A stretch of DNA of 64,000 bases from Kudoa neothunni (Eukaryota; Animalia; Cnidaria): contig OZ199839.1 in the NCBI GenBank assembly GCA_964304625.1, positions 9,252,528-9,316,527 of the forward strand. Direction: 5' to 3'. Below the pieces are notes generated by a model that saw nothing but the letters and a program-made list of their open reading frames with translations, had not been told where the DNA came from and did no database searches. Position 1 is the stretch's first letter, and every line of letters starts with the position of its first letter. Below, piece by piece: positions 1 to 64,000 of the stretch. The position numbers and the translations under genes are program-made.

Positions 1-1101
1 AAAATTTTAAACCGTATTTTGAAGGTTTACTATGCACATACTGTCTAAAAGGACAACGACCTATAAATGATACTAGTTGTTCGTCTATATAAACAACTTC
101 ATACGGACGGAAAAAGCGAGGCAATAAATCAACCCAATGATTAATGATTCCAGAGATCGTGTATATGACAAAATTTGTCATCTTTTTTTCTGGTTTTCCT
201 ATTTTCTCTATCATCAAAATGAAGAGCTCTAGTAATCTGTCCGAATCTATTTAAAGAAAACAGATCCCTATAAATCTTCTGTCTCTCATTGACTACAAAT
301 AACTCTGATATCGGCTCCTCATTATCTTTATGGATTCCCATGAGTAACATGCATCCAATAAACCCATCTAATTCAGGTTGATCTAGGGTTTTCCAATTAC
401 TTTGAAAATTAATTTACCCAAATTTATTTGTAAAACTGAGGATAATATCATATGCCTCCTCACTGAAAAATAATCTAAATGTGTCAATCATTTCGTTCAC
501 ATTATTAGATTCAAATGGAGAAAAACCAAGACGAGTATTCATTATATTTCCGGCACTCGTTTTAGAGGGTACAGGTTTTTCGGCCATCCATAAATGATCA
601 TTTTTGTCAATGAAGGACTCTCCTAATACGCGGGTATATAAATCGAAACTATCCGACGAAACCCCATCATTATGTAAACAATCGATATCAGAACTTTTAA
701 AATCCATGTAGCTATCGCCGTATTCACTGGAAGAAGACATATTATCGTTTATTTTTGCGCGAGCCAAGTCTGAAATTTGGCGGAATATTTACTCGTTTTT
801 AAAAAAATTACACCATAAAATTTTCTGAAATTTGTTGTATAATTATTTTTCTACATATTGAACTATTTGATCCAAAAAAAACGTGGGGTAGATTTTTACC
901 CCATTTTACTTGGAGGGTGTTTTTGCATTAACCCTTTAAATATTTATTTAAAAAATGTTATTTTACGTTCATCTACAGAATTAACAATTAAAAAAGATTT
1001 GATGGAGTATCAACAATATTGGATTCCTCTTAATGTCATAAAAGTGACGACAAAACCAAACCCGCTTGGGCTAGATATCTCTCCCATTTTAAATTAGAAG
1101 G
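1..1101 (-). mobile_element. piggyBac transposon, 5' portion with inactivated transposase (runs off window start)
   Basis: Minus-strand translation gives piggyBac motifs ELDGFIGCMLLMG, RFGQITRALHFDD, DKFCHIHDLW and [31 protein letters not shown]. It is broken by TAA at 414-416 and a 7-bp duplication AATGATT (136-149). Terminus ...TTAGAAGG|TTAA (TTAA 1102-1105); subterminal palindrome-like GGGGTAGATTTTTACCCC near 885-902. Confidence 0.9.
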
Positions 1102-1199
1102 TTAATTTAGAAATGAATTCGCGCTATATACCCTCTAAAAATTTTAACGAAAATTCATTTACTTCGATCAACCAAATATGTGCCAAATAAATCATTTCA

Positions 1200-1602
1200 A
1201 TATACCTTGACGGAGCCATCCTTCCACTCTACGCCTCATAAACATTATAATTTTGATAAGGTGATCCATATTTTACTCCCAAATAAAATATTTCTTTTAA
1301 TTCAAGATGATCTACAGTTCGCGAAGAGTGGTAATCGTCGACCATAAATTCTGCAGTCGTCTCTTTCAACTGGTCTTGTGATCAGTGCTATCTTCAACTT
1401 TAGTCTTCGCAACCTGTTCAACATTCATCTGTCTGTTTAAAATTGAAAGTTTATGAACTTTTAAATTATCTGTACCAATTAAGAATTCTTCAGAGTTTGA
1501 TAGCATGTTTAAATATAGTATGAGATTTTTATAAGCAGTCTTTCTATTTAATGAGTGAGAAGTTTTCCCAGAGATAATGATCGACAGCATTTGTGTTCTC
1601 AA
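1200..1602 (-). mobile_element. possible decayed hAT transposase fragment
   Basis: KVEDSTD resembles the hAT DESTD motif and a frameshifted GATGG-CT-CCG-TCA near 1210-1222 resembles DGAPS; otherwise full of stops. Confidence 0.25.
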
Positions 1603-2260
1603 CTAACCCAATATTTTTTTCAGCAAGAAACTTCTATCAATTTTTTAAAATTGCGTTATTTTGAATTTTTATCTAAATAATTGGAACACTTAGGGCTGAC
1701 ATTATTTCCGAGTGCCCTAACGTCCGCACGGACACATTAACAATATTTGTTCGACTAACTTTTGTCTTAATCCAATTTAATGTTGTCCATTTGCGCATTA
1801 ATTTTTTTATTTTGTTAATAAGAAGTAGTAAAGCTGTGTTGCAGGGACAAATCTATTGTGGTTTATTTCGGATATATAGACACTAATTTCATTAAAATTA
1901 TTCGTAATTTTTCACTTATGATAGTTTTCGTTATTTTTGACCTCCTTGAATGATTTCAATTTGAACATAGCGAACTGTAGTCGCTAAAATTATGAGAACT
2001 AAATGATTATTGTTTATTTCTTTCTGTGGACTAATTGAATGGATAATAATATTTGTTAATAGTTTTAAGGGATTTATCAACAAACAATGTTCAAACCCAG
2101 AGAAAGACTGAAAAATTCATGAAAGTTAATATATTATTATAATTTATCTTCATTGGTTGAAAGGAATAATCCAGCGGAAACCCATTCATAAATACGATTG
2201 TTATATAATAGGATAGAATCTTCAATCGGAATTTTCTACGCCCGTTCACAATAAAACAAC

Positions 2261-3608
2261 ATGATTCCTATGTTTCTAGTATTAGTCTCCGTTTTTTTAA
2301 ATTACGCTTTATTGGGTTATTTTATTATTGTTTTTTATAATTCTATATTTTATTAGATATAAGGTTAACAGATTATGAAAGTACTAACTCAGAAACAGCA
2401 GTAGATGGTGTACAACCAACTACAAGATTTAGGATAAATAAAAGCAACGCTGAATGTGAAGAATTTACCTATTTTGGTTATGGATCAAGTTTCAATAATT
2501 TTAAGTCGATAGAAGAATGTAGAAATCACCGTATATTCAAATAAAATAATCATTATCGATTAATAAATTGTAGTGGTTGCATCTCCTTTGGAAATGCTCG
2601 AAGCATGTAAACATCCTTTAGAAAATTATCCTGAATATCTCTGTAATAAAAACTCAGCGACATCTAAAAGATTTTTTAAATATAACCCACAAAATATTGA
2701 CGCTGATAATGGGACCATCACCCCAGAATATTACGAATGTAGAGGATTCTTGTCAAAAGGTTGTGAAGTGTCAAATTACGTGTTTGGAAATAACGCTGAC
2801 TGTACAAACGCTTGCCTAGGTTTTTAGTTATCAAGAATATTTCTTACATTTTTAATAGCAAAAAGAAATGAAATACCTAATGTGTTTGATTGTATGGTTC
2901 CTCATAAATTAACAAATTCGCCGGATGGAGATGAAATGCAGTACGACGTGAGGATAGTTTACAATAGCGCAAAAAATCAATGCCTCTACACAGCTGTAAA
3001 CAGCAATCAAGAGAGAGGGATATTCAAGAAATTTGATGACTGTGTCAAAAAATGTGTAAAAAGTGGGAAACAATTGTCATTATCTAGATCTTTTAAATCA
3101 ACTGTAAATAGAACCAACGGGGAAAAAATGGCCATGCAGTGGAGCTCCATATCAAAGCATATGTGAAGGCCCAGTAGGTCTGAAATACTATTACAACGCA
3201 ACATCTAAGTCGTGTCTTCCTTTTTATTCTACTGAGTGTAACAAACCAGAGGGAGTGAATCAATTTGATACGGTAGAATTATGTGCTGGGAAATGTCAAG
3301 TTAGTATGTATTAAATTCTTGTGAAAAAATATGACCAAATTGAAATAGTTGACCAAAAGTGGAGAAATACTGAGGCATTTTGTCTTCAAAGACCTAGTGC
3401 TGGAAAGGGAAGACTCGATCTTCCAAGGTGGTACTTTGACAGTGAAAGCAGAGATTGCTATTTGTTTGCTTATAAAGGTATTGGTGGGAACAAGAATAGA
3501 TTCACCATGAAAGAACTGTGTTTGGCATCCTGTAGTCAAACACCTCACCAACTAACGCTTTCACCTTCTCCTCTATCAAAGGATTATTACAAATCAAACA
3601 ACGGCTAG
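2261..3608 (+). CDS. secreted multi-Kunitz (BPTI-type) domain protein, 5 domains, 6 exons
   Basis: Exons 2261-2315, 2357-2530, 2574-2819, 2859-3062, 3112-3303, 3349-3608; all introns phase 1, 39-49 nt, GT-AG, frame continuous. Signal peptide MIPMFLVLVSVFLNYALL. Kunitz motifs RWYFDSESRDCYLFAYKGIGGNKNRF, YYYNATSKSCLPFY and CEEFTYFGYGSSFNNFKSIEEC. Confidence 0.88.
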
Positions 3609-5793
3609 CAGATACGGATAACTGATCATCTGTCAATGATAAATTATGAACAAATATTATATATCGACTGTACATTTGATTATTCAAATTATGTTTCTTT
3701 TTAAAAGTGCGTAAAACCCGTCATTGACTGTATTCACTTGTATTTAATGATAATAATATCTAAAACGCACAATAAAAATGGGAAGGTTGTCGAATGACCA
3801 TAAAAATTGATCATCATTCTATATGTAGTATATTGATATAATTATTTACCGCTCAAAATATATCCTAATAATGACTTTCTTAAAAAATAATATTTAAATT
3901 TTACATTAATAAGGAAAGCCTTATATTAATGATAAAAATAATGAAGTATTAATCATTGACTTATTAGGAATTAATTATTTCTAATTTATATTCTAAAAAG
4001 TATTTTTTGATAAAGTGAACAATCTTCTCAAATAATTTTGTGCTACATAATAACAAAATTTCACAATTTTTTAAACTTCATTTCGTAAAATAGTGTACCA
4101 ATATTCTGAAGCTACATATTTTTTGATATACATATTGATTTATTCGCGTTTATTAGAATTCTTACATTAAATAAAGCCATTTTATTAATTGTTTAATAGG
4201 ACATTAATCAAATTTAACTTAATATAAAATTAATGTTACTTAACTTTTATAAAATTTATTAAGTATTAAAATAACCATATGATAGTTTTAATATTGTTAA
4301 TTAATGATTAAATTAGAAATCATATATTAAATATTTAAAGAATATAGTAATATTATAGAGAAATATTCGAAAGAGAAACCTTTAGTCGAAGATACTTCGT
4401 TTTATGATAATATAATATATTTATTTTATGATATACGTTGCATATGATAACACAACGAGCTGCATTATATTTTTATAATTATTATTTAATTATATAGTAA
4501 GGTTGAGAAGATAAAAAGTTAATATCTTATGTAAAATTTTAATATTTATTGTATTAGCTATATTTTTGAACCGATTATAAATCTTAAACAAAGTAAAGAC
4601 AAAATTTAAAGCAAGAGTGAGGATTAAAAGTATAAAATCTAAATCATAATATTTTATACTAAAAATATAAATCAATTTACAAAAAATTCTAAAAACTTTT
4701 TAAAAGAGTAAGTGTTTACTTTAATTAAATAAATGATGTCGTTGTAGAGTGTAATTTTAAAATAAATATAATTATAATAAATCTATTAGAATATTTCAAT
4801 ACAAAATTGATTTAATTTGTTTAATGAAGTTAACGAAATACATAATATATTTTTAAAATGATTTTATTATTCTGTAGTAACAAAATAGTGTTCAACAATA
4901 ATATGTTTTCATTACAATATATTGAGCATTATTTAAATGTGTAAATAGTTCAATTTTGCTTTTCTGTATGAAATTTTAAACTATCGCTTAGCTGAAAATA
5001 ATGGTAACTTTTAGAGATTTGTATTTATTCATTTTTTATAGAATCCAACATTTTAAACCAAGCGAACATAACACCACATATTTGTTATGGATATTTAATA
5101 AAACCCCAATGTGACCATTCTGACAGTAGAAATAATTAGATATATTTTTTTAAATAAGGAATATTTTAGATTTCTTTCTATTTTTATAAATAATCATCTG
5201 TAAATTTTTATCTCGGTCTTCTGAAAAGAAATTTAATTTAATGATTATTGAAACATATAATATAATATTATTTACTTTATCCGTTTGTGATATTATAATC
5301 AATTGCATTATTAACTAATCGCATATAATATTACAATATGATACACATTGTCATATTGAAAGTTTTCTAAATATGATAAAAGAGCCAAATTTAATTTATT
5401 TTTTAGTAATAATAGATATATTAAGATAATTTTGATTATTATATTTTTATAGATAAATTTGTAGATTAAAATTTACAAAAATTATTTTAATAATAGCATA
5501 TAAGTAATTAATTCAGTTAATATTCTTTCTTATTTTCAATAAATTTAAAAAGCTATTAATGTTCTTAAGTTATTTTATTGTAATTACATTACATATTTTT
5601 ATAATTAAAATTTATCATGATTCCCTATCTAGTTAGATTATATTGATATTTTTGATTATGAACACAATGCTCCGAGTAAACTGGAAACCATTTTTGGGGA
5701 TATGGTTTCTTTCAGTATTGAACGTTGACAATAGTTATAAATGTTTGTTTACACGGTGCTATCAATTCGATAATTATTCCCTGATTTTTGAAA

Positions 5794-6598
5794 ATGGTTG
5801 GAGCAACATTTTTCGTCTTATGTATGTATTCTAAAATATGTTCTATTCGTTACATTTTTCTAGTCCAATTCTTAACAGTACTCACTCAGGCGACTAGGGT
5901 TTATTAATTTGTGGGTGGGACTTTGAAATCTTGAATGATTTACAATAGATGGAATGGTCACCAATCTCGCTGAATCAATTAACAAGAGCTCTAAAATTTT
6001 TGCAAAAGGACAAAAATTTTTTGAATTATAACTCGGTAGTATAAATTCTCATACAAAAATCGAATATCGTGATTTAATAGCATATGCTGATCAAAAATAT
6101 AAGCGAAAATATTCCAAAATATTACCACCAAAATACATTAAAATTCTCTAAATGCCCTGAACAAGCACGTTGTTTGAATTGGACAAGTTAATAAATTCAG
6201 TATTATAAAAGATGATCTATTTTAGTCACGGAATTTAAAATGTTTCCAGTTTGCGACGCATGTCAGGTAAAACTATAAAATATTATATTTTATCAATTTT
6301 CTAATTGCATCAATTAAAAGATAGTTGTTTTTAGCAATTGCGTACATAGACAAAGATATCCTCTTAACAACTATGTAAATTGTGTCAGGCGTTAGATGTA
6401 AATAATTATTTATAGGTGCAGGAGCGTTGTGATTACGAAGCATTTGAACAATGCCATATTATTAAAGCCTGCTTAAAAATATCGCTTGAAGAATATAATG
6501 GTTTTAAAATTTATTTAAAAATAGATCTTTTATAAGAAAAAGTTGAACGAGAAATATTATTTAGATTTATTAAAGGAGAAGATTACACGCGATCCTGA
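5794..6598 (+). CDS. hypothetical secreted Cys-rich protein (~165 aa, 8 exons)
   Basis: Exons 5794-5821, 5864-5898, 5949-6035, 6081-6186, 6226-6266, 6321-6374, 6416-6500, 6537-6598 join in one open frame via seven 36-54 nt GT-AG introns. N-terminus MVGATFFVLFQFLTVLTQA is signal-peptide-like; 8 Cys including VCDACQIVV. The 3' end is uncertain (a further intron/exon to 6738 works in another frame). Confidence 0.6.
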
Positions 6599-7103
6599 AC
6601 ATATTTATGGTATCTTTCAAAATTAAAATTTTTACATTTTTTGTAGATGAAAGAAAATTCCAGCCAATTCGCTCAACCGCTCATTATCACAATAGAAAAC
6701 TCGAACGAATAAAACATCACATTAATCACACAAAATAAAATTGATTACGGTTTAAATGATAGATTTTAAACTCTCAGATTAACGTTTTTCGTCAATTTTT
6801 GTTTTTGGAGTCAAATTAAAATAAATAAAATAATTGATTCAATATAACAATATATTTGAAACAATAAATATTTCGTGCTAAATCTCGTTATAACGTTAAA
6901 ATATATTCAAAAAGTTATAATTTTTAAATTAATTCGAGAAATTTTTATATTTTAACAAATAGATCTATCATGTAGGGTAGGCGTCACTGAAAAATGATAA
7001 ATTTAAAATTATTCCTAACAACCTTCGTATATAAAATTAAATAATTTTTTTTTATCTAAATTTATACAACTTAATCATTAATTCTCTAAGATCAACGAAA
7101 ACG

Positions 7104-8283
7104 ACCACCCACCAATGACTTTTAGGGTTCAAAAGATACCAGTTTTTTATTTGACGAATTAACCCAATAAATATAGATATATTAACTAATTCAGTTTAAA
7201 AAATTTCTGTTGACTAAATTGGAAGAAAAGAGCCGAACATTTGTTTAATTAATCCGTTATAATCTCATCGGTGTTGTGTCGGGTTGTACCGTAAATGATC
7301 GTCACATAAAACCGTTGCTGAATAATTTTAAATTGTTGAGAAATAATCAATTCAAGTGAATTGACTCAATGTTTAATATTTTTAGTAAAAATATTCAGTT
7401 CAATATCCTAAATTATTGTTCAAGAGCGTATAGTTACTATGCTTAAATAATGCGACGCGACCCGGCGTTGCATTATTTATAAATGAGTGAAACTGATAGG
7501 TGCCTTATGGAATTTTAATCTTTTGGAAGTGGATTTGAAGTAGACTATATGGAACTATCTGAAAGATCCACTAGTGAATCGATGGAATATGGAAATACTG
7601 AAGACTCAATAATCAGTAGAAGTGGTATTATGTGAGGTTTTAGAAATCCCCACATAACATCATGAATCAATGCAGAAAATGCGACGGAAAATCGCCTGCC
7701 ATTACCTTCTATTGTAATCTGTATGTTAGATTGCAAAAATCTGTCACAAACAATCTGTGAATAAATAATAAAATATATCGATTTTTGGAAGATTTCATAT
7801 AAAAGATGACTGAATTTGATTATTAAATATATTCATATAAATTATGTTTACTTTCTCCGATTCAATGAATTCATTTTTTATATGTAAATTAAAGTTTACC
7901 TTACCTATTTTAATTAACGGTCACGTGTGAATAATTATATCCCTACGCAAAATAAAGATTAATTAATTAATTTCATATTTCAAAATTTTTATGTGATTAA
8001 TATGAATAAAACTTGTGGAGCTACATTTTTATTTATATTTAAAACATATTGACCAAAAAACGTCGATGGGTCTTTTGAACCTCCAAAGTCCTTCGACGAT
8101 AATATTTTTTTCTACATCTAATTTCTATTCACCCCCCTTAAAATTTTTAGAGAACGAACGATATTGAAAGTTAGGAGATTAGGCAGAATTTAACGAATTT
8201 CTGTTTATTACATACATACATACATACTACTGGGTAAATTAATTATGGTTAGGGTTCCAAAAGACCCCTAAATCCTTCGAGGG
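7104..8283 (+). mobile_element. internally deleted piggyBac-like element
   Basis: Right end ...CCTTCGAGGG|TTAA (8284-8287). Subterminal motif GGGTCTTTTGAACCTCCAAAGTC (8068-8090) has inverted copies at 7117-7140 and 8252-8267. From ATG 7483 there is an acidic N-terminus then ISRSGIM*GFRNPHITS*INAEN (piggyBac W..P..R..N motif), fused to a Cys-rich tail remnant (KICHKTICE, ~7735-7761). Left boundary approximate. Confidence 0.6.
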
Positions 8284-8308
8284 TTAAATATGTATGTATG
8301 TATGTATG
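8209..8308. repeat. inverted pair of tetranucleotide microsatellites (CATA)n / (TATG)n
   Basis: TACATACATACATACATAC at 8209-8227 and TATGTATGTATGTATGTATG at 8289-8308, on either side of the piggyBac terminus. Confidence 0.8.
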
Positions 8309-8786
8309 TTATTATATACGCCCATCAAAATTGCGCTAAACCATACGCAGCTTATTATACACGATTTTTCCCCGAAATTCCAAGATTATTATATGAATTC
8401 ATTTCCTACTGTTCAAAAATATTACAATTTTTAATACGAGCTCTTTTTATGAATCAGCTTATTGTCAACAATAAATCACTCTTATTATAAAATACATTAT
8501 ATATGAATATAAGATATCAAATGTTTATTCTAAAATAGCCAAAACTAATAATATTTTCTTGATATCAAGTATGGCTGATTAAATATTAGACAAGAAATAG
8601 CAAAAGTTTATATTTTTACTATTGTTAAATAAAAAATAATGTTTAACACCATCCGACTATTCAAATAATCACCGATATAAAACATATTATAATTTTTTAT
8701 TTGTCTACATTAAAGAAAATTAAAATTTAATGCGCAAAAAAAAACAACTTATATAAACATATTTAAAATGAATTTCAAAATCAGTA

Positions 8787-9205
8787 TTATTGTTTCTTGG
8801 AAAATTCAGTCACAGCTTGAGTAAATTTATCCTCGAGGATTTCGCCAACCTCATACAACTGTTTCAAACCTTCGACAAGAACACTTTCGGCGGATGCATT
8901 TTTGGTTTGTATTCTAAAATTGATTTTATTCTGTGATGGATGTGGAATACAGTAACCACAGAATTCTACTTCATCACTATGTAAAAAAAGGATTATCTCA
9001 AACAGTCAATAAGAAAATACACACTTTCCACTCAAAACATGTCTCAAAGAATTCCCCAAAGTGTGTCCCTCGCCGTTAAAAATAAAAGTTGCACAAGTAT
9101 CATCATCTATTTCCAGAGGATTTCTTATCTGTTAAAAAACAATTAATTCTTACCTGGAAATAAAAATTTTACAATTTCGACTGATTTAGTGTTCAGTTGG
9201 GTCAT
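8787..9205 (-). CDS. POLR1D: RNA polymerase I/III shared subunit RPAC2 (AC19), 3 exons
   Basis: Not in ORF track. Exons 9205-9173, 9128-9025, 8976-8787 (introns 44 and 48 nt) give [70 protein letters not shown]..., containing the Rpb11/AC19 signatures [10 protein letters not shown] and VEFCGYxIPHPS. Confidence 0.93.
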
Positions 9206-9466
9206 GATAATTCCGCCTTAATTCGTATGTGATCGTTCTGGCGAGTCAAAAATAGGGAACATTTTTCATGATTTTATCGTTTTCTTCCAACATGTGTTCA
9301 TCAATTTAAATAATGTGTTCCATGTTGAATAGTAACTAACTTAAAATTAAATTTTCTCATAAAATACGAAAACAACTCAATGCGCATATGTTATTTAGGA
9401 TATTAACGAATAAGCTGACACATTCGATAGAAAGCTCGTGATTGTGAGCATAATTTTCGCATAGTG
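9206..9466. promoter_or_regulatory. putative bidirectional promoter POLR1D / CRAMP1
   Basis: Divergent ATGs only 261 bp apart; contains TGCGCAT at 9381-9387. Confidence 0.55.
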
Positions 9467-11516
9467 ATGCAGAATGTAGCGCCATTCAAGACATATTCTG
9501 CGCCTAGCTTTGATGTAAATCACAGACGTGTATTTTTCGAAGCATTAGCAATGTGCGGCAAAAAATTTGACCTAATTCATAATTTCATGATGGAGAAAAA
9601 ATTTAATAAATCACTTGAAGATATATCCATGTTCTACCAATCTACACTTCATGATATCCGACGTTTCATGAAAGTTTGGTACAGTAAGGTGAGTCTGAAA
9701 ATATTTTGAGTTTAACTGATCCATTATAATTTAATTATTAAGCAAAATGAAGATGTGAAATTGTTTCATAAAGAATTTTTTGTTGAGTTTGTGTTTGAGA
9801 GAAATGGTAACGATATGAAAGAAATTACTATTTTGTTGGCACATGAAGAAATGAGAAAAATTGGTTATACCTCATTTCAAGCTTATCCCAATAGAATACT
9901 CTCGCTTATTAAACTCATTGAACACGGTCATGTTCAAGTGTCTAAAAACTGCCGAAAGAAAAATCTTCACTTGCCATCCAGAAGTGTAGATTTTGATTGT
10001 TTTTTTGTGAGATAGTTTGACCTTGTGATAGGTTTTGCAATTAAATTCCACAATAAAAAATGTGAAGGATGAACACTTAAAATTATACCTGGCCAAATAT
10101 CCTCGGATTAATGTAGAACTAAGACCTAAAAATATTTTCACTGCTTTCCTCATGAAAAAAATTCACCTCAAACCTTATCTTGTTGCTCGTATCGAATCAA
10201 ACAAAAGCGTTTCTGATTTGAAGAAAAAATTGACCAAGTTTTGGAATTTTTGTAATACCTTTGTACAGTCACACAATTCTATCGATCTTACACATGCTTG
10301 TCAACGGAAACAAAATTGCTGCCCTTTTGACGACAACAAATGTGATCTCTTTGGAGATATCACGCCGCAGAATGATAATTCGGATCGAGAGAAATCTCAA
10401 GTTTTCTACAACTCTCTCAAGTCTGAAATTGACTGTTCGAATGGCTTTTTTGATCGAACTACGCCAGGAGACAACTTTACCAACGACATTAACATTGACA
10501 AGGTGTCTGTGAATGTGGATGATGCTATCAACGATTGTTATAACAAAAATTGTTGTGGTCGTGCGTTGGTTGATAACGAAATACTCATCACTCTTTCTCA
10601 TTGTTTTTACGACTTTGATAACCGTCTTTCAAACGACACGGTCAACGAACAATCCGCTTTCAAAATAAAAAATATAAATTATAAATCATCGGCATTGTTC
10701 TATTATTCATTTAACGACTGTGCTGTGGATTGTAATTATGATCTGCTATCGATGCTAGCGTTGAAAGTGATGGTTGAATCAAGACATATGAAACATGATC
10801 GAAATAGTGATCATTCAACTTCCAATACCAAATCCAGCTCCATTGAGATCTTACCACAAAAGAGACCCCACGACAGTGGAACTTCTGTTGTGGAACTGGT
10901 CGAACCACCAAAACAACCAAATCCTGCCTCTTCCATATTGAATACTTCGTTTTCTATGAATCCTGAAAATTCAATGAGTTGTAATGAAATGTCCAAAGGT
11001 ACAACTCCAATCAAGTTGCTACCTTCGGAGTTGTCTTTCAATGAACAATCTATGGATCTGTTCAAAAATATCCAATCCAATAACCCTCTTTCGCAATACA
11101 GCAATAGCTCCTTTTCACAGTCGATCAATCCATTCAAACACTCAGAATCCAGACCTTTTAAAGGTAGCAGTCAATCTTCTGTTGATGGGCCCACAAATTT
11201 CACTCAACTTGCTAACCTAATCAAAGAGGGCTGGTCAAATTTTTCGTCGAGTATAACATTTTTTTGGTAGCAGTTATTTATGAGTTGAGTATTTGGTTTT
11301 AGGTCCTGCAAAACGGAATTCTAATTTCCAACCCCCTCCTACCATCTCTGCTCAACATTCTCCTCAAAAATTCGTATTCCTATTTTAAAGATCCATATTT
11401 CATTGGTTTTTTAGGCAAGAGATGAAGATTCCATTGATATGACGAATGCATTCAAAAAGTTAACTAAAAAGTCCCCATTTCCTCCCAATGATACTGATAA
11501 CTCTAAGAAAACTTAA
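9467..11516 (+). CDS. CRAMP1: Cramped-like SANT-domain chromatin regulator, 5 exons
   Basis: SANT-like FFEALAMCGKKFDLI...MFYQSTLHDI; LLAHEEMRKIG; INVELRPKN...KPYL...SVSDLKKKLTKFW; C-terminal DEDSIDMTNAFKKL. These match the conserved Cramped blocks FFEGLYEHGKDFEAI, ICYGELRKKIG, IELQPRN..NPRL and NENSIDYISRF. Four short GT-AG introns, near 9689, 9986, 11251 and 11374. Confidence 0.85.
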
Positions 11517-12439
11517 TTTTATTTATTTGTATAATTTTTTAATTTCGTTTTATTATTTTTATGCATCACGTGACATCTTAATTATTATATGTTTAATGAA
11601 TTAGCTTTACAAATATTTGAGATTGGAGATAATTTTAAGTGCCAACAATTATTCAAAAATACCTTATAAAATTAGGTTAACCGTAGAAATCTCTTTATGG
11701 AGCTCTTTATCTAAATATTAGGTTTAAACTAAAATTATTATTCATTTAAAATTTAAATATTTCAAGTTAACTATGTTATTGACTTTTGATAATGTTTTTA
11801 TAGAACATTTTTAGTTTAAATTAATTTTATTTAATATATTAAATTGAATTATTCCAACTCTGTAGTATGAACTTATGTTCAGTCTAAATGGGAAACCGTT
11901 TTGTGATCAAACAGAATTAAAGAGAGTTAGCTTCATGATGCTGAATATTTCTATTATTAACAACTACTGTGTCAGAGCGCTCTTCACCACTTACATTCGT
12001 ATATTTGGATATTCTTTATTTCTAATACATAATTTATTTATTATTAATTAAAATAAGACATTATTTTTAGTCTAATATTTAAAGAGAATATAAGGGAATA
12101 TATATTATAACTAATATCGTTATATTCAAGTATAAGTTACAGAGGGGTTTTGGAATAATTTTTCATGATTTTGGTTGGTCATGTATTAACCGCATCTTTA
12201 AATGAAAAGTTTTCTGTTGACGAACTTTAAAATATTTGATTTTTTAGCTTAAGCCAAGGCAAAAAAATAAAGGTTATTGAATATAACAAGGAAATATTTA
12301 TTTTAAGTTCATATAATGCAAGTATTTCTCAAAAAATAAGTTTCAAATGTTAATTATTTTTTGTCGATTCAAAAGGAAGAAAAGGTACTCTCCTCAAACA
12401 GACAAATTCATTGCTCAGCTATTATGGTGTCGTTGTAAT

Positions 12440-12690
12440 TCTAATCAGACTCTTCGTCAATACCTTATATTTTTTCAACCTTTCGAAGTATATCATCTTC
12501 GCCCCGTCCATTGATGTTAATTTGTCGCATTTTTTGAATGAATTTTGGATAATTTCTGAACTTATTGATTCCTTAGAATTTCTCACCCAACCAGCTACGA
12601 TAGATAATACTAGTCTTTAAAATTTCCTGCAGCTGTATTTATTGCCTATCCCTCCGACGTCCATTGAATCCATCTCTCGGGAACTTCACA
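12440..12690 (-). mobile_element. pogo/Tigger transposase C-terminal remnant
   Basis: Frameshifted translation INTAAGNFK..SIVAGWVRNSKESISSEIIQNSFKKC..MDG.EDDIL resembles the pogo DDE_1 C-terminal region (W...W..I....I..SFKKCG....DG.EDD). Confidence 0.65.
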
Positions 12691-13307
12691 TTTAAATTAT
12701 AAAATTAATTTATTACGCTAAAAATTATATACTTAACCATCAGCTATCCTTATTTTTAAGCTTGTATCACTTGGAAAAGTCGTATGCAGATTTTGAAGTT
12801 TTTATATGAAAAAAGTGCGATTTATAGTCAAATATATACAGTACATTATAAGAACATCATACCTAATGGACCGTATATCTCAAATTCGTGTTTTACATGC
12901 CCTGTATATAACTTATTCTACAGAATGACCTGGTAGATATTATAGATAAAAACTTTATCCTAAAATTAAGAAATAATAAACAACTTGCGGGGATTTTTAG
13001 TGGGTTTTAATGATCAAAGGCTCATATATAACACCTAAGATAATTATATTTATTAGAGATAACCGCTAGAAATTACAAAATAGTTTAAATATTATATTTA
13101 TAATTATCGTCAAATTCTCTAAAAAAGTAATTTATGAGTATGTTAAACTACTGATATTTCAGAAACTAGAAGAATCGCCAGAAATTTAATCGATGTCAGC
13201 CTCACATCAAATATGAAAAATATTGATGTTATTACAAGGAGTTTTACTTAGAAAATTATTGATTCCCAAGGAAAAATAAGATTTTATATTCCCAACCAAC
13301 CATAAAA

Positions 13308-13375
13308 TCTACTATATATAAAGTTCTTATGTCCGTGAATGAGTGTGTTTGTTGCAGTACGAATGTGCCATGGAA
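13308..13375 (+). mobile_element. candidate Helitron 5' end (related copy at ~62681-62750)
   Basis: A|TCTACTATATATAAAG start followed by TCTTATG...GTGTGTTTGTTGCAGTACG; a similar TCTTATG...GTGTATTTGCTGCAGTATG follows a (TA)n tract at 62681-62750. No matching 3' end found. Confidence 0.35.
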
Positions 13376-14272
13376 AAACTTTTTTTTAAATTCAGCTTTG
13401 AGTTTGTATTTGAATAGATGATATCATTAATAAAAATAATGAATTTACTTAGAAGTATAAATATAATCAATTCCAAAGTCAGAAATAAGGAATTTTCTGG
13501 TTGTCCACATCAATTAACAGATTAAAAATACCTGAATAATATTGATTTTAGTTTATTTCAGAATAATAATCAATTAGAATAAACTTTTACTCATTATACA
13601 CTAAGAGAATCTGTTATGTACAGTATAGAATGTTTTTAAAATGTAATGCATGTCGTTTGGAATAATCTTAAGAGAGACAACGTCTTTAAAGCATATTTAC
13701 CAGAAATGTTTCATTCCCTTTAAGTTTGTGATATAAACAAATTATTTACGATGTAGATTCATTTTAAATCGTTAAGGATATATTTATGCGAAAAATATTA
13801 TAATCGTTCAAAAAACGATGTAAGTTGTGCGTGGAGTTTTCAAAAGATTAAAATTTTCTGATAATTTCTTAAATGAAAATTATACTCCAACAAAATTCCT
13901 GAGGTTTAAACAATATTTATCTTTTCGATAAGTTTTTACACACGTTTCGGTTTTTCTAGGACATCTTACAAAACAAGTGACAACAAATTCAGTAATTTTC
14001 TATAATTAAGAGATATTTTTAAATAATGCACAAGCTCCTATAAATCTGCTTATTTCCTTTCTAAATGGTGAATGACAATCATGAGATATATAGAATGTTC
14101 TAAAAGACCTGATTCTAAAAGAATATCAAGAATACAACTAATCTGAATCATATTAAATAATGAACATAAATATTTAATTACGATAGCCAAAACATTGTAA
14201 TTAATATAATTGTATCATTTATAAAATTCTTAGTAAAGGAAAACAAAAAGGATTACCTGAGGAAAAAAATTG

Positions 14273-14278
14273 AAAAAA
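14273..14278 (-). terminator. Pol III oligo-T terminator of the 5S gene
   Basis: T6 on the minus strand immediately 3' of the 5S end. Confidence 0.85.
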
Positions 14279-14281
14279 GGG

Positions 14282-14399
14282 ACGTCGCAACACCCCGGGT
14301 TCCCAGAGGGTCGCCCACTCGAGTACTGACGGGGCCGATGGCTGCTTAGCTACGATGATCTGACGGGTATCGGCGTTTCCAACCACGTATGATCGCGAC
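14282..14399 (-). rRNA. 5S ribosomal RNA (single dispersed copy)
   Basis: ~118-nt GC-rich island GTCGCGATCATAC...CCCGTCAGATC...AGCTAAGCAG (box A)...AGTACTCGAGTGGGCGACC (box C)...GGGAAC...GGTGTTGCGAC; 5' GTCGCGA pairs with 3' TTGCGAC (helix I). Confidence 0.95.
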
Positions 14400-14421
14400 A
14401 CATGTTGTTCTTGGTCGCATA

Positions 14422-14429
14422 TTTTTATA
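14422..14429 (-). promoter_or_regulatory. TATA-like box upstream of 5S
   Basis: TATAAAAA at about -30 to -23 relative to the 5S 5' end. Confidence 0.5.
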
Positions 14430-14691
14430 GGTTTGCATTTTAATTCTTATAGAAACAATTGATATTAGATTAATACATACAGATCTCTTGATATTGCGAA
14501 GTGAGTTAATATTAATATCTAATAAATTTATTTGATTCTTCAAATCTCAATAACTAAAACAAATTGTATTTATTTTCATTATAATACAGAAAACATTTTT
14601 TATAATTTCATCCAACGTAACAAAATATAGATATTACTTACTCTCTTAATAATGCGCAGTAAAATGTCCCAATGTTTATCGTATTCTTAAA

Positions 14692-14718
14692 ATATTGCGC
14701 AGTTGGCGCATGCGCAAC
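14692..14718 (+). promoter_or_regulatory. NRF1-like GCGCATGCGC palindrome with overlapping TTGGCGC
   Basis: ATTGCGCAGTTGGCGCATGCGCA; the 16-mer AGTTGGCGCATGCGCA is identical to the element upstream of MED18. Confidence 0.45.
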
Positions 14719-15859
14719 TCTATAGAAAATTATGTGAATTTTATCAATTATTAGATAATTATTTTATGTACTATTTAATAAATGGATAAATAATCTTTAT
14801 TTAAGTTAAGTTGAATTTTTATAATTAAAACCTAACTTTTGCATAACTAACAGATAATTGCTGTAAATATATGAACTCCAATAATCAACACATCAAATAG
14901 TTTATTTAATTAACGAATGTATTTATCAAGCATGTTAAAATAAGTTACTCATGTATATATTTGTTTTAATATCTTAACCTCTTTTTACTTTTGAGTAAAA
15001 CCTTAATGCATGATTTCCATTCTTAATTTTTCGATTAAACAAGTTAAATATATTTAATTTTGTTACAATAATTCTTTTTAAATAAAATTATATATGTTTT
15101 AGTTTATATATTTTGTTCGAAATCAATTTTTATTTACGAATTGTTGATAAATTCGAATTTGATAATGAAATAACCTAAAATGAGGTTATGTTAGAACATT
15201 AATCACGAAATTTCTATTAATGATGGAACAAATTATTTTAAACGTGGTAATTTTTTTATCTATAATTTATTACCCTATGAGGATAATCAAAACATTGAAT
15301 AATCTTCAACTGAAAACATTATTGACGCTAATTATATCAGAGAATTAGAAAATTACTTATTTAATAATGTTAAAGGAAGAAAACATTACAAGCCAGTTTT
15401 GTAGCATAACCTCAAGGAAGAGAATAATTATACAACAAAATATTTACAATTTTTATTTTTTCTATAATGTGAACATAATTTATATGGAATATTTAAACGT
15501 TGATAAATTCGAATAAAAAGAAAATGAAGTAATAAATGAGTAAGATTAAACTTAACCTATCTGACAACTTAAATTTTTAATAATAATTATATTAATATAC
15601 ATATATATATAATGAAATAATCCATCTAATCTTCAATTTCCATTTAAAAAGAAACGCAAAATGAGAAACAGCCCTTTAGTATATTTACAATAAATATCAT
15701 ATATGGAATTTTATGAATAAAATTAAAACTGTTACAAAAGATAACTTTAATTTACATGAGTATTAATTTGTTATTTTGGCAAAAAAATGAAAACAATTAA
15801 AAACGTAAAATATAATACAAAACGATAAAAAGAAAATTTTAACAACGAATAAAATTTCT

Positions 15860-18800
15860 TTAATGAAAAGATGCCCAACCATAGAACATTTGACTGAGAT
15901 TTTTAGGGTCGGTAGCTTCACCGATCAACTGGTTGACTTGACCGGACACATTAAGTGGGATTTGGAATTTGGATTGGTTACTGAAACCGAGTAATCTTTT
16001 TTCAATTTGATCCAATATCTTTTGAGCATCTTCATTTGGTTCGTAGCTTTTTTTTGATTTTTGGACTGAACGATGAGACTATAATACAAGAGTCACAATT
16101 AATTTATAACGAATGAATTTAAACTAGCAAGAAATTTACTAACAGAAATAGAACGATTGATAATTAAGAAATCAATAGATTGAATCAAAAAAGTAGTACT
16201 CACCTTTGTCCATTCAACGAGAGGATCGTAGAGGAAGGTTTTAAGTACTGTGATTAGTGAATCTTTGTGAGTTCTCATTAAACCTAGCACAATTACACAA
16301 CAGGAACGGAAAGCTCCTTCGAATCCCAACACACCCATAGCATTGAGCATATTATGTGTGAGTCGGAAGGGGACGCGTTCAGGCCAGGCAAAAAGTTCGC
16401 CTTTATTGAACAAACAGTTGAAATCCACATGCATCACGGCACCACTACTCAATTGGAGCAGAATATTTTCGCCATGTCTATCCCCCAATCCGAGCACATA
16501 TCCAACCATGGACATCACCGCGCACGACTTGGCGAAATTTTCTCGAGCCATATACCACAAAGCATGATCTTGATACGTATCGTTGAACCACTCCGATAGA
16601 ACAGGTGGATGGTTTTTAAGAAGGATTCGAGTGAACAGACGCAACAATCGTTCTGGGTCTTTGTTGGTTTCTTCAAACAACTTGCGAATTTCACTCGGTT
16701 TCATGTGTGTTGATTTTTGTTTGTAGATATCACAGATGACAGTTCGTAAACAGCTGGTACCCTCAACCCATTCGATAAGGCCGGATTCATCGTTGAGGGG
16801 TACCACAGCGTACAGTTTTATTTCAAGCCGTCTTCGGTGTGATTCTTCATTTTCCACCAGGAATTTGTTAACTAACGCATTGAATTCCATCAAACGGAAA
16901 TCTCTACGTAGATCGTCTTTAGGTTTGCACATCATAGAATAGACTAATCCGTTGTTGGCGAGAAATGATATTTTCTTAGGACGTTGCAATGACGGAAGTA
17001 CTGCAATTTGTTCTTGTATCGATGCGATAGTGATAAATGAGAAATCATTGCTGTTGGCGCCAATCGAAGGTGAGGATTGTTCGTTGGAAGGTCCAGGTTC
17101 TTCATTGTCTCCAACAACGAATCTAGGTCTACTACTCGAAGATACATTAGACACGGCTAAATTTGACAATATGGGCACAGAAATAGCACTGAAATTCGAA
17201 TGAGAAATCATTTTTTTGAGTTGGGGAAAATCCTTGGCTACAGTTAGTTTAGACTTGTCAGATTTCTTATCACAAATAAGTATCAACTTTTCTGACAAAC
17301 CGATCACATCGGTTATAAATTTGGAGTGTTGAGGATAGGTCTTGACGGTAAGATCGAACACCTCTTTACAACGAGTGGATCTCATTTTGACACTGCTGTT
17401 GGCAACACCGACCAAATACCACACAGTGTGTTGGGGATAGCGAGCTAATAGGAAACTCAACAGATTCAATAACACTTTCCAGACGGTTTTATTTTGATGG
17501 CAAATGCGTGAAATGAGTTGTGACAACGAATGCAGAAAGGTGTGCGAAGGTAGCGACTTATACAAAGAGGTGACTTTGGCGCAAAGTTCGTTAACTTTAG
17601 AGGCAACCTTATATTCTTCAAACATAGTTGAATTATCACCACCACTACTATTGATCAATAACGATGACGAGTCGTTTGACGTATGATGGTCGAAAGAGTT
17701 TCTCTTGCGCTGTCGTTGTTGTCGATTAGAATCAGCAACCATAGTTTCAAAATCAATCCACAAAATAATAAGTCGTGGTAGTGACAAATGCAGAAATTTA
17801 GAGCCATATTTGAGTGAGGTGCCATAATGATTAATAATGCTTACCGCACCGGAAGCAAGATAATTGGCATATTTTTCATCATCCACAGTAGAAGCGATTA
17901 ACTTTTCGTAATAATTTGCTATGGAGAAATACAATTTCTCATAGTGACAATTGAGCTTGATGATGTTGGTGTAGTTTTTGAGAATATCCTGAGGAGTCAA
18001 ATGAGAGGTCTTTTCCGACAGCGAGCACAGCTTGAGTGAAACTTTTGAATGGAGTCGGTTGTTGGGTTGGGGGAAGTGGATGCTACCGGCGTGATTTTTT
18101 AAATAACTCTCCAGCACTGAAACAGCCTCATAGTGGTCACCACAAGCTTCATAATATTTGGTCCGTTCGTACGCTAACTGTAAGGAGTTATCAAAATATT
18201 GAGAATGTTTGAGGTAGGTGTTGCAGGTATCCAGCATTTTAGATTTTCGGGAAATGCGAGCACACTGTAAATAATTTTTGGCGATATCCGCTCGATTGGT
18301 TAGAAACAATCGTTGTAGAGCTAGAATCGGTTCTCTAAATTGGTAAGACTTGTGTGTAATAGCGAGACGTTGATTGAGTAGTTTCATCAGATTTCCAACA
18401 TTATCATTTTGCTCAATATGACAATCCAATTTAGAATTATTTATGCAAGGGTAACTTTCATTGCTACTAGTACTAAGATTGGAGTGAAGAATTTCAGACA
18501 CAGTTAGCACATTAGGCGAATTAATTTTGGAATACGTGTGTTGATGTTGTTTCTGTAGAAACACATGTTCTATATCAAATAGGATATGGAGACGTAGAAA
18601 AATGTTGTAATTCCGGTTAAACCAATCGCCTTCGGTGTTTAACATTTTAAGTTTTTGAGCTTCGACAGCGTAACAACGATCCAAATGATGATAGAAATTA
18701 TCGGCACTATTCTGTTGTAATGATTGTATACAGCTCACAAAGGAAAGATTGTTGGAGGTTGAAAGGAATCGATTTTCATCGGGAATGTCATCATCTTCAA

Positions 18801-21800
18801 AAGTATTGAGTATTTTGTGATATTGGGAGAAAACCGATCGACTATCCTGTACTATACTATCAATACTATCCCATGAAGATAGACGCCAAACCGCGTCTAA
18901 TTTGATATCGAAAAACTCGGTGAAGTAATTAGCAGAGTTGCTGTTACTGTTAGTAACATCAACATTGCCATTTGCGCAATTGTTAACCAACCAGTGTGTA
19001 GGTGTTTGATAGTTGATAACAGTTCTAGGTTGGTAAAGGTTGAGGTAGTTCCTAAGAATGCCACATTCTAAGCTCGCGCCATCTATTTTATCAATGTTAT
19101 CTATATTGTCCACGCTATGTATATCTTTATTATCTATGCTATTTATGCTGTTCATATTAATAGAGTTTGTTCCAGTCCGACTTGGATTATTATAACTGAG
19201 CGCAACCTCTTCACACACGACAGCATCATGAAAGTTATGCTTCAACTCCAATTCGGATATACGGGATAGCACATTGTTGGCGCAGAATTTCAGCGAAGAA
19301 ACGCCACATATGTTATCCACATCACCGAGGCAGGTGTAAATATGATGCAGCAGGTCGGCATGTTGAGTAGTTATTACGATAGCAGAACGATAATCCAACC
19401 GAGTTGCAATCATTGAGCCCAAATCCCGCTCAATGTACCTCAAAGCACGTACATACGACTTACAGCGTATAGACGCTTTGCACAGGTCAATCCATGGAAA
19501 ATGCCCCAAAAACTCCTGTAATCTACTCACTACTAATAATGAGCAATTAGTTGTGGGGTTGGATGTGACACTCGCTTTCTGGAAGTGCCTCAGACGTTCG
19601 TACAGAAAGTCCACACAATCAAACAACACTTGCATACATCCAAACAAAAGGTCTCCCCCATCATTTAAAACTTCTCCTTGACAACCATGATGATGGGATA
19701 GAAATTTTTGTAGTATCGTTTGGAATTCTAACACACATTTTTTGTTATTATCTTCACAAATATTCTCCCCAGCAATTTGTTTCCTTGAGATTGTTTGTTT
19801 GACTTTGTTTGCATCCAAACACAAAACTTCAAAAAGAATATGGGGCAAAAGGGTTCTTGCAATCACATGGTCCTGACTAACAATAGTGATACATGATCTA
19901 AGAATTGCGATTCTTTTGTAGGAGTTATCACTACGTTCATCGAACTGTCCACCAAGCGACGAAGCGTTGCACATAGGAAGTAATGACATCAGATAAGAAG
20001 CCCACAAAGTGATCCACTCATCACAATTGGACACTCTTTCACTACCAACAACCGGAAGTTTCAAATTAGCCACATATTTCAATGTCATTTTGGTACGATA
20101 TCTGGAATACAGATGAGAACGTAAAATTTGCCGAGTGTCTTCATCAAATAGAATCCAACGTTGATATTTTAGTACATTCTTCGAATCTTCACTGCATTCG
20201 TAAAATTTCAACACCTCCTGAATGGCATAAGAGGCACAATCTTGTTGGCGTGAATCCACACAACACACAAACGACTTGCATAACTCTTTCAGCAATTCAA
20301 AGCAGAATGTGAGATCGTCTCCGGCGGGAGAAATTTGATAATCTTTTTTCAACTGAACCATTGAGGTTTGAAGCATCCCCTCCAACAATACTGGATCAAT
20401 GGTTCCCATAGTAGCGAAGAATTTGCAAGATTCCACCCCAATTTTTGATTGTTTATTCTGAGCACATAAAACCACTTTTGCAATAATATCAGCCAATTGT
20501 TGGTTGCCACACCGGTTGGTGAGATTGGCAAGAAAAGTGGAATAATTGCATCGAATGTAGTCGGTGGTATCGAGAAGGGCAATCAATTGCAACTCAAAGT
20601 CATCACTACTCACAGCCATCGATAGTCTGCTCAGTATGTGCTGATAAGCGGTTCTGTTCATATATTCTGTCTTGTCCTGTGAGATTGAGACTAATTGTTT
20701 GTCGATTGACGATGCGTTTGTATTTGTATTTATATTTGGTTGTTGTAGTTGTTTCCAGATGTGAACAATTTGTTCAACTATAACGTTGAATTTGTTAAAT
20801 TTACTGTGCAGATTAGAACTATCTAAAATGCTTGTAGTGGTTGAAAACGACATCGACGAATTATTGGGGATGGCAATCAAAGACAAACAATGTTGAGGAT
20901 CGGTTGCAAATTTATCAAAGACAATCATCTGATACACTTCATACACTAAATCTGGATAGCGACTGTACAACTGTATCAATCCACTGGATATGTGTGGAAG
21001 TACACTCACACACGTATCTACTGACAGGATCTGCACAAATGACTTCCAAAGTTGACATGTGTGCCAACCCAACTGATGAATATGTTTGTATTTCATCGTG
21101 GTGGATTTTACGAGTGCTAGCAACTTGTGCAGCACCTTCTTAATGTGACATTCCCCTAATAACTCCACCAAATAAGCCAAACTCTTGATGGCCAATCTCA
21201 ACTCCATGTAGTTGCCGTGTGAAAGCAGATTGTTGAAAAATGCAATCAACCCATACAAACGCACAGACAAATAGTCTTTTATGGCTGCATTGCTGTTGTC
21301 ATGGCTGGGCTCTACGGAGAGAATAATCGCAATAGCCATCATAACTGTGGTTTGGTCCACACACAGATGCATCACCAAATGAATGATTACATTGTGCATA
21401 TCATGTCTTGCCAACGAATCCAGTTCGTAATTGTTTTTGGTACAACGTTGAATAAATGTGGAACAATGCTCCAATTCTTCGCCATTACAATGCAGAAACA
21501 AATAACTATAGATGTGTTTGGCTGATTTACATAACATCTCATTCATACTACAACTACAGTAGTCTGCAATCACACCCAACAACTGATAAGCCATTTCACT
21601 AGCCATGTGGATCAATAACGATATACTCTCATTGATAAATATCGAATACAACGAATATTTGTTGTACGGGTTGAATAGTCGATCGAGAACATAAATAATT
21701 TTTTTGATGAGTTCACTTTGAGTATTTCCATTATTAATGTTAATGTTAATGTTATTGTCATTATTATTGTTGTTGTTGTTAGCAATCGAAGTAGTAGTGG

Positions 21801-24573
21801 ACGAATGCAACTCATTCGTATCGTAATCAACCACAAATTTGTTCTCAATCACAAATTTCAATACCAACACATTGATTTTCAGACTATTGCCAGTGTATAT
21901 GTCAAAAGTGGTATTGTAGTCGTTGTGGCGACTTTTCGCCAAAGAATTTATTGTATGGGCAATAGAACCTAAACAGGTTTTATCAGGGTGGATAATGGCA
22001 ATTTTCACAAGCCACATCAATATCTGCTCTTCAACTAGCACATAATTGTTCTTTTCATCAGAAGGAAATTCAATTTTTTCATTTTCTAACAACTGTAGTT
22101 CACAATCATCCAATCCAACAATTAACAACTGCAAAAAATGAACACATTCTATCGGATTTGATTTTGGACCAAGTTTTCCATGGCAAATATAATCAATTAA
22201 ACAACTGGCCCTATTGTAGTTGTTACAACGATTGTTGATTGTACATAAGAGCCAGCTAACCACATTACAAATTAAGGATTGTGAGGCGATAGCGTTATTA
22301 TCAAAAGTGGATTCAGCCCAATCGATGCCATTGCTGTTCAAATATTCGAACAATCGATCACTCATTAAACAAATAGAATCGCATTGAAAATGAGCACTCA
22401 AAAGTGTCATGCATGATAAATATAATAACTGGAAAGACAATAAATTTCCTTCTTCAATAAGTTGACGGTTTGTAGTCAGTGTGTTGTGAATGTAATCGAT
22501 TATGCTTGCAAACGATTGAAAAATTGGATCAGAATTTTCGATCCTATGCACACAACAGCAACCAACAGGAACATCACACAGTGTTGAAGTGTTAACTCGA
22601 TCTATTGATTCGTAGAATGATTGTGGAGTTATTATAGGATTGACATTGGTCGAACATTGAGCATAGAAACAAATAATGTCTTTATACACTTGGAAAAAAT
22701 GTAGAAATTCAAGTTGTGGTAGATTAAGGATCTTTGATGTAATATTTTTGGTGATAAATTCAGTGGTAATTATTTCTGAGTGTTGAATGGCGACAATCGC
22801 AACCAACTTGAACACCAATAAAACGCTAGTATTAGCCATAGTTGATTTTTTCGAAAATAAACAGTCAAATAAAATCCTCAGGATTTCATCCAAAACATTT
22901 AACTCCAGTGAATGCCCTAAAAATAGGACATTCCTCACAGTGCAATTGATAATATAGGGTGAATCAAATTTGGTAATGTATCGAAGCAAATTTGTTATCA
23001 TCGAAGAATATGAGGAGTGATTCGCTTGAGCTAAAACTCTGTTAAGTATAACCACATTCAGCCAACAAACTATAAGCATTTGCTGACGAAGTGAAAGGGA
23101 TTTTTCCTCACTGGTACACTGGATTATAAGATATTCAGACAGTTTAGTGATGTATCTTGAAAGGGTTGAATTGTTGGTGTTATTTATTGATGTATCAAGA
23201 GAATTCTTATTGCAATGGAGACAGTACTTTGCAACCATCAATAGATCGGTAACATCCAAATCGTCGACGGTTGAAGATTGTTGGTTGTTCTGAACAGTTT
23301 GCGAGTCGACCGAAAAATCAATATTCATCATTATTTCGATCGATGCTGAGGCTGATAATAAAAAAGTGTAATTGCAATCTTTTATTGTATCCAACTTAAC
23401 ACCATACGCCTTGATTATCGAATCGGATATGTTCAAATAGGCGCCAATAAGACGATCTAATTTCTTCGTATTAAAGGTGTTGTTTTCGGTGACGATAGCG
23501 AAAAAATTGAATATTTTATCTATCAAAAAAACCAAATTATCCAGTGAAGAGTTGATTGAAGATTTATGATTGTTATGAATCGATAAAGCGAAACATAATC
23601 CATCAATGACACATTCCACAAAACCACACACCTCTTCAAATGTATTCTCACAACACACCAACCTAGATTCATCATCAATAAGACGATAAACTAATGTCTC
23701 CGCAAAACCCTCACTAAGCTTCAGAGCAAGCTCAACAAAATGAATGGAAGTTTCGGAGTAATGGTGGAGGTGGAAAGAAACAAATTTCAAGATCTCGAAC
23801 TTAGTGCAATATGTTCCCGAACAAAAACACATATACAACATATTGGTAAAGTGCTTAAAGTTGTCGTTCGATACAAAAAAATCCACATACAATTGCTCCA
23901 CTTCGAAAGCAATCACCAACTGCACAACAATCATTTCCATTAGAGCTAATTGATCGTGAACACACTCCACAAATATTTCGTTTGGCATCTCAATAATATT
24001 TTGGTCGTCGTTTGATGCAACGGTTGCAGGAGTAATAATCAAACTGTAACAACTCTTCATTTTCAAGTCACCCACATTTTCACAAAATTGAATAATGCAT
24101 TTTTTATCGTTGATCGTACACGCCAAATCCACTAATATAGAAAACAACAGTAGCACCCATTTCTGTAAAATGCTAAAATGATGCTTTCGAAATTCCAAGA
24201 AATATTTCTTCAAAATACGATAAATCGACGGAATGAAATCATCATTTTTGGTTGGATGAAGCGGAAAATATTTTCTAATTTCCAAAAATTCTCGTAGAAA
24301 CCATAATATTGCAAGATTATTGATATTATCTTCTGAGTTTAGTGCCGACTGCTCCGAACCTGACTGAACCGTGCGAACATTCTTAAATATCAACTCTGGA
24401 AATGATTCAACGCAATGGTCGAAAAATTGTAGAATTGCCGCGTGTTGATTTTGATTGGTTTCCAATTGGTTATTGTATTCTTCATTTTGAAGCGTGTGTT
24501 CTTGTTGAATAAATTGCACCCATTTTTTGACAGCCTCGATGATATTTTGGAGCGAGACTTCAGCCTGCGACAT
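15860..24573 (-). CDS. ATR: serine/threonine kinase ATR (PIKK family), 2 exons, ~2862 aa
   Basis: Exon 1 24573-16204, intron 16203-16079 (GTGAGT...TATAG, 125 nt), exon 2 16078-15860. Kinase motifs SLQRPKKI, CKPKDDLRRD, GLGDRHGENIL, HVDFNCLF, PERVPFRLT; ATR-typical QDCASYAIQEVLK and LSLPRLIILWIDF; the spliced last exon supplies FATC (PLNVSGQVNQLIGEATDPKNLSQMFYGWASFH). Confidence 0.96.
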
Positions 24574-26394
24574 CTTCACGCCTGCGCATAACCTTCAAGC
24601 GGGGTTATAAATATTCTTTTTTTATTCATTAATTTATTAAGTATTTAATTAATTGATTCCTTAATAGTATAAAACTTTAAAATAAATTTTAATCAAAATA
24701 ACTCATTTTGTGCACGTGTGTTGATCATTTTATCAATTTTTTTATTCACATTCTGAAAGTATTATTACCAACAGTAACATTGATATTGTATTGCATTCAT
24801 GTTATAAAGATTCAAGCTAGAGTAACAGTTGTAATTGTGTTACAATAGTACAGTAAAAATTACAGCCGACGATGGTTATTGCGTATTTATCGTGTCATTA
24901 TTATATTAGAAATTTGCTGTTGGCATTGTAGATGATATTCAGGTGTCACTAGTTTTGACACTATTTAATTATTTCTCAATAATAAGATATGGTTGGCGGG
25001 TTAGCAATAGTTAAATACGACAGATTCTACAAAATATTATGTGGGTATACAGCTAGTGAGACACGGTCACAACTCGTCCAACTCTAATAAGTGTACACAC
25101 AAATCTACTATAAAGCTGTTTCATGGTATTGTTCTTGTTACATTTCCCCTTAAGCTTGTGATTACTGTATATTTTAGAATAATATTCACCGTTTTAATGA
25201 AAGAAGAAAAAACCCACCAGAATGTTATATCATTATAAAAACGGGGAAAGGAAAGATTAATTATTAACAATCGCCTTTTGGGAAATGTTTATTGGCAAAT
25301 AAATTTTAATTCTATCAGAAAATACTGCACATCTTTACTCCCTCTAGCTCTGATTAATGCTTCTCCGGAAATAGAATTTTCTCTTCAGGAATTATCGAAA
25401 ACATCAGAAGAAATAGAATGTTGTGTTTTTCATGAGATAATCTTGTTCTAATGAGGAAATTTTTCAACACATCGACCAAATGATGTCATAAATCTGAAGT
25501 TTCTGATTTAACTATAAATTAACGTAATATTTATACATATAATTAAATATTAGTTCCATTTTTACAAAAAAATCTTATTTGTCCGATTTGGGTTGGCAGC
25601 GCTTTTTCCTCAATCAATAATTTCGAAAAGTAAGCTATAATAAAAATATATTGCTTTTTCGGGAAATTATATTTTATCTTATTTTGAGGTAGAAGAAATC
25701 TTAAATGTTTAAGAAAACAATAAAATGTTGTAAACTATCTATAGTTAAGATGTAATGAGCATAATAATCAAGTGTTCCCTAGGATGACCTTTAGACATAG
25801 GCATGAATGGATTAAATTATTTTTATCAACGAAACGCATTTAATTCCAATAAATACCATTTTAAAAAGAAAATATTAAATTTATACCATAAGACTATGGT
25901 AAATATTATTTTAAATATTATCTGGAATTGATATCTAAAATATATAAATAAAAATTATAATAATTTTAAATCAATGTTATTTTTCTGGAAAACTGGCATT
26001 TTTACTATATTTGAGCTTACGTGTGTGTATCTTTAGGATTAAAATTAACGTGTCAAGTGCCTCTACGTAAAGTTAACGTTACTCTCTTAATACTCGAATA
26101 TTTTTTTAAAGTCCGACGAAAAAATATTAAATAAAAATAGTTGGTTATAACGATGTAAAAAGTTAAAATGCTCAAAAAATTCTAATAATCATTTTCATCA
26201 AATTACAGAAAAAATAGAAGTTAAGATAAAATTCTATTCGGATGTATCATTGCCATTTAAAAATTTGACGCTGTCTTTATAATTCATTAATAGTATATTT
26301 AGTAGCTTATTTGTAAACAATGGCTTGATATAACCAATAAGCTAAAATCGATTAATGTTTGGTGTTAATTTCTTATTTTCTTGATTATTCCATA

Positions 26395-26400
<6 letters not shown>

Positions 26401-26438
<38 letters not shown>
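26401..26438. repeat. (TA)n microsatellite
   Basis: About 19 uninterrupted TA units. Confidence 0.95.
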
Positions 26439-26441
<3 letters not shown>

Positions 26442-27019
26442 CTGAAGCTTTTAAAATGAGGTATAACAGATTGAGTTCTAATATATTTTTTTCTATGATT
26501 ACATATATATAATTTAAAATAATGGTAATAATGATTATTAGAGGGTAAGCTTCGATTATCTTTCCATAAGATTTTTAAATAAAAAAAATCATATATATAT
26601 ATATATATGAATACATTTTACATTATATAAATTTATATTTTAACATAATTCTTTCGTGAAATATTTTATTATGCATAATAATAAATTATTGTATTTAATA
26701 TCGCCTTATTTTATATTTTTGAATGGATATTCATTCGTTAAAATAAACTATAATTGTTTTTAATTTGTTTTTAAATAGATAAAAATTACTAAAACTTTTA
26801 AAATTATTTTGAAGAAAATATTCACAATAGAGCTACACGGAGGTACAATTTTCTCGCTTGTTCATTTAATATTTAAATGAATTTTAGACACCAAATATTT
26901 ATTTGTACTCTTCAATCGACACAAAATTAACGCAATCTAATCAAGGACCAAAGAAAAGTATTAAATGAGGTAAATGTATGATGTGAATAGAAGAATTAAA
27001 TTAACGGGTTTGGGGGTAT

Positions 27020-28107
27020 TTAAAATCTCCCCGGAAGCTTTGGAAGAACAAAACCTCTTCTACAAAATAAAATTAATTTTTGAAGTTTTCATAAAACAAT
27101 TACATCATTGGAACCGAAGCCATCTGAGTCATACCAGCGAAACCTTTTCCATTGCGGAAAACGCGTGCGAAGCCTCTCTCTCCCCAACCAATACCCCAAC
27201 TATTTTTTAGGACCCAATGAAATCCCCCTTTATCTTCATATCCAACACAAAGTAGAAATTGGATTAAATTGGAGGCGTCTGAATTGAGATCACGGTCGTA
27301 ATAAATACCGCTTTTATAGAATCGGAAAGAATTTTGAGATGCATTAATGGAAACCGAAACGGGGCCCAGACCAAAAACTGTAGATTCAAGCGCTAAATCC
27401 GTAGGAACTAAACTGTAATACTCTTCAAATAATTGAACCACTTGATAAGGATTGTACTGTGATATTCCTTTCTAAAAATAAATGTTAAAAATCATCTGGA
27501 TCACATTACCACGCCCTTGTATGGATAGTATTGTTCGTACATGATACCATTCACCTTTACATATTCAAACACATTCTCGGGGTTAACATCGAATATTTTA
27601 TAAATATCAGTATAATTATCGATAACTTGCTGTTCGCTGAATGCCACAGCGAAATAATGCCTAAGAGCGAATGCAGATTCGATTGCACCAACTGCGCTAA
27701 ACACCCACGAATTCGAGCGCAATCCTTGATCCTTTACCTTACATACTACTCCACGTTCTCTCCAATCGAACGATGACGGAATAGAATGTGGAGGGTAGAG
27801 AGCATTTATGGGGCGTGCTCTAGAACTATATTCTTCAGATGCGACACTTAAAATAGCTTTATACTCTTCATCACTCTATAGCATATCTTAAAAAGCTTGC
27901 GAGAGTTAATTGAGTTATTACCAGATGAGAAAAATGGTTGTGGCCGCAACTGTGCATAGAATCTTTTCTCGCATTGAAACTGGTGATAAATTCGTGGTTT
28001 TGGATAAAATTGTGAAATCTTACCTTTTCTTCCGAACGATAAAATTTCAACTTATGTGCAAGTTTATATTCTGGCCATATTCTGTGGCATATATCGGTAG
28101 ATGACAT
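27020..28107 (-). CDS. cathepsin-L-like (papain C1A) homologue A, catalytic Cys->Ser and His->Gln, 4 exons
   Basis: Exons 28107-27922, 27875-27510, 27471-27104, 27059-27020. I29 prodomain ERFNIN (EEKVRFHNFIQNHEFITSFN), PSSFDWRE, KDQGLRSNSWVFS, FSEQQVID, GPVSVSINAS, LIQFLLCVGY, WVLKNSWGIGWGERGF. Confidence 0.9.
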
Positions 28108-31100
28108 TTTGATCTTTATTAAACCGCCTCAATTTTCCTTTTAATATTATTAACAAGATTATTCATCATTATATATCTAGTATATGTACGACTACTATCA
28201 AATGGCTATGCCAGGGGTGATTTTTTCTGATCATATGTTAAAATAACAACGTTGCTACAGATAATATAAATAATACATCTCTATGTATTATCGGCGTATT
28301 ATGTACAACGATTAGTTAGTGATACTCCCCGCGTAAATGTTTATCTAAATTTAGAATGCTATCAGCTCGTAACCTAAACAGTAAATTGTTAATCTAATTA
28401 TAAGTCGACATATCCAATAATCACAAACGACGTAAACCAATTGTACGTTATCTTTTTTTTATCAATAATTTTTTTAGATATATAATTCATTTAAATTTTG
28501 TTATTATAATTTTTAATTAAAGAAGAGCTAATAACATTCCAATAATTTAAGCAACACGGAGAACATTCAGACGATTATTGATTATTGTCTCAAATAGTTT
28601 ATACTCATCCGCCCAAAATTAAACTCTACACTAAATAATATAATATCGTTTTACGTTTTTAACTTTATTTATTAATTTTTATAATTCTTTAGAGTAAATT
28701 TTTTTTATAATTTCGACTATCAAATAGAGATACAATAAATTATGTTTAAATGCCACTCCAGGTTTATTTTGGTGTGTATACTTGACTTTGTTTTTTATAA
28801 ATTTTAATAATTATTTATTGTTTTCTTTTAAATTATAAAATAGTAAAAAATACCAATTTTAACGGGATTTTTTAGTAATATTGCCTATTATTCGTGTCAA
28901 TTAAATTTACAGATTGCATAATCCACAACCAAATTAGGTCAGATAAAAACCAGCTAGCATTCAATTTTTTATCCTGTTATGTCAAAAAAACTATCTTTTG
29001 TATGACTGTAATTTTGAAAATTATTTGTGGTTTATCTTAATAAATGCCTCGGTTATATCATAATAATATTTTCTGCGAAAATTAAGCTTTTGTCGTGTGG
29101 CCGGCGCCCACCCATGTAAGGCTTCGGAGCTGTTGAAATGAGTTATAATAACTGTTTATTAATATTTAATCTGCATAATTAATGTAAAAAGGTTTCTTTA
29201 TTGAACAAATAAGGCAAATATACGGTTTTGGTAATTCCTTGAATTGGTATTTTAATTGCTGTGGGTTAGACAACTCAGACTTTACGCACTCCTAATGTTT
29301 TTAACATTGATTAATCATTTCATAATACACATAAATTAATATTCTCTTTTGACATAATATACCGAGGAGTAATTTAAACTGAAAAATTCGATATTCTATT
29401 ATTAACTTTACAACTACTCATCCGAAAATGTTTCCACATAAGAAATAAAGCTTAATAACATTTTTAAATTGAGTTAGCTATATCTTTTCGCCCGTAATGC
29501 ACAAAATGATTTATAAATTATATATGGGGACGATTCCGCGGAAATAACACAATATAAATGTGTCGAAATTGATACCAATAAAGATGAGAGGGGCGGAGTA
29601 ACTTACAATCTCCTTAAGACAAAGAGAGATAAAAAATAATTTATTATAGTCTTTATTATGTCGTTTATTATTAGTTTGTGAATATTCAACATTGTAAATG
29701 TCAAATAAGGATATGTAAAAGAAAAGTTGTGGACTTCTCCAATGAATGAAACTAAATCTATTAAAGATTTGGGATTCCATGATCATATTGAAAATGATGA
29801 AGGAAAAATTAAAAAATTCAAACTTTTTTATAACAAATATAGACGGAAACTCCGTATATCCATATCCAACAGCTAAAGTTTATGGTATAGCTCCGAATAA
29901 CGAAAACCTTGATATTTCAAATAAGCTTCAAAACATAATATGTGAAAGAATGCGAAATAATCGCAAGCGAAAGAATATTATAACAATATCATTTTTTGCT
30001 TTCTAAGATAATTTGAAAACTAAAAGAAACTAAAAATTGTGACTCTCAACATATTATACTGTTAATAATAGTAGATTTCGGATTATCACAACCGAGAGAA
30101 ATTTGATACATCTCATTGCTTATAAATTATAACACATTCACAGCAGTCCTAAAATGGTCCTTTCAGCTGTATAACATCTCAGGGATCGTTTTTAATCAAA
30201 TATATGTTTTTGTTTACATATTGTCGGACAAAATTACAAAAAAGCTATAAAAAAGTACTCGAAATTCTTCAATAAATGGCAAAATGAAACTTCCCAAAAA
30301 TAAAATGCTAAAATTTGAAACGACCACTTACAATTCATTTAAAAACCCATCATAAATTTCGACTCATTTTTGCTAATGTCACCTTGAACAAAACGTGTAC
30401 AGAAAAATTTAGAAGCCAGGGTTATCCAAAGATTAGGATCGTAATTTTAATTTCAGGGACTGTCAAATTAATTACGTCTTTAGCATGTGTCCGTAAGAAT
30501 CGCGTAAAGAAGGAATTTGAAAAACTGAAAACAAGATCCAAAATTTTGATGATAAAAACAATTTCAATCCATTTATGGATTAATTAAAAAAGAATTTTAT
30601 CATGAACTCTAAATAATCACTAAAATCATTAGATGCTTTTGTCAGACTGATTTAAACGTCCATTTCTGTCGGGACATTCAGCAGGCACTTTTATTCCTGT
30701 TTTGAATAATCTCAACCTGGAATATTTATATTTGTTCAAAAATTATTTTACGTGAAATAATTGTGGAACAAGACGTATCTTTCAAATTTTTTAACCAAAC
30801 TTTTGAGGTACACAGAAACATTCATAGGAAAATACAAAAAACTGAAAACAATATTCCAAAATTAGGATAAAATACAAAAAATAAATTTCCTCGATAAAAG
30901 TACTTTATTAGCATAATTCATCAGATGAATATTCAAATAATTCGACTATATTTAACTCTTAGGTGTATAATTCATATGATTAATTGGATTACAAATAAGC
31001 AAGTGAACTTCACCATAACAAACCATTAAAATTCTCTTAAATAAGATTAAATATTATTTTATTTTTAAACCGCGTAGCCACATCAGGCCAACGACTTTCG

Positions 31101-31870
31101 AACTAACTATATACTTTGATAAAAATCATCAATTACGATATACCGAAGCACGCCTCATCGAAACATTGCTGTATGAGACATAAAAAATTTTCAATTTTCC
31201 TTGATTTCGGATTTTAAAATAGCACAAGAAATAATTTCTTAGTGAATGTAGATTCAAACTTAATCGGTCACAAATTTCACTTTTGGGAACAATCCCATTC
31301 AACTCCAAATTTTATATTACGATTGACAAACTTTTATTCTCTATCAACAAACAAATCGTAAACAGCCATAAAGATAGTTGTTTTCTTTTATAATAAAGTT
31401 TTTATTGAATATATTTTAATCTACTATAAAAAGACATTTATAATGCTTGCAGAGATGAAACAAGTGAATTAGAAATCAATCGCAATATTGAATTACCCAT
31501 AAGACACGATAATTAGTTTTATTATTAAGAACTTTTTATAGTACTAATTCGTTTGTTTAAATAATATTAACTATTATAATAAAATGTCTAGATATCGCAA
31601 TAATAATAAAATATGATTATTTTGGAATACAAGTTTCACACACATAAGCCATATTTAAAACTTAGATTAAAATGTAAAACTTTAAATAACAGGCTTTATA
31701 GCTATTTTAAAAGTAAATTTATTGCATGCCAGTAAACATAAAATATGGGATTTCGTTTCGCGAAAATTCACCAGAAAATATACAACTATTCGATATAATA
31801 ATCCTCAAACTAAAACAAAGGAACAAGCGAATAAAGACAAACGACACAGTGAGAAATTATCAGTTTCAAG

Positions 31871-32999
31871 TTATTGTGGTATAGCCTTCCTTCTGAGTGT
31901 TGGAATTGAGAATCCTTTCCTAAAGAGCGAGAGTGGTAAAATGGCCCAAGTAACAAGAAATACACTATGGGGACCGATGCAAGATGAGTGATACCGGCGA
32001 ATCCGCGGCCATTCCTCTGAAGGCGCATATAACCTCTCTCTCCCCATTCAACTCCCCAACTGTTCTTCAGAAGCCAGAACATGTTTTCAGTGCCATATTC
32101 GAATCCAATACAAAGCATTGCATGGTCTATACTTTCTGGTACCGAAGCAATGTGATCATCGAAATAGACGCCACGTTTGTAAAATCGGAAACTATTGCTG
32201 GAAGCGTTGATAGCCACGGACACCGGTCCGAGAGTGAAAATTGCGCATTCTAGGGCAGATTCTGAATTTTTCAAACTGTAATGATCTTGTATGTAGACCA
32301 CACTGTAAGGATCGTACCTCTTTGTTCCTTGCTATTAAAACAGAAAAAACCAGATTCATTACAACCTGTGCGTAAGCTCCGAATTACGTACATTTCCCTC
32401 GTAAGGATAGTGTTTTTCGTACATGATACCTTTCATTTTGACGTACTCGAATACGTTTTCAGTGAGACCACCATAACGTCCATAGGTGGCATCACAACAA
32501 TCTATGATTTGTTGTTCACTGAAAGAAACCAAACAACCATGAGCTTGAGCGAATGCTGCTTCGATGGCAGCTACTGCACTGAATGCCCAGGATGTGCCAA
32601 ACAAGCCTTGGTTTTTCACCCTACCTACCACATCATAATCTCTCCAGTCGAACGCCGAAGGGACACACTCGATATGAGTGTCATTTTCTCGCATGAAAGC
32701 ACGTCGTTCAGTGGGAGCACAACATTTGATCGTTAGCAGAGCTTTGTATTCCTCATCGCTCTAAAACAAAATTGTGCAAAGTTGGGCTGATAATTGTGAT
32801 TTCTGCTGCATACTAAATGTGAGAATTGATTGTGGCCACAACAATGGGTGACGTGTCTCCGATGGTTATAACTGGAGATAAAAGCGTGGCTTCTATGGAA
32901 ATTATTGAAACGACGATTGTCTTGGTCACTGTTGTACACCAGCTTATGTCTCGTCTTGTACTCAGGCCAAATTCTTCTGCATACATCCTCGATCGACAT
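31871..32999 (-). CDS. cathepsin-L-like (papain C1A) homologue B, Ser-His-Asn triad, 4 exons
   Basis: Exons 32999-32814, 32760-32392, 32331-31964, 31919-31871, with the same intron positions as paralogue A. PSAFDWRD, KNQGLFGTSWAFS, FSEQQIIDCC, IDHAMLCIG, WLLKNSWGVEWGERGY. Confidence 0.9.
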
Positions 33000-33912
33000 T
33001 TTTATCCGTGATCATGTCCGCCGACAATCATTTTTAATAATATTAACTAGATTACAGGCAATTAACGTGAATTCCGTTATCGTGGAAATAGATAAGAATA
33101 TAGGTTTGACATAATAATTTAAACTGTCAATAAATAAGTGGCACTCTACCAAGGTATGCAGTTAGGTTTCTTTGAGGCCGCTCAACAAAATTGCGAAATA
33201 TGTTGCTGGTAACGACTTCCATATCCCAACAAATCGTTATCTAAATCTTTTGTGTTACCAGTACGTGACATAAAACGTTCTATTAAAAATGAATAAATTT
33301 TAAAACATTATTTAGAATAGAATAATTCTTTGATTTTTCACATACAAATTCAAATATTTCTTCAATAGATCTCAAAACACGATCAAATTAGCTACTTTCT
33401 GTTTAGTTTAGGTAGATAGTTTAAAATGTATGTGGTATTTAAATCCACATAATTGTTTAGCTTTACGATAGCTTGAAATTGAATTTTGTTTTGAGGCTAC
33501 ATGAAAGGCACTAACGTAAAACTGAATACACATGCACGTAACCCTACATTCTTAAGGGGAACTCGCTTAGTCACCTATGGCATATTAAAAAATAGCGTTA
33601 TAAATCTTCGTGTAGCTCCACATAGGAAAGTGCATTTAAAATATACAGTTCACCAATATAAGTAATAACCTTCAAAATATTGCCGATATATGCTCGGTAT
33701 CAGTCAATCCTACATATGTTACGAATTTCTAAAGATTGCATAGAATATAGTTTGCTAAATATATAGAATCGGTATCCCCTTCCACACAAATTCTATTATA
33801 TTTGCTGGAGATTGGTGGTTTATTAATGAGTTTGATAATTTAATTGGAAGGAACACTTGTTTTCTTTCAGTTAATAGTAAATTTATCATTATATTTTATC
33901 AAATCCGAACGA

Positions 33913-35791
33913 ATGAAAAGGCACGTTAAAAATAAATTTTCAGGTTCATCTTCCGAGTATTTCACTCGACCCACTGCCAAAAATAGTAGCTACTCAAACC
34001 TTGTTATGAGCATGACTAGTTCTGGGGGAGTGCGCTCTTCAAAAGTGGTTGCAAAAAAATTATGGGATTCAGCTACAACAAATCGAGCCGTATTTGCCAA
34101 TAGAACGACATCTACATTTTGCAATAGCCCCAAATCTTTGATAACCGACGGTGCCGCTCTATTGATGGAGGAGGCTTGTAGAAATAATGATGAGTTTTCA
34201 TTTCCTTTTTTCAATATTACCAACACCGACACTGTCACTGTCACCGATGATAAAAACAATAACTCCAGTCGACTATCATCAAAGAATGATCATTGCCATA
34301 TAAAAAAACGTCTTTTTGGTATTGTTAATGATGGAACTGCTAGCAACACTACTAAAGTTAATACTGCCATCTGTGCTGATCTTTTTACTAATGAATTCGA
34401 ACACCCTAAACAATTCGTTGAATGCAATGTCAACGTATGCCAACTTACATTATCTGATAAACAAAATTTTCCATCCGATCTAACTGGATCAGTGTCATGG
34501 GAAGAATCGTCGAATATGAACACAATAATGAATGCACCTTTTGAGCAAAACGAAAATTTAGCTTCAGAAGAATCGTCTCCATTTGTTCCAACCAAACAAT
34601 CGCATGAAGAAAAATTGTTTTCTAATGGCACGTTAACACCTAAAACTCGAGTGGTTAAAAGAGGACGTGCTTTAACTGATTTTTCTGAAAATAATTCACC
34701 ACTGTCAATATTGACAGAAGGCACCAAAAAGGTATCTTTAAGTTAAGATGCTTTTGATTTATATTCATTGATGTGTCGTAGTTGAAAATAAGTGATCGTA
34801 TATACAGTAGTGTGTGTTGTGGAGTTGGGATATCGTTTAATTGCGAAACGCAACCAAAAAAAGCGTCCTCATTCGCAGATAATCAATTGTTACCCCTTCC
34901 AATAAATGAGGAAAAGTTTGAGTCGATCGATACTATCAAGAAATCTATCGAAAAGTAAAATCCAAATTTGCTTGAAATTGTTCCTCAGTTAACACTCTCT
35001 AGAATAGCACATACTTCAAACGAACCAACGAATCCAAATACTGATTCAAATAAACGTCTAATTGGCGATTATAGTAGATATAGCGTGTTTCCAACAGCCC
35101 TAGGAGATCATAATGACCTATTAACAATAACTTCATCTACACTTGCCAATCTCATTCAATCCCATTACGATCCAAAGTCAGACACCATTTACAATGACGA
35201 TTACAATATTATTTTGATTGATTGTCGTTATCCATATGAATATCAGGCTGGGCACATCAGAGGTTCCATCAATCTGTACAAGATGGACGATATTCTTGGA
35301 CAGTTTATTGAAAAAGCCAAGTCAAAATTGTTTGATAACAAAGGAAAACTTCCAATCCTTATTTTTCACTGCGAATTTTCCTCTAGAAGAGGCCCAAAAC
35401 TGTAACTGTGTGCCTATCAAGCTTCCTACTGATTTCAATTAATCTTTAGAGCTAGGTCTCTGCGTAATTTTGATAGAAATGTTCACAAGGAATGCTATCC
35501 CAAACTATTCTATCCTGAAATTTATATTCTAAAGGGAGGTTACGCCAACTTTTATAGGGATTCTTCTGTATTTAAAACAATTATTTGAATTTAAATTAAA
35601 ATCTTATTTAGAATTTGTGTATACCTCAAGATTACGTCCCCATGGTTGATAAAAGATACACAGAACAATTGGAGTTTCATCGGAAAGAAAGCAAGTCTTC
35701 ACTAGGTTACACTAACGTCAAAACGACCGCAAGAACTAAAACTGAAGGAAATTCTGGACGTTTCCCAACCTTCAGGCGACGAATTACTTAA
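33913..35791 (+). CDS. CDC25: M-phase inducer phosphatase Cdc25, 5 exons
   Basis: Exons 33913-34731, 34782-34954, 35003-35401, 35450-35567, 35612-35791. Motifs IDCRYPYEYQAGHIRGSINL, active site IFHCEFSSRRGP (CX5R), YPKLFYPEIYILKGGY, CIPQDYVPM; Ser/Thr-Pro-rich N-terminal regulatory region. Confidence 0.95.
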
Positions 35792-37413
35792 TATATCTTT
35801 CAATGTCCTCTTGGAAGTGTTTTTGTCTCCTGCGATTCAAATAATACTAGATAAAAGTTTTACATCGTATGTCGTTGTTGGTTTTATTTGGTCACGTTGA
35901 GTATAATTTTTTCTTCGAGAATCTTTTTTATATGAATACGAGAGAATATTCTGAATACATCTAAATAGATCAACCCCACAAAAATGATGTAGAATAGTAA
36001 GTAGAAGTCGAGTCCATTAGGACTTTAGTGTCTAATTTATTTTTTTATTTTTTCAACAATAATTCCTCTTTAATTTAAATAATTTTCTATGCATTCGTAT
36101 ATGCACAAAATTCCCATTTAATGATTAATTCGCTTGCTTTATCATTATGAGAATTATTTTAATTATCTATGAAAATATCATAAAAAATCAATTTATTTTT
36201 AGAAAAATATTTAAATTAGTTAGTTAATGAGTATAAATTTATTCAAACGTCAAAAAAATGATTCAAACTATCCTATCAAATATCAAATATTCGTCGCTTT
36301 ATTATCGAAAAAAACCAAATATAACAGAGAAATGTTTTTTAAACTCTGAATATTTAGTGGTTGTTATTAGGGATATTTTATATAGTTTTGTGAAATTTGG
36401 CAAATATAATATAATTTAATATATAAATCCTAAAAATAATCCAACAGAATATACAATAATAACAATTTTTTATTATAAATTACTCGCACTGCATAAACAC
36501 TCATGTCCTCCAGAAAATTCGTCTTTTTTCTGGTATCTCGGATTTTTTTGGTTTTGCTGTACAAAATTAATTAGTTTTTTATTTTTTCGATGAATTAATC
36601 ATCAGAATCAATCATTATTGTGTTATTCTTATAAAAAAGACTTTTATATTCCTTCATCTATATTTGACTTAATAGTTCTTTGTCAGTGATGTTATCGCTG
36701 CCTTCATTTTCCCATAAAAATTCTTACATACCGCATAGAATGAGATCTCTATTGATGTGTACGCGCTAAATTTAACTCTATTCCTATCGAATTATATTCA
36801 AATTAAAAAAAACAAGATATTAAACTATTTTGAAATATTAGAAAACTGCTTTCCGAAATGTTCCCAATTTATTGTTTTATTATTTTATTAATTTTTTCAA
36901 ATACTATTTAATTATTTTATAACCTATATTATTCTTTCTATTTTTATTATTCGATTATTAATTACTTTAATATGGCATCATTTTTCTACCAAATTATTTA
37001 ATTAATTAACTAGTTTATTATTTTACTATATTTTATTATATCTTATTATTTTACCTAGATGACCCAAATATAATATTTACGCTCGTCGCTAATAAATACC
37101 TCAACACAAGTTCTAAGTAAATTAATGTACAGATTCGGAATAACAAAAGTGTGAATCTTGTTGACTGACGAATTTTCGAGAAACACTCGTCAAAATCACG
37201 TTTGAGATTCAAGTGAACTCTGTTTCAATCTATTTTATAAAAAGACCTAATGTGTTTATCTCATTTATTTTCTATTAGCTCGAGAATCCTACATCTGTTT
37301 ATATTGCGTGATAGGCGAATTGAAATTTTTGCTCAAAAACCATTTTTAATAGAATTATTCTGTAGTATAAAACTCACAATGGAAAAAAAGATAAAGCGAG
37401 TATCTACAAATAT

Positions 37414-38346
37414 CTATTTGACACAGTCAAAAGTAACAATTCTAAATTTAAATCAAAATAGACCATAGAAAAAGCTTTACGATTTCAAATGTAAAGTTAT
37501 TTTGGTAAGAACATTGCAAGCTATATCAATCTAGCAACAGAAAACTATTAAAGCAACATCACAAAGATTATGAAAGAAAGGTACATTGTAAAGTGCATCA
37601 CCGCAGACAACAATCTCAATGATTGAAAGTTTAGTGCAGGGCTCTTCCTCTGCTTCCATAAGCTCTTTTTTCTAATAACGAAAAAATTAACATATTTTTA
37701 ATTTCACGCGAGATTCACTTGGTATAATTTTGTCAGGAAAATATTTAGATCGCCCGCCTGCAACAAATAACCTTTCCTGATATAATTTCTTTGTAATCTG
37801 CCAAATTTTTTAAATCCGTATATAATAAATAAACATATCAATCAATCAAATGAGAGATGGCGAATTAAAGAAGCTTTATACTTGCTCCCCAATCTTTCAA
37901 GCAACCATTCCACACAACCAACTACGTTCGTTGCTATGATTTTATTCACATATACAACTTCCTTAGTGACGAGTTGTGCTTCATCTATCACCGAGGATCT
38001 TTCTACTATTCTGAAAACATGATCATTGTTTTATAAGTTGATTTAGATCCCTATCTGAGTTACTTTGGCGCGTTATCATCCAAAATCGACTCGTTAACTC
38101 TTATAATAAACCCCGGTATTTTATTTGGATCTATTATAAATAAACTTTATCTTTAAACTGAAAAGTTTAAAAATTATTAATCAATCTACAAGAATCATCA
38201 CTGATGTGGTAGTGTTTAACACTTTCTTCAAAGTATTCTTCATTCGCCTTGTCAAAAAGTGTTTTACATTCTTCTAATAGTCTGTGCGTTGATTCTGTTT
38301 CAAAATATCCACGAACCGAATATCTAACGTTATGTCTTGACGACAT
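37414..38346 (-). CDS. MED18: divergent Mediator subunit MED18-like, 7 exons
   Basis: Spliced product MSSRHNVRYSVRGYF...KTLFDKANEEYFEE...VEWLLERLGSKLQRNYIRKGYLLQAGDLNIFLTKLYQ...LSIIEIVV...HLKSIVTFDCVK aligns by eye with MED18 blocks (YLLQGSV, RGLCDN.EPETF, FLMEMGFRMDHEFVAKGHLFRKG.MKI.VYKI, YLVELSV, QLKPLV). Start could alternatively be 38439; the last two introns are less certain. Confidence 0.65.
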
Positions 38347-38366
38347 ATGGAGTCTAAAAATGAATA

Positions 38367-38382
38367 TGCGCATGCGCCAACT
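38367..38382 (-). promoter_or_regulatory. NRF1-like/E2F-like composite element upstream of MED18 start
   Basis: AGTTGGCGCATGCGCA ends 20 nt upstream of ATG 38346. Confidence 0.5.
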
Positions 38383-39861
38383 AATTTTTTGTTTTTCATT
38401 CGGATAACTGTCAAATAATTTTTGCATAAATCTAACCATTTATATTTTTTATAATTTTCACCGAAAATTCACTTATATTTATAAGAGATATTATCGATTT
38501 CTTAGTACAAATGAAGTGTAATTTGTTGTGAAGAAGGATAATCCTTTGTTGTATCAAAGAAAAATTTCGAGTTTATAAAATAATTACCAAGTTTTCTCTA
38601 AATTATCAATATTCATTTTTTCAATATATAGATATATTAAAAGATTTCTCCGGGATAAATTAATTTTCGTGAAATCTATCTTGGTAATTAATTAAATTTT
38701 TTTAATTAAAAAGTCGTATTATATACCACATAGAAGTTGACTGTTTAAATAGATTTTTGTTTTAATAATTTTTATTGTCTTTATAAACTTTGGAAAAATA
38801 TTAATTTTTTAATGATGATCCCAGATATTACAATTTTTACTTAATAATAATAATAATAATATAAAATCTTCAAGAAATAACAATGCTCATTATAATGGAA
38901 AATATAATGATTTAATATCATTTTAAATAATACCTAACGCAATTACTCTGCTAATACAATGGCTTAATGTAGAAGGACCCATTAGGATTTTAATGATTAA
39001 ACGTATTACTTTAATTTTCGACATTATCCATGAATATGATAAAATATTGGTAGTTTAATTTATCTAAATACATAACTTAATTGTAAATTTTTAGAGTAAT
39101 GTCACTTATGAATTATTTGAAATCCCAATTATGTTCTATTTACAAAATGGAACAAAAACCAACGCGTTCAAAACATCATTTTACAAGGATCACTACTTTA
39201 AATAGTAAAATTTTGGTTCACAAAAATTGATTTTGAGCCGCAGGTACTTACTTGACTTTTAATGGATAGTTGTTTTCGGGTGAAATAAATTATTTAAATG
39301 GAGTATATATTTTAGGATTGGCATTTTATTCAACTATCATAAAGTAATGATAATAAATACATATTAACGATTTCTTTACAAATTTTCTTCCTGTTTTTTT
39401 CCCTTGTCTAAATTAAACACAAAGTTACCTTATATTGAAGATAGAATGGATTACTGTAACTTTGTTTACCAAAATACACTGCAACTGTTACTAACGCTAA
39501 GAAAATTGAGTAAGAAACCATGATTATTGCACTATATTTGTCCATTAGATCTAAACCACTGTGGAAGTGGATAACTTCGACGTGAATAATAAACTACTCG
39601 TAATAATCTCCTATTCATAGAAGCTTGTAAAACAAACGTTCTTATTCTTTTGTTTGTTAACGTTTTTATACCGATTTTGTCCACTTGTTATATTAAGAAT
39701 AGTTTAACTACACAATCATTAATGAACAGTAATTATATTCTAATTATGAATATTCATTTCCGATTGAAATCTACTTTATTTTCGTATATTAAAGATATTA
39801 AAGTCGAGAACTTTTTCTAGGTTCCTTATTATTTATTCTTAGGGGTGTTTTATTTGATTAA

Positions 39862-40728
39862 CCTTCACCGTACTGAATGCAACTAAACTTACCCAATGAC
39901 GAATTGGGGTCATTTACTGAACCCAGAAACAATCAATGTTAGTAAAATTTTAATGCGATTAAGCCTTGATTAATTAACTTGAATATTTTTAAGGTAAAAA
40001 AATACTAAAATTAAGTTGAATTGAATTTTCATTTCCTTCATTTTAAAAAATAGCATTTTTTGTCAGCCGCATCATTTGGTATCCATGAGAAAAATATTGG
40101 ATTTAAGTCGACCTAATTTATACAATAGTAATGATTTCGTAGATGTGATCAATTTTCCAAATTGGAACCTTCAAAAAAAATTCAACATGATATATGCTAC
40201 CAATCATATATTAAAATACTACTTTCGTTTGTTGTCGGTATATGCGGATTTTGTATCCAATGACGCGAAATTTTATATTAGTGTTATTAACTGATTTATT
40301 CTGTCATAATTTGTTTCATGTTGATCATACATGATTGAATATAAAACTTGAAACATTGTCACTCACTCTGCTACCAGCGCAACATTAGCACAATGTTAAG
40401 GGATTAACTTTCGTGAGTCTCCAAAGCATGTTACCATCGTAAAAATTAAGCTTTTAAAATAATATAAGTACAAAACTTGTTTCAAAATCTAATAAATACT
40501 TCAATAAACAATACAACAAAAATAGGTATCGATATTCGAACGTTAACACAAATTATTGCTAAGGTGTCATTATGTAGGACAAAACTTTTTTACCTTATAA
40601 AGCATAAATATAAAACTTTTTTTAATGAAGCTTCATAACTTAGAAAACAATGTAGAAATAAAATCAGTTTTCTATGAGTTATGAACAAAATAACTCATTT
40701 GGGGTCACCTCACACCTGAGTGGTAGGG
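39862..40728 (-). mobile_element. non-autonomous piggyBac-like element
   Basis: Bounded by TTAA|CC (39858-39861) and GGG|TTAA (40729-40732); subterminal TTGGGGTCA near both ends; internal scraps DGNMLW and AYIML...LYKLG on the minus strand. TIR identity is weak. Confidence 0.5.
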
Positions 40729-42399
40729 TTAATCTCCTATATTGTGTGGAACTCGAAAAATTTCCCTGTGGCGCGCACGATGTGGGGTATTTTGGAATTC
40801 CAGTAAATTTAACCTTTCTTTGAAACCTCTCGCCACAAAATCTCACATACATAAACAACTCTTTTTAATGATTCTTAACAGTAGTATGAAATTTTTTAAA
40901 AATCTCAAAATTAAAAAAAATGTTATGAATCATCTAATTGCATAACACACGATTTTTCGATTATGTCGCTCATAACGAGCAAACAAGAAGCTTTGGTTAT
41001 CATACCACTTCCAGAACTGGGAAGAATAAAAATGACATTTGTTTACAAGGTGTTTCTGTAATTATTCAACCAATCATATTTTTGTAACAACTCAGATTGG
41101 TTCTAAACTCGTTGATTATGACTGATATCAACAGCAACAAAATAATCACTTATTGTATCTGAATTATCCGATATAACCTGCAAAAGAAAATTTTATTATA
41201 ATATGACTCATCTTTAAATATTTACCGACATGCGAGATATATATAAAAGAAATTTAAACCGTGTTAATTCCTAGTTAATCTTTATCTACGCCGTAGAATA
41301 CATCGGGTGTAATCATTGTCTAATATAAATATTACTGTTTTCTCGATATATTTATAATTTTAGGAATATTTCTTGGTTAATAATAATGTTATTATGCTTA
41401 TTGTATTTGAAAAGTACTAAATTAACATTTTTGACGATAATAAATTTGAATCCATGCAAAGGAAACATATTTTTCAAATTAATTATTTATCTAATGCTAT
41501 TGATATTTTCGAAAATAAATTTAGCATTTAATTGAAGAATACGATAAAAATGAGAAATGCTTAAATTAGAATTCCGAAATGCGCTGAACCGTTCCGGGAG
41601 GGTTTAAAAAAATTATCATAGATAACAATTGATATCGGCATAAATTTTTATTTTAAATTCACGTATATGATAATTTAAATGGAGGGATTATATGACGAGA
41701 AAATAAAAAAATGGTAGAATTACTTTGTGGCATTTGAATTATGTTATATTCAGATTTTCGATAAAATATCACATTTTCATAGATTCAGTTATTAATAGAT
41801 ACTTATGACAAAAAAAGTAAAACTTGATTTTTTACATTTACCTTAAATATATTTCAAAAAATTGCTTGAGGAATATTACATATTTATAACCAATATACAT
41901 ATAAACCATTGAAAATCAATTATTTTATTGGGGGATAATTGCGATGCTTTATTCTTCGTATTATGACAATGTATAATTTTTTTTATTATAATGCACTCAT
42001 TAAAATGGCAAAATTTAAAAATTATATAATCTTAAAATTTGTCAGGTTCAAATTTTTATATGAATCCTTGCATAAAATTTTATAGATTGAATAAAAATAT
42101 ATCTAAAATATTTATAAACTAAAACTCATATTTATGAATAATAAATGTTCGCAAAATTTTCATTTTACCTCTTATTACATGAATAAATTGATTTGTTTAG
42201 TTCGCAAAATATAACATTTTCATATTAGGACGTAAACTAACTTTTGGTCGAATGGTTATGTTTTAAAATAATTTTAAATAACAAAAATGTTAAATATTAA
42301 GAAAAATAAAGAAATTTTCTGGTTTATGTAAGCATAGGAAAGATTACACGTGGGAACGATTTTGCTAGAAGTGGGATTTGGTTGAAATTTAGATGTTAT

Positions 42400-44140
42400 T
42401 TCTCGAGGGCTGAATTTTTGCATTCTATGTTTATTTTATTTATGAAAATCGTGAAAAAATAGACTAAAAATGATTTTTTTCAGATATCACAGGTTTTATA
42501 ACAATCATTCTTTCAGTTGTTAGTAGGATATTTTCTCTGGGTTTATTGAACCTGAATCGAAAAATTCATTAGGCGAAGACCGATTTGGATTTGTTAGAAA
42601 TGGTGATGAAAATGACGAATTATTTGAAAGCATAAATGTTTTATTCATAATTAACAACTCAGATTTGGTACTAACTTCTCGATCTTTTTGTTAAATAGCT
42701 TACATAACACCCCCATCCCCCTAAAATGGAGACCCATTTTTAAAATTTACTTTCTCCTTCTGGGAATATTGGGGATGCAATTAATTCCAAAAACATTATT
42801 AAAACTTTTTAATTTTTCATTTCAAATGATATTGTTCAACTATAACTCAATTCACCAATGTATCCTGTGAGAGTATGAATAGAACAAACGAAAAGGTAAT
42901 GATGGTTGAGCTAAACTCTTTTCTGGGGATCCTAATTGCATCTCGTCGTTTAAATGGTCATTTTTTTCTCTGAAAAATATACCGGGCTCTAATATCTTAT
43001 TTTAACTGTTTTATTTCTCCAAAATTTTATCTTGAGACAGATTCACCTATATTTACTGAAAGATAGGGTTTGATGATAACCCCACTAAATCATATTCTTT
43101 CCAACATACGAGATGTAAATTTGAACCAATACATAACGTACTTAAGTTATTCAACAACGAGCGTTTGAATTATTCCTCATCGGGTTAGTATATCACTGCA
43201 GATGAACGTCTGCTGCGCATGAAAAATATGCTCTTTATAGTTTATAAAGTTTATATGAGTAGTAAGCTCGGTCATTATGGAATGAGATTCTATGCAGCTT
43301 TCGATTGGGAAACCAGTCACTTGTGGGATATTTAAAAAGTAAATCGGATATAAGATGGAACGGAAGAGTCAAATCAACGAGAACCTTTGGTCACTGATAT
43401 TATATAAACTTATTTGAATCTGGTAGAAGAGTTACTGTACTTAATTTGTTCAATTAGGTTTCTTTCTCCAAAGAATTTTTACTTATTGAAATAGCAGTGA
43501 CAAAAAATTCATTTTAATAAACGTTAAGTGTTTTCTTCAATCTTTGGATTCACTGGTGATCTCACTATGATTTAATATGATTTGAAGAAGAATCATCATA
43601 GAAATCTGTTGTCAAGCGATCATAACGATATTTCGCCAGAGGAAGGTAAACGAAAACAAACTCAAATTATCTCGAACTATAATTCTACCAAGGACGACGT
43701 AGATAATACTGATAAAATGCCGTTTTCTTATCCATGTTCTAAGTCTACGCGCTTTAGTTCTAAAAATATCTGTGGATACGACTGAAATGAGAGCTTTAAA
43801 CGCTTATGTTATTTATATTTTAAAGTATCCCTAATGGCAATCAAATAGTCGAGTTAAAAGAGTATCTTTTACGTCAACACTCAGTTGAATTAATCAAGTA
43901 TAACGCCATTAAGCATCAAATGCTATTTAACAAACTTTCTAATCACTTAACCTATGATTTTGAACAATTTAAAATCCAAAATAATACAAGCGATTTTTTG
44001 ATTCCGTCAGTTCGTTTTTCGGAATTTACCTATTATTAATAAGTGTTAATTCTATTTGCGCAACAAAAATTAAAAACAAAAAAATTTTAATATTGTATGG
44101 ACTGCTTTAGCTAAAAAGTTTGATGCTTCATTTCATGCAT
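42400..44140 (+). mobile_element. decayed near-full-length piggyBac transposase
   Basis: Collinear frameshifted motifs ELNSFLGILIAS, GFDD, KFEPI, YITADERLL, KVYMSSKLGHYGMRFYAAFDWET and QIISNYNSTKDDVDNTDKM...STR. Termini not identified; boundaries approximate. Confidence 0.8.
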
Positions 44141-44830
44141 GATAAGCTCAGTCTCTATATACGTTTATCAAAATAATTTCAATGTGATAATCATGAATTC
44201 ACATTAGTCTGCGAAAAAACGAAAGGCATTATTATTAACATAATTTTCAAAGAATTATTTTTGAACATGTTTAAATAAAATCAAGATTATTACAGAGTCG
44301 CTGTTTTAGCGCCAAACATTCCCCGTTATGTCAAATTAATTCCGAAAGGAGAAAAGCGGGAGGCCTGATCTTAAAAAAACCCAACAATTTTTTAAGCAAA
44401 TATCTATCTTTCATAAATTCTGAATTTGGATTTTCATATGATTATGATTAATGTTTGACTTTTGATCAGATTATCTGTTATAACTGACCACATTGGTAGC
44501 GCATGATCCTTTCGATAAAATCGTATATAAAATAATAAAATTTAACTAATGAGTTATCAATACTATTTTCAGTTTCTTAAATGTAAAATATTTAAATCGT
44601 TTATTAAGAAGCGATTCGCACTAGTGTATACCCTTAATTTGCTGGGATATCTCAGTGAAGTATCGTAACCAACTGAACAAACTTCTGAACGCTAAAAAGA
44701 AAGATTTAACATATAATATTTTACGTAAATAACAAAACTCAATTATAACTACAACCAAAATATTAATATTAGATGAAGTAAATTGATTCAACGGAATGTC
44801 AAAACATACGCAATAACCACGTGTAGGACA

Positions 44831-46781
44831 ATGAGGAGATCGAAGGAGGATGAGGCGTTGGAAAGTTTGGTGGGTGCGTCATTTCTAAAACATTCTCTCA
44901 ATGCAGAAAGTCAGCGAGAAAAATTAATCTCACATACAATAACTCAAGTTTGCAGACTGTGAACATTCCTATAAATGGCGTGGCTATTTAGGGCAAGATG
45001 CCAGAGAAGGGATGGGATGAAGCAACACTTTCATATTTCATCCATAAAATAGCATGCTTAGATACCAACAATTTCGTAGGTGATTTTCATCACTACATTG
45101 TTACTTTAAAGCTGAATCCTGCCAAACGTAGATAATGTAGGGGTAGGAGAACGAGAAGGTCGCGTATTCTCTAAAATGATTTCCAATAGGCATTATCGGT
45201 TAGTACATTAGTCGCTGTGATTTACAACACTCATCAAATTCACGTAGAATGTCTCATGGCATTGGGCGTTCGGGGGAACCTCTACGAATTACAACCCAAA
45301 GCAATGGGTTCGTCTGTTCTTTACAAACTTTGCAATAGATTGGTTTGTCATGCTATCAATCTTTGCGGTTATTAAACTATTTTCGATAAAATTTAAAATT
45401 AAAGTATGGTTTTCCGTTGTGGGATTGTAGGAGTGACGTCAATCAAGAGGTGTCTGGTAGTTCCAGTTGCCACAGGAATGGCTATGACCTTGTGTTTATT
45501 GACCCTGAGAAGATTGAAACCTCAAGCAAAATTTGTGCTTTGGAGTCGAATCGATCAAAAGTCTTGTTTCAAGTGTATTTTAACAGCAGGTACAATTCAA
45601 AGAGTTCGCTTCTTATTCGCATCCATTTGTCAATAAATTGTGCATAGGCTGCACCCCTGTAATTATCGAAAATCTTATTGATGAAGATCATCTTCGAACC
45701 AACACCGACCAATTAGTAGACAAGATTGAAAAGCTCGGTCCGCAGAATATTCTCTGTGTCATATCAACGACTAGTTGCTTCGCTCCTAGAACACCAGACA
45801 AGTATGAAGTGGATTTGGTGTTATGGATTTTTTATTGTAAATTAACGGTGAAGTGCGGAAGTGATTGCCGAGCTGTGTTACAAATATGGTCTTTATCATT
45901 TGTTGAATAACGCGTATGGTCTACAGCACAGTGGAATTGTGCATCAAATCAACAAAGTATCCTCGACCAATCACAGTTGATCTGTAATAATAATGATTAT
46001 TGTGGAGGCTATTCTTAGTAAAAATTCTGAAATAACGTACGTGGTTCAAAGTACGGATAAGAACTTTTTGGTGCCAGTTGGCGGGAGCGTAATATACTCA
46101 AAAAACAACACCAACAACGGAACTTCTTTTTTGGAGCTTCTAGCAGAAAATTATCCAGGTATATTATTTTTTTGACGAAAATTCATTTTTTTACTGATAA
46201 TAGGAAGGGCTTCTGCTTCGCCTATATTAGATCTTTGTATTACTCTGCTGGAATTGGGACAAAAAACTTGGATAAAATTGCTAAGTGATCGAAAGGTTAG
46301 TTGTTTTATATAAGGATTCATTTTCCTACAATATGTGATAGGAATGTTATGAGTATATGCTTGAAAAATTGAATATTATTGCAGGAAACCATGGCGATAT
46401 TATTAAAGTTTTATCAGTTCCTAAAAATGGCATTTCTATAGCTGTTACAACTACCGAACATGAAAATAAAGAAAATAACTCGTTTCTATGGAAAGTTGCA
46501 GAAAGACTCTATTATAAACATATTTCTGGAGCAAGGTTTAAAATATTAAAATACCTTCATATTAGCAGTAATTCTAACTATGTTGTTTATTTAGGTATGT
46601 GAAAAAAGGGAAACAATTCAATATCGATACTTATAGTTTTAAAAATTGGGGCCAACATAGCGACAACTATCCACATTCAGAATACATCACATTGGCGGTG
46701 TCTATTGGAATGAATAAAAAAAATGTTGATGAATTCTGTCAAAAATTTGACGCAGTTTTGAAAACTATTATTAAAAATTGA
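44831..46781 (+). CDS. SEPSECS: O-phosphoseryl-tRNA(Sec) selenium transferase, 11 exons, one apparent +1 frameshift
   Basis: Motifs [89 protein letters not shown] (PLP lysine), YPGRASASP. Ten short GT-AG introns; the G5 run at 45272-45276 has one G too many for the frame. Confidence 0.95.
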
Positions 46782-49320
46782 TTTAATTACATATTTTCTC
46801 CTATATTTGAATACGTATGTGTAAGTTATTTTTAATCGTTAACTAGCGTGAAATTATAACTATGTCTGATAAGGGGTGATTAAATATCGAGAATTTTTAT
46901 TTATTCTTTTAAATCAATCGAATATTAAAATATATCATTCAATGTTTTGTTGGATTTGATGTATTTTAAGGATTATATATTTTAGCTGCATTACAGAAAA
47001 TTATATTCAGACCAAACTATGCATAGATTCTCTAGTAAAAATCCATTAAACTATATCATTAAATTAATTAAAATATAGATATAATTACTTAATAGTTGAA
47101 AATAAAACACGCTGAAAAATATAAATCCAGCAGAAATATTTATTAACGGCGATACTAAAAAATTATTGCCTTATTATAAAAAATTTATTAATAGTAAAAT
47201 ATCGATAATTTTACAGTCAATAACATGATTAAAAATCTTGTAGAATGAAATAAACTTACGTATAATTTTATACCAAAAGGATAACCAATAATATTACCAT
47301 TTTTGACGTTTTTTTATAACGGATCTCTTTTTGATATAGCAAATATGAATCATCAAATATAGTTTTGTTGAAATAAATATTAATACTATTTTATAACTGA
47401 TTTGATGTAAATATAACATTTCTGTTCCAATTTCTTGGAATCAAACAATTGTAATTTGTACAATTTTTTCAGTGATTTAGAGCTCTGTTAATTAACCTTT
47501 AGGTACAAGTGTATGAAAAAATATTTTATAGTCAATAACGAACAAAAATAATTATCACCTTTAAAACTTAGGAATCCCAATTCGGAATAGCACGCGGAAA
47601 ACAAAAACGAATAAATAGTTAACTTATTTATTTCTTAATGTAAAAAAATAATTTAAATGATTTTATATAATCAATATGTTAAAATATATGGGGAATAATG
47701 CAATTAGAAGTTATTTTTTGAAGTCGAATTTTTGCTCTCCATATTTATTTATTTTATCAAAAGGAATCGTAAATAATTGGCGATAAAAAATATGCGCAAA
47801 AGGATTCTTTCAGGTGTCACAAGCTATATAAATATCAAATATTCCTATATAATTCACCATTTTCGTATTATACATTCATGAGACTTAATAAATTAACATC
47901 ACAAATAATTATGATGAATAAGAGATGATAATATTTATCAATTCACATAAATGCTATGATAACAACGATATTCCTAATGGTAAACATATTTAATCCGCCT
48001 ATAAAATTGAAATCCATTAAAAAATAACTTGTTAAAATGAAGATTAAAGAATATTGACTTCAAAATGAATAAATTAAAATAAATTATAAACGATCCACAT
48101 TTAGTAATTTAACCTTGTCATATTTGCGTGTTTGTGAACAAACAATTACAGAAGGAAGAATTAGAAAAATTTTCACGTTTCATGGGATGATGTTAGTATT
48201 ATGAAATTCTACTAATACCAAAGTTAGCACCTAAATCAACTATGCAAATTGAGAATAATAAACGCAACAATTCGATAATTTTCATTTCCGGACAAGCGAT
48301 ATGAAAAATGTCATATAACATTTTGATCCAGTGAAAATTGAAAAAAAGACTCTCCATAATTAAAAGTTTTAGCAACGCGCTATATAAATATATAGTATTT
48401 TCTGCACATAGGTACATTCGGACAAACACACATCTCTTGTAATGTATGGATTTAGATCGGTTAGTTCATCTTTAATTATTTATGAGACCACTCACAATCT
48501 CGATTGAATACTTTACTACATTATATATTTTTGTATTTATTAAAACATTTATACTTTATTGTATTTTTCGAATGATGTCTACAACAGAAGATTACATGAA
48601 ACCAAAATCTAATAAACATAATCCTTTATATTAAAAGTAACCTTATAAGCTGCTTGAGGTCGAAATACACCTCATTTTATTTATGAAGTTAAAGTACCCA
48701 TTGACTTAAATAAAGTTCGAACAAATAATATGTGTTACTAAATATTAATCATGATTTTTGTATAAATTAAACGTTTACTTTAAGTATAGCATAATAACTC
48801 CATCAGATAAATATCGCTATTCTGGCAGACCCATTCGCTTATTCATGGAAAAATATTATATTATCGAGGAATTTCATTTCACTCACCATGTGCATTATAA
48901 CAGAAATGAAATGCGATTGTGGATTAAATTTAGTACAATATTCGAATGGTTATTCTATATTGCAGTTACCAAATTTATAAAACCAAGATAAAAATTGATT
49001 TTAATTAAACAATAAATTTTATACAGTTTATTGATTGAATGAGTTGTATTGGAACTTGATATGCTCAGAATATATTATTTAAAGGGGATTTCAGAATTAA
49101 ATAATGTTGAATGGATTGATTCATTAAAAGCTGCTTATTGAAATAGAACTTTCATAAAAAATAATTATTATAATTTATATTTAAATAATAGATTATATCT
49201 TAATAAAAATCATTAAGGATAAATTATTTATTTCACGTACGAAATTAAGAAATAATAGGTGAAATATTTAAGAATGATCTAATCACATCATCATATCCAA
49301 ATTTTAAGTATTGCTAAATT

Positions 49321-52300
49321 ATGCCGAGTCAGGAAAGTAAAGTCGAAACAAACGAGGTTGATAATAGTTCCTCTGCTAGTGGCAGTCATGAAATATTTGA
49401 TGGAGAATTTCATGCCAGTATAAAAAAATTGCCAGGAAAATTGGAGAAGATGGAGAAGATAACAAACAAATATATTTTTGTGTGTGCAATCGATTTTGGA
49501 AGTACTTACTCGGGCTATGCTTATTCATACACCAAACAACCTGAGATTGTTCGTGTCATGAAGGATATCTCATCCAACTACAACCATACATTCTACCAAA
49601 AAGTTCCAACGGTGTTGTTGATGGATAGCGATGAGCATTTTGTCGCTTTTGGATATGAAGCCAAACAAAAATATCATAAAATGGATGAATCACAGGCGAA
49701 CCATTACAATTATTTCGATAAATTTAAAATGAAACTTCACTATTCGAAAGTAATTCAACCTGTGTGATATTGTTTTTAGTACGATTTGACATTAACCAAT
49801 GAGATCTTAGAATATCGATAACGATCTCCTTATAACCGCAGCCAATGGAACTTTTCATAGTGCAATGAAAGTGTTTTCGTTGTCGTTGAAACACATGAAA
49901 ACGTTATTTATGAACGAAATCGAAAATGAATTCTGCGTAAAAATCCCAGAAAACAAAGTAAAATGGGTTCTCACGGTTCCATCAATTTGGTTGGAAGAAG
50001 CTAAACAATTTATGAGATTGGCAGCCTACAAGGTACGCTTTCTATTGGTGGTGACTCGTGTGATGTTAGAAAATATTTGTTTTACAGGCAGGAATAGGAT
50101 CCGAATCAAATCCAAGTCAACTGAAAATAGCATTAGAACCAGAAGCGGCTTCAATCTATTGTAGATCTTTACGAATAAGAGACTGTTTGCTGGATGAGAG
50201 TTTATTCACGAGAACCATAGACACCAAATTAGAATCTGCTATCAGATGTATGCTTGAATGCTTTAACCTTCTAAGTAGCTGAAAAATTTACACACTTCAA
50301 ATAAAAATTAAAAATGAGGTAAAATCTATCCCACTTTTTTTAATTGATAGAATCATCTCAAATAAAAGTCTTCATTGACTGACAAAATACGTGCAAAATT
50401 CATCGAGTAAATGCTGAATAAATGACCAATTATTAATGTTATACTCAGTGCACGCATATTTATGTTGCTACATTAATACGGAGTATGATTGCATTTCTAG
50501 GGGTATTTAGTTTTAATATTTAATTCAAGTTTTATAACAGCTGTCAATTAATTTATCTTATTTAAACAACGCAGTGTAATACTGCGTAGCGAAATTCAAA
50601 ATAATGCTTATTTCACAAAAAGCATTATTATATATGTTTTTTAATACCCTCTTCAACGTTAGACTAAGAAACTTAATGAAAAGTCATTATATTTTGAATA
50701 ATTGATATAAGAATAATGAGAGAATGAGGAGCTATCGTTGAATTCTGGAGAAGGTGACATGTCTGTATCAATATTGCGCATGCGTCGTCATATCACATGT
50801 GTAGCGTTTCATTATTTATTCACTATTTACTGCATAGATTTTCCGTAAATTTTTAAAAATGACATTTATAAATATTTTAAATAATTTTATGAAAGAAAAA
50901 TGTGGGGTAGATTTCTACCCCATTTTATTTGGAAGGTGTTTTTACATTAACTTTTTTGATGTGAGACAAAAAAAAATATCAATTCATTTTTCTTAAAGCT
51001 TTAATAAAGATAAATGGTTAAAAAACTGGAGAGGAGTTATGTGCAATTAATAAACTATAATATTGTTGACAAAATTCACTTGGGGTAGAATTCTACCCCA
51101 TTCTACTTAGAAGGTTAAAATTATATTCGACTAAACAGCTATAAATTAAAATATAGTTAACAAATACATTATTATGGATTGTGGAGGAGGTACTGTTGAT
51201 GTATCGATCCATGAGTTGGATGTGAAGAATCAATACATAAAAGAATTGAGCGTTTCGGGTGGGGAGCCTGTAGGTGGAATGATGGTCAACGACAAGTTCG
51301 AAATTGTTCTCATCGAGATTTTTGGTTCGAATTTTATAAAAAAATTTAAAAAAAAGTATCCAGGGAACTGGTTGGATATTATTGACAATTTCGACACCCA
51401 AAAAACGCAGTCTCAAAGCCTACTCCACCGACAGTATCAACATACCCCTTCCCTACAACATGGTGAAATACTTAAAAAAACACAAACACACCACCATAGA
51501 AAGCTATTTGAAAACAAAAAAACGATTAGGTGTCTTATGGTCTGAACAAGGAGCGTTGGTGGTCAGTTATAATCTCGTGAAAACTATATTTATGGATGTC
51601 ATCAACTCAATAATACAATTAATCACTAAACTCATCTCAAAGCCGGAACTGGCTGACGTAAAACATTGCTTTTTAGTCGGAGGATTCTCCAATTCGTTTA
51701 TTCTGCAAAATGAATTGAGAAATCATTTCCACCAACGTCTTAGCATTATCACTCCATCCGATTCCACCCTTAGCACTTTGAAAGGGGCAGTAATGTTTGG
51801 ATTGGATAGCAGTATTATAAGAATACGCCGATCCAGCCACTCGTACGGAATTAGATGTCTTCAAAAATTCAACCCCGAAAAACACTGCCCTTTAAAAAAA
51901 GTCACTATCAACAACGTTGACTACTGTAAAGATATATTGTACACTTTTGTAAAAGTGAACGATTCCATTGGGTACAACGATAGAGTAAGCATTCTGAAAT
52001 GAGATGTGTTTAAGCATAAACAAATAACAAATTCGATCGATTTTAGATAACCAAAACACTAATGAAACAAGATCTCAAACAACGACTTTCCTCTTTTATT
52101 ATCTACCGAACCAAAAATTTAAATGCTCTCTATGTGACAGACCAAGGTGTTGATGTGTGTGGAAGGTTCTCCTGCGACTTTTCTCATAAAACCAACAACA
52201 CACTGATTCGAATCGAATTCTATTTTGGAAAAACTCAGATTGAAGTAAAAATAAATTTGCTCAATCTATGCTTTTATTGATTGTTTTTTAGGTAAAGGCT

Positions 52301-52357
52301 CATGATGCTGAAGACAACGAACTAATTCACTCCAAATTCCATTATTTCAGCTATTAA
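49321..52357 (+). CDS. HSPA12: heat shock 70 kDa protein 12-like, 6 exons, one apparent +1 frameshift
   Basis: Exons 49321-49749, 49811-50032, 50088-50247, 51157-51984, 52047-52244, 52292-52357. Motifs AIDFGSTYSGYAYS, QKVPTVLL, FKMKLH, WVLTVPSIW..AKQFMRLAAY, IALEPEAASIYCR, MDCGGGTVD, FLVGGFS, LKGAVMFGLD. Extra A in the A6 run at 51400-51405. Confidence 0.93.
50267..51114 (-). mobile_element. 848-bp piggyBac MITE inside HSPA12 intron 3
   Basis: Perfect 12-bp TIRs CCTTCTAAGTAG / CTACTTAGAAGG; TTAA TSDs at 50263-50266 and 51115-51118; perfect palindrome TGGGGTAGAATTCTACCCCA at 51081-51100. Segments 50902-50951 and 51078-51118 match 883-932 and 1065-1105 of the element at window start. Confidence 0.92.
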
Positions 52358-54037
52358 ACACACATATATTCCTTCATAAAATAGTTAAGGATATTATTCT
52401 TCCTATATGCGGCAAGGTTTTGATATTGTCTAATTTGTACTAAGTTACACAACCTAATGCGGTATAATTAAACCCTTCTTAATACCTAACACCTATTACT
52501 CGCGACCACAATAAATATAATTTGTTTCTCAATTAAACAATTTAAATTTAGATTACCTAATTCTCTTTTTATTCTCATCTTATATTATTATTACTATTAC
52601 ATGTGAATCAGAGAGTTGTTTTCGAAGTCTCCCTCGGGAAAGCTCTTGTGATTAAATTGATGGTACAGTTGGCGACCACAAACTCATAACTTTTTTATTT
52701 TCCACATACTCTTAAAAAAAATTTCCCAACAAAATAACAATAATTTTTTTAATTTTAAAATAGCTCTTAGGAAACTTTAAAATAAGTTTATAATAAGAAT
52801 TACATTTTACAACATTAGCTTTTAAAAAAAGTCTAAAATTGCTGGATCCCCATCGTCCCCTAAGGAATTTTTCCGAGCACTGTCCTTCGAGGGGTAAAAA
52901 TTCTGCGGAATAAGGTATGTCTCTGTGAATGAAGCAATTGAAAGATAGAGCAAACGACCAAAAAAATATTAAAACTTCTACTGAATGTATCAATGCTTGG
53001 ATAAAAGTTAAAGTCGTTAGGCCATCATAAGCGTCATGGATGTTTTAAAAACATGTTTTCAGTTTCTGTCAGCTGTGAATTCGATTCATAAGCCTGAGTG
53101 ACCTGTTTTACCTGCAAAAATACAAAATAAAGTTAAATCATCTATCAATAAGAAAATAAATTTGTTCCCAAATAATGCAAGTTATCAATTTATTTATCTC
53201 CTGAATTTTCTTCTCAAGAAATACCGCGTTAATATTGTAGATTTTAGCTCGGACAAAATTAGCTTTATTGAATCAATATATCGCGAAAGTTTAATGATAC
53301 ATCATAAAATCAATGCAAACGTAGGGTTAGGTAACTTATCAGTTGATATTATGGAAGAGACTATAATCTAAGAGATTCATGGAATGCATTAGCTCAGGAG
53401 ACCAATAAAAATTGTCTTTATTAAAATACTCTTCAAAATGAATAAAAATGAGATTGTGCATGTAAAATTATTAATGATTCAAATTAATATTCTACACCCT
53501 TAAACAGTTGAAGATAAAACTACTTAAGAAATAAAAATAAATGAGCAAATTAAACAAAATTCATCGCAAATTTTGCTTGAAAAACGTCACAAAAATTAAA
53601 TATATTATTTAAAACCTCTCGTTATTGTGGAACTAATAAAATTTTAATTTTGATTTCTGAAGTCTATTAAATAGTAGGATAAAAATAACCGGTATTTTTC
53701 TCCAAGTAACATTAGATAGTATGATTTCTGAATATATCATGGTTGTGCACACAATTAGAAAGTAGGAATTTAGGGTATATTCTGTTTAATCCGCAATTTA
53801 TTGAAGTCTCAAAGTGATTACGAATTAGTGGTAACTCATGGTATACATTTTCTAATGTATTTTTGAATTAAAATCGAAAATATTACTCTGTGTTAAATTT
53901 GAGGAAATCTGAAAAAAATATTCTGAGATAGTGTAATCTTTTCAGAATTTTCTGAAAAGAAAAAAAATAAATGGTGAACACATTCATAAAGAGAAAATAG
54001 TGGAATTATAATCGAATGATTATCATTAAAAATAGCA

Positions 54038-55157
54038 TTAGAATAAATCTTTGAGACCAACCCATAATAGGCTTAGGCCAAAAACGTATGAAGCATAGGA
54101 AGAACACATTATATAGAACGAAGCACCAGGTTCGGCATAATATTCAACTTTTGCTCCAACTATCACCGAAAAGCTCAGGCCGAAATATAATATTGTATAT
54201 GCCAGAACTTAATTGACAACAATATTATATGAGTACAATGACTGTAAGAGATATACGACCAAACATCCATATTATTACAGCTACGATTGAAAGGGGTTTA
54301 TAGAATATCGAGAGCGGCATCAAGATAAATGGGATCAAGGTGAGGATCAAATGTATAACGAGTAATGAGTGAAGAGTCAACACATATGCGTTTTTGCTTA
54401 TAACTTTAAAAAAAGTTGTAAATTCTTTATTTGATATTCAATTACAAAATTCCCTGTAAGGTATTTTAACAAATATTAATCCTTTCCATGTTTTATCTAA
54501 ATTTTTGAAGTAGGTAAATAGAAGTTGAATGACCAGTTTTACAATTTGGTGGAGAATCTTTGAAACGGTGAGAAAAGAAATCAAAGAAATAGCTATCAGA
54601 ACTCAATCCATAATTATACGCACTTTGATCCAGTTCTAATTATTATTACGTATATAATTGATTCCACAGTTCTACCGTAATAATAGTTAAGATCAACAAC
54701 TGGGAAACCTTTAATAAATGTTAATTGTTTAATAAATTTCAAACAATTAGCAATCAAGGACCGTCATGAATCATTCTGTTTTGTGTCCCACATGTGATAA
54801 TAATCTCATCATTGAATGAACCACACCCCGAGAGAATTCCAGTTGATGCCAATACATTCCTCTTTTGAATGTATGCAAAATTTTGGGATAACATGGACAA
54901 TGCAAAGACCACGAATGATATAGCCAGTAGCACATTCCCTCCGACAACCAAAAACATTGTTTTATACTAGACAGAGTATATTAGTTGGCGTGACTAGATG
55001 ATGGTAGAACATGGTTTACAGAAGTGTATTTGGTTTCGATATCATCATCTGAATGCTCCTGCATGTTTATACAACTATTTTCGCGTAATTTAAATTGATA
55101 TGATACCTTTGTCTCTGAGTTGTGTGATTGTTGATCTATGATTTGAGTCTCCCCCAT
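54038..55157 (-). CDS. claudin/PMP22/EMP-superfamily four-TM membrane protein, 8 exons
   Basis: Spliced frame is open across seven short GT-AG introns. TM1 FLVVGGNVLLAISFVVFALSML; loop signature TGILSGC...TC (GLWxxC...C-like); TM2 LLVIHLILTLIPFILMPLSIF; TM3 IVAVIIWMFGLLAYTILYF; PGASFYI before TM4. Confidence 0.75.
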
Positions 55158-56168
55158 TAAATCTTAAGGATTCTATTAGATTATCCTTAGAAATGTGTTT
55201 TTAAGCTGTAAGTATTTGGGGATTATCTAACCGTTTGATAAATTGGATTATAAAAAAATCATAAAAAATACAAAAATAGATCTGGGTTTAATCATTTATT
55301 GATTAAATAATCATTGAGTTAAAAATTAATTTATTCTTATATCAAATAAACACGTAAAATGAATAAATAGGGAATAAATCAACCTATAAACTGAAGTTTT
55401 CTAAATTTAATAATTGTTTATATGTTCAAAAAGGTATGTATAATCAAATGCAATTTTGGAAGCGTGTTAAAATCTCGGTTATACATTTTATTTCTGAATA
55501 ACTAATTTGTATATCCGATCATCCCTCCTTTGTCATCATATTCTACGTTGGTTATGTTTGTTAAACCCAAAATATATATACTTCGTACCTCCAGACATAT
55601 TTGTGAAATTTTTTTATTAAAAATTCATTGACCACAACTTTGACGTTGTTATTAATTATTTATTATAATTCATCTTGGATATGTTCACTCAAAAACAAAA
55701 CAATCATTAAATTACTAATTAAATGGTTATTTAAATAATATAAAATAATTTTCTCTACAATTACGTAAATAGAATTGGATTTAAAACTTCACAGGGATTT
55801 CACATAACGGGTAAAATCCTATTTCAACAATACACTCGTCGATCTCTCAGCAGGTTTTTAAAATTGATCGTGTTAATTATAACTTTTATTGTAATGGGAA
55901 CGTTTAATTCAACACCACTTCACATAGATTTATGATCACATGCAATGAAGTCATCTTTTCTTTGAAAGTCAGCGCTCATATACACGTAAAATTTACGGTT
56001 GTCATTCAAATCCCTCCGGATTAAATAGCAGAAATTAAGTTTTCAAATAAATGTATCACATTAGTTGGGAGATAATTCGTTCATTAGACCTAATATTTAA
56101 AGGTAAGATTGCAATTCGTTGCTGTAATATTTCCATAGAAATCTTAAAAACTTAAAATTATATAAATA

Positions 56169-59100
56169 CGGTAACTTATGGGTCGTACGTAATGGTTTTT
56201 CTCATAACTACGAATATTATAGCTTGTGCGTCAACAGATAGTAAGAAATTCTAACTTTACTCCAAAAATTGAAATTATAAAATATTACCAAAAAGTAACG
56301 AATAAATCAAACGCTAAATTTGGAACAATGAAGATCTTGGATACTAGAATAAGATCTAACTTGAATACTATTATAACTATCTAGACTACTTATTTTATCA
56401 TTATAACGATTTGTGTATTCAAAAGCAATAAAAACTTTTAAAGGGAGAAAAAATGGATATCGATTTAAAAGTGAAAGAGTGGATTGAACTAATGGGAGAA
56501 AAAAGATTGAAGTTTTTCGATATGCTTTTGTCAGTAAAGCTAATGAGTTCCCTATGAGGCCTCCAAATCAATACTTGTGTCTATTAGTTGGTTTACGACT
56601 TTATAAAAAGATTTAACATTTCGCACAATCCATTTTATGTGAATCTTAAAAATTTAAATCGCGTCCCATTACAAATTAATTCGAATACTAAACTAAATAA
56701 GTATGTTAGTTGGTCAAAATATAACCTAATTTTTAAATTTTTGTTCAATTTTGCACTCGCAAAGTTGTGCATAATGATTTTGCTTACGCACGACCGATAA
56801 GCCACTGTAATAGAGTGTATTGTCAGAAGGCCTGTAATTTTTTTTCTCGGGAAAATATTTAGTTTATTTATACTGAGAATAAAATTCAATCTAATCGTTG
56901 CATGATTAGAAGGGAGAAGTGAACATAACGAAATAGAAAGAAACCTCGCAATATTTATACACTGTTTAAAATTAATTCAATTAAATGATTAATTAATCAT
57001 GTTCAATAGCTAAAGTTATTTATATAGGTCATTAATAGGAAACATGATTATTTTATAATGCTGCAATTTAGGATACACTAATGGACGATATGAATGAAAC
57101 ATACGTTATCATATTACTGAAAATTTATTAGATATAGTTGAATTGACAATTATTGGTTTCGTCTACTTAAGAATATTTAATATACGACAATGTTATGACT
57201 TATACTTTGATATATTTATTATTAATTAGAATACTTTAATTTTAAAAATATTAATTAATTTATTGAAATATTTTTTTAAATGTGCTTATATATTAATTTT
57301 AATTTATTTGATTTTTTTAATAAAAAAGAGTACTCAAAGATTTATTATATATTTTATCATAATCGTTTATTATTGGATAAAATGTAAAAATTACATGAAA
57401 TGATTTTCTTATTTTTACGTAATTGTAAAAATTTTTTAGGTATGAAGAATAATTAGGATGTTATTAAGAAACGGTTTTTACAATTTTTTGATAGTCTTTA
57501 ATGTCTAGGTCGTTTTTCACACCTTTTGTAAAGTTAATTATAATAGTAAATGTTCCTAATGTTTATGTAAACAAATTAATTCAATTTAACAGTAATTTTA
57601 GTTTAAATAATTGTCTGTAAATGATGCGAAAGATATGCATAAATTACGTGACTTATCATTTTTGTACAATTTTTGGACAATCTATTGATCAACGCATCAA
57701 TACACCAGGAAAAATTAAAGCTATGGCGCCACGAAAATTTGGTGAAATAAAAACACGAAAAATATAAAATTATAGAATATTATGAATGTTTCCGTTAAAA
57801 TCTTAAGGATTGCTAGTGTGAAACATTTTAATACATCAAACAAAGCATCTCTAAATGGCATTCTACTATAAAAATCAAATTATCTCATTTTTTAAAATAT
57901 ACTTAGATATTTTTAGGATTTCAAAAATGCAAAAGTATTGAAAAATTTTTTGATTTAAACTAGAAAATTAACAAATTGTTATATCACGTGATTAATCGGT
58001 AGTGTACGCTTTTTTCGGTCAAACCCTTAGATTTTATTTTTTTTCATTAGAGACGAGTGTAAAAGTTACTTTTTAACAGTTGAATTTTTGTATGAAAATT
58101 ATTAAAATGTGTCTAAAAGCGCCATTAGACATTTTACAGTGTACGCTCTATCCAAATTAGATAGTACAGGGGTCGACAACAGATATGCCCGGAAGAGCTA
58201 ATTATTGATGTCGGTAAAAATTTTTCCTAGCATCGATCCGCATATTAAATAAAGGCACGGAAATTAAATATATCTGCGTTTTAAACCATAAAAGCGTATT
58301 TTCATAAAAACCTGGAGAAAATTGTCTAATTAGTCTATCTATGCGTTTATCTATAACTAATTAATCTATTACCATTTTAATTATTACTGTATTTAGTGTA
58401 GAAGGAAATAAAAAATATGCACGTGAATCTGTCAGAATACTCAAATAATATTTTAATTTCGTTTCCAATAATTTACATTCGACGAATTAGAAATTGTCCA
58501 ATTAACCTCTATACAACAAATATACGAAAAAAGTTCATCTTCATCAATATTACCGTCAACAAAAAGAAAATTACACTCATATAATTTAATCTTTAAAAAT
58601 TGAATTAATAACTTATTTTCTAGTGTATTTCCCTCAATTTAATTATTTCAACGACATTTTATATAGGGTTTATCTGTGTTAAATTAAATAATGTTTAATA
58701 TTTCAAGGGAATTCATTTTAATAGATAACATTCAATCAATATGTAAGTATAACTATTTTTTTTATATAGAAAAATTTATTAAGAAAAATTTGTAAACTGG
58801 AAAATCTATCAACACTTCCCTAAATCCAATTTAATGGTTTGAAAAAAGTTGTGCATATTAATAAATAAGGTGTATTTTGTATAATATTCGAAAAGATTAT
58901 TTTTAGGAAATTTTAATTTAATATTAACCTTTTTAATTGGGATGAATGTTTATTAACGATAAAAACAATTTTTTGATTTTAAATCATATTAAAATTGAGA
59001 ACATTTAGAGTTATTGTCTCGCTAATAATTGCAGATGTATAGGACAATGTTCTATGAGGAATTCGTAATATTTGTAAGATATTAATTTTTGTATAATCTG

Positions 59101-59758
59101 TTTTATTCTATATTTCATTATTTAATTTTTGGGTTGCAAATTAAGAAAATGAGTTCAAGATGGTGATGTTGAAGTACCATACATTCTTTCATTACCCATA
59201 TATTACAACTAGAAAATTCTTTATGCCTGATGATAATTCAAAATTTTAAAGTAATAGTGAGTTCAGCGACTAGGAGTTGTATAAGCGCTTGGCGTTTCAT
59301 CTTTAGATATTGTAGATTACATTATGAACGTAAGGTGAGGGAGTCGCACCTATGCCCTCAAAGAGTCAGAGGTCGCCGACTCCTGATATAGTAGGATGAA
59401 CTTTTTTAAAATTTTTGTTTGTACAGTGCTAAAAACAACTTAGAAATAAATTTAACATTTATACTTTCATAGAATTAACTATTTACTAAATTTTTCCCCA
59501 ATGTAAAAGGATATAAATATTATTTATCCGAAAATATGGTTTAAACATAATTTATCAATTGTTTTCAGCCGAATAATCTAAATAATATATTTTTTGTATT
59601 TCTGATCTAAAAATGAGTTATATTATTCATGCTGAAAATAAAGAAACCACAAATAAAAATAATCTGGCGCATTTTAACGGCATACTATCGGCTGTAACGT
59701 TTAGTACGTAATTTTTGAGACGGTTCCGAGGGTACTACGTACTATCGGTTACCTACTG
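56169..59758 (+). mobile_element. decayed pogo/Tigger element (with nested hAT MITE)
   Basis: TA-flanked imperfect TIRs CGGTAACTTATGGGTCGTACGTA and (reverse complement) CAGTAGGTAACCGATAGTACGTA, 15/23 identical. CENP-B-HTH-like scraps DLKVKEWIE (~56460-56490) and SW..DFIKRFNIS (~56586-56625). Confidence 0.45.
58167..59385. mobile_element. non-autonomous hAT (Buster/Charlie-type) element, 1219 bp
   Basis: TIRs CAGGGGTCGACAAC and (reverse complement) CAGGAGTCGGCGAC; 8-bp TSD AGATAGTA / ATATAGTA (7/8) with the central TA typical of Buster-family targets. Confidence 0.85.
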
Positions 59759-60289
59759 TATAGTAAACCCTAGGTGGCAGGCGTAAAAAACAAAGCGAGA
59801 GCACTCATGTGGCTTTTAGAGGCGAAGACATTATAGTTCGAAAAAAAACTTTACTTTTAATAAAATAATTTTCACTCAATCATATTGTTACGAAGTATGA
59901 TTAAAAAATGTAAATAATGCATAACATATTAACATACTCACATGATTAATAATTTCAATGTATACAATCATAATACATAATAACGGAAATTTTGATAGAA
60001 TTCCAAAAATTCATCTTAAGTTATTTACATGAATATAGCAAATAATGTAAGCAACGAAAATATTAAAACAACATTATATGTAGTTTGAAATACGAAAAAT
60101 ATTGATATTATTATTTATCAATATCCATAATAAAATAAACATGCAAATAATAAAAAAAGATAAAATATCAGTTTGTAACAGTGATAGGGCTGTTGAATGA
60201 TTTTACACCGAAAGTAGCAGCCAGTTGTCGCAACAACTCTTCAACAGTTTCCACCGATGCGTTTATTGTAATTTCTTCACCCGACCCTA

Positions 60290-61252
60290 TTACAAATTCA
60301 CAAGAGAACCAGCAATATCAACAATCACTGTATTTGACAACGATTTGATGATTGTCATTATCTCTAACAGTCTCCATAGAGAAGTTGATATGACTGTTCA
60401 TATATGCTAACGGTGGAAGATAGCCATGCAGCAAATAACTAGAATCAAGTTACTACAACCAACCGCCGCATCAACGATCAAGCCCCTACTTCAAAGGATG
60501 ATTGTAGGGAAGATTGTCGTCCATAATTTGAATAACCACACTGGAAACACCATCAGGAAGAGGAATGCCAGTGCGAAGATGTTCAATCCCTTTTGGAATA
60601 ATGGCGTTCCAATCGGGGCAAGCATACAAATGCGAAAGAACGCGGGAATCTTTTGGATTTGGGGTATTTTCTACACGAATTCTCCTCTCTTTTAATGTCA
60701 GTCCATTTATGGTGTATTCAACGTTAGGAATTGTGATTTCTGGCACTTGTGGCCTGAGTGCATCAATTTTTTTTTGGCACCACAGGTCGCTGATATAATT
60801 CTTCTTTTTTAAATAGACACGCGCGACTGACAGCTAGGTTTCTTTTGAAAGAAATGCACCTACGAAGCATTGTTTATAAATTTGTACGATTTATTTGTTA
60901 ACAAATAGTGACAGGTGATATTGAGAGAAAAACTCAACAAAAATTTAATGTTGGCTATGCGTGCGCTTCCCTGTTTAAAATCCCCTGCATGCTGAAAAGT
61001 TGCTTGAATCTGTTTCGTCGACGAAAAAAGACATCCGACGATGCGCTTCCCCTTTTGGAGCCGGATGCAGACTTTTTCAACTTTGTATGCACGTCCTACA
61101 ATTAAAATTATCAGGTTTTAGATGACCCACGAAATGGGAATTCTAAGAGGAATTTACGCTCGAAATGTTGTCGATATGTGTCAACACACCATAGATTATC
61201 TAGAGCATCCTATTATTGGCATTGTGGTAGGGATTAGGGAGAGAGTAACCAT
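60290..61252 (-). CDS. hypothetical multi-exon protein, no family recognised
   Basis: Raised GC; GT-AG splicing gives an open frame M|DALDNLWCVDTYRQHFER|RAYKVEKVCIRLQKGKRIVGC...CHYL|CISFKRNL...DLWCQKKIDALRPQVPEITIP...; the 3' exon structure is ambiguous. Confidence 0.5.
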
Positions 61253-63235
61253 TTAAATATGAGAGAGTGCTAGTTTAATTAATGTATGGACCTGCAGAAA
61301 TACCTTAAAATGTATCAGAATGAGCCACTAATTGGAAAACATGTCACTGTAGGAACTTTTTAAATTTAATTCTGTTGTTTAAATTTAATTTCGACTGCTG
61401 CACTAGGCTGATGATCATAATATTATATTTATGCGATATAAGACACCCAACTCGTCACCTTTGTTGTCATTTCTTCATTTCGTTGCGAATAGTCCAGAAC
61501 CGACGTATTATGGTAGTTTTATTGACTGAAATGCGTAAATTTATTTGGTGATATCTATGGTGTGTGTGTGTGTGCGTATGCAGAAGATGATTCACTTTTT
61601 ACAACCTTCATGCAGACCATGATTCAGTCCACCCCTTACAGTCAAACATTCTTTTTATCTAAAGCTCCTGTATAATTACGCGATATTTATGCGATAATAA
61701 TGTGTAGTATGAAGTGTTTGATTGATTACTGTAGATTTTAAGGGATTTGTATAATCATTATGCTGTGAATTGTGCTAAAAAGGTAGTTTGCATTGTTCTG
61801 TGATGCTCCTTAGTGACCGTCTTTTTGTAACCAACCAGGAACTACCCACAAAGAAAAACGATCCTCTTCATTATATCACTTTCTTGTTGAGAGAAGGACA
61901 TTTGTTTGAATTTGGTATGTTCGAATTTTGTTGAATGATTGTCTCATTCTGATTTAGATCCAATGAGACCAGACCCTATTCGGCATCCGAATTCCAATTA
62001 TGGTCGTCTCGTTCATGTATTGCATTTAGCGATGTATGAATATTTTGTTAATTAATTGTTCAGGATGTTTTCAATATATGTAAACTTTATGTGGGGGATA
62101 ATCCCAAGACTAAAGATCTAAAAATTATATCCATTTGTTCGAGACCTTCCTATCAAATAATTGATGAACCTAGCATCCAGAGTGATGAGTTAGTTTCATT
62201 TATTCCCACATTATAAAAATATGAAATATTTGGTGTATATCCACTAACTGACTACTTTCTCTTGCAAAACTATTTTTATTTTCTCACATTTAATTGATAA
62301 TCTATTTACTATGATAATATATATTCGATTCAAGAATGTCATCTTAATGGTTTTAAAATATTATTAAAATTACAAGATACTTTAAACTTTCAAACGAACT
62401 TGTAGTTTATTATTTTTAGGGAGAAAAAAATTAATTTTGTTATAAATTAAATTAAAATTTATTATAAAATAGAATCGATTCGTTTACAAGTTCAATATAA
62501 TGTTTTGAATTCCTTTTATTTATAAAATATGGATTCTTTATACCCAAATAATATAATTATTGGCTAGCAAACTTTAAAATAAAATTTATTTACTGAAAAT
62601 TTTGGATATTTAAAAGAATTATGATAAATTCAATTATTTGGATTAGGCGATAAATAAAAGTAATTTCATAAAATTATTTACTATGTATATATATATATAT
62701 ATATCTTATGATTGTGGGTGTATTTGCTGCAGTATGCGTGCGCACAACGGGAGGGGAAATATTTCTAAATACATTTTTGGGATACATACGAAGGGATTAT
62801 AACGTTAAGAAAATTCTATAATTCTCCCATAAGTATTCATATAATGAATATTTTGTTGGGAATAAGGAATTTTATTTAGTCTACGTAAAAAAGGGGAAAA
62901 ATATACCAACTTAGTATCGATGTTTGTTTATTTCAAAGTGATAGTCAATTAGAATAAATTTTTATTATCTATATAAAAAGATAATTTTTTTATTAATATA
63001 ATTCATGTCTTTAAAAGGTTATTTATGCCATTTGAAGTAATTTTTGACAAATAAAGCTAATAATGCCATATTTACAAGAGATGTTGCATTTCTCTTAAAA
63101 TTTGTAGCATTAACGATTTTTAAAGTACATATTTACCTTCTGAGAAGTAAAGTAAGTTTAACCTTCCGAACGGTCCAAAATCGACTATACACTTGATGCT
63201 TTTGAGGTTTATTAGTCCCCACTATCTTATTTAAT

Positions 63236-63268
63236 ACTAGCGCAAAAGCCCAACTTCGCGAAGGCTTT
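63236..63268 (-). mobile_element. candidate Helitron 3' end (hairpin + CTAG|T)
   Basis: Minus strand AAAGCCTTCGCGAAGTTGGGCTTTTGCGCTAG|T: a GC-rich stem-loop a few nt before CTAG followed by T. Confidence 0.4.
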
Positions 63269-64000
63269 CTTGCCCAGCGAAGTAAGCTAATACCCGGCGC
63301 AGACTAGAGCCTATTTGATTTTTAAGTAAATAGCGCTGATGCCCTCTATCGATTGGTACTATTTGATGGAAAACTTTAACTTTTAATTTTATTTTTGAAT
63401 GGAGAAATTATACGGAAGAGTTAATCTAACCGGCACTTTAAACCATGTAAATTTTATTTTTCTATTTTAATTTATGCATTTTTCTATTTTAATTATTTTG
63501 CAATTTGATGATTTAGAAAAACAAGATTATGCCCACATTTTCTATCCATATATAGAGGTATAGAGGTATGGAGGGAATTAATGAGTAATTTTAAGGTTAT
63601 TTTACAATTATTGGTCAAAACTATGATAACCTTAATTTAAGAGAAATGTAAATAGCGATTAAAGTGCAGTTATTTATGAAACAAAATCATTAAGTAACTT
63701 AAATAGGACTCTCAGTCCTTTTCAAAATTATGCGATAAAAATTAATCCTTCTAGTTATAAAATTTATTATTAGTCTACAAACAATAAAAAAAATAAAATC
63801 AATCTATGATGCGTCAGAAATAAAAATATTTATTGTTACTCCTTTTTTTGCAATGTTATAAAGGATGTTAATGAGGTTTTAATAATCTGTTAGTGGTAAC
63901 TTAAATATTCACTATTGTAACAAAATTTCCCGATTTTTAAATAAATCCAATCTTGCTTTTTATCAGGAATATTTATTGGTTCAAAAATATACACATTTAA

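Follow-up and report, generated by a model that had tools for sequence, protein, structure and literature searches.

The 64,000-nucleotide window of Kudoa neothunni DNA analysed here holds two neighbouring cathepsin-L-like genes, A and B, which carry a serine codon where the catalytic cysteine would stand and start without any visible leader. This raises the question of whether they encode an intracellular pseudoprotease or a silicatein-like system, as an earlier note had suggested, or proteins of another kind.

Gene models, active site and cysteines

Both genes lie on the minus strand and have three exons, with the following features:

33032..33054, minus strand: 23-nt AT-rich element 33-55 nt upstream of the ATG of B; candidate core promoter
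32999-31810, minus strand: gene B; exons 32999-32814, 32760-32392 and 32331-31810
32814..32999, minus strand: B exon 1; ATG and I29 prodomain of 62 aa without leader peptide (PF08246, E 1.3e-07), with Cys7, His38, His52, Cys54, His56 and His61
32392..32760, minus strand: B exon 2; prodomain end and L-domain (PF00112, E 1.6e-25), with Gln113, Ser119 at the nucleophile position (32592-32590) and Cys150, the sole remaining disulfide cysteine
31963..32331, minus strand: B exon 3 core; R-domain with His255 (32124-32122) and Asn275 (Pfam E 2.1e-26)
31810..31962, minus strand: B C-terminal tail; 50 aa and stop, matched by no Pfam domain
28139..28161, minus strand: 23-nt element 32-54 nt upstream of the ATG of A; candidate core promoter
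28107-27100, minus strand: gene A; exons 28107-27922, 27875-27510 and 27471-27100
27922..28107, minus strand: A exon 1; ATG and I29 prodomain (PF08246, E 5.4e-06), with Cys7, His38, His52, Cys54, His56 and His61 as in B
27510..27875, minus strand: A exon 2; Gln112 and Ser118 at the nucleophile position (27710-27708; Pfam E 6.4e-15)
27100..27471, minus strand: A exon 3; Gln255 for the catalytic His, Asn274 retained (Pfam E 2e-20)

The splicing predicted from the genomic DNA involves introns of 53 and 60 nt in B and of 46 and 38 nt in A, all four with GT-AG borders, in phase 0 and at matching positions. The resulting open frames of 358 aa (B) and 307 aa (A) fit the intact, cleanly spliced paralogues described in the earlier note, and the stop codon of A lies at 27102-27100, not at 27020. 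The two proteins are identical at 159 of 305 aligned residues (52%), and Pfam places I29 in exon 1 and Peptidase_C1 in exons 2 and 3 of both. Over A and B, no differing letter occurs in the DNA contigs of a single sample, which may be the very source of the window (one contig spans the whole stretch, one all of A and one the nucleophile of B); they agree with the Ser codons, with no TGY, and sequencing error as the cause of these codons is excluded for this sample.

The nucleophile codon is TCG in A and TCC in B. B retains Gln113, Ser119, His255, Asn275, Trp277 and the cleft glycines, and with them a Ser-His-Asn triad, which is absent in A, where Gln255 stands beside Asn274 and the cleft glycines at papain 23, 65 and 66 are substituted. 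None of the six disulfide cysteines remains in A and one, the papain-56 equivalent, in B; every homologue row with all seven columns filled (n=90) has at least two. The earlier note had listed this same Cys25->Ser change in both paralogues, the loss of His from A only and the breakage of all three canonical disulfides with C56 left in B, and each of these points stands. An N-A-S sequon at 227 is common to both proteins. The Cys-His-Asn triad, the signal peptide (by genomic and hydropathy tests) and the three conserved disulfides of an active cathepsin L were thus not found in A or B. Replacement of Cys by Ser is reported to kill the activity of papain and of cathepsins L and S (PMC4671257), and A and B are, judging from their predicted active sites, very likely without cysteine-protease activity. 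Disulfide loss alone does not show a cytosolic location, because the cathepsin L of Kudoa thyrsites, thought to digest host muscle, is also reported without disulfide bridges (PMC7296530).

Start of translation and the prodomain

A and B begin right at the prodomain and have no hydrophobic leader; upstream of the start codon, an in-frame stop lies at a distance of 24 nt in A and of 15 nt in B. The best 9-residue hydropathy within the N-terminal 40 residues is -0.22 in A and -0.12 in B; by the same measure 31 of 41 full-length single-domain homologue hits reach 2.0, meaning that this rule for leaders misses 10 of the 41 controls. The absence of a visible signal peptide, with a start at I29 just behind stop codons, is therefore as the earlier note had stated. 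Within 900 nt upstream of B, no leader-like exon with a GT donor was found (0 candidates), and in-frame AG contexts upstream have a T share of 0.24-0.35, against 0.47-0.71 at the four real acceptors. For A, 15 distant donor/acceptor combinations yield a hydrophobic leader, the best being 30116-30060 with an intron of 1946 nt. The 23-nt elements of the two genes are identical at 21 of 23 positions, a score reached by 0 of 500 shuffles, and no third copy with fewer than 4 mismatches was found within the window; the introns and 3' flanks of A and B are not conserved, unlike this element. That it sits at a like distance from the two ATGs speaks against an unseen exon for a signal peptide. A cytosolic location of A and B is likely.

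In the prodomain, the ERFNIN motif is complete in A and retained at 4 of 6 positions in B, and in GNFD a His replaces the Asp in both. B exon 1 is predicted to fold into two helices (pLDDT 93.7), and the model matches papain-family propeptides with TM 0.8-0.87 at E above 0.001; A exon 1, compared by sequence with the PDB, gave 0 matches. Between B26 and B62, His and Cys together number 7 in A and 9 in B, against 0-5 in 64 homologue rows. His38, Cys54, His56 and His61 are found in 0 of 65-75 homologue rows and His52 in 2 of 70, and the shared residues occupy prodomain core positions that are hydrophobic elsewhere, as well as that of the conserved Asp, making this cluster a candidate metal site. 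The organism is rich in His and Cys generally (3.5% each in the ATR of the window), and 7 of the 10-11 His/Cys of exon 1 are shared, close to the overall 53% identity of that exon, so that the putative site rests on which positions changed and not on excess conservation. The best conserved 20-residue window between A and B is B221-240 (16/20), which we take to be the region of the prosegment-binding loop.

Selection, relatives and the tail of B

A and B differ with pN 0.31 and pS 0.73, giving a pN/pS of 0.35-0.49 (1000 bootstraps), a pairwise ratio that averages over the entire time since duplication. Four-fold sites differ at 39 of 57 positions, against 0.75 expected at saturation, and 0 of 2000 neutral simulations at d = 0.3 remain stop-free. 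Synonymous sites this close to saturation, together with a pN of 0.31, indicate purifying selection on both genes rather than decay. A ratio near 1, which the earlier note had set against its own proposal, was thus not found, and its pseudoprotease reading is strengthened by frames under selection with Ser in both and His gone from A. That A is the more diverged copy is also borne out (end branches 0.79 against 0.39; 18 against 12 of 54 conserved columns lost).

In a tree of 97 homologue rows, which took in no named silicatein, A and B form one clade (support 100) on a stem of 0.99. At the level of predicted sequences, one origin before the duplication is shown. Within the window, tblastn matched A and B only. 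A wider homologue search gave 13,338 matches, with a highest identity of 53% among the best 150 of these; no myxozoan name occurred among 30 of these best 150, several of which are nameless. With B exon 2, 5 of 156 candidates matched; a separate exon-profile search covered proteins of 588-2000 aa and hence missed the relevant lengths; a metagenome scan gave 472 pattern matches, 0 of them confirmed, and the Atlas held generic Peptidase_C1 and I29 clusters only. No orthologue of A or B was found in these homologue searches. The ATR of the window groups with myxozoans (100/100).

The silicatein-like system of the earlier note is not supported by the sequence tests made here. The nucleophile context is Thr-Ser-Trp in B and Asn-Ser-Trp in A, not the Ala-Ser-Tyr of the silicatein definition (PMC6233156), and the serine run before the catalytic His is absent in an alignment with cathsilicatein 2vhs. 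Ser makes up 7.9-8.9% of the mature part (homologue median 7.4%), and for B exon 3 cathepsin L is the better match (E 1.7e-26; silicatein alpha, 8.3e-23). Silicateins are reported to be limited to Heteroscleromorpha sponges and to the silica deposition vesicle (PMC12978542); here the lineage is myxozoan by the ATR, no leader gives A or B secretory entry, and A has no His. Silicatein S26A/H165A mutants are reported to fail with TEOS; condensation of silica in vitro is likewise reported for ordinary cathepsin L (PMC6233156), so that this assay does not discriminate. Our literature search found no paper linking myxozoa, silicon and spore valves.

B extends 50 residues beyond the end of A, having TAT where A has TAA; its last 19 residues are hydrophobic (KD 1.94) and an AATAAA lies at 31723, 87 nt past the tail. 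A 50-codon frame is open in just 2.5% of intergenic 150-mers, and the codon score of the tail ranks with the best-scoring 3% of intergenic stretches. However, a shifted frame of the tail beats the open one on codon use, and the tail may therefore be functionless read-through. It may also tether B to the cytosolic face of a membrane. By its pattern, it presumably resembles a GPI signal as much as a tail anchor; the former would require entry into the ER and would count against the cytosolic reading.

Proposed role, rival explanations and known systems

We propose, with a probability of about 0.55, that these two intact cathepsin-L-like paralogues, both under selection and lacking the catalytic cysteine, are likely non-cutting binding proteins of the cytosol that keep their prodomain attached. 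The transcription start would very probably lie directly after the upstream element common to both genes; translation would then begin at the prodomain and the products would not enter the ER. The disulfide cysteines, useless in a reducing cytosol, would probably then have been lost. Without a thiol nucleophile there would be neither proteolysis nor self-activation, and the I29 domain would stay on. Five His/Cys in place of prodomain hydrophobic core positions and of the Asp could form a stabilising metal site, for which we see somewhat less than an even chance. The role would be binding within a protease/inhibitor network, where the near-intact cleft of B would most likely trap cytosolic stefins or substrates, or I29 would damp papain-family enzymes, the cleft of A being remodelled for another partner. 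Myxozoan stefins without signal peptide are reported (PMC7913475), and the identity of these partners is doubtful. Tentative at best is a full history in which a lysosomal cathepsin L moved to the cytosol, became a permanent pro-form pseudoenzyme with a His/Cys metal site in I29 as a zinc clamp or a metal/pH switch instead of the Arg-Asp bridge, and was then duplicated into a cleft-keeping, membrane-tethered B and a cleft-remodelled, soluble A with one shared promoter. No counterpart of such a metal-regulated intracellular pair was found described in the literature searched.

A and B could instead be exported through an unseen signal exon or leaderless secretion, B on a GPI-type tail, as decoys for host cystatins or defence proteins. 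Many excreted parasite products are reported to lack a signal peptide (PMC7913475), A has its distant leader-like candidates, and the rarely open, well-scoring, hydrophobic-ended tail of B is followed by a poly(A) signal; the SMIPP-C paralogues of Sarcoptes scabiei, in which Ser comes together with Gln or Leu instead of His, are believed to function outside the cells of the mite. Such export is unlikely, since B has no leader exon, the conserved element is fixed directly upstream of both ATGs, the SMIPP-Cs have the disulfides and mostly the signal sequence that A and B lack, and the shifted frame scores higher in the tail. A dead papain fold that self-assembles as a scaffold, for instance in spore or polar-capsule formation, like a silicatein filament without silica, would suit the fold residues that A retains despite its lost cleft and the co-expression suggested by the common promoter-like element. 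We regard this as quite improbable: nematocyst and spore-wall proteins pass through the secretory pathway, and neither a repeat nor an assembly motif is seen in A or B. The precedent, the ordered, inactive-mode lattice described for silicatein-alpha inside the spicule filament (PMC7733841), comes from a protein reported to work in a lysosome-derived vesicle (PMC12978542).

That B is a Ser-His-Asn hydrolase, working as an esterase or on silicon-oxygen bonds in the manner of a silicatein, with A as a dead partner that regulates it, would agree with the catalytic residues and cleft glycines kept in B, the Ser retained in both copies and the silicatein mutants inactive on TEOS (PMC6233156). It is nevertheless highly improbable: A holds Ser without His, so that Ser retention needs no catalysis, the SERA5 authors state that they knew no case of peptidase activity surviving Cys-to-Ser (PMC4671257), the silicatein flanks are absent, the silica assay does not discriminate, and the search for papers on myxozoan silicon and spore valves found none, as noted above. 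Decaying duplicates, recently without function or unexpressed, might explain the many lost columns, a possibly lost stop codon in B and a ratio that averages over time; open frames, intact splice sites and an upstream element kept despite near-saturated synonymous sites, with 15 derived residues common to A and B, leave this reading barely credible.

Compared with known systems, A and B are C1A cathepsin-L-like homologues, with Peptidase_C1 preceded by I29, and, having a papain fold under selection with the nucleophile replaced, they probably belong with the non-peptidase homologues. The C1B bleomycin hydrolases are cytosolic members of the papain clan with a Peptidase_C1_2 domain and no I29 propeptide; A and B match only PF00112 and PF08246. 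Testin is a secreted mammalian protein with a Cys-to-Ser change. It is a cathepsin-L-like non-peptidase homologue (MEROPS C01.972, PMC5753285), compared here by description only. SMIPP-Cs (PMC5956821) are parasite C1A paralogues with Cys-to-Ser and with His-to-Gln or Leu as in A, but they lack a propeptide, mostly carry a signal sequence and have four predicted disulfides; on all three points A and B are the opposite. SERA5 of Plasmodium falciparum is described as an essential, non-enzymatic protein with a Ser-type papain-like domain, duplicated from Cys-type genes, but it is large, vacuolar, disulfide-rich and proteolytically processed, and not an I29 cathepsin L (PMC4671257). The silicateins of Heteroscleromorpha share the scaffold and, with B only, the Ser-His-Asn triad (PMC6233156, PMC7733841, PMC12978542), and differ in lineage, Ala-Ser-Tyr, Ser run and secretory entry. 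The stand-alone inhibitors crammer (2l95, among the weak matches at TM 0.63) and CTLA-2 share the I29 fold but have no catalytic-domain partner in their own chain. The Logan proteins P0250 and P0276, about 40% identical to B, have a Ser nucleophile, have lost 4 of 6 disulfide cysteines and have no evident hydrophobic leader; they carry an additional domain at the N-terminus, have no His/Cys cluster in the prodomain and do not come out as the sister group of A/B in the tree, and so represent an independent arrival at the same syndrome. Also among the closest known systems are the Ser-His-Asn cathepsin-L-like transcripts of the myxozoan Sphaerospora molnari, on the same scaffold and with the triad of B, compared by description only; they were mentioned in one sentence and left out of that study's analysis, and A and B would provide a sequence signature for them.

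The described C1A pseudoproteases (SERA5, SMIPP-C, testin, silicatein) belong to the secretory pathway and keep their disulfides. If our reading is true, a leaderless, disulfide-free, selected pair with a rebuilt prodomain would mean that a papain fold can be put to new, non-catalytic use in the cytosol. Myxozoan genomes are very reduced, and the retention of both genes in such a group points to a genuine function; counts of myxozoan 'cathepsin L' made for drug or vaccine targets would include dead, non-secreted members. Taken together, A and B are likely an unusual variant of the known dead-protease theme and not a silica-forming enzyme; new here are the 23-nt upstream element, the His/Cys cluster shared by the predicted prodomains and the 50-residue, hydrophobic-ended tail predicted for B.

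Gene models, selection and genomic setting

Gene structures were derived from six-frame translation with coordinate checks. Gene models, Pfam domains and nucleophile Ser agree with the earlier note's description of two cathepsin-L-like genes, A and B, which had left out the 50-residue tail of B. The features of the window are as follows.

32999-32814, 32760-32392, 32331-31810, minus: gene B, three exons, 358 aa
28107-27922, 27875-27510, 27471-27100, minus: gene A, three exons, 307 aa
26401-26438, 26593-26609: (AT)n microsatellites downstream of gene A
33844-35900, plus: rhodanese-domain gene (Pfam PF00581), head to head with gene B, ~900 nt apart; active-site motif Cdc25-like
16099-24594, minus: ATR kinase, nearly whole gene in one 8.5-kb open frame, Asn-rich insertions
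2828-3608, plus: Kunitz-domain protein (PF00014 in 3315-3605); 2828-3166 is a second, Cys-poor Kunitz-like stretch without Pfam match
141-788, minus: fragments of a PiggyBac-like transposase (PF13843), broken by a stop
45584-45910, plus: SepSecS exon (PF05889)
49318-52002, plus: HSP70-12-like gene, labelled by eye; tested pieces without Pfam match

All four introns of A and B are GT-AG, phase 0 and 38-60 nt long, at matching positions; exon 1 of each gene encodes the I29 domain and the remaining four exons Peptidase_C1. The nucleophile motif reads QGLRSNSWVFS in A (Ser codon TCG) and QGLFGTSWAFS in B (TCC), and His255 and Asn275 are retained in B, while A has Gln255. The window is matched over both genes by contigs from four runs; these belong to one sample, which may be the window's own source, so the agreement is not independent. 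Between the genes, low-depth and opposite-strand contig joints at 29725-30500 and 31092-31245 could reflect small repeats or inverted elements.

Aligned over 305 residues, the two proteins agree at 159. The 305 codon pairs give a pN of 0.31 and a pS of 0.73, with 39 of 57 four-fold sites differing (saturation expectation 0.75); pN/pS lies at 0.35-0.49 over 1000 bootstraps, and the corrected dS of 2.9, although unreliable, is far above the dN of 0.39. No sequence remained stop-free in 2000 neutral simulations at d = 0.3. A and B are real, selected genes and not pseudogenes. A FastTree phylogeny of A, B and 97 homologue domains, the part of a 153-protein set that covered the mature domain, unites the two in a single clade (100) whose stem measures 0.99, the branch of A being twice that of B. 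The change to Ser, the loss of cysteines and the lack of a leader would therefore be older than the duplication.

The ATR kinase region has its top identity, among the 120 matches listed, with Thelohanellus kitauei (58%), and is sister to Thelohanellus and Henneguya in a quick tree (29 rows, SH-aLRT 100) and a careful one (17 rows, 100/100). The source is likely a myxozoan outside that group, a placement based on one gene and a set without orthonectid, dicyemid or further myxozoan lineages; the ATR branch is long in both trees, and long-branch attraction is a possible cause of the grouping. The one-frame ATR contrasts with other genes of this genome, which have many 38-60 nt introns.

Leader, disulfides, prodomain and tail

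The I29 helix has its first aromatic residue at position 11 of both proteins, and among their N-terminal 40 residues the most hydrophobic 9-residue stretch scores -0.22 (A) and -0.12 (B), a measure in which 31 of 41 full-length single-domain matches attain 2.0. The reading frame is closed by stops 24 nt upstream of the start in A and 15 nt in B. Upstream of B, a scan of 900 nt, up to the divergent Cdc25-like neighbour, found no hydrophobic exon that opens with ATG and has a GT donor; under relaxed rules it offered 85 combinations, of which the best would need a GC donor and would drop the first helix. A 3.6-kb scan for A gave 15 combinations above threshold, every acceptor being T-poor, among which there may be a leader exon. 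A 23-nt element, identical at 21 positions, stands 32-55 nt upstream of both ATGs (score reached by 0/500 shuffles), with no third copy in the window; introns and 3' flanks are without similarity between A and B (291, 364 and 378 of 500 shuffles). Since the element has no shared AG at its end, a core promoter is its likeliest reading, which would make exon 1 the first exon.

Disulfide cysteines were counted in the 90 of 97 homologue rows with all seven conserved Cys columns filled. Six are present in 68 of the 79 Cys-type rows (five in 9, four in 2), in both Gly-type rows and in 6 of the 9 Ser-type rows (four in 1, two in 2); A has none and B one. Ser-type C1A proteins, 9 of 90 and mostly with six cysteines, are therefore not rare, whereas near-total disulfide loss is. 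Only P0250 and P0276, two unnamed Logan proteins, resemble A and B in this loss: these leaderless Ser-type cathepsin-L-like domains, behind an extra N-terminal domain, lack four of the six cysteines and are placed elsewhere in the tree, a separate instance of this syndrome. A Kudoa thyrsites cathepsin L without disulfide bridges, reported in PMC7296530, cautions against over-reading the loss.

Exon 1 of B is predicted to fold as a two-helix I29 domain (pLDDT 93.7; TM 0.8-0.87 to papain-family propeptides, no match with E under 0.001). Fifteen residues are common to A and B and nearly absent in homologues, by a filter that rare residues pass more readily; five are His38 (0/65), His52 (2/70), Cys54 (0/70), His56 (0/73) and His61 (0/75), in place of Leu, Tyr, Leu, Val and a conserved Asp, and Cys7 is likewise common to both. 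Over residues 26-62 of B, His plus Cys number 7 in A and 9 in B, and 0-5 (median 1) in the 64 of 97 rows covering the stretch. The simplest, tentative reading is a candidate metal site; against it, the organism is generally His/Cys-rich (3.5% each in the window's ATR).

At the position of A's TAA, B has TAT followed by 50 more codons, with a hydrophobic end (19-residue KD 1.94) and AATAAA 87 nt past the stop. Of 11,150 intergenic 150-mers, 274 have an open frame of 50 codons. The tail ranks in the top 3% by codon score, yet one of its shifted frames does better, which leaves the evidence weak. The tail could be a tail anchor, consistent with a cytosolic protein, a GPI signal, which would contradict it, or harmless read-through.

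Proposed function and comparison with known systems

We consider it slightly better than an even bet (about 0.55) that A and B are made without a leader, stay in the cytosol as pro-forms that are never activated, and act through binding; we are more confident that they are not cysteine proteases, and less so of the metal site and of any binding partner. Cys-to-Ser replacement kills activity in papain and cathepsins L and S, while SERA5 is indispensable although it is no enzyme (PMC4671257). A keeps Ser without His, so catalysis is not needed for Ser retention; its cleft glycines are also gone. With Gln113, Gly117, Trp120, Gly159-160, His255, Asn275 and Trp277 all in place, the cleft of B may have kept its ability to bind. 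Stefins lacking a signal peptide occur in myxozoans (PMC7913475) and would be the most obvious candidate partners. That a metal clamps the cytosolic pro-form seems unlikely. A structural role is a rival reading, and takes its support from the inactive-mode lattice described for silicatein in PMC7733841.

The earlier note's pseudoprotease proposal is borne out by the nucleophile Ser and by selection; its silicatein-like part fails. A and B lack the Ala-Ser-Tyr nucleophile context (PMC6233156) and a Ser run before the His, and neither compartment nor lineage fits (PMC12978542). Silica condensation in vitro is also reported for ordinary cathepsin L, so the suggested TEOS-type assay needs a cathepsin L control. 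Testin is classed as a non-peptidase homologue (PMC5753285). SMIPP-Cs likewise carry Ser, with His replaced by Gln, as in A, or by Leu; unlike A and B, they retain disulfides and have no propeptide (PMC5956821). Cathepsin-L-like transcripts with Ser-His-Asn, the triad of B, have been mentioned for the myxozoan Sphaerospora molnari. Myxozoan cathepsin Ls described in PMC8777295 and PMC10454682 have signal peptides or a predicted extracellular location, unlike leaderless A and B; the accessible part of PMC7835236 yielded no active-site detail. A literature search covering few subscription papers found no Ser-type cathepsin L that is without both leader and disulfides and has His/Cys residues in its prodomain. 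Every single feature of A and B has a precedent; what appears new is their combination and the rebuilt prodomain.
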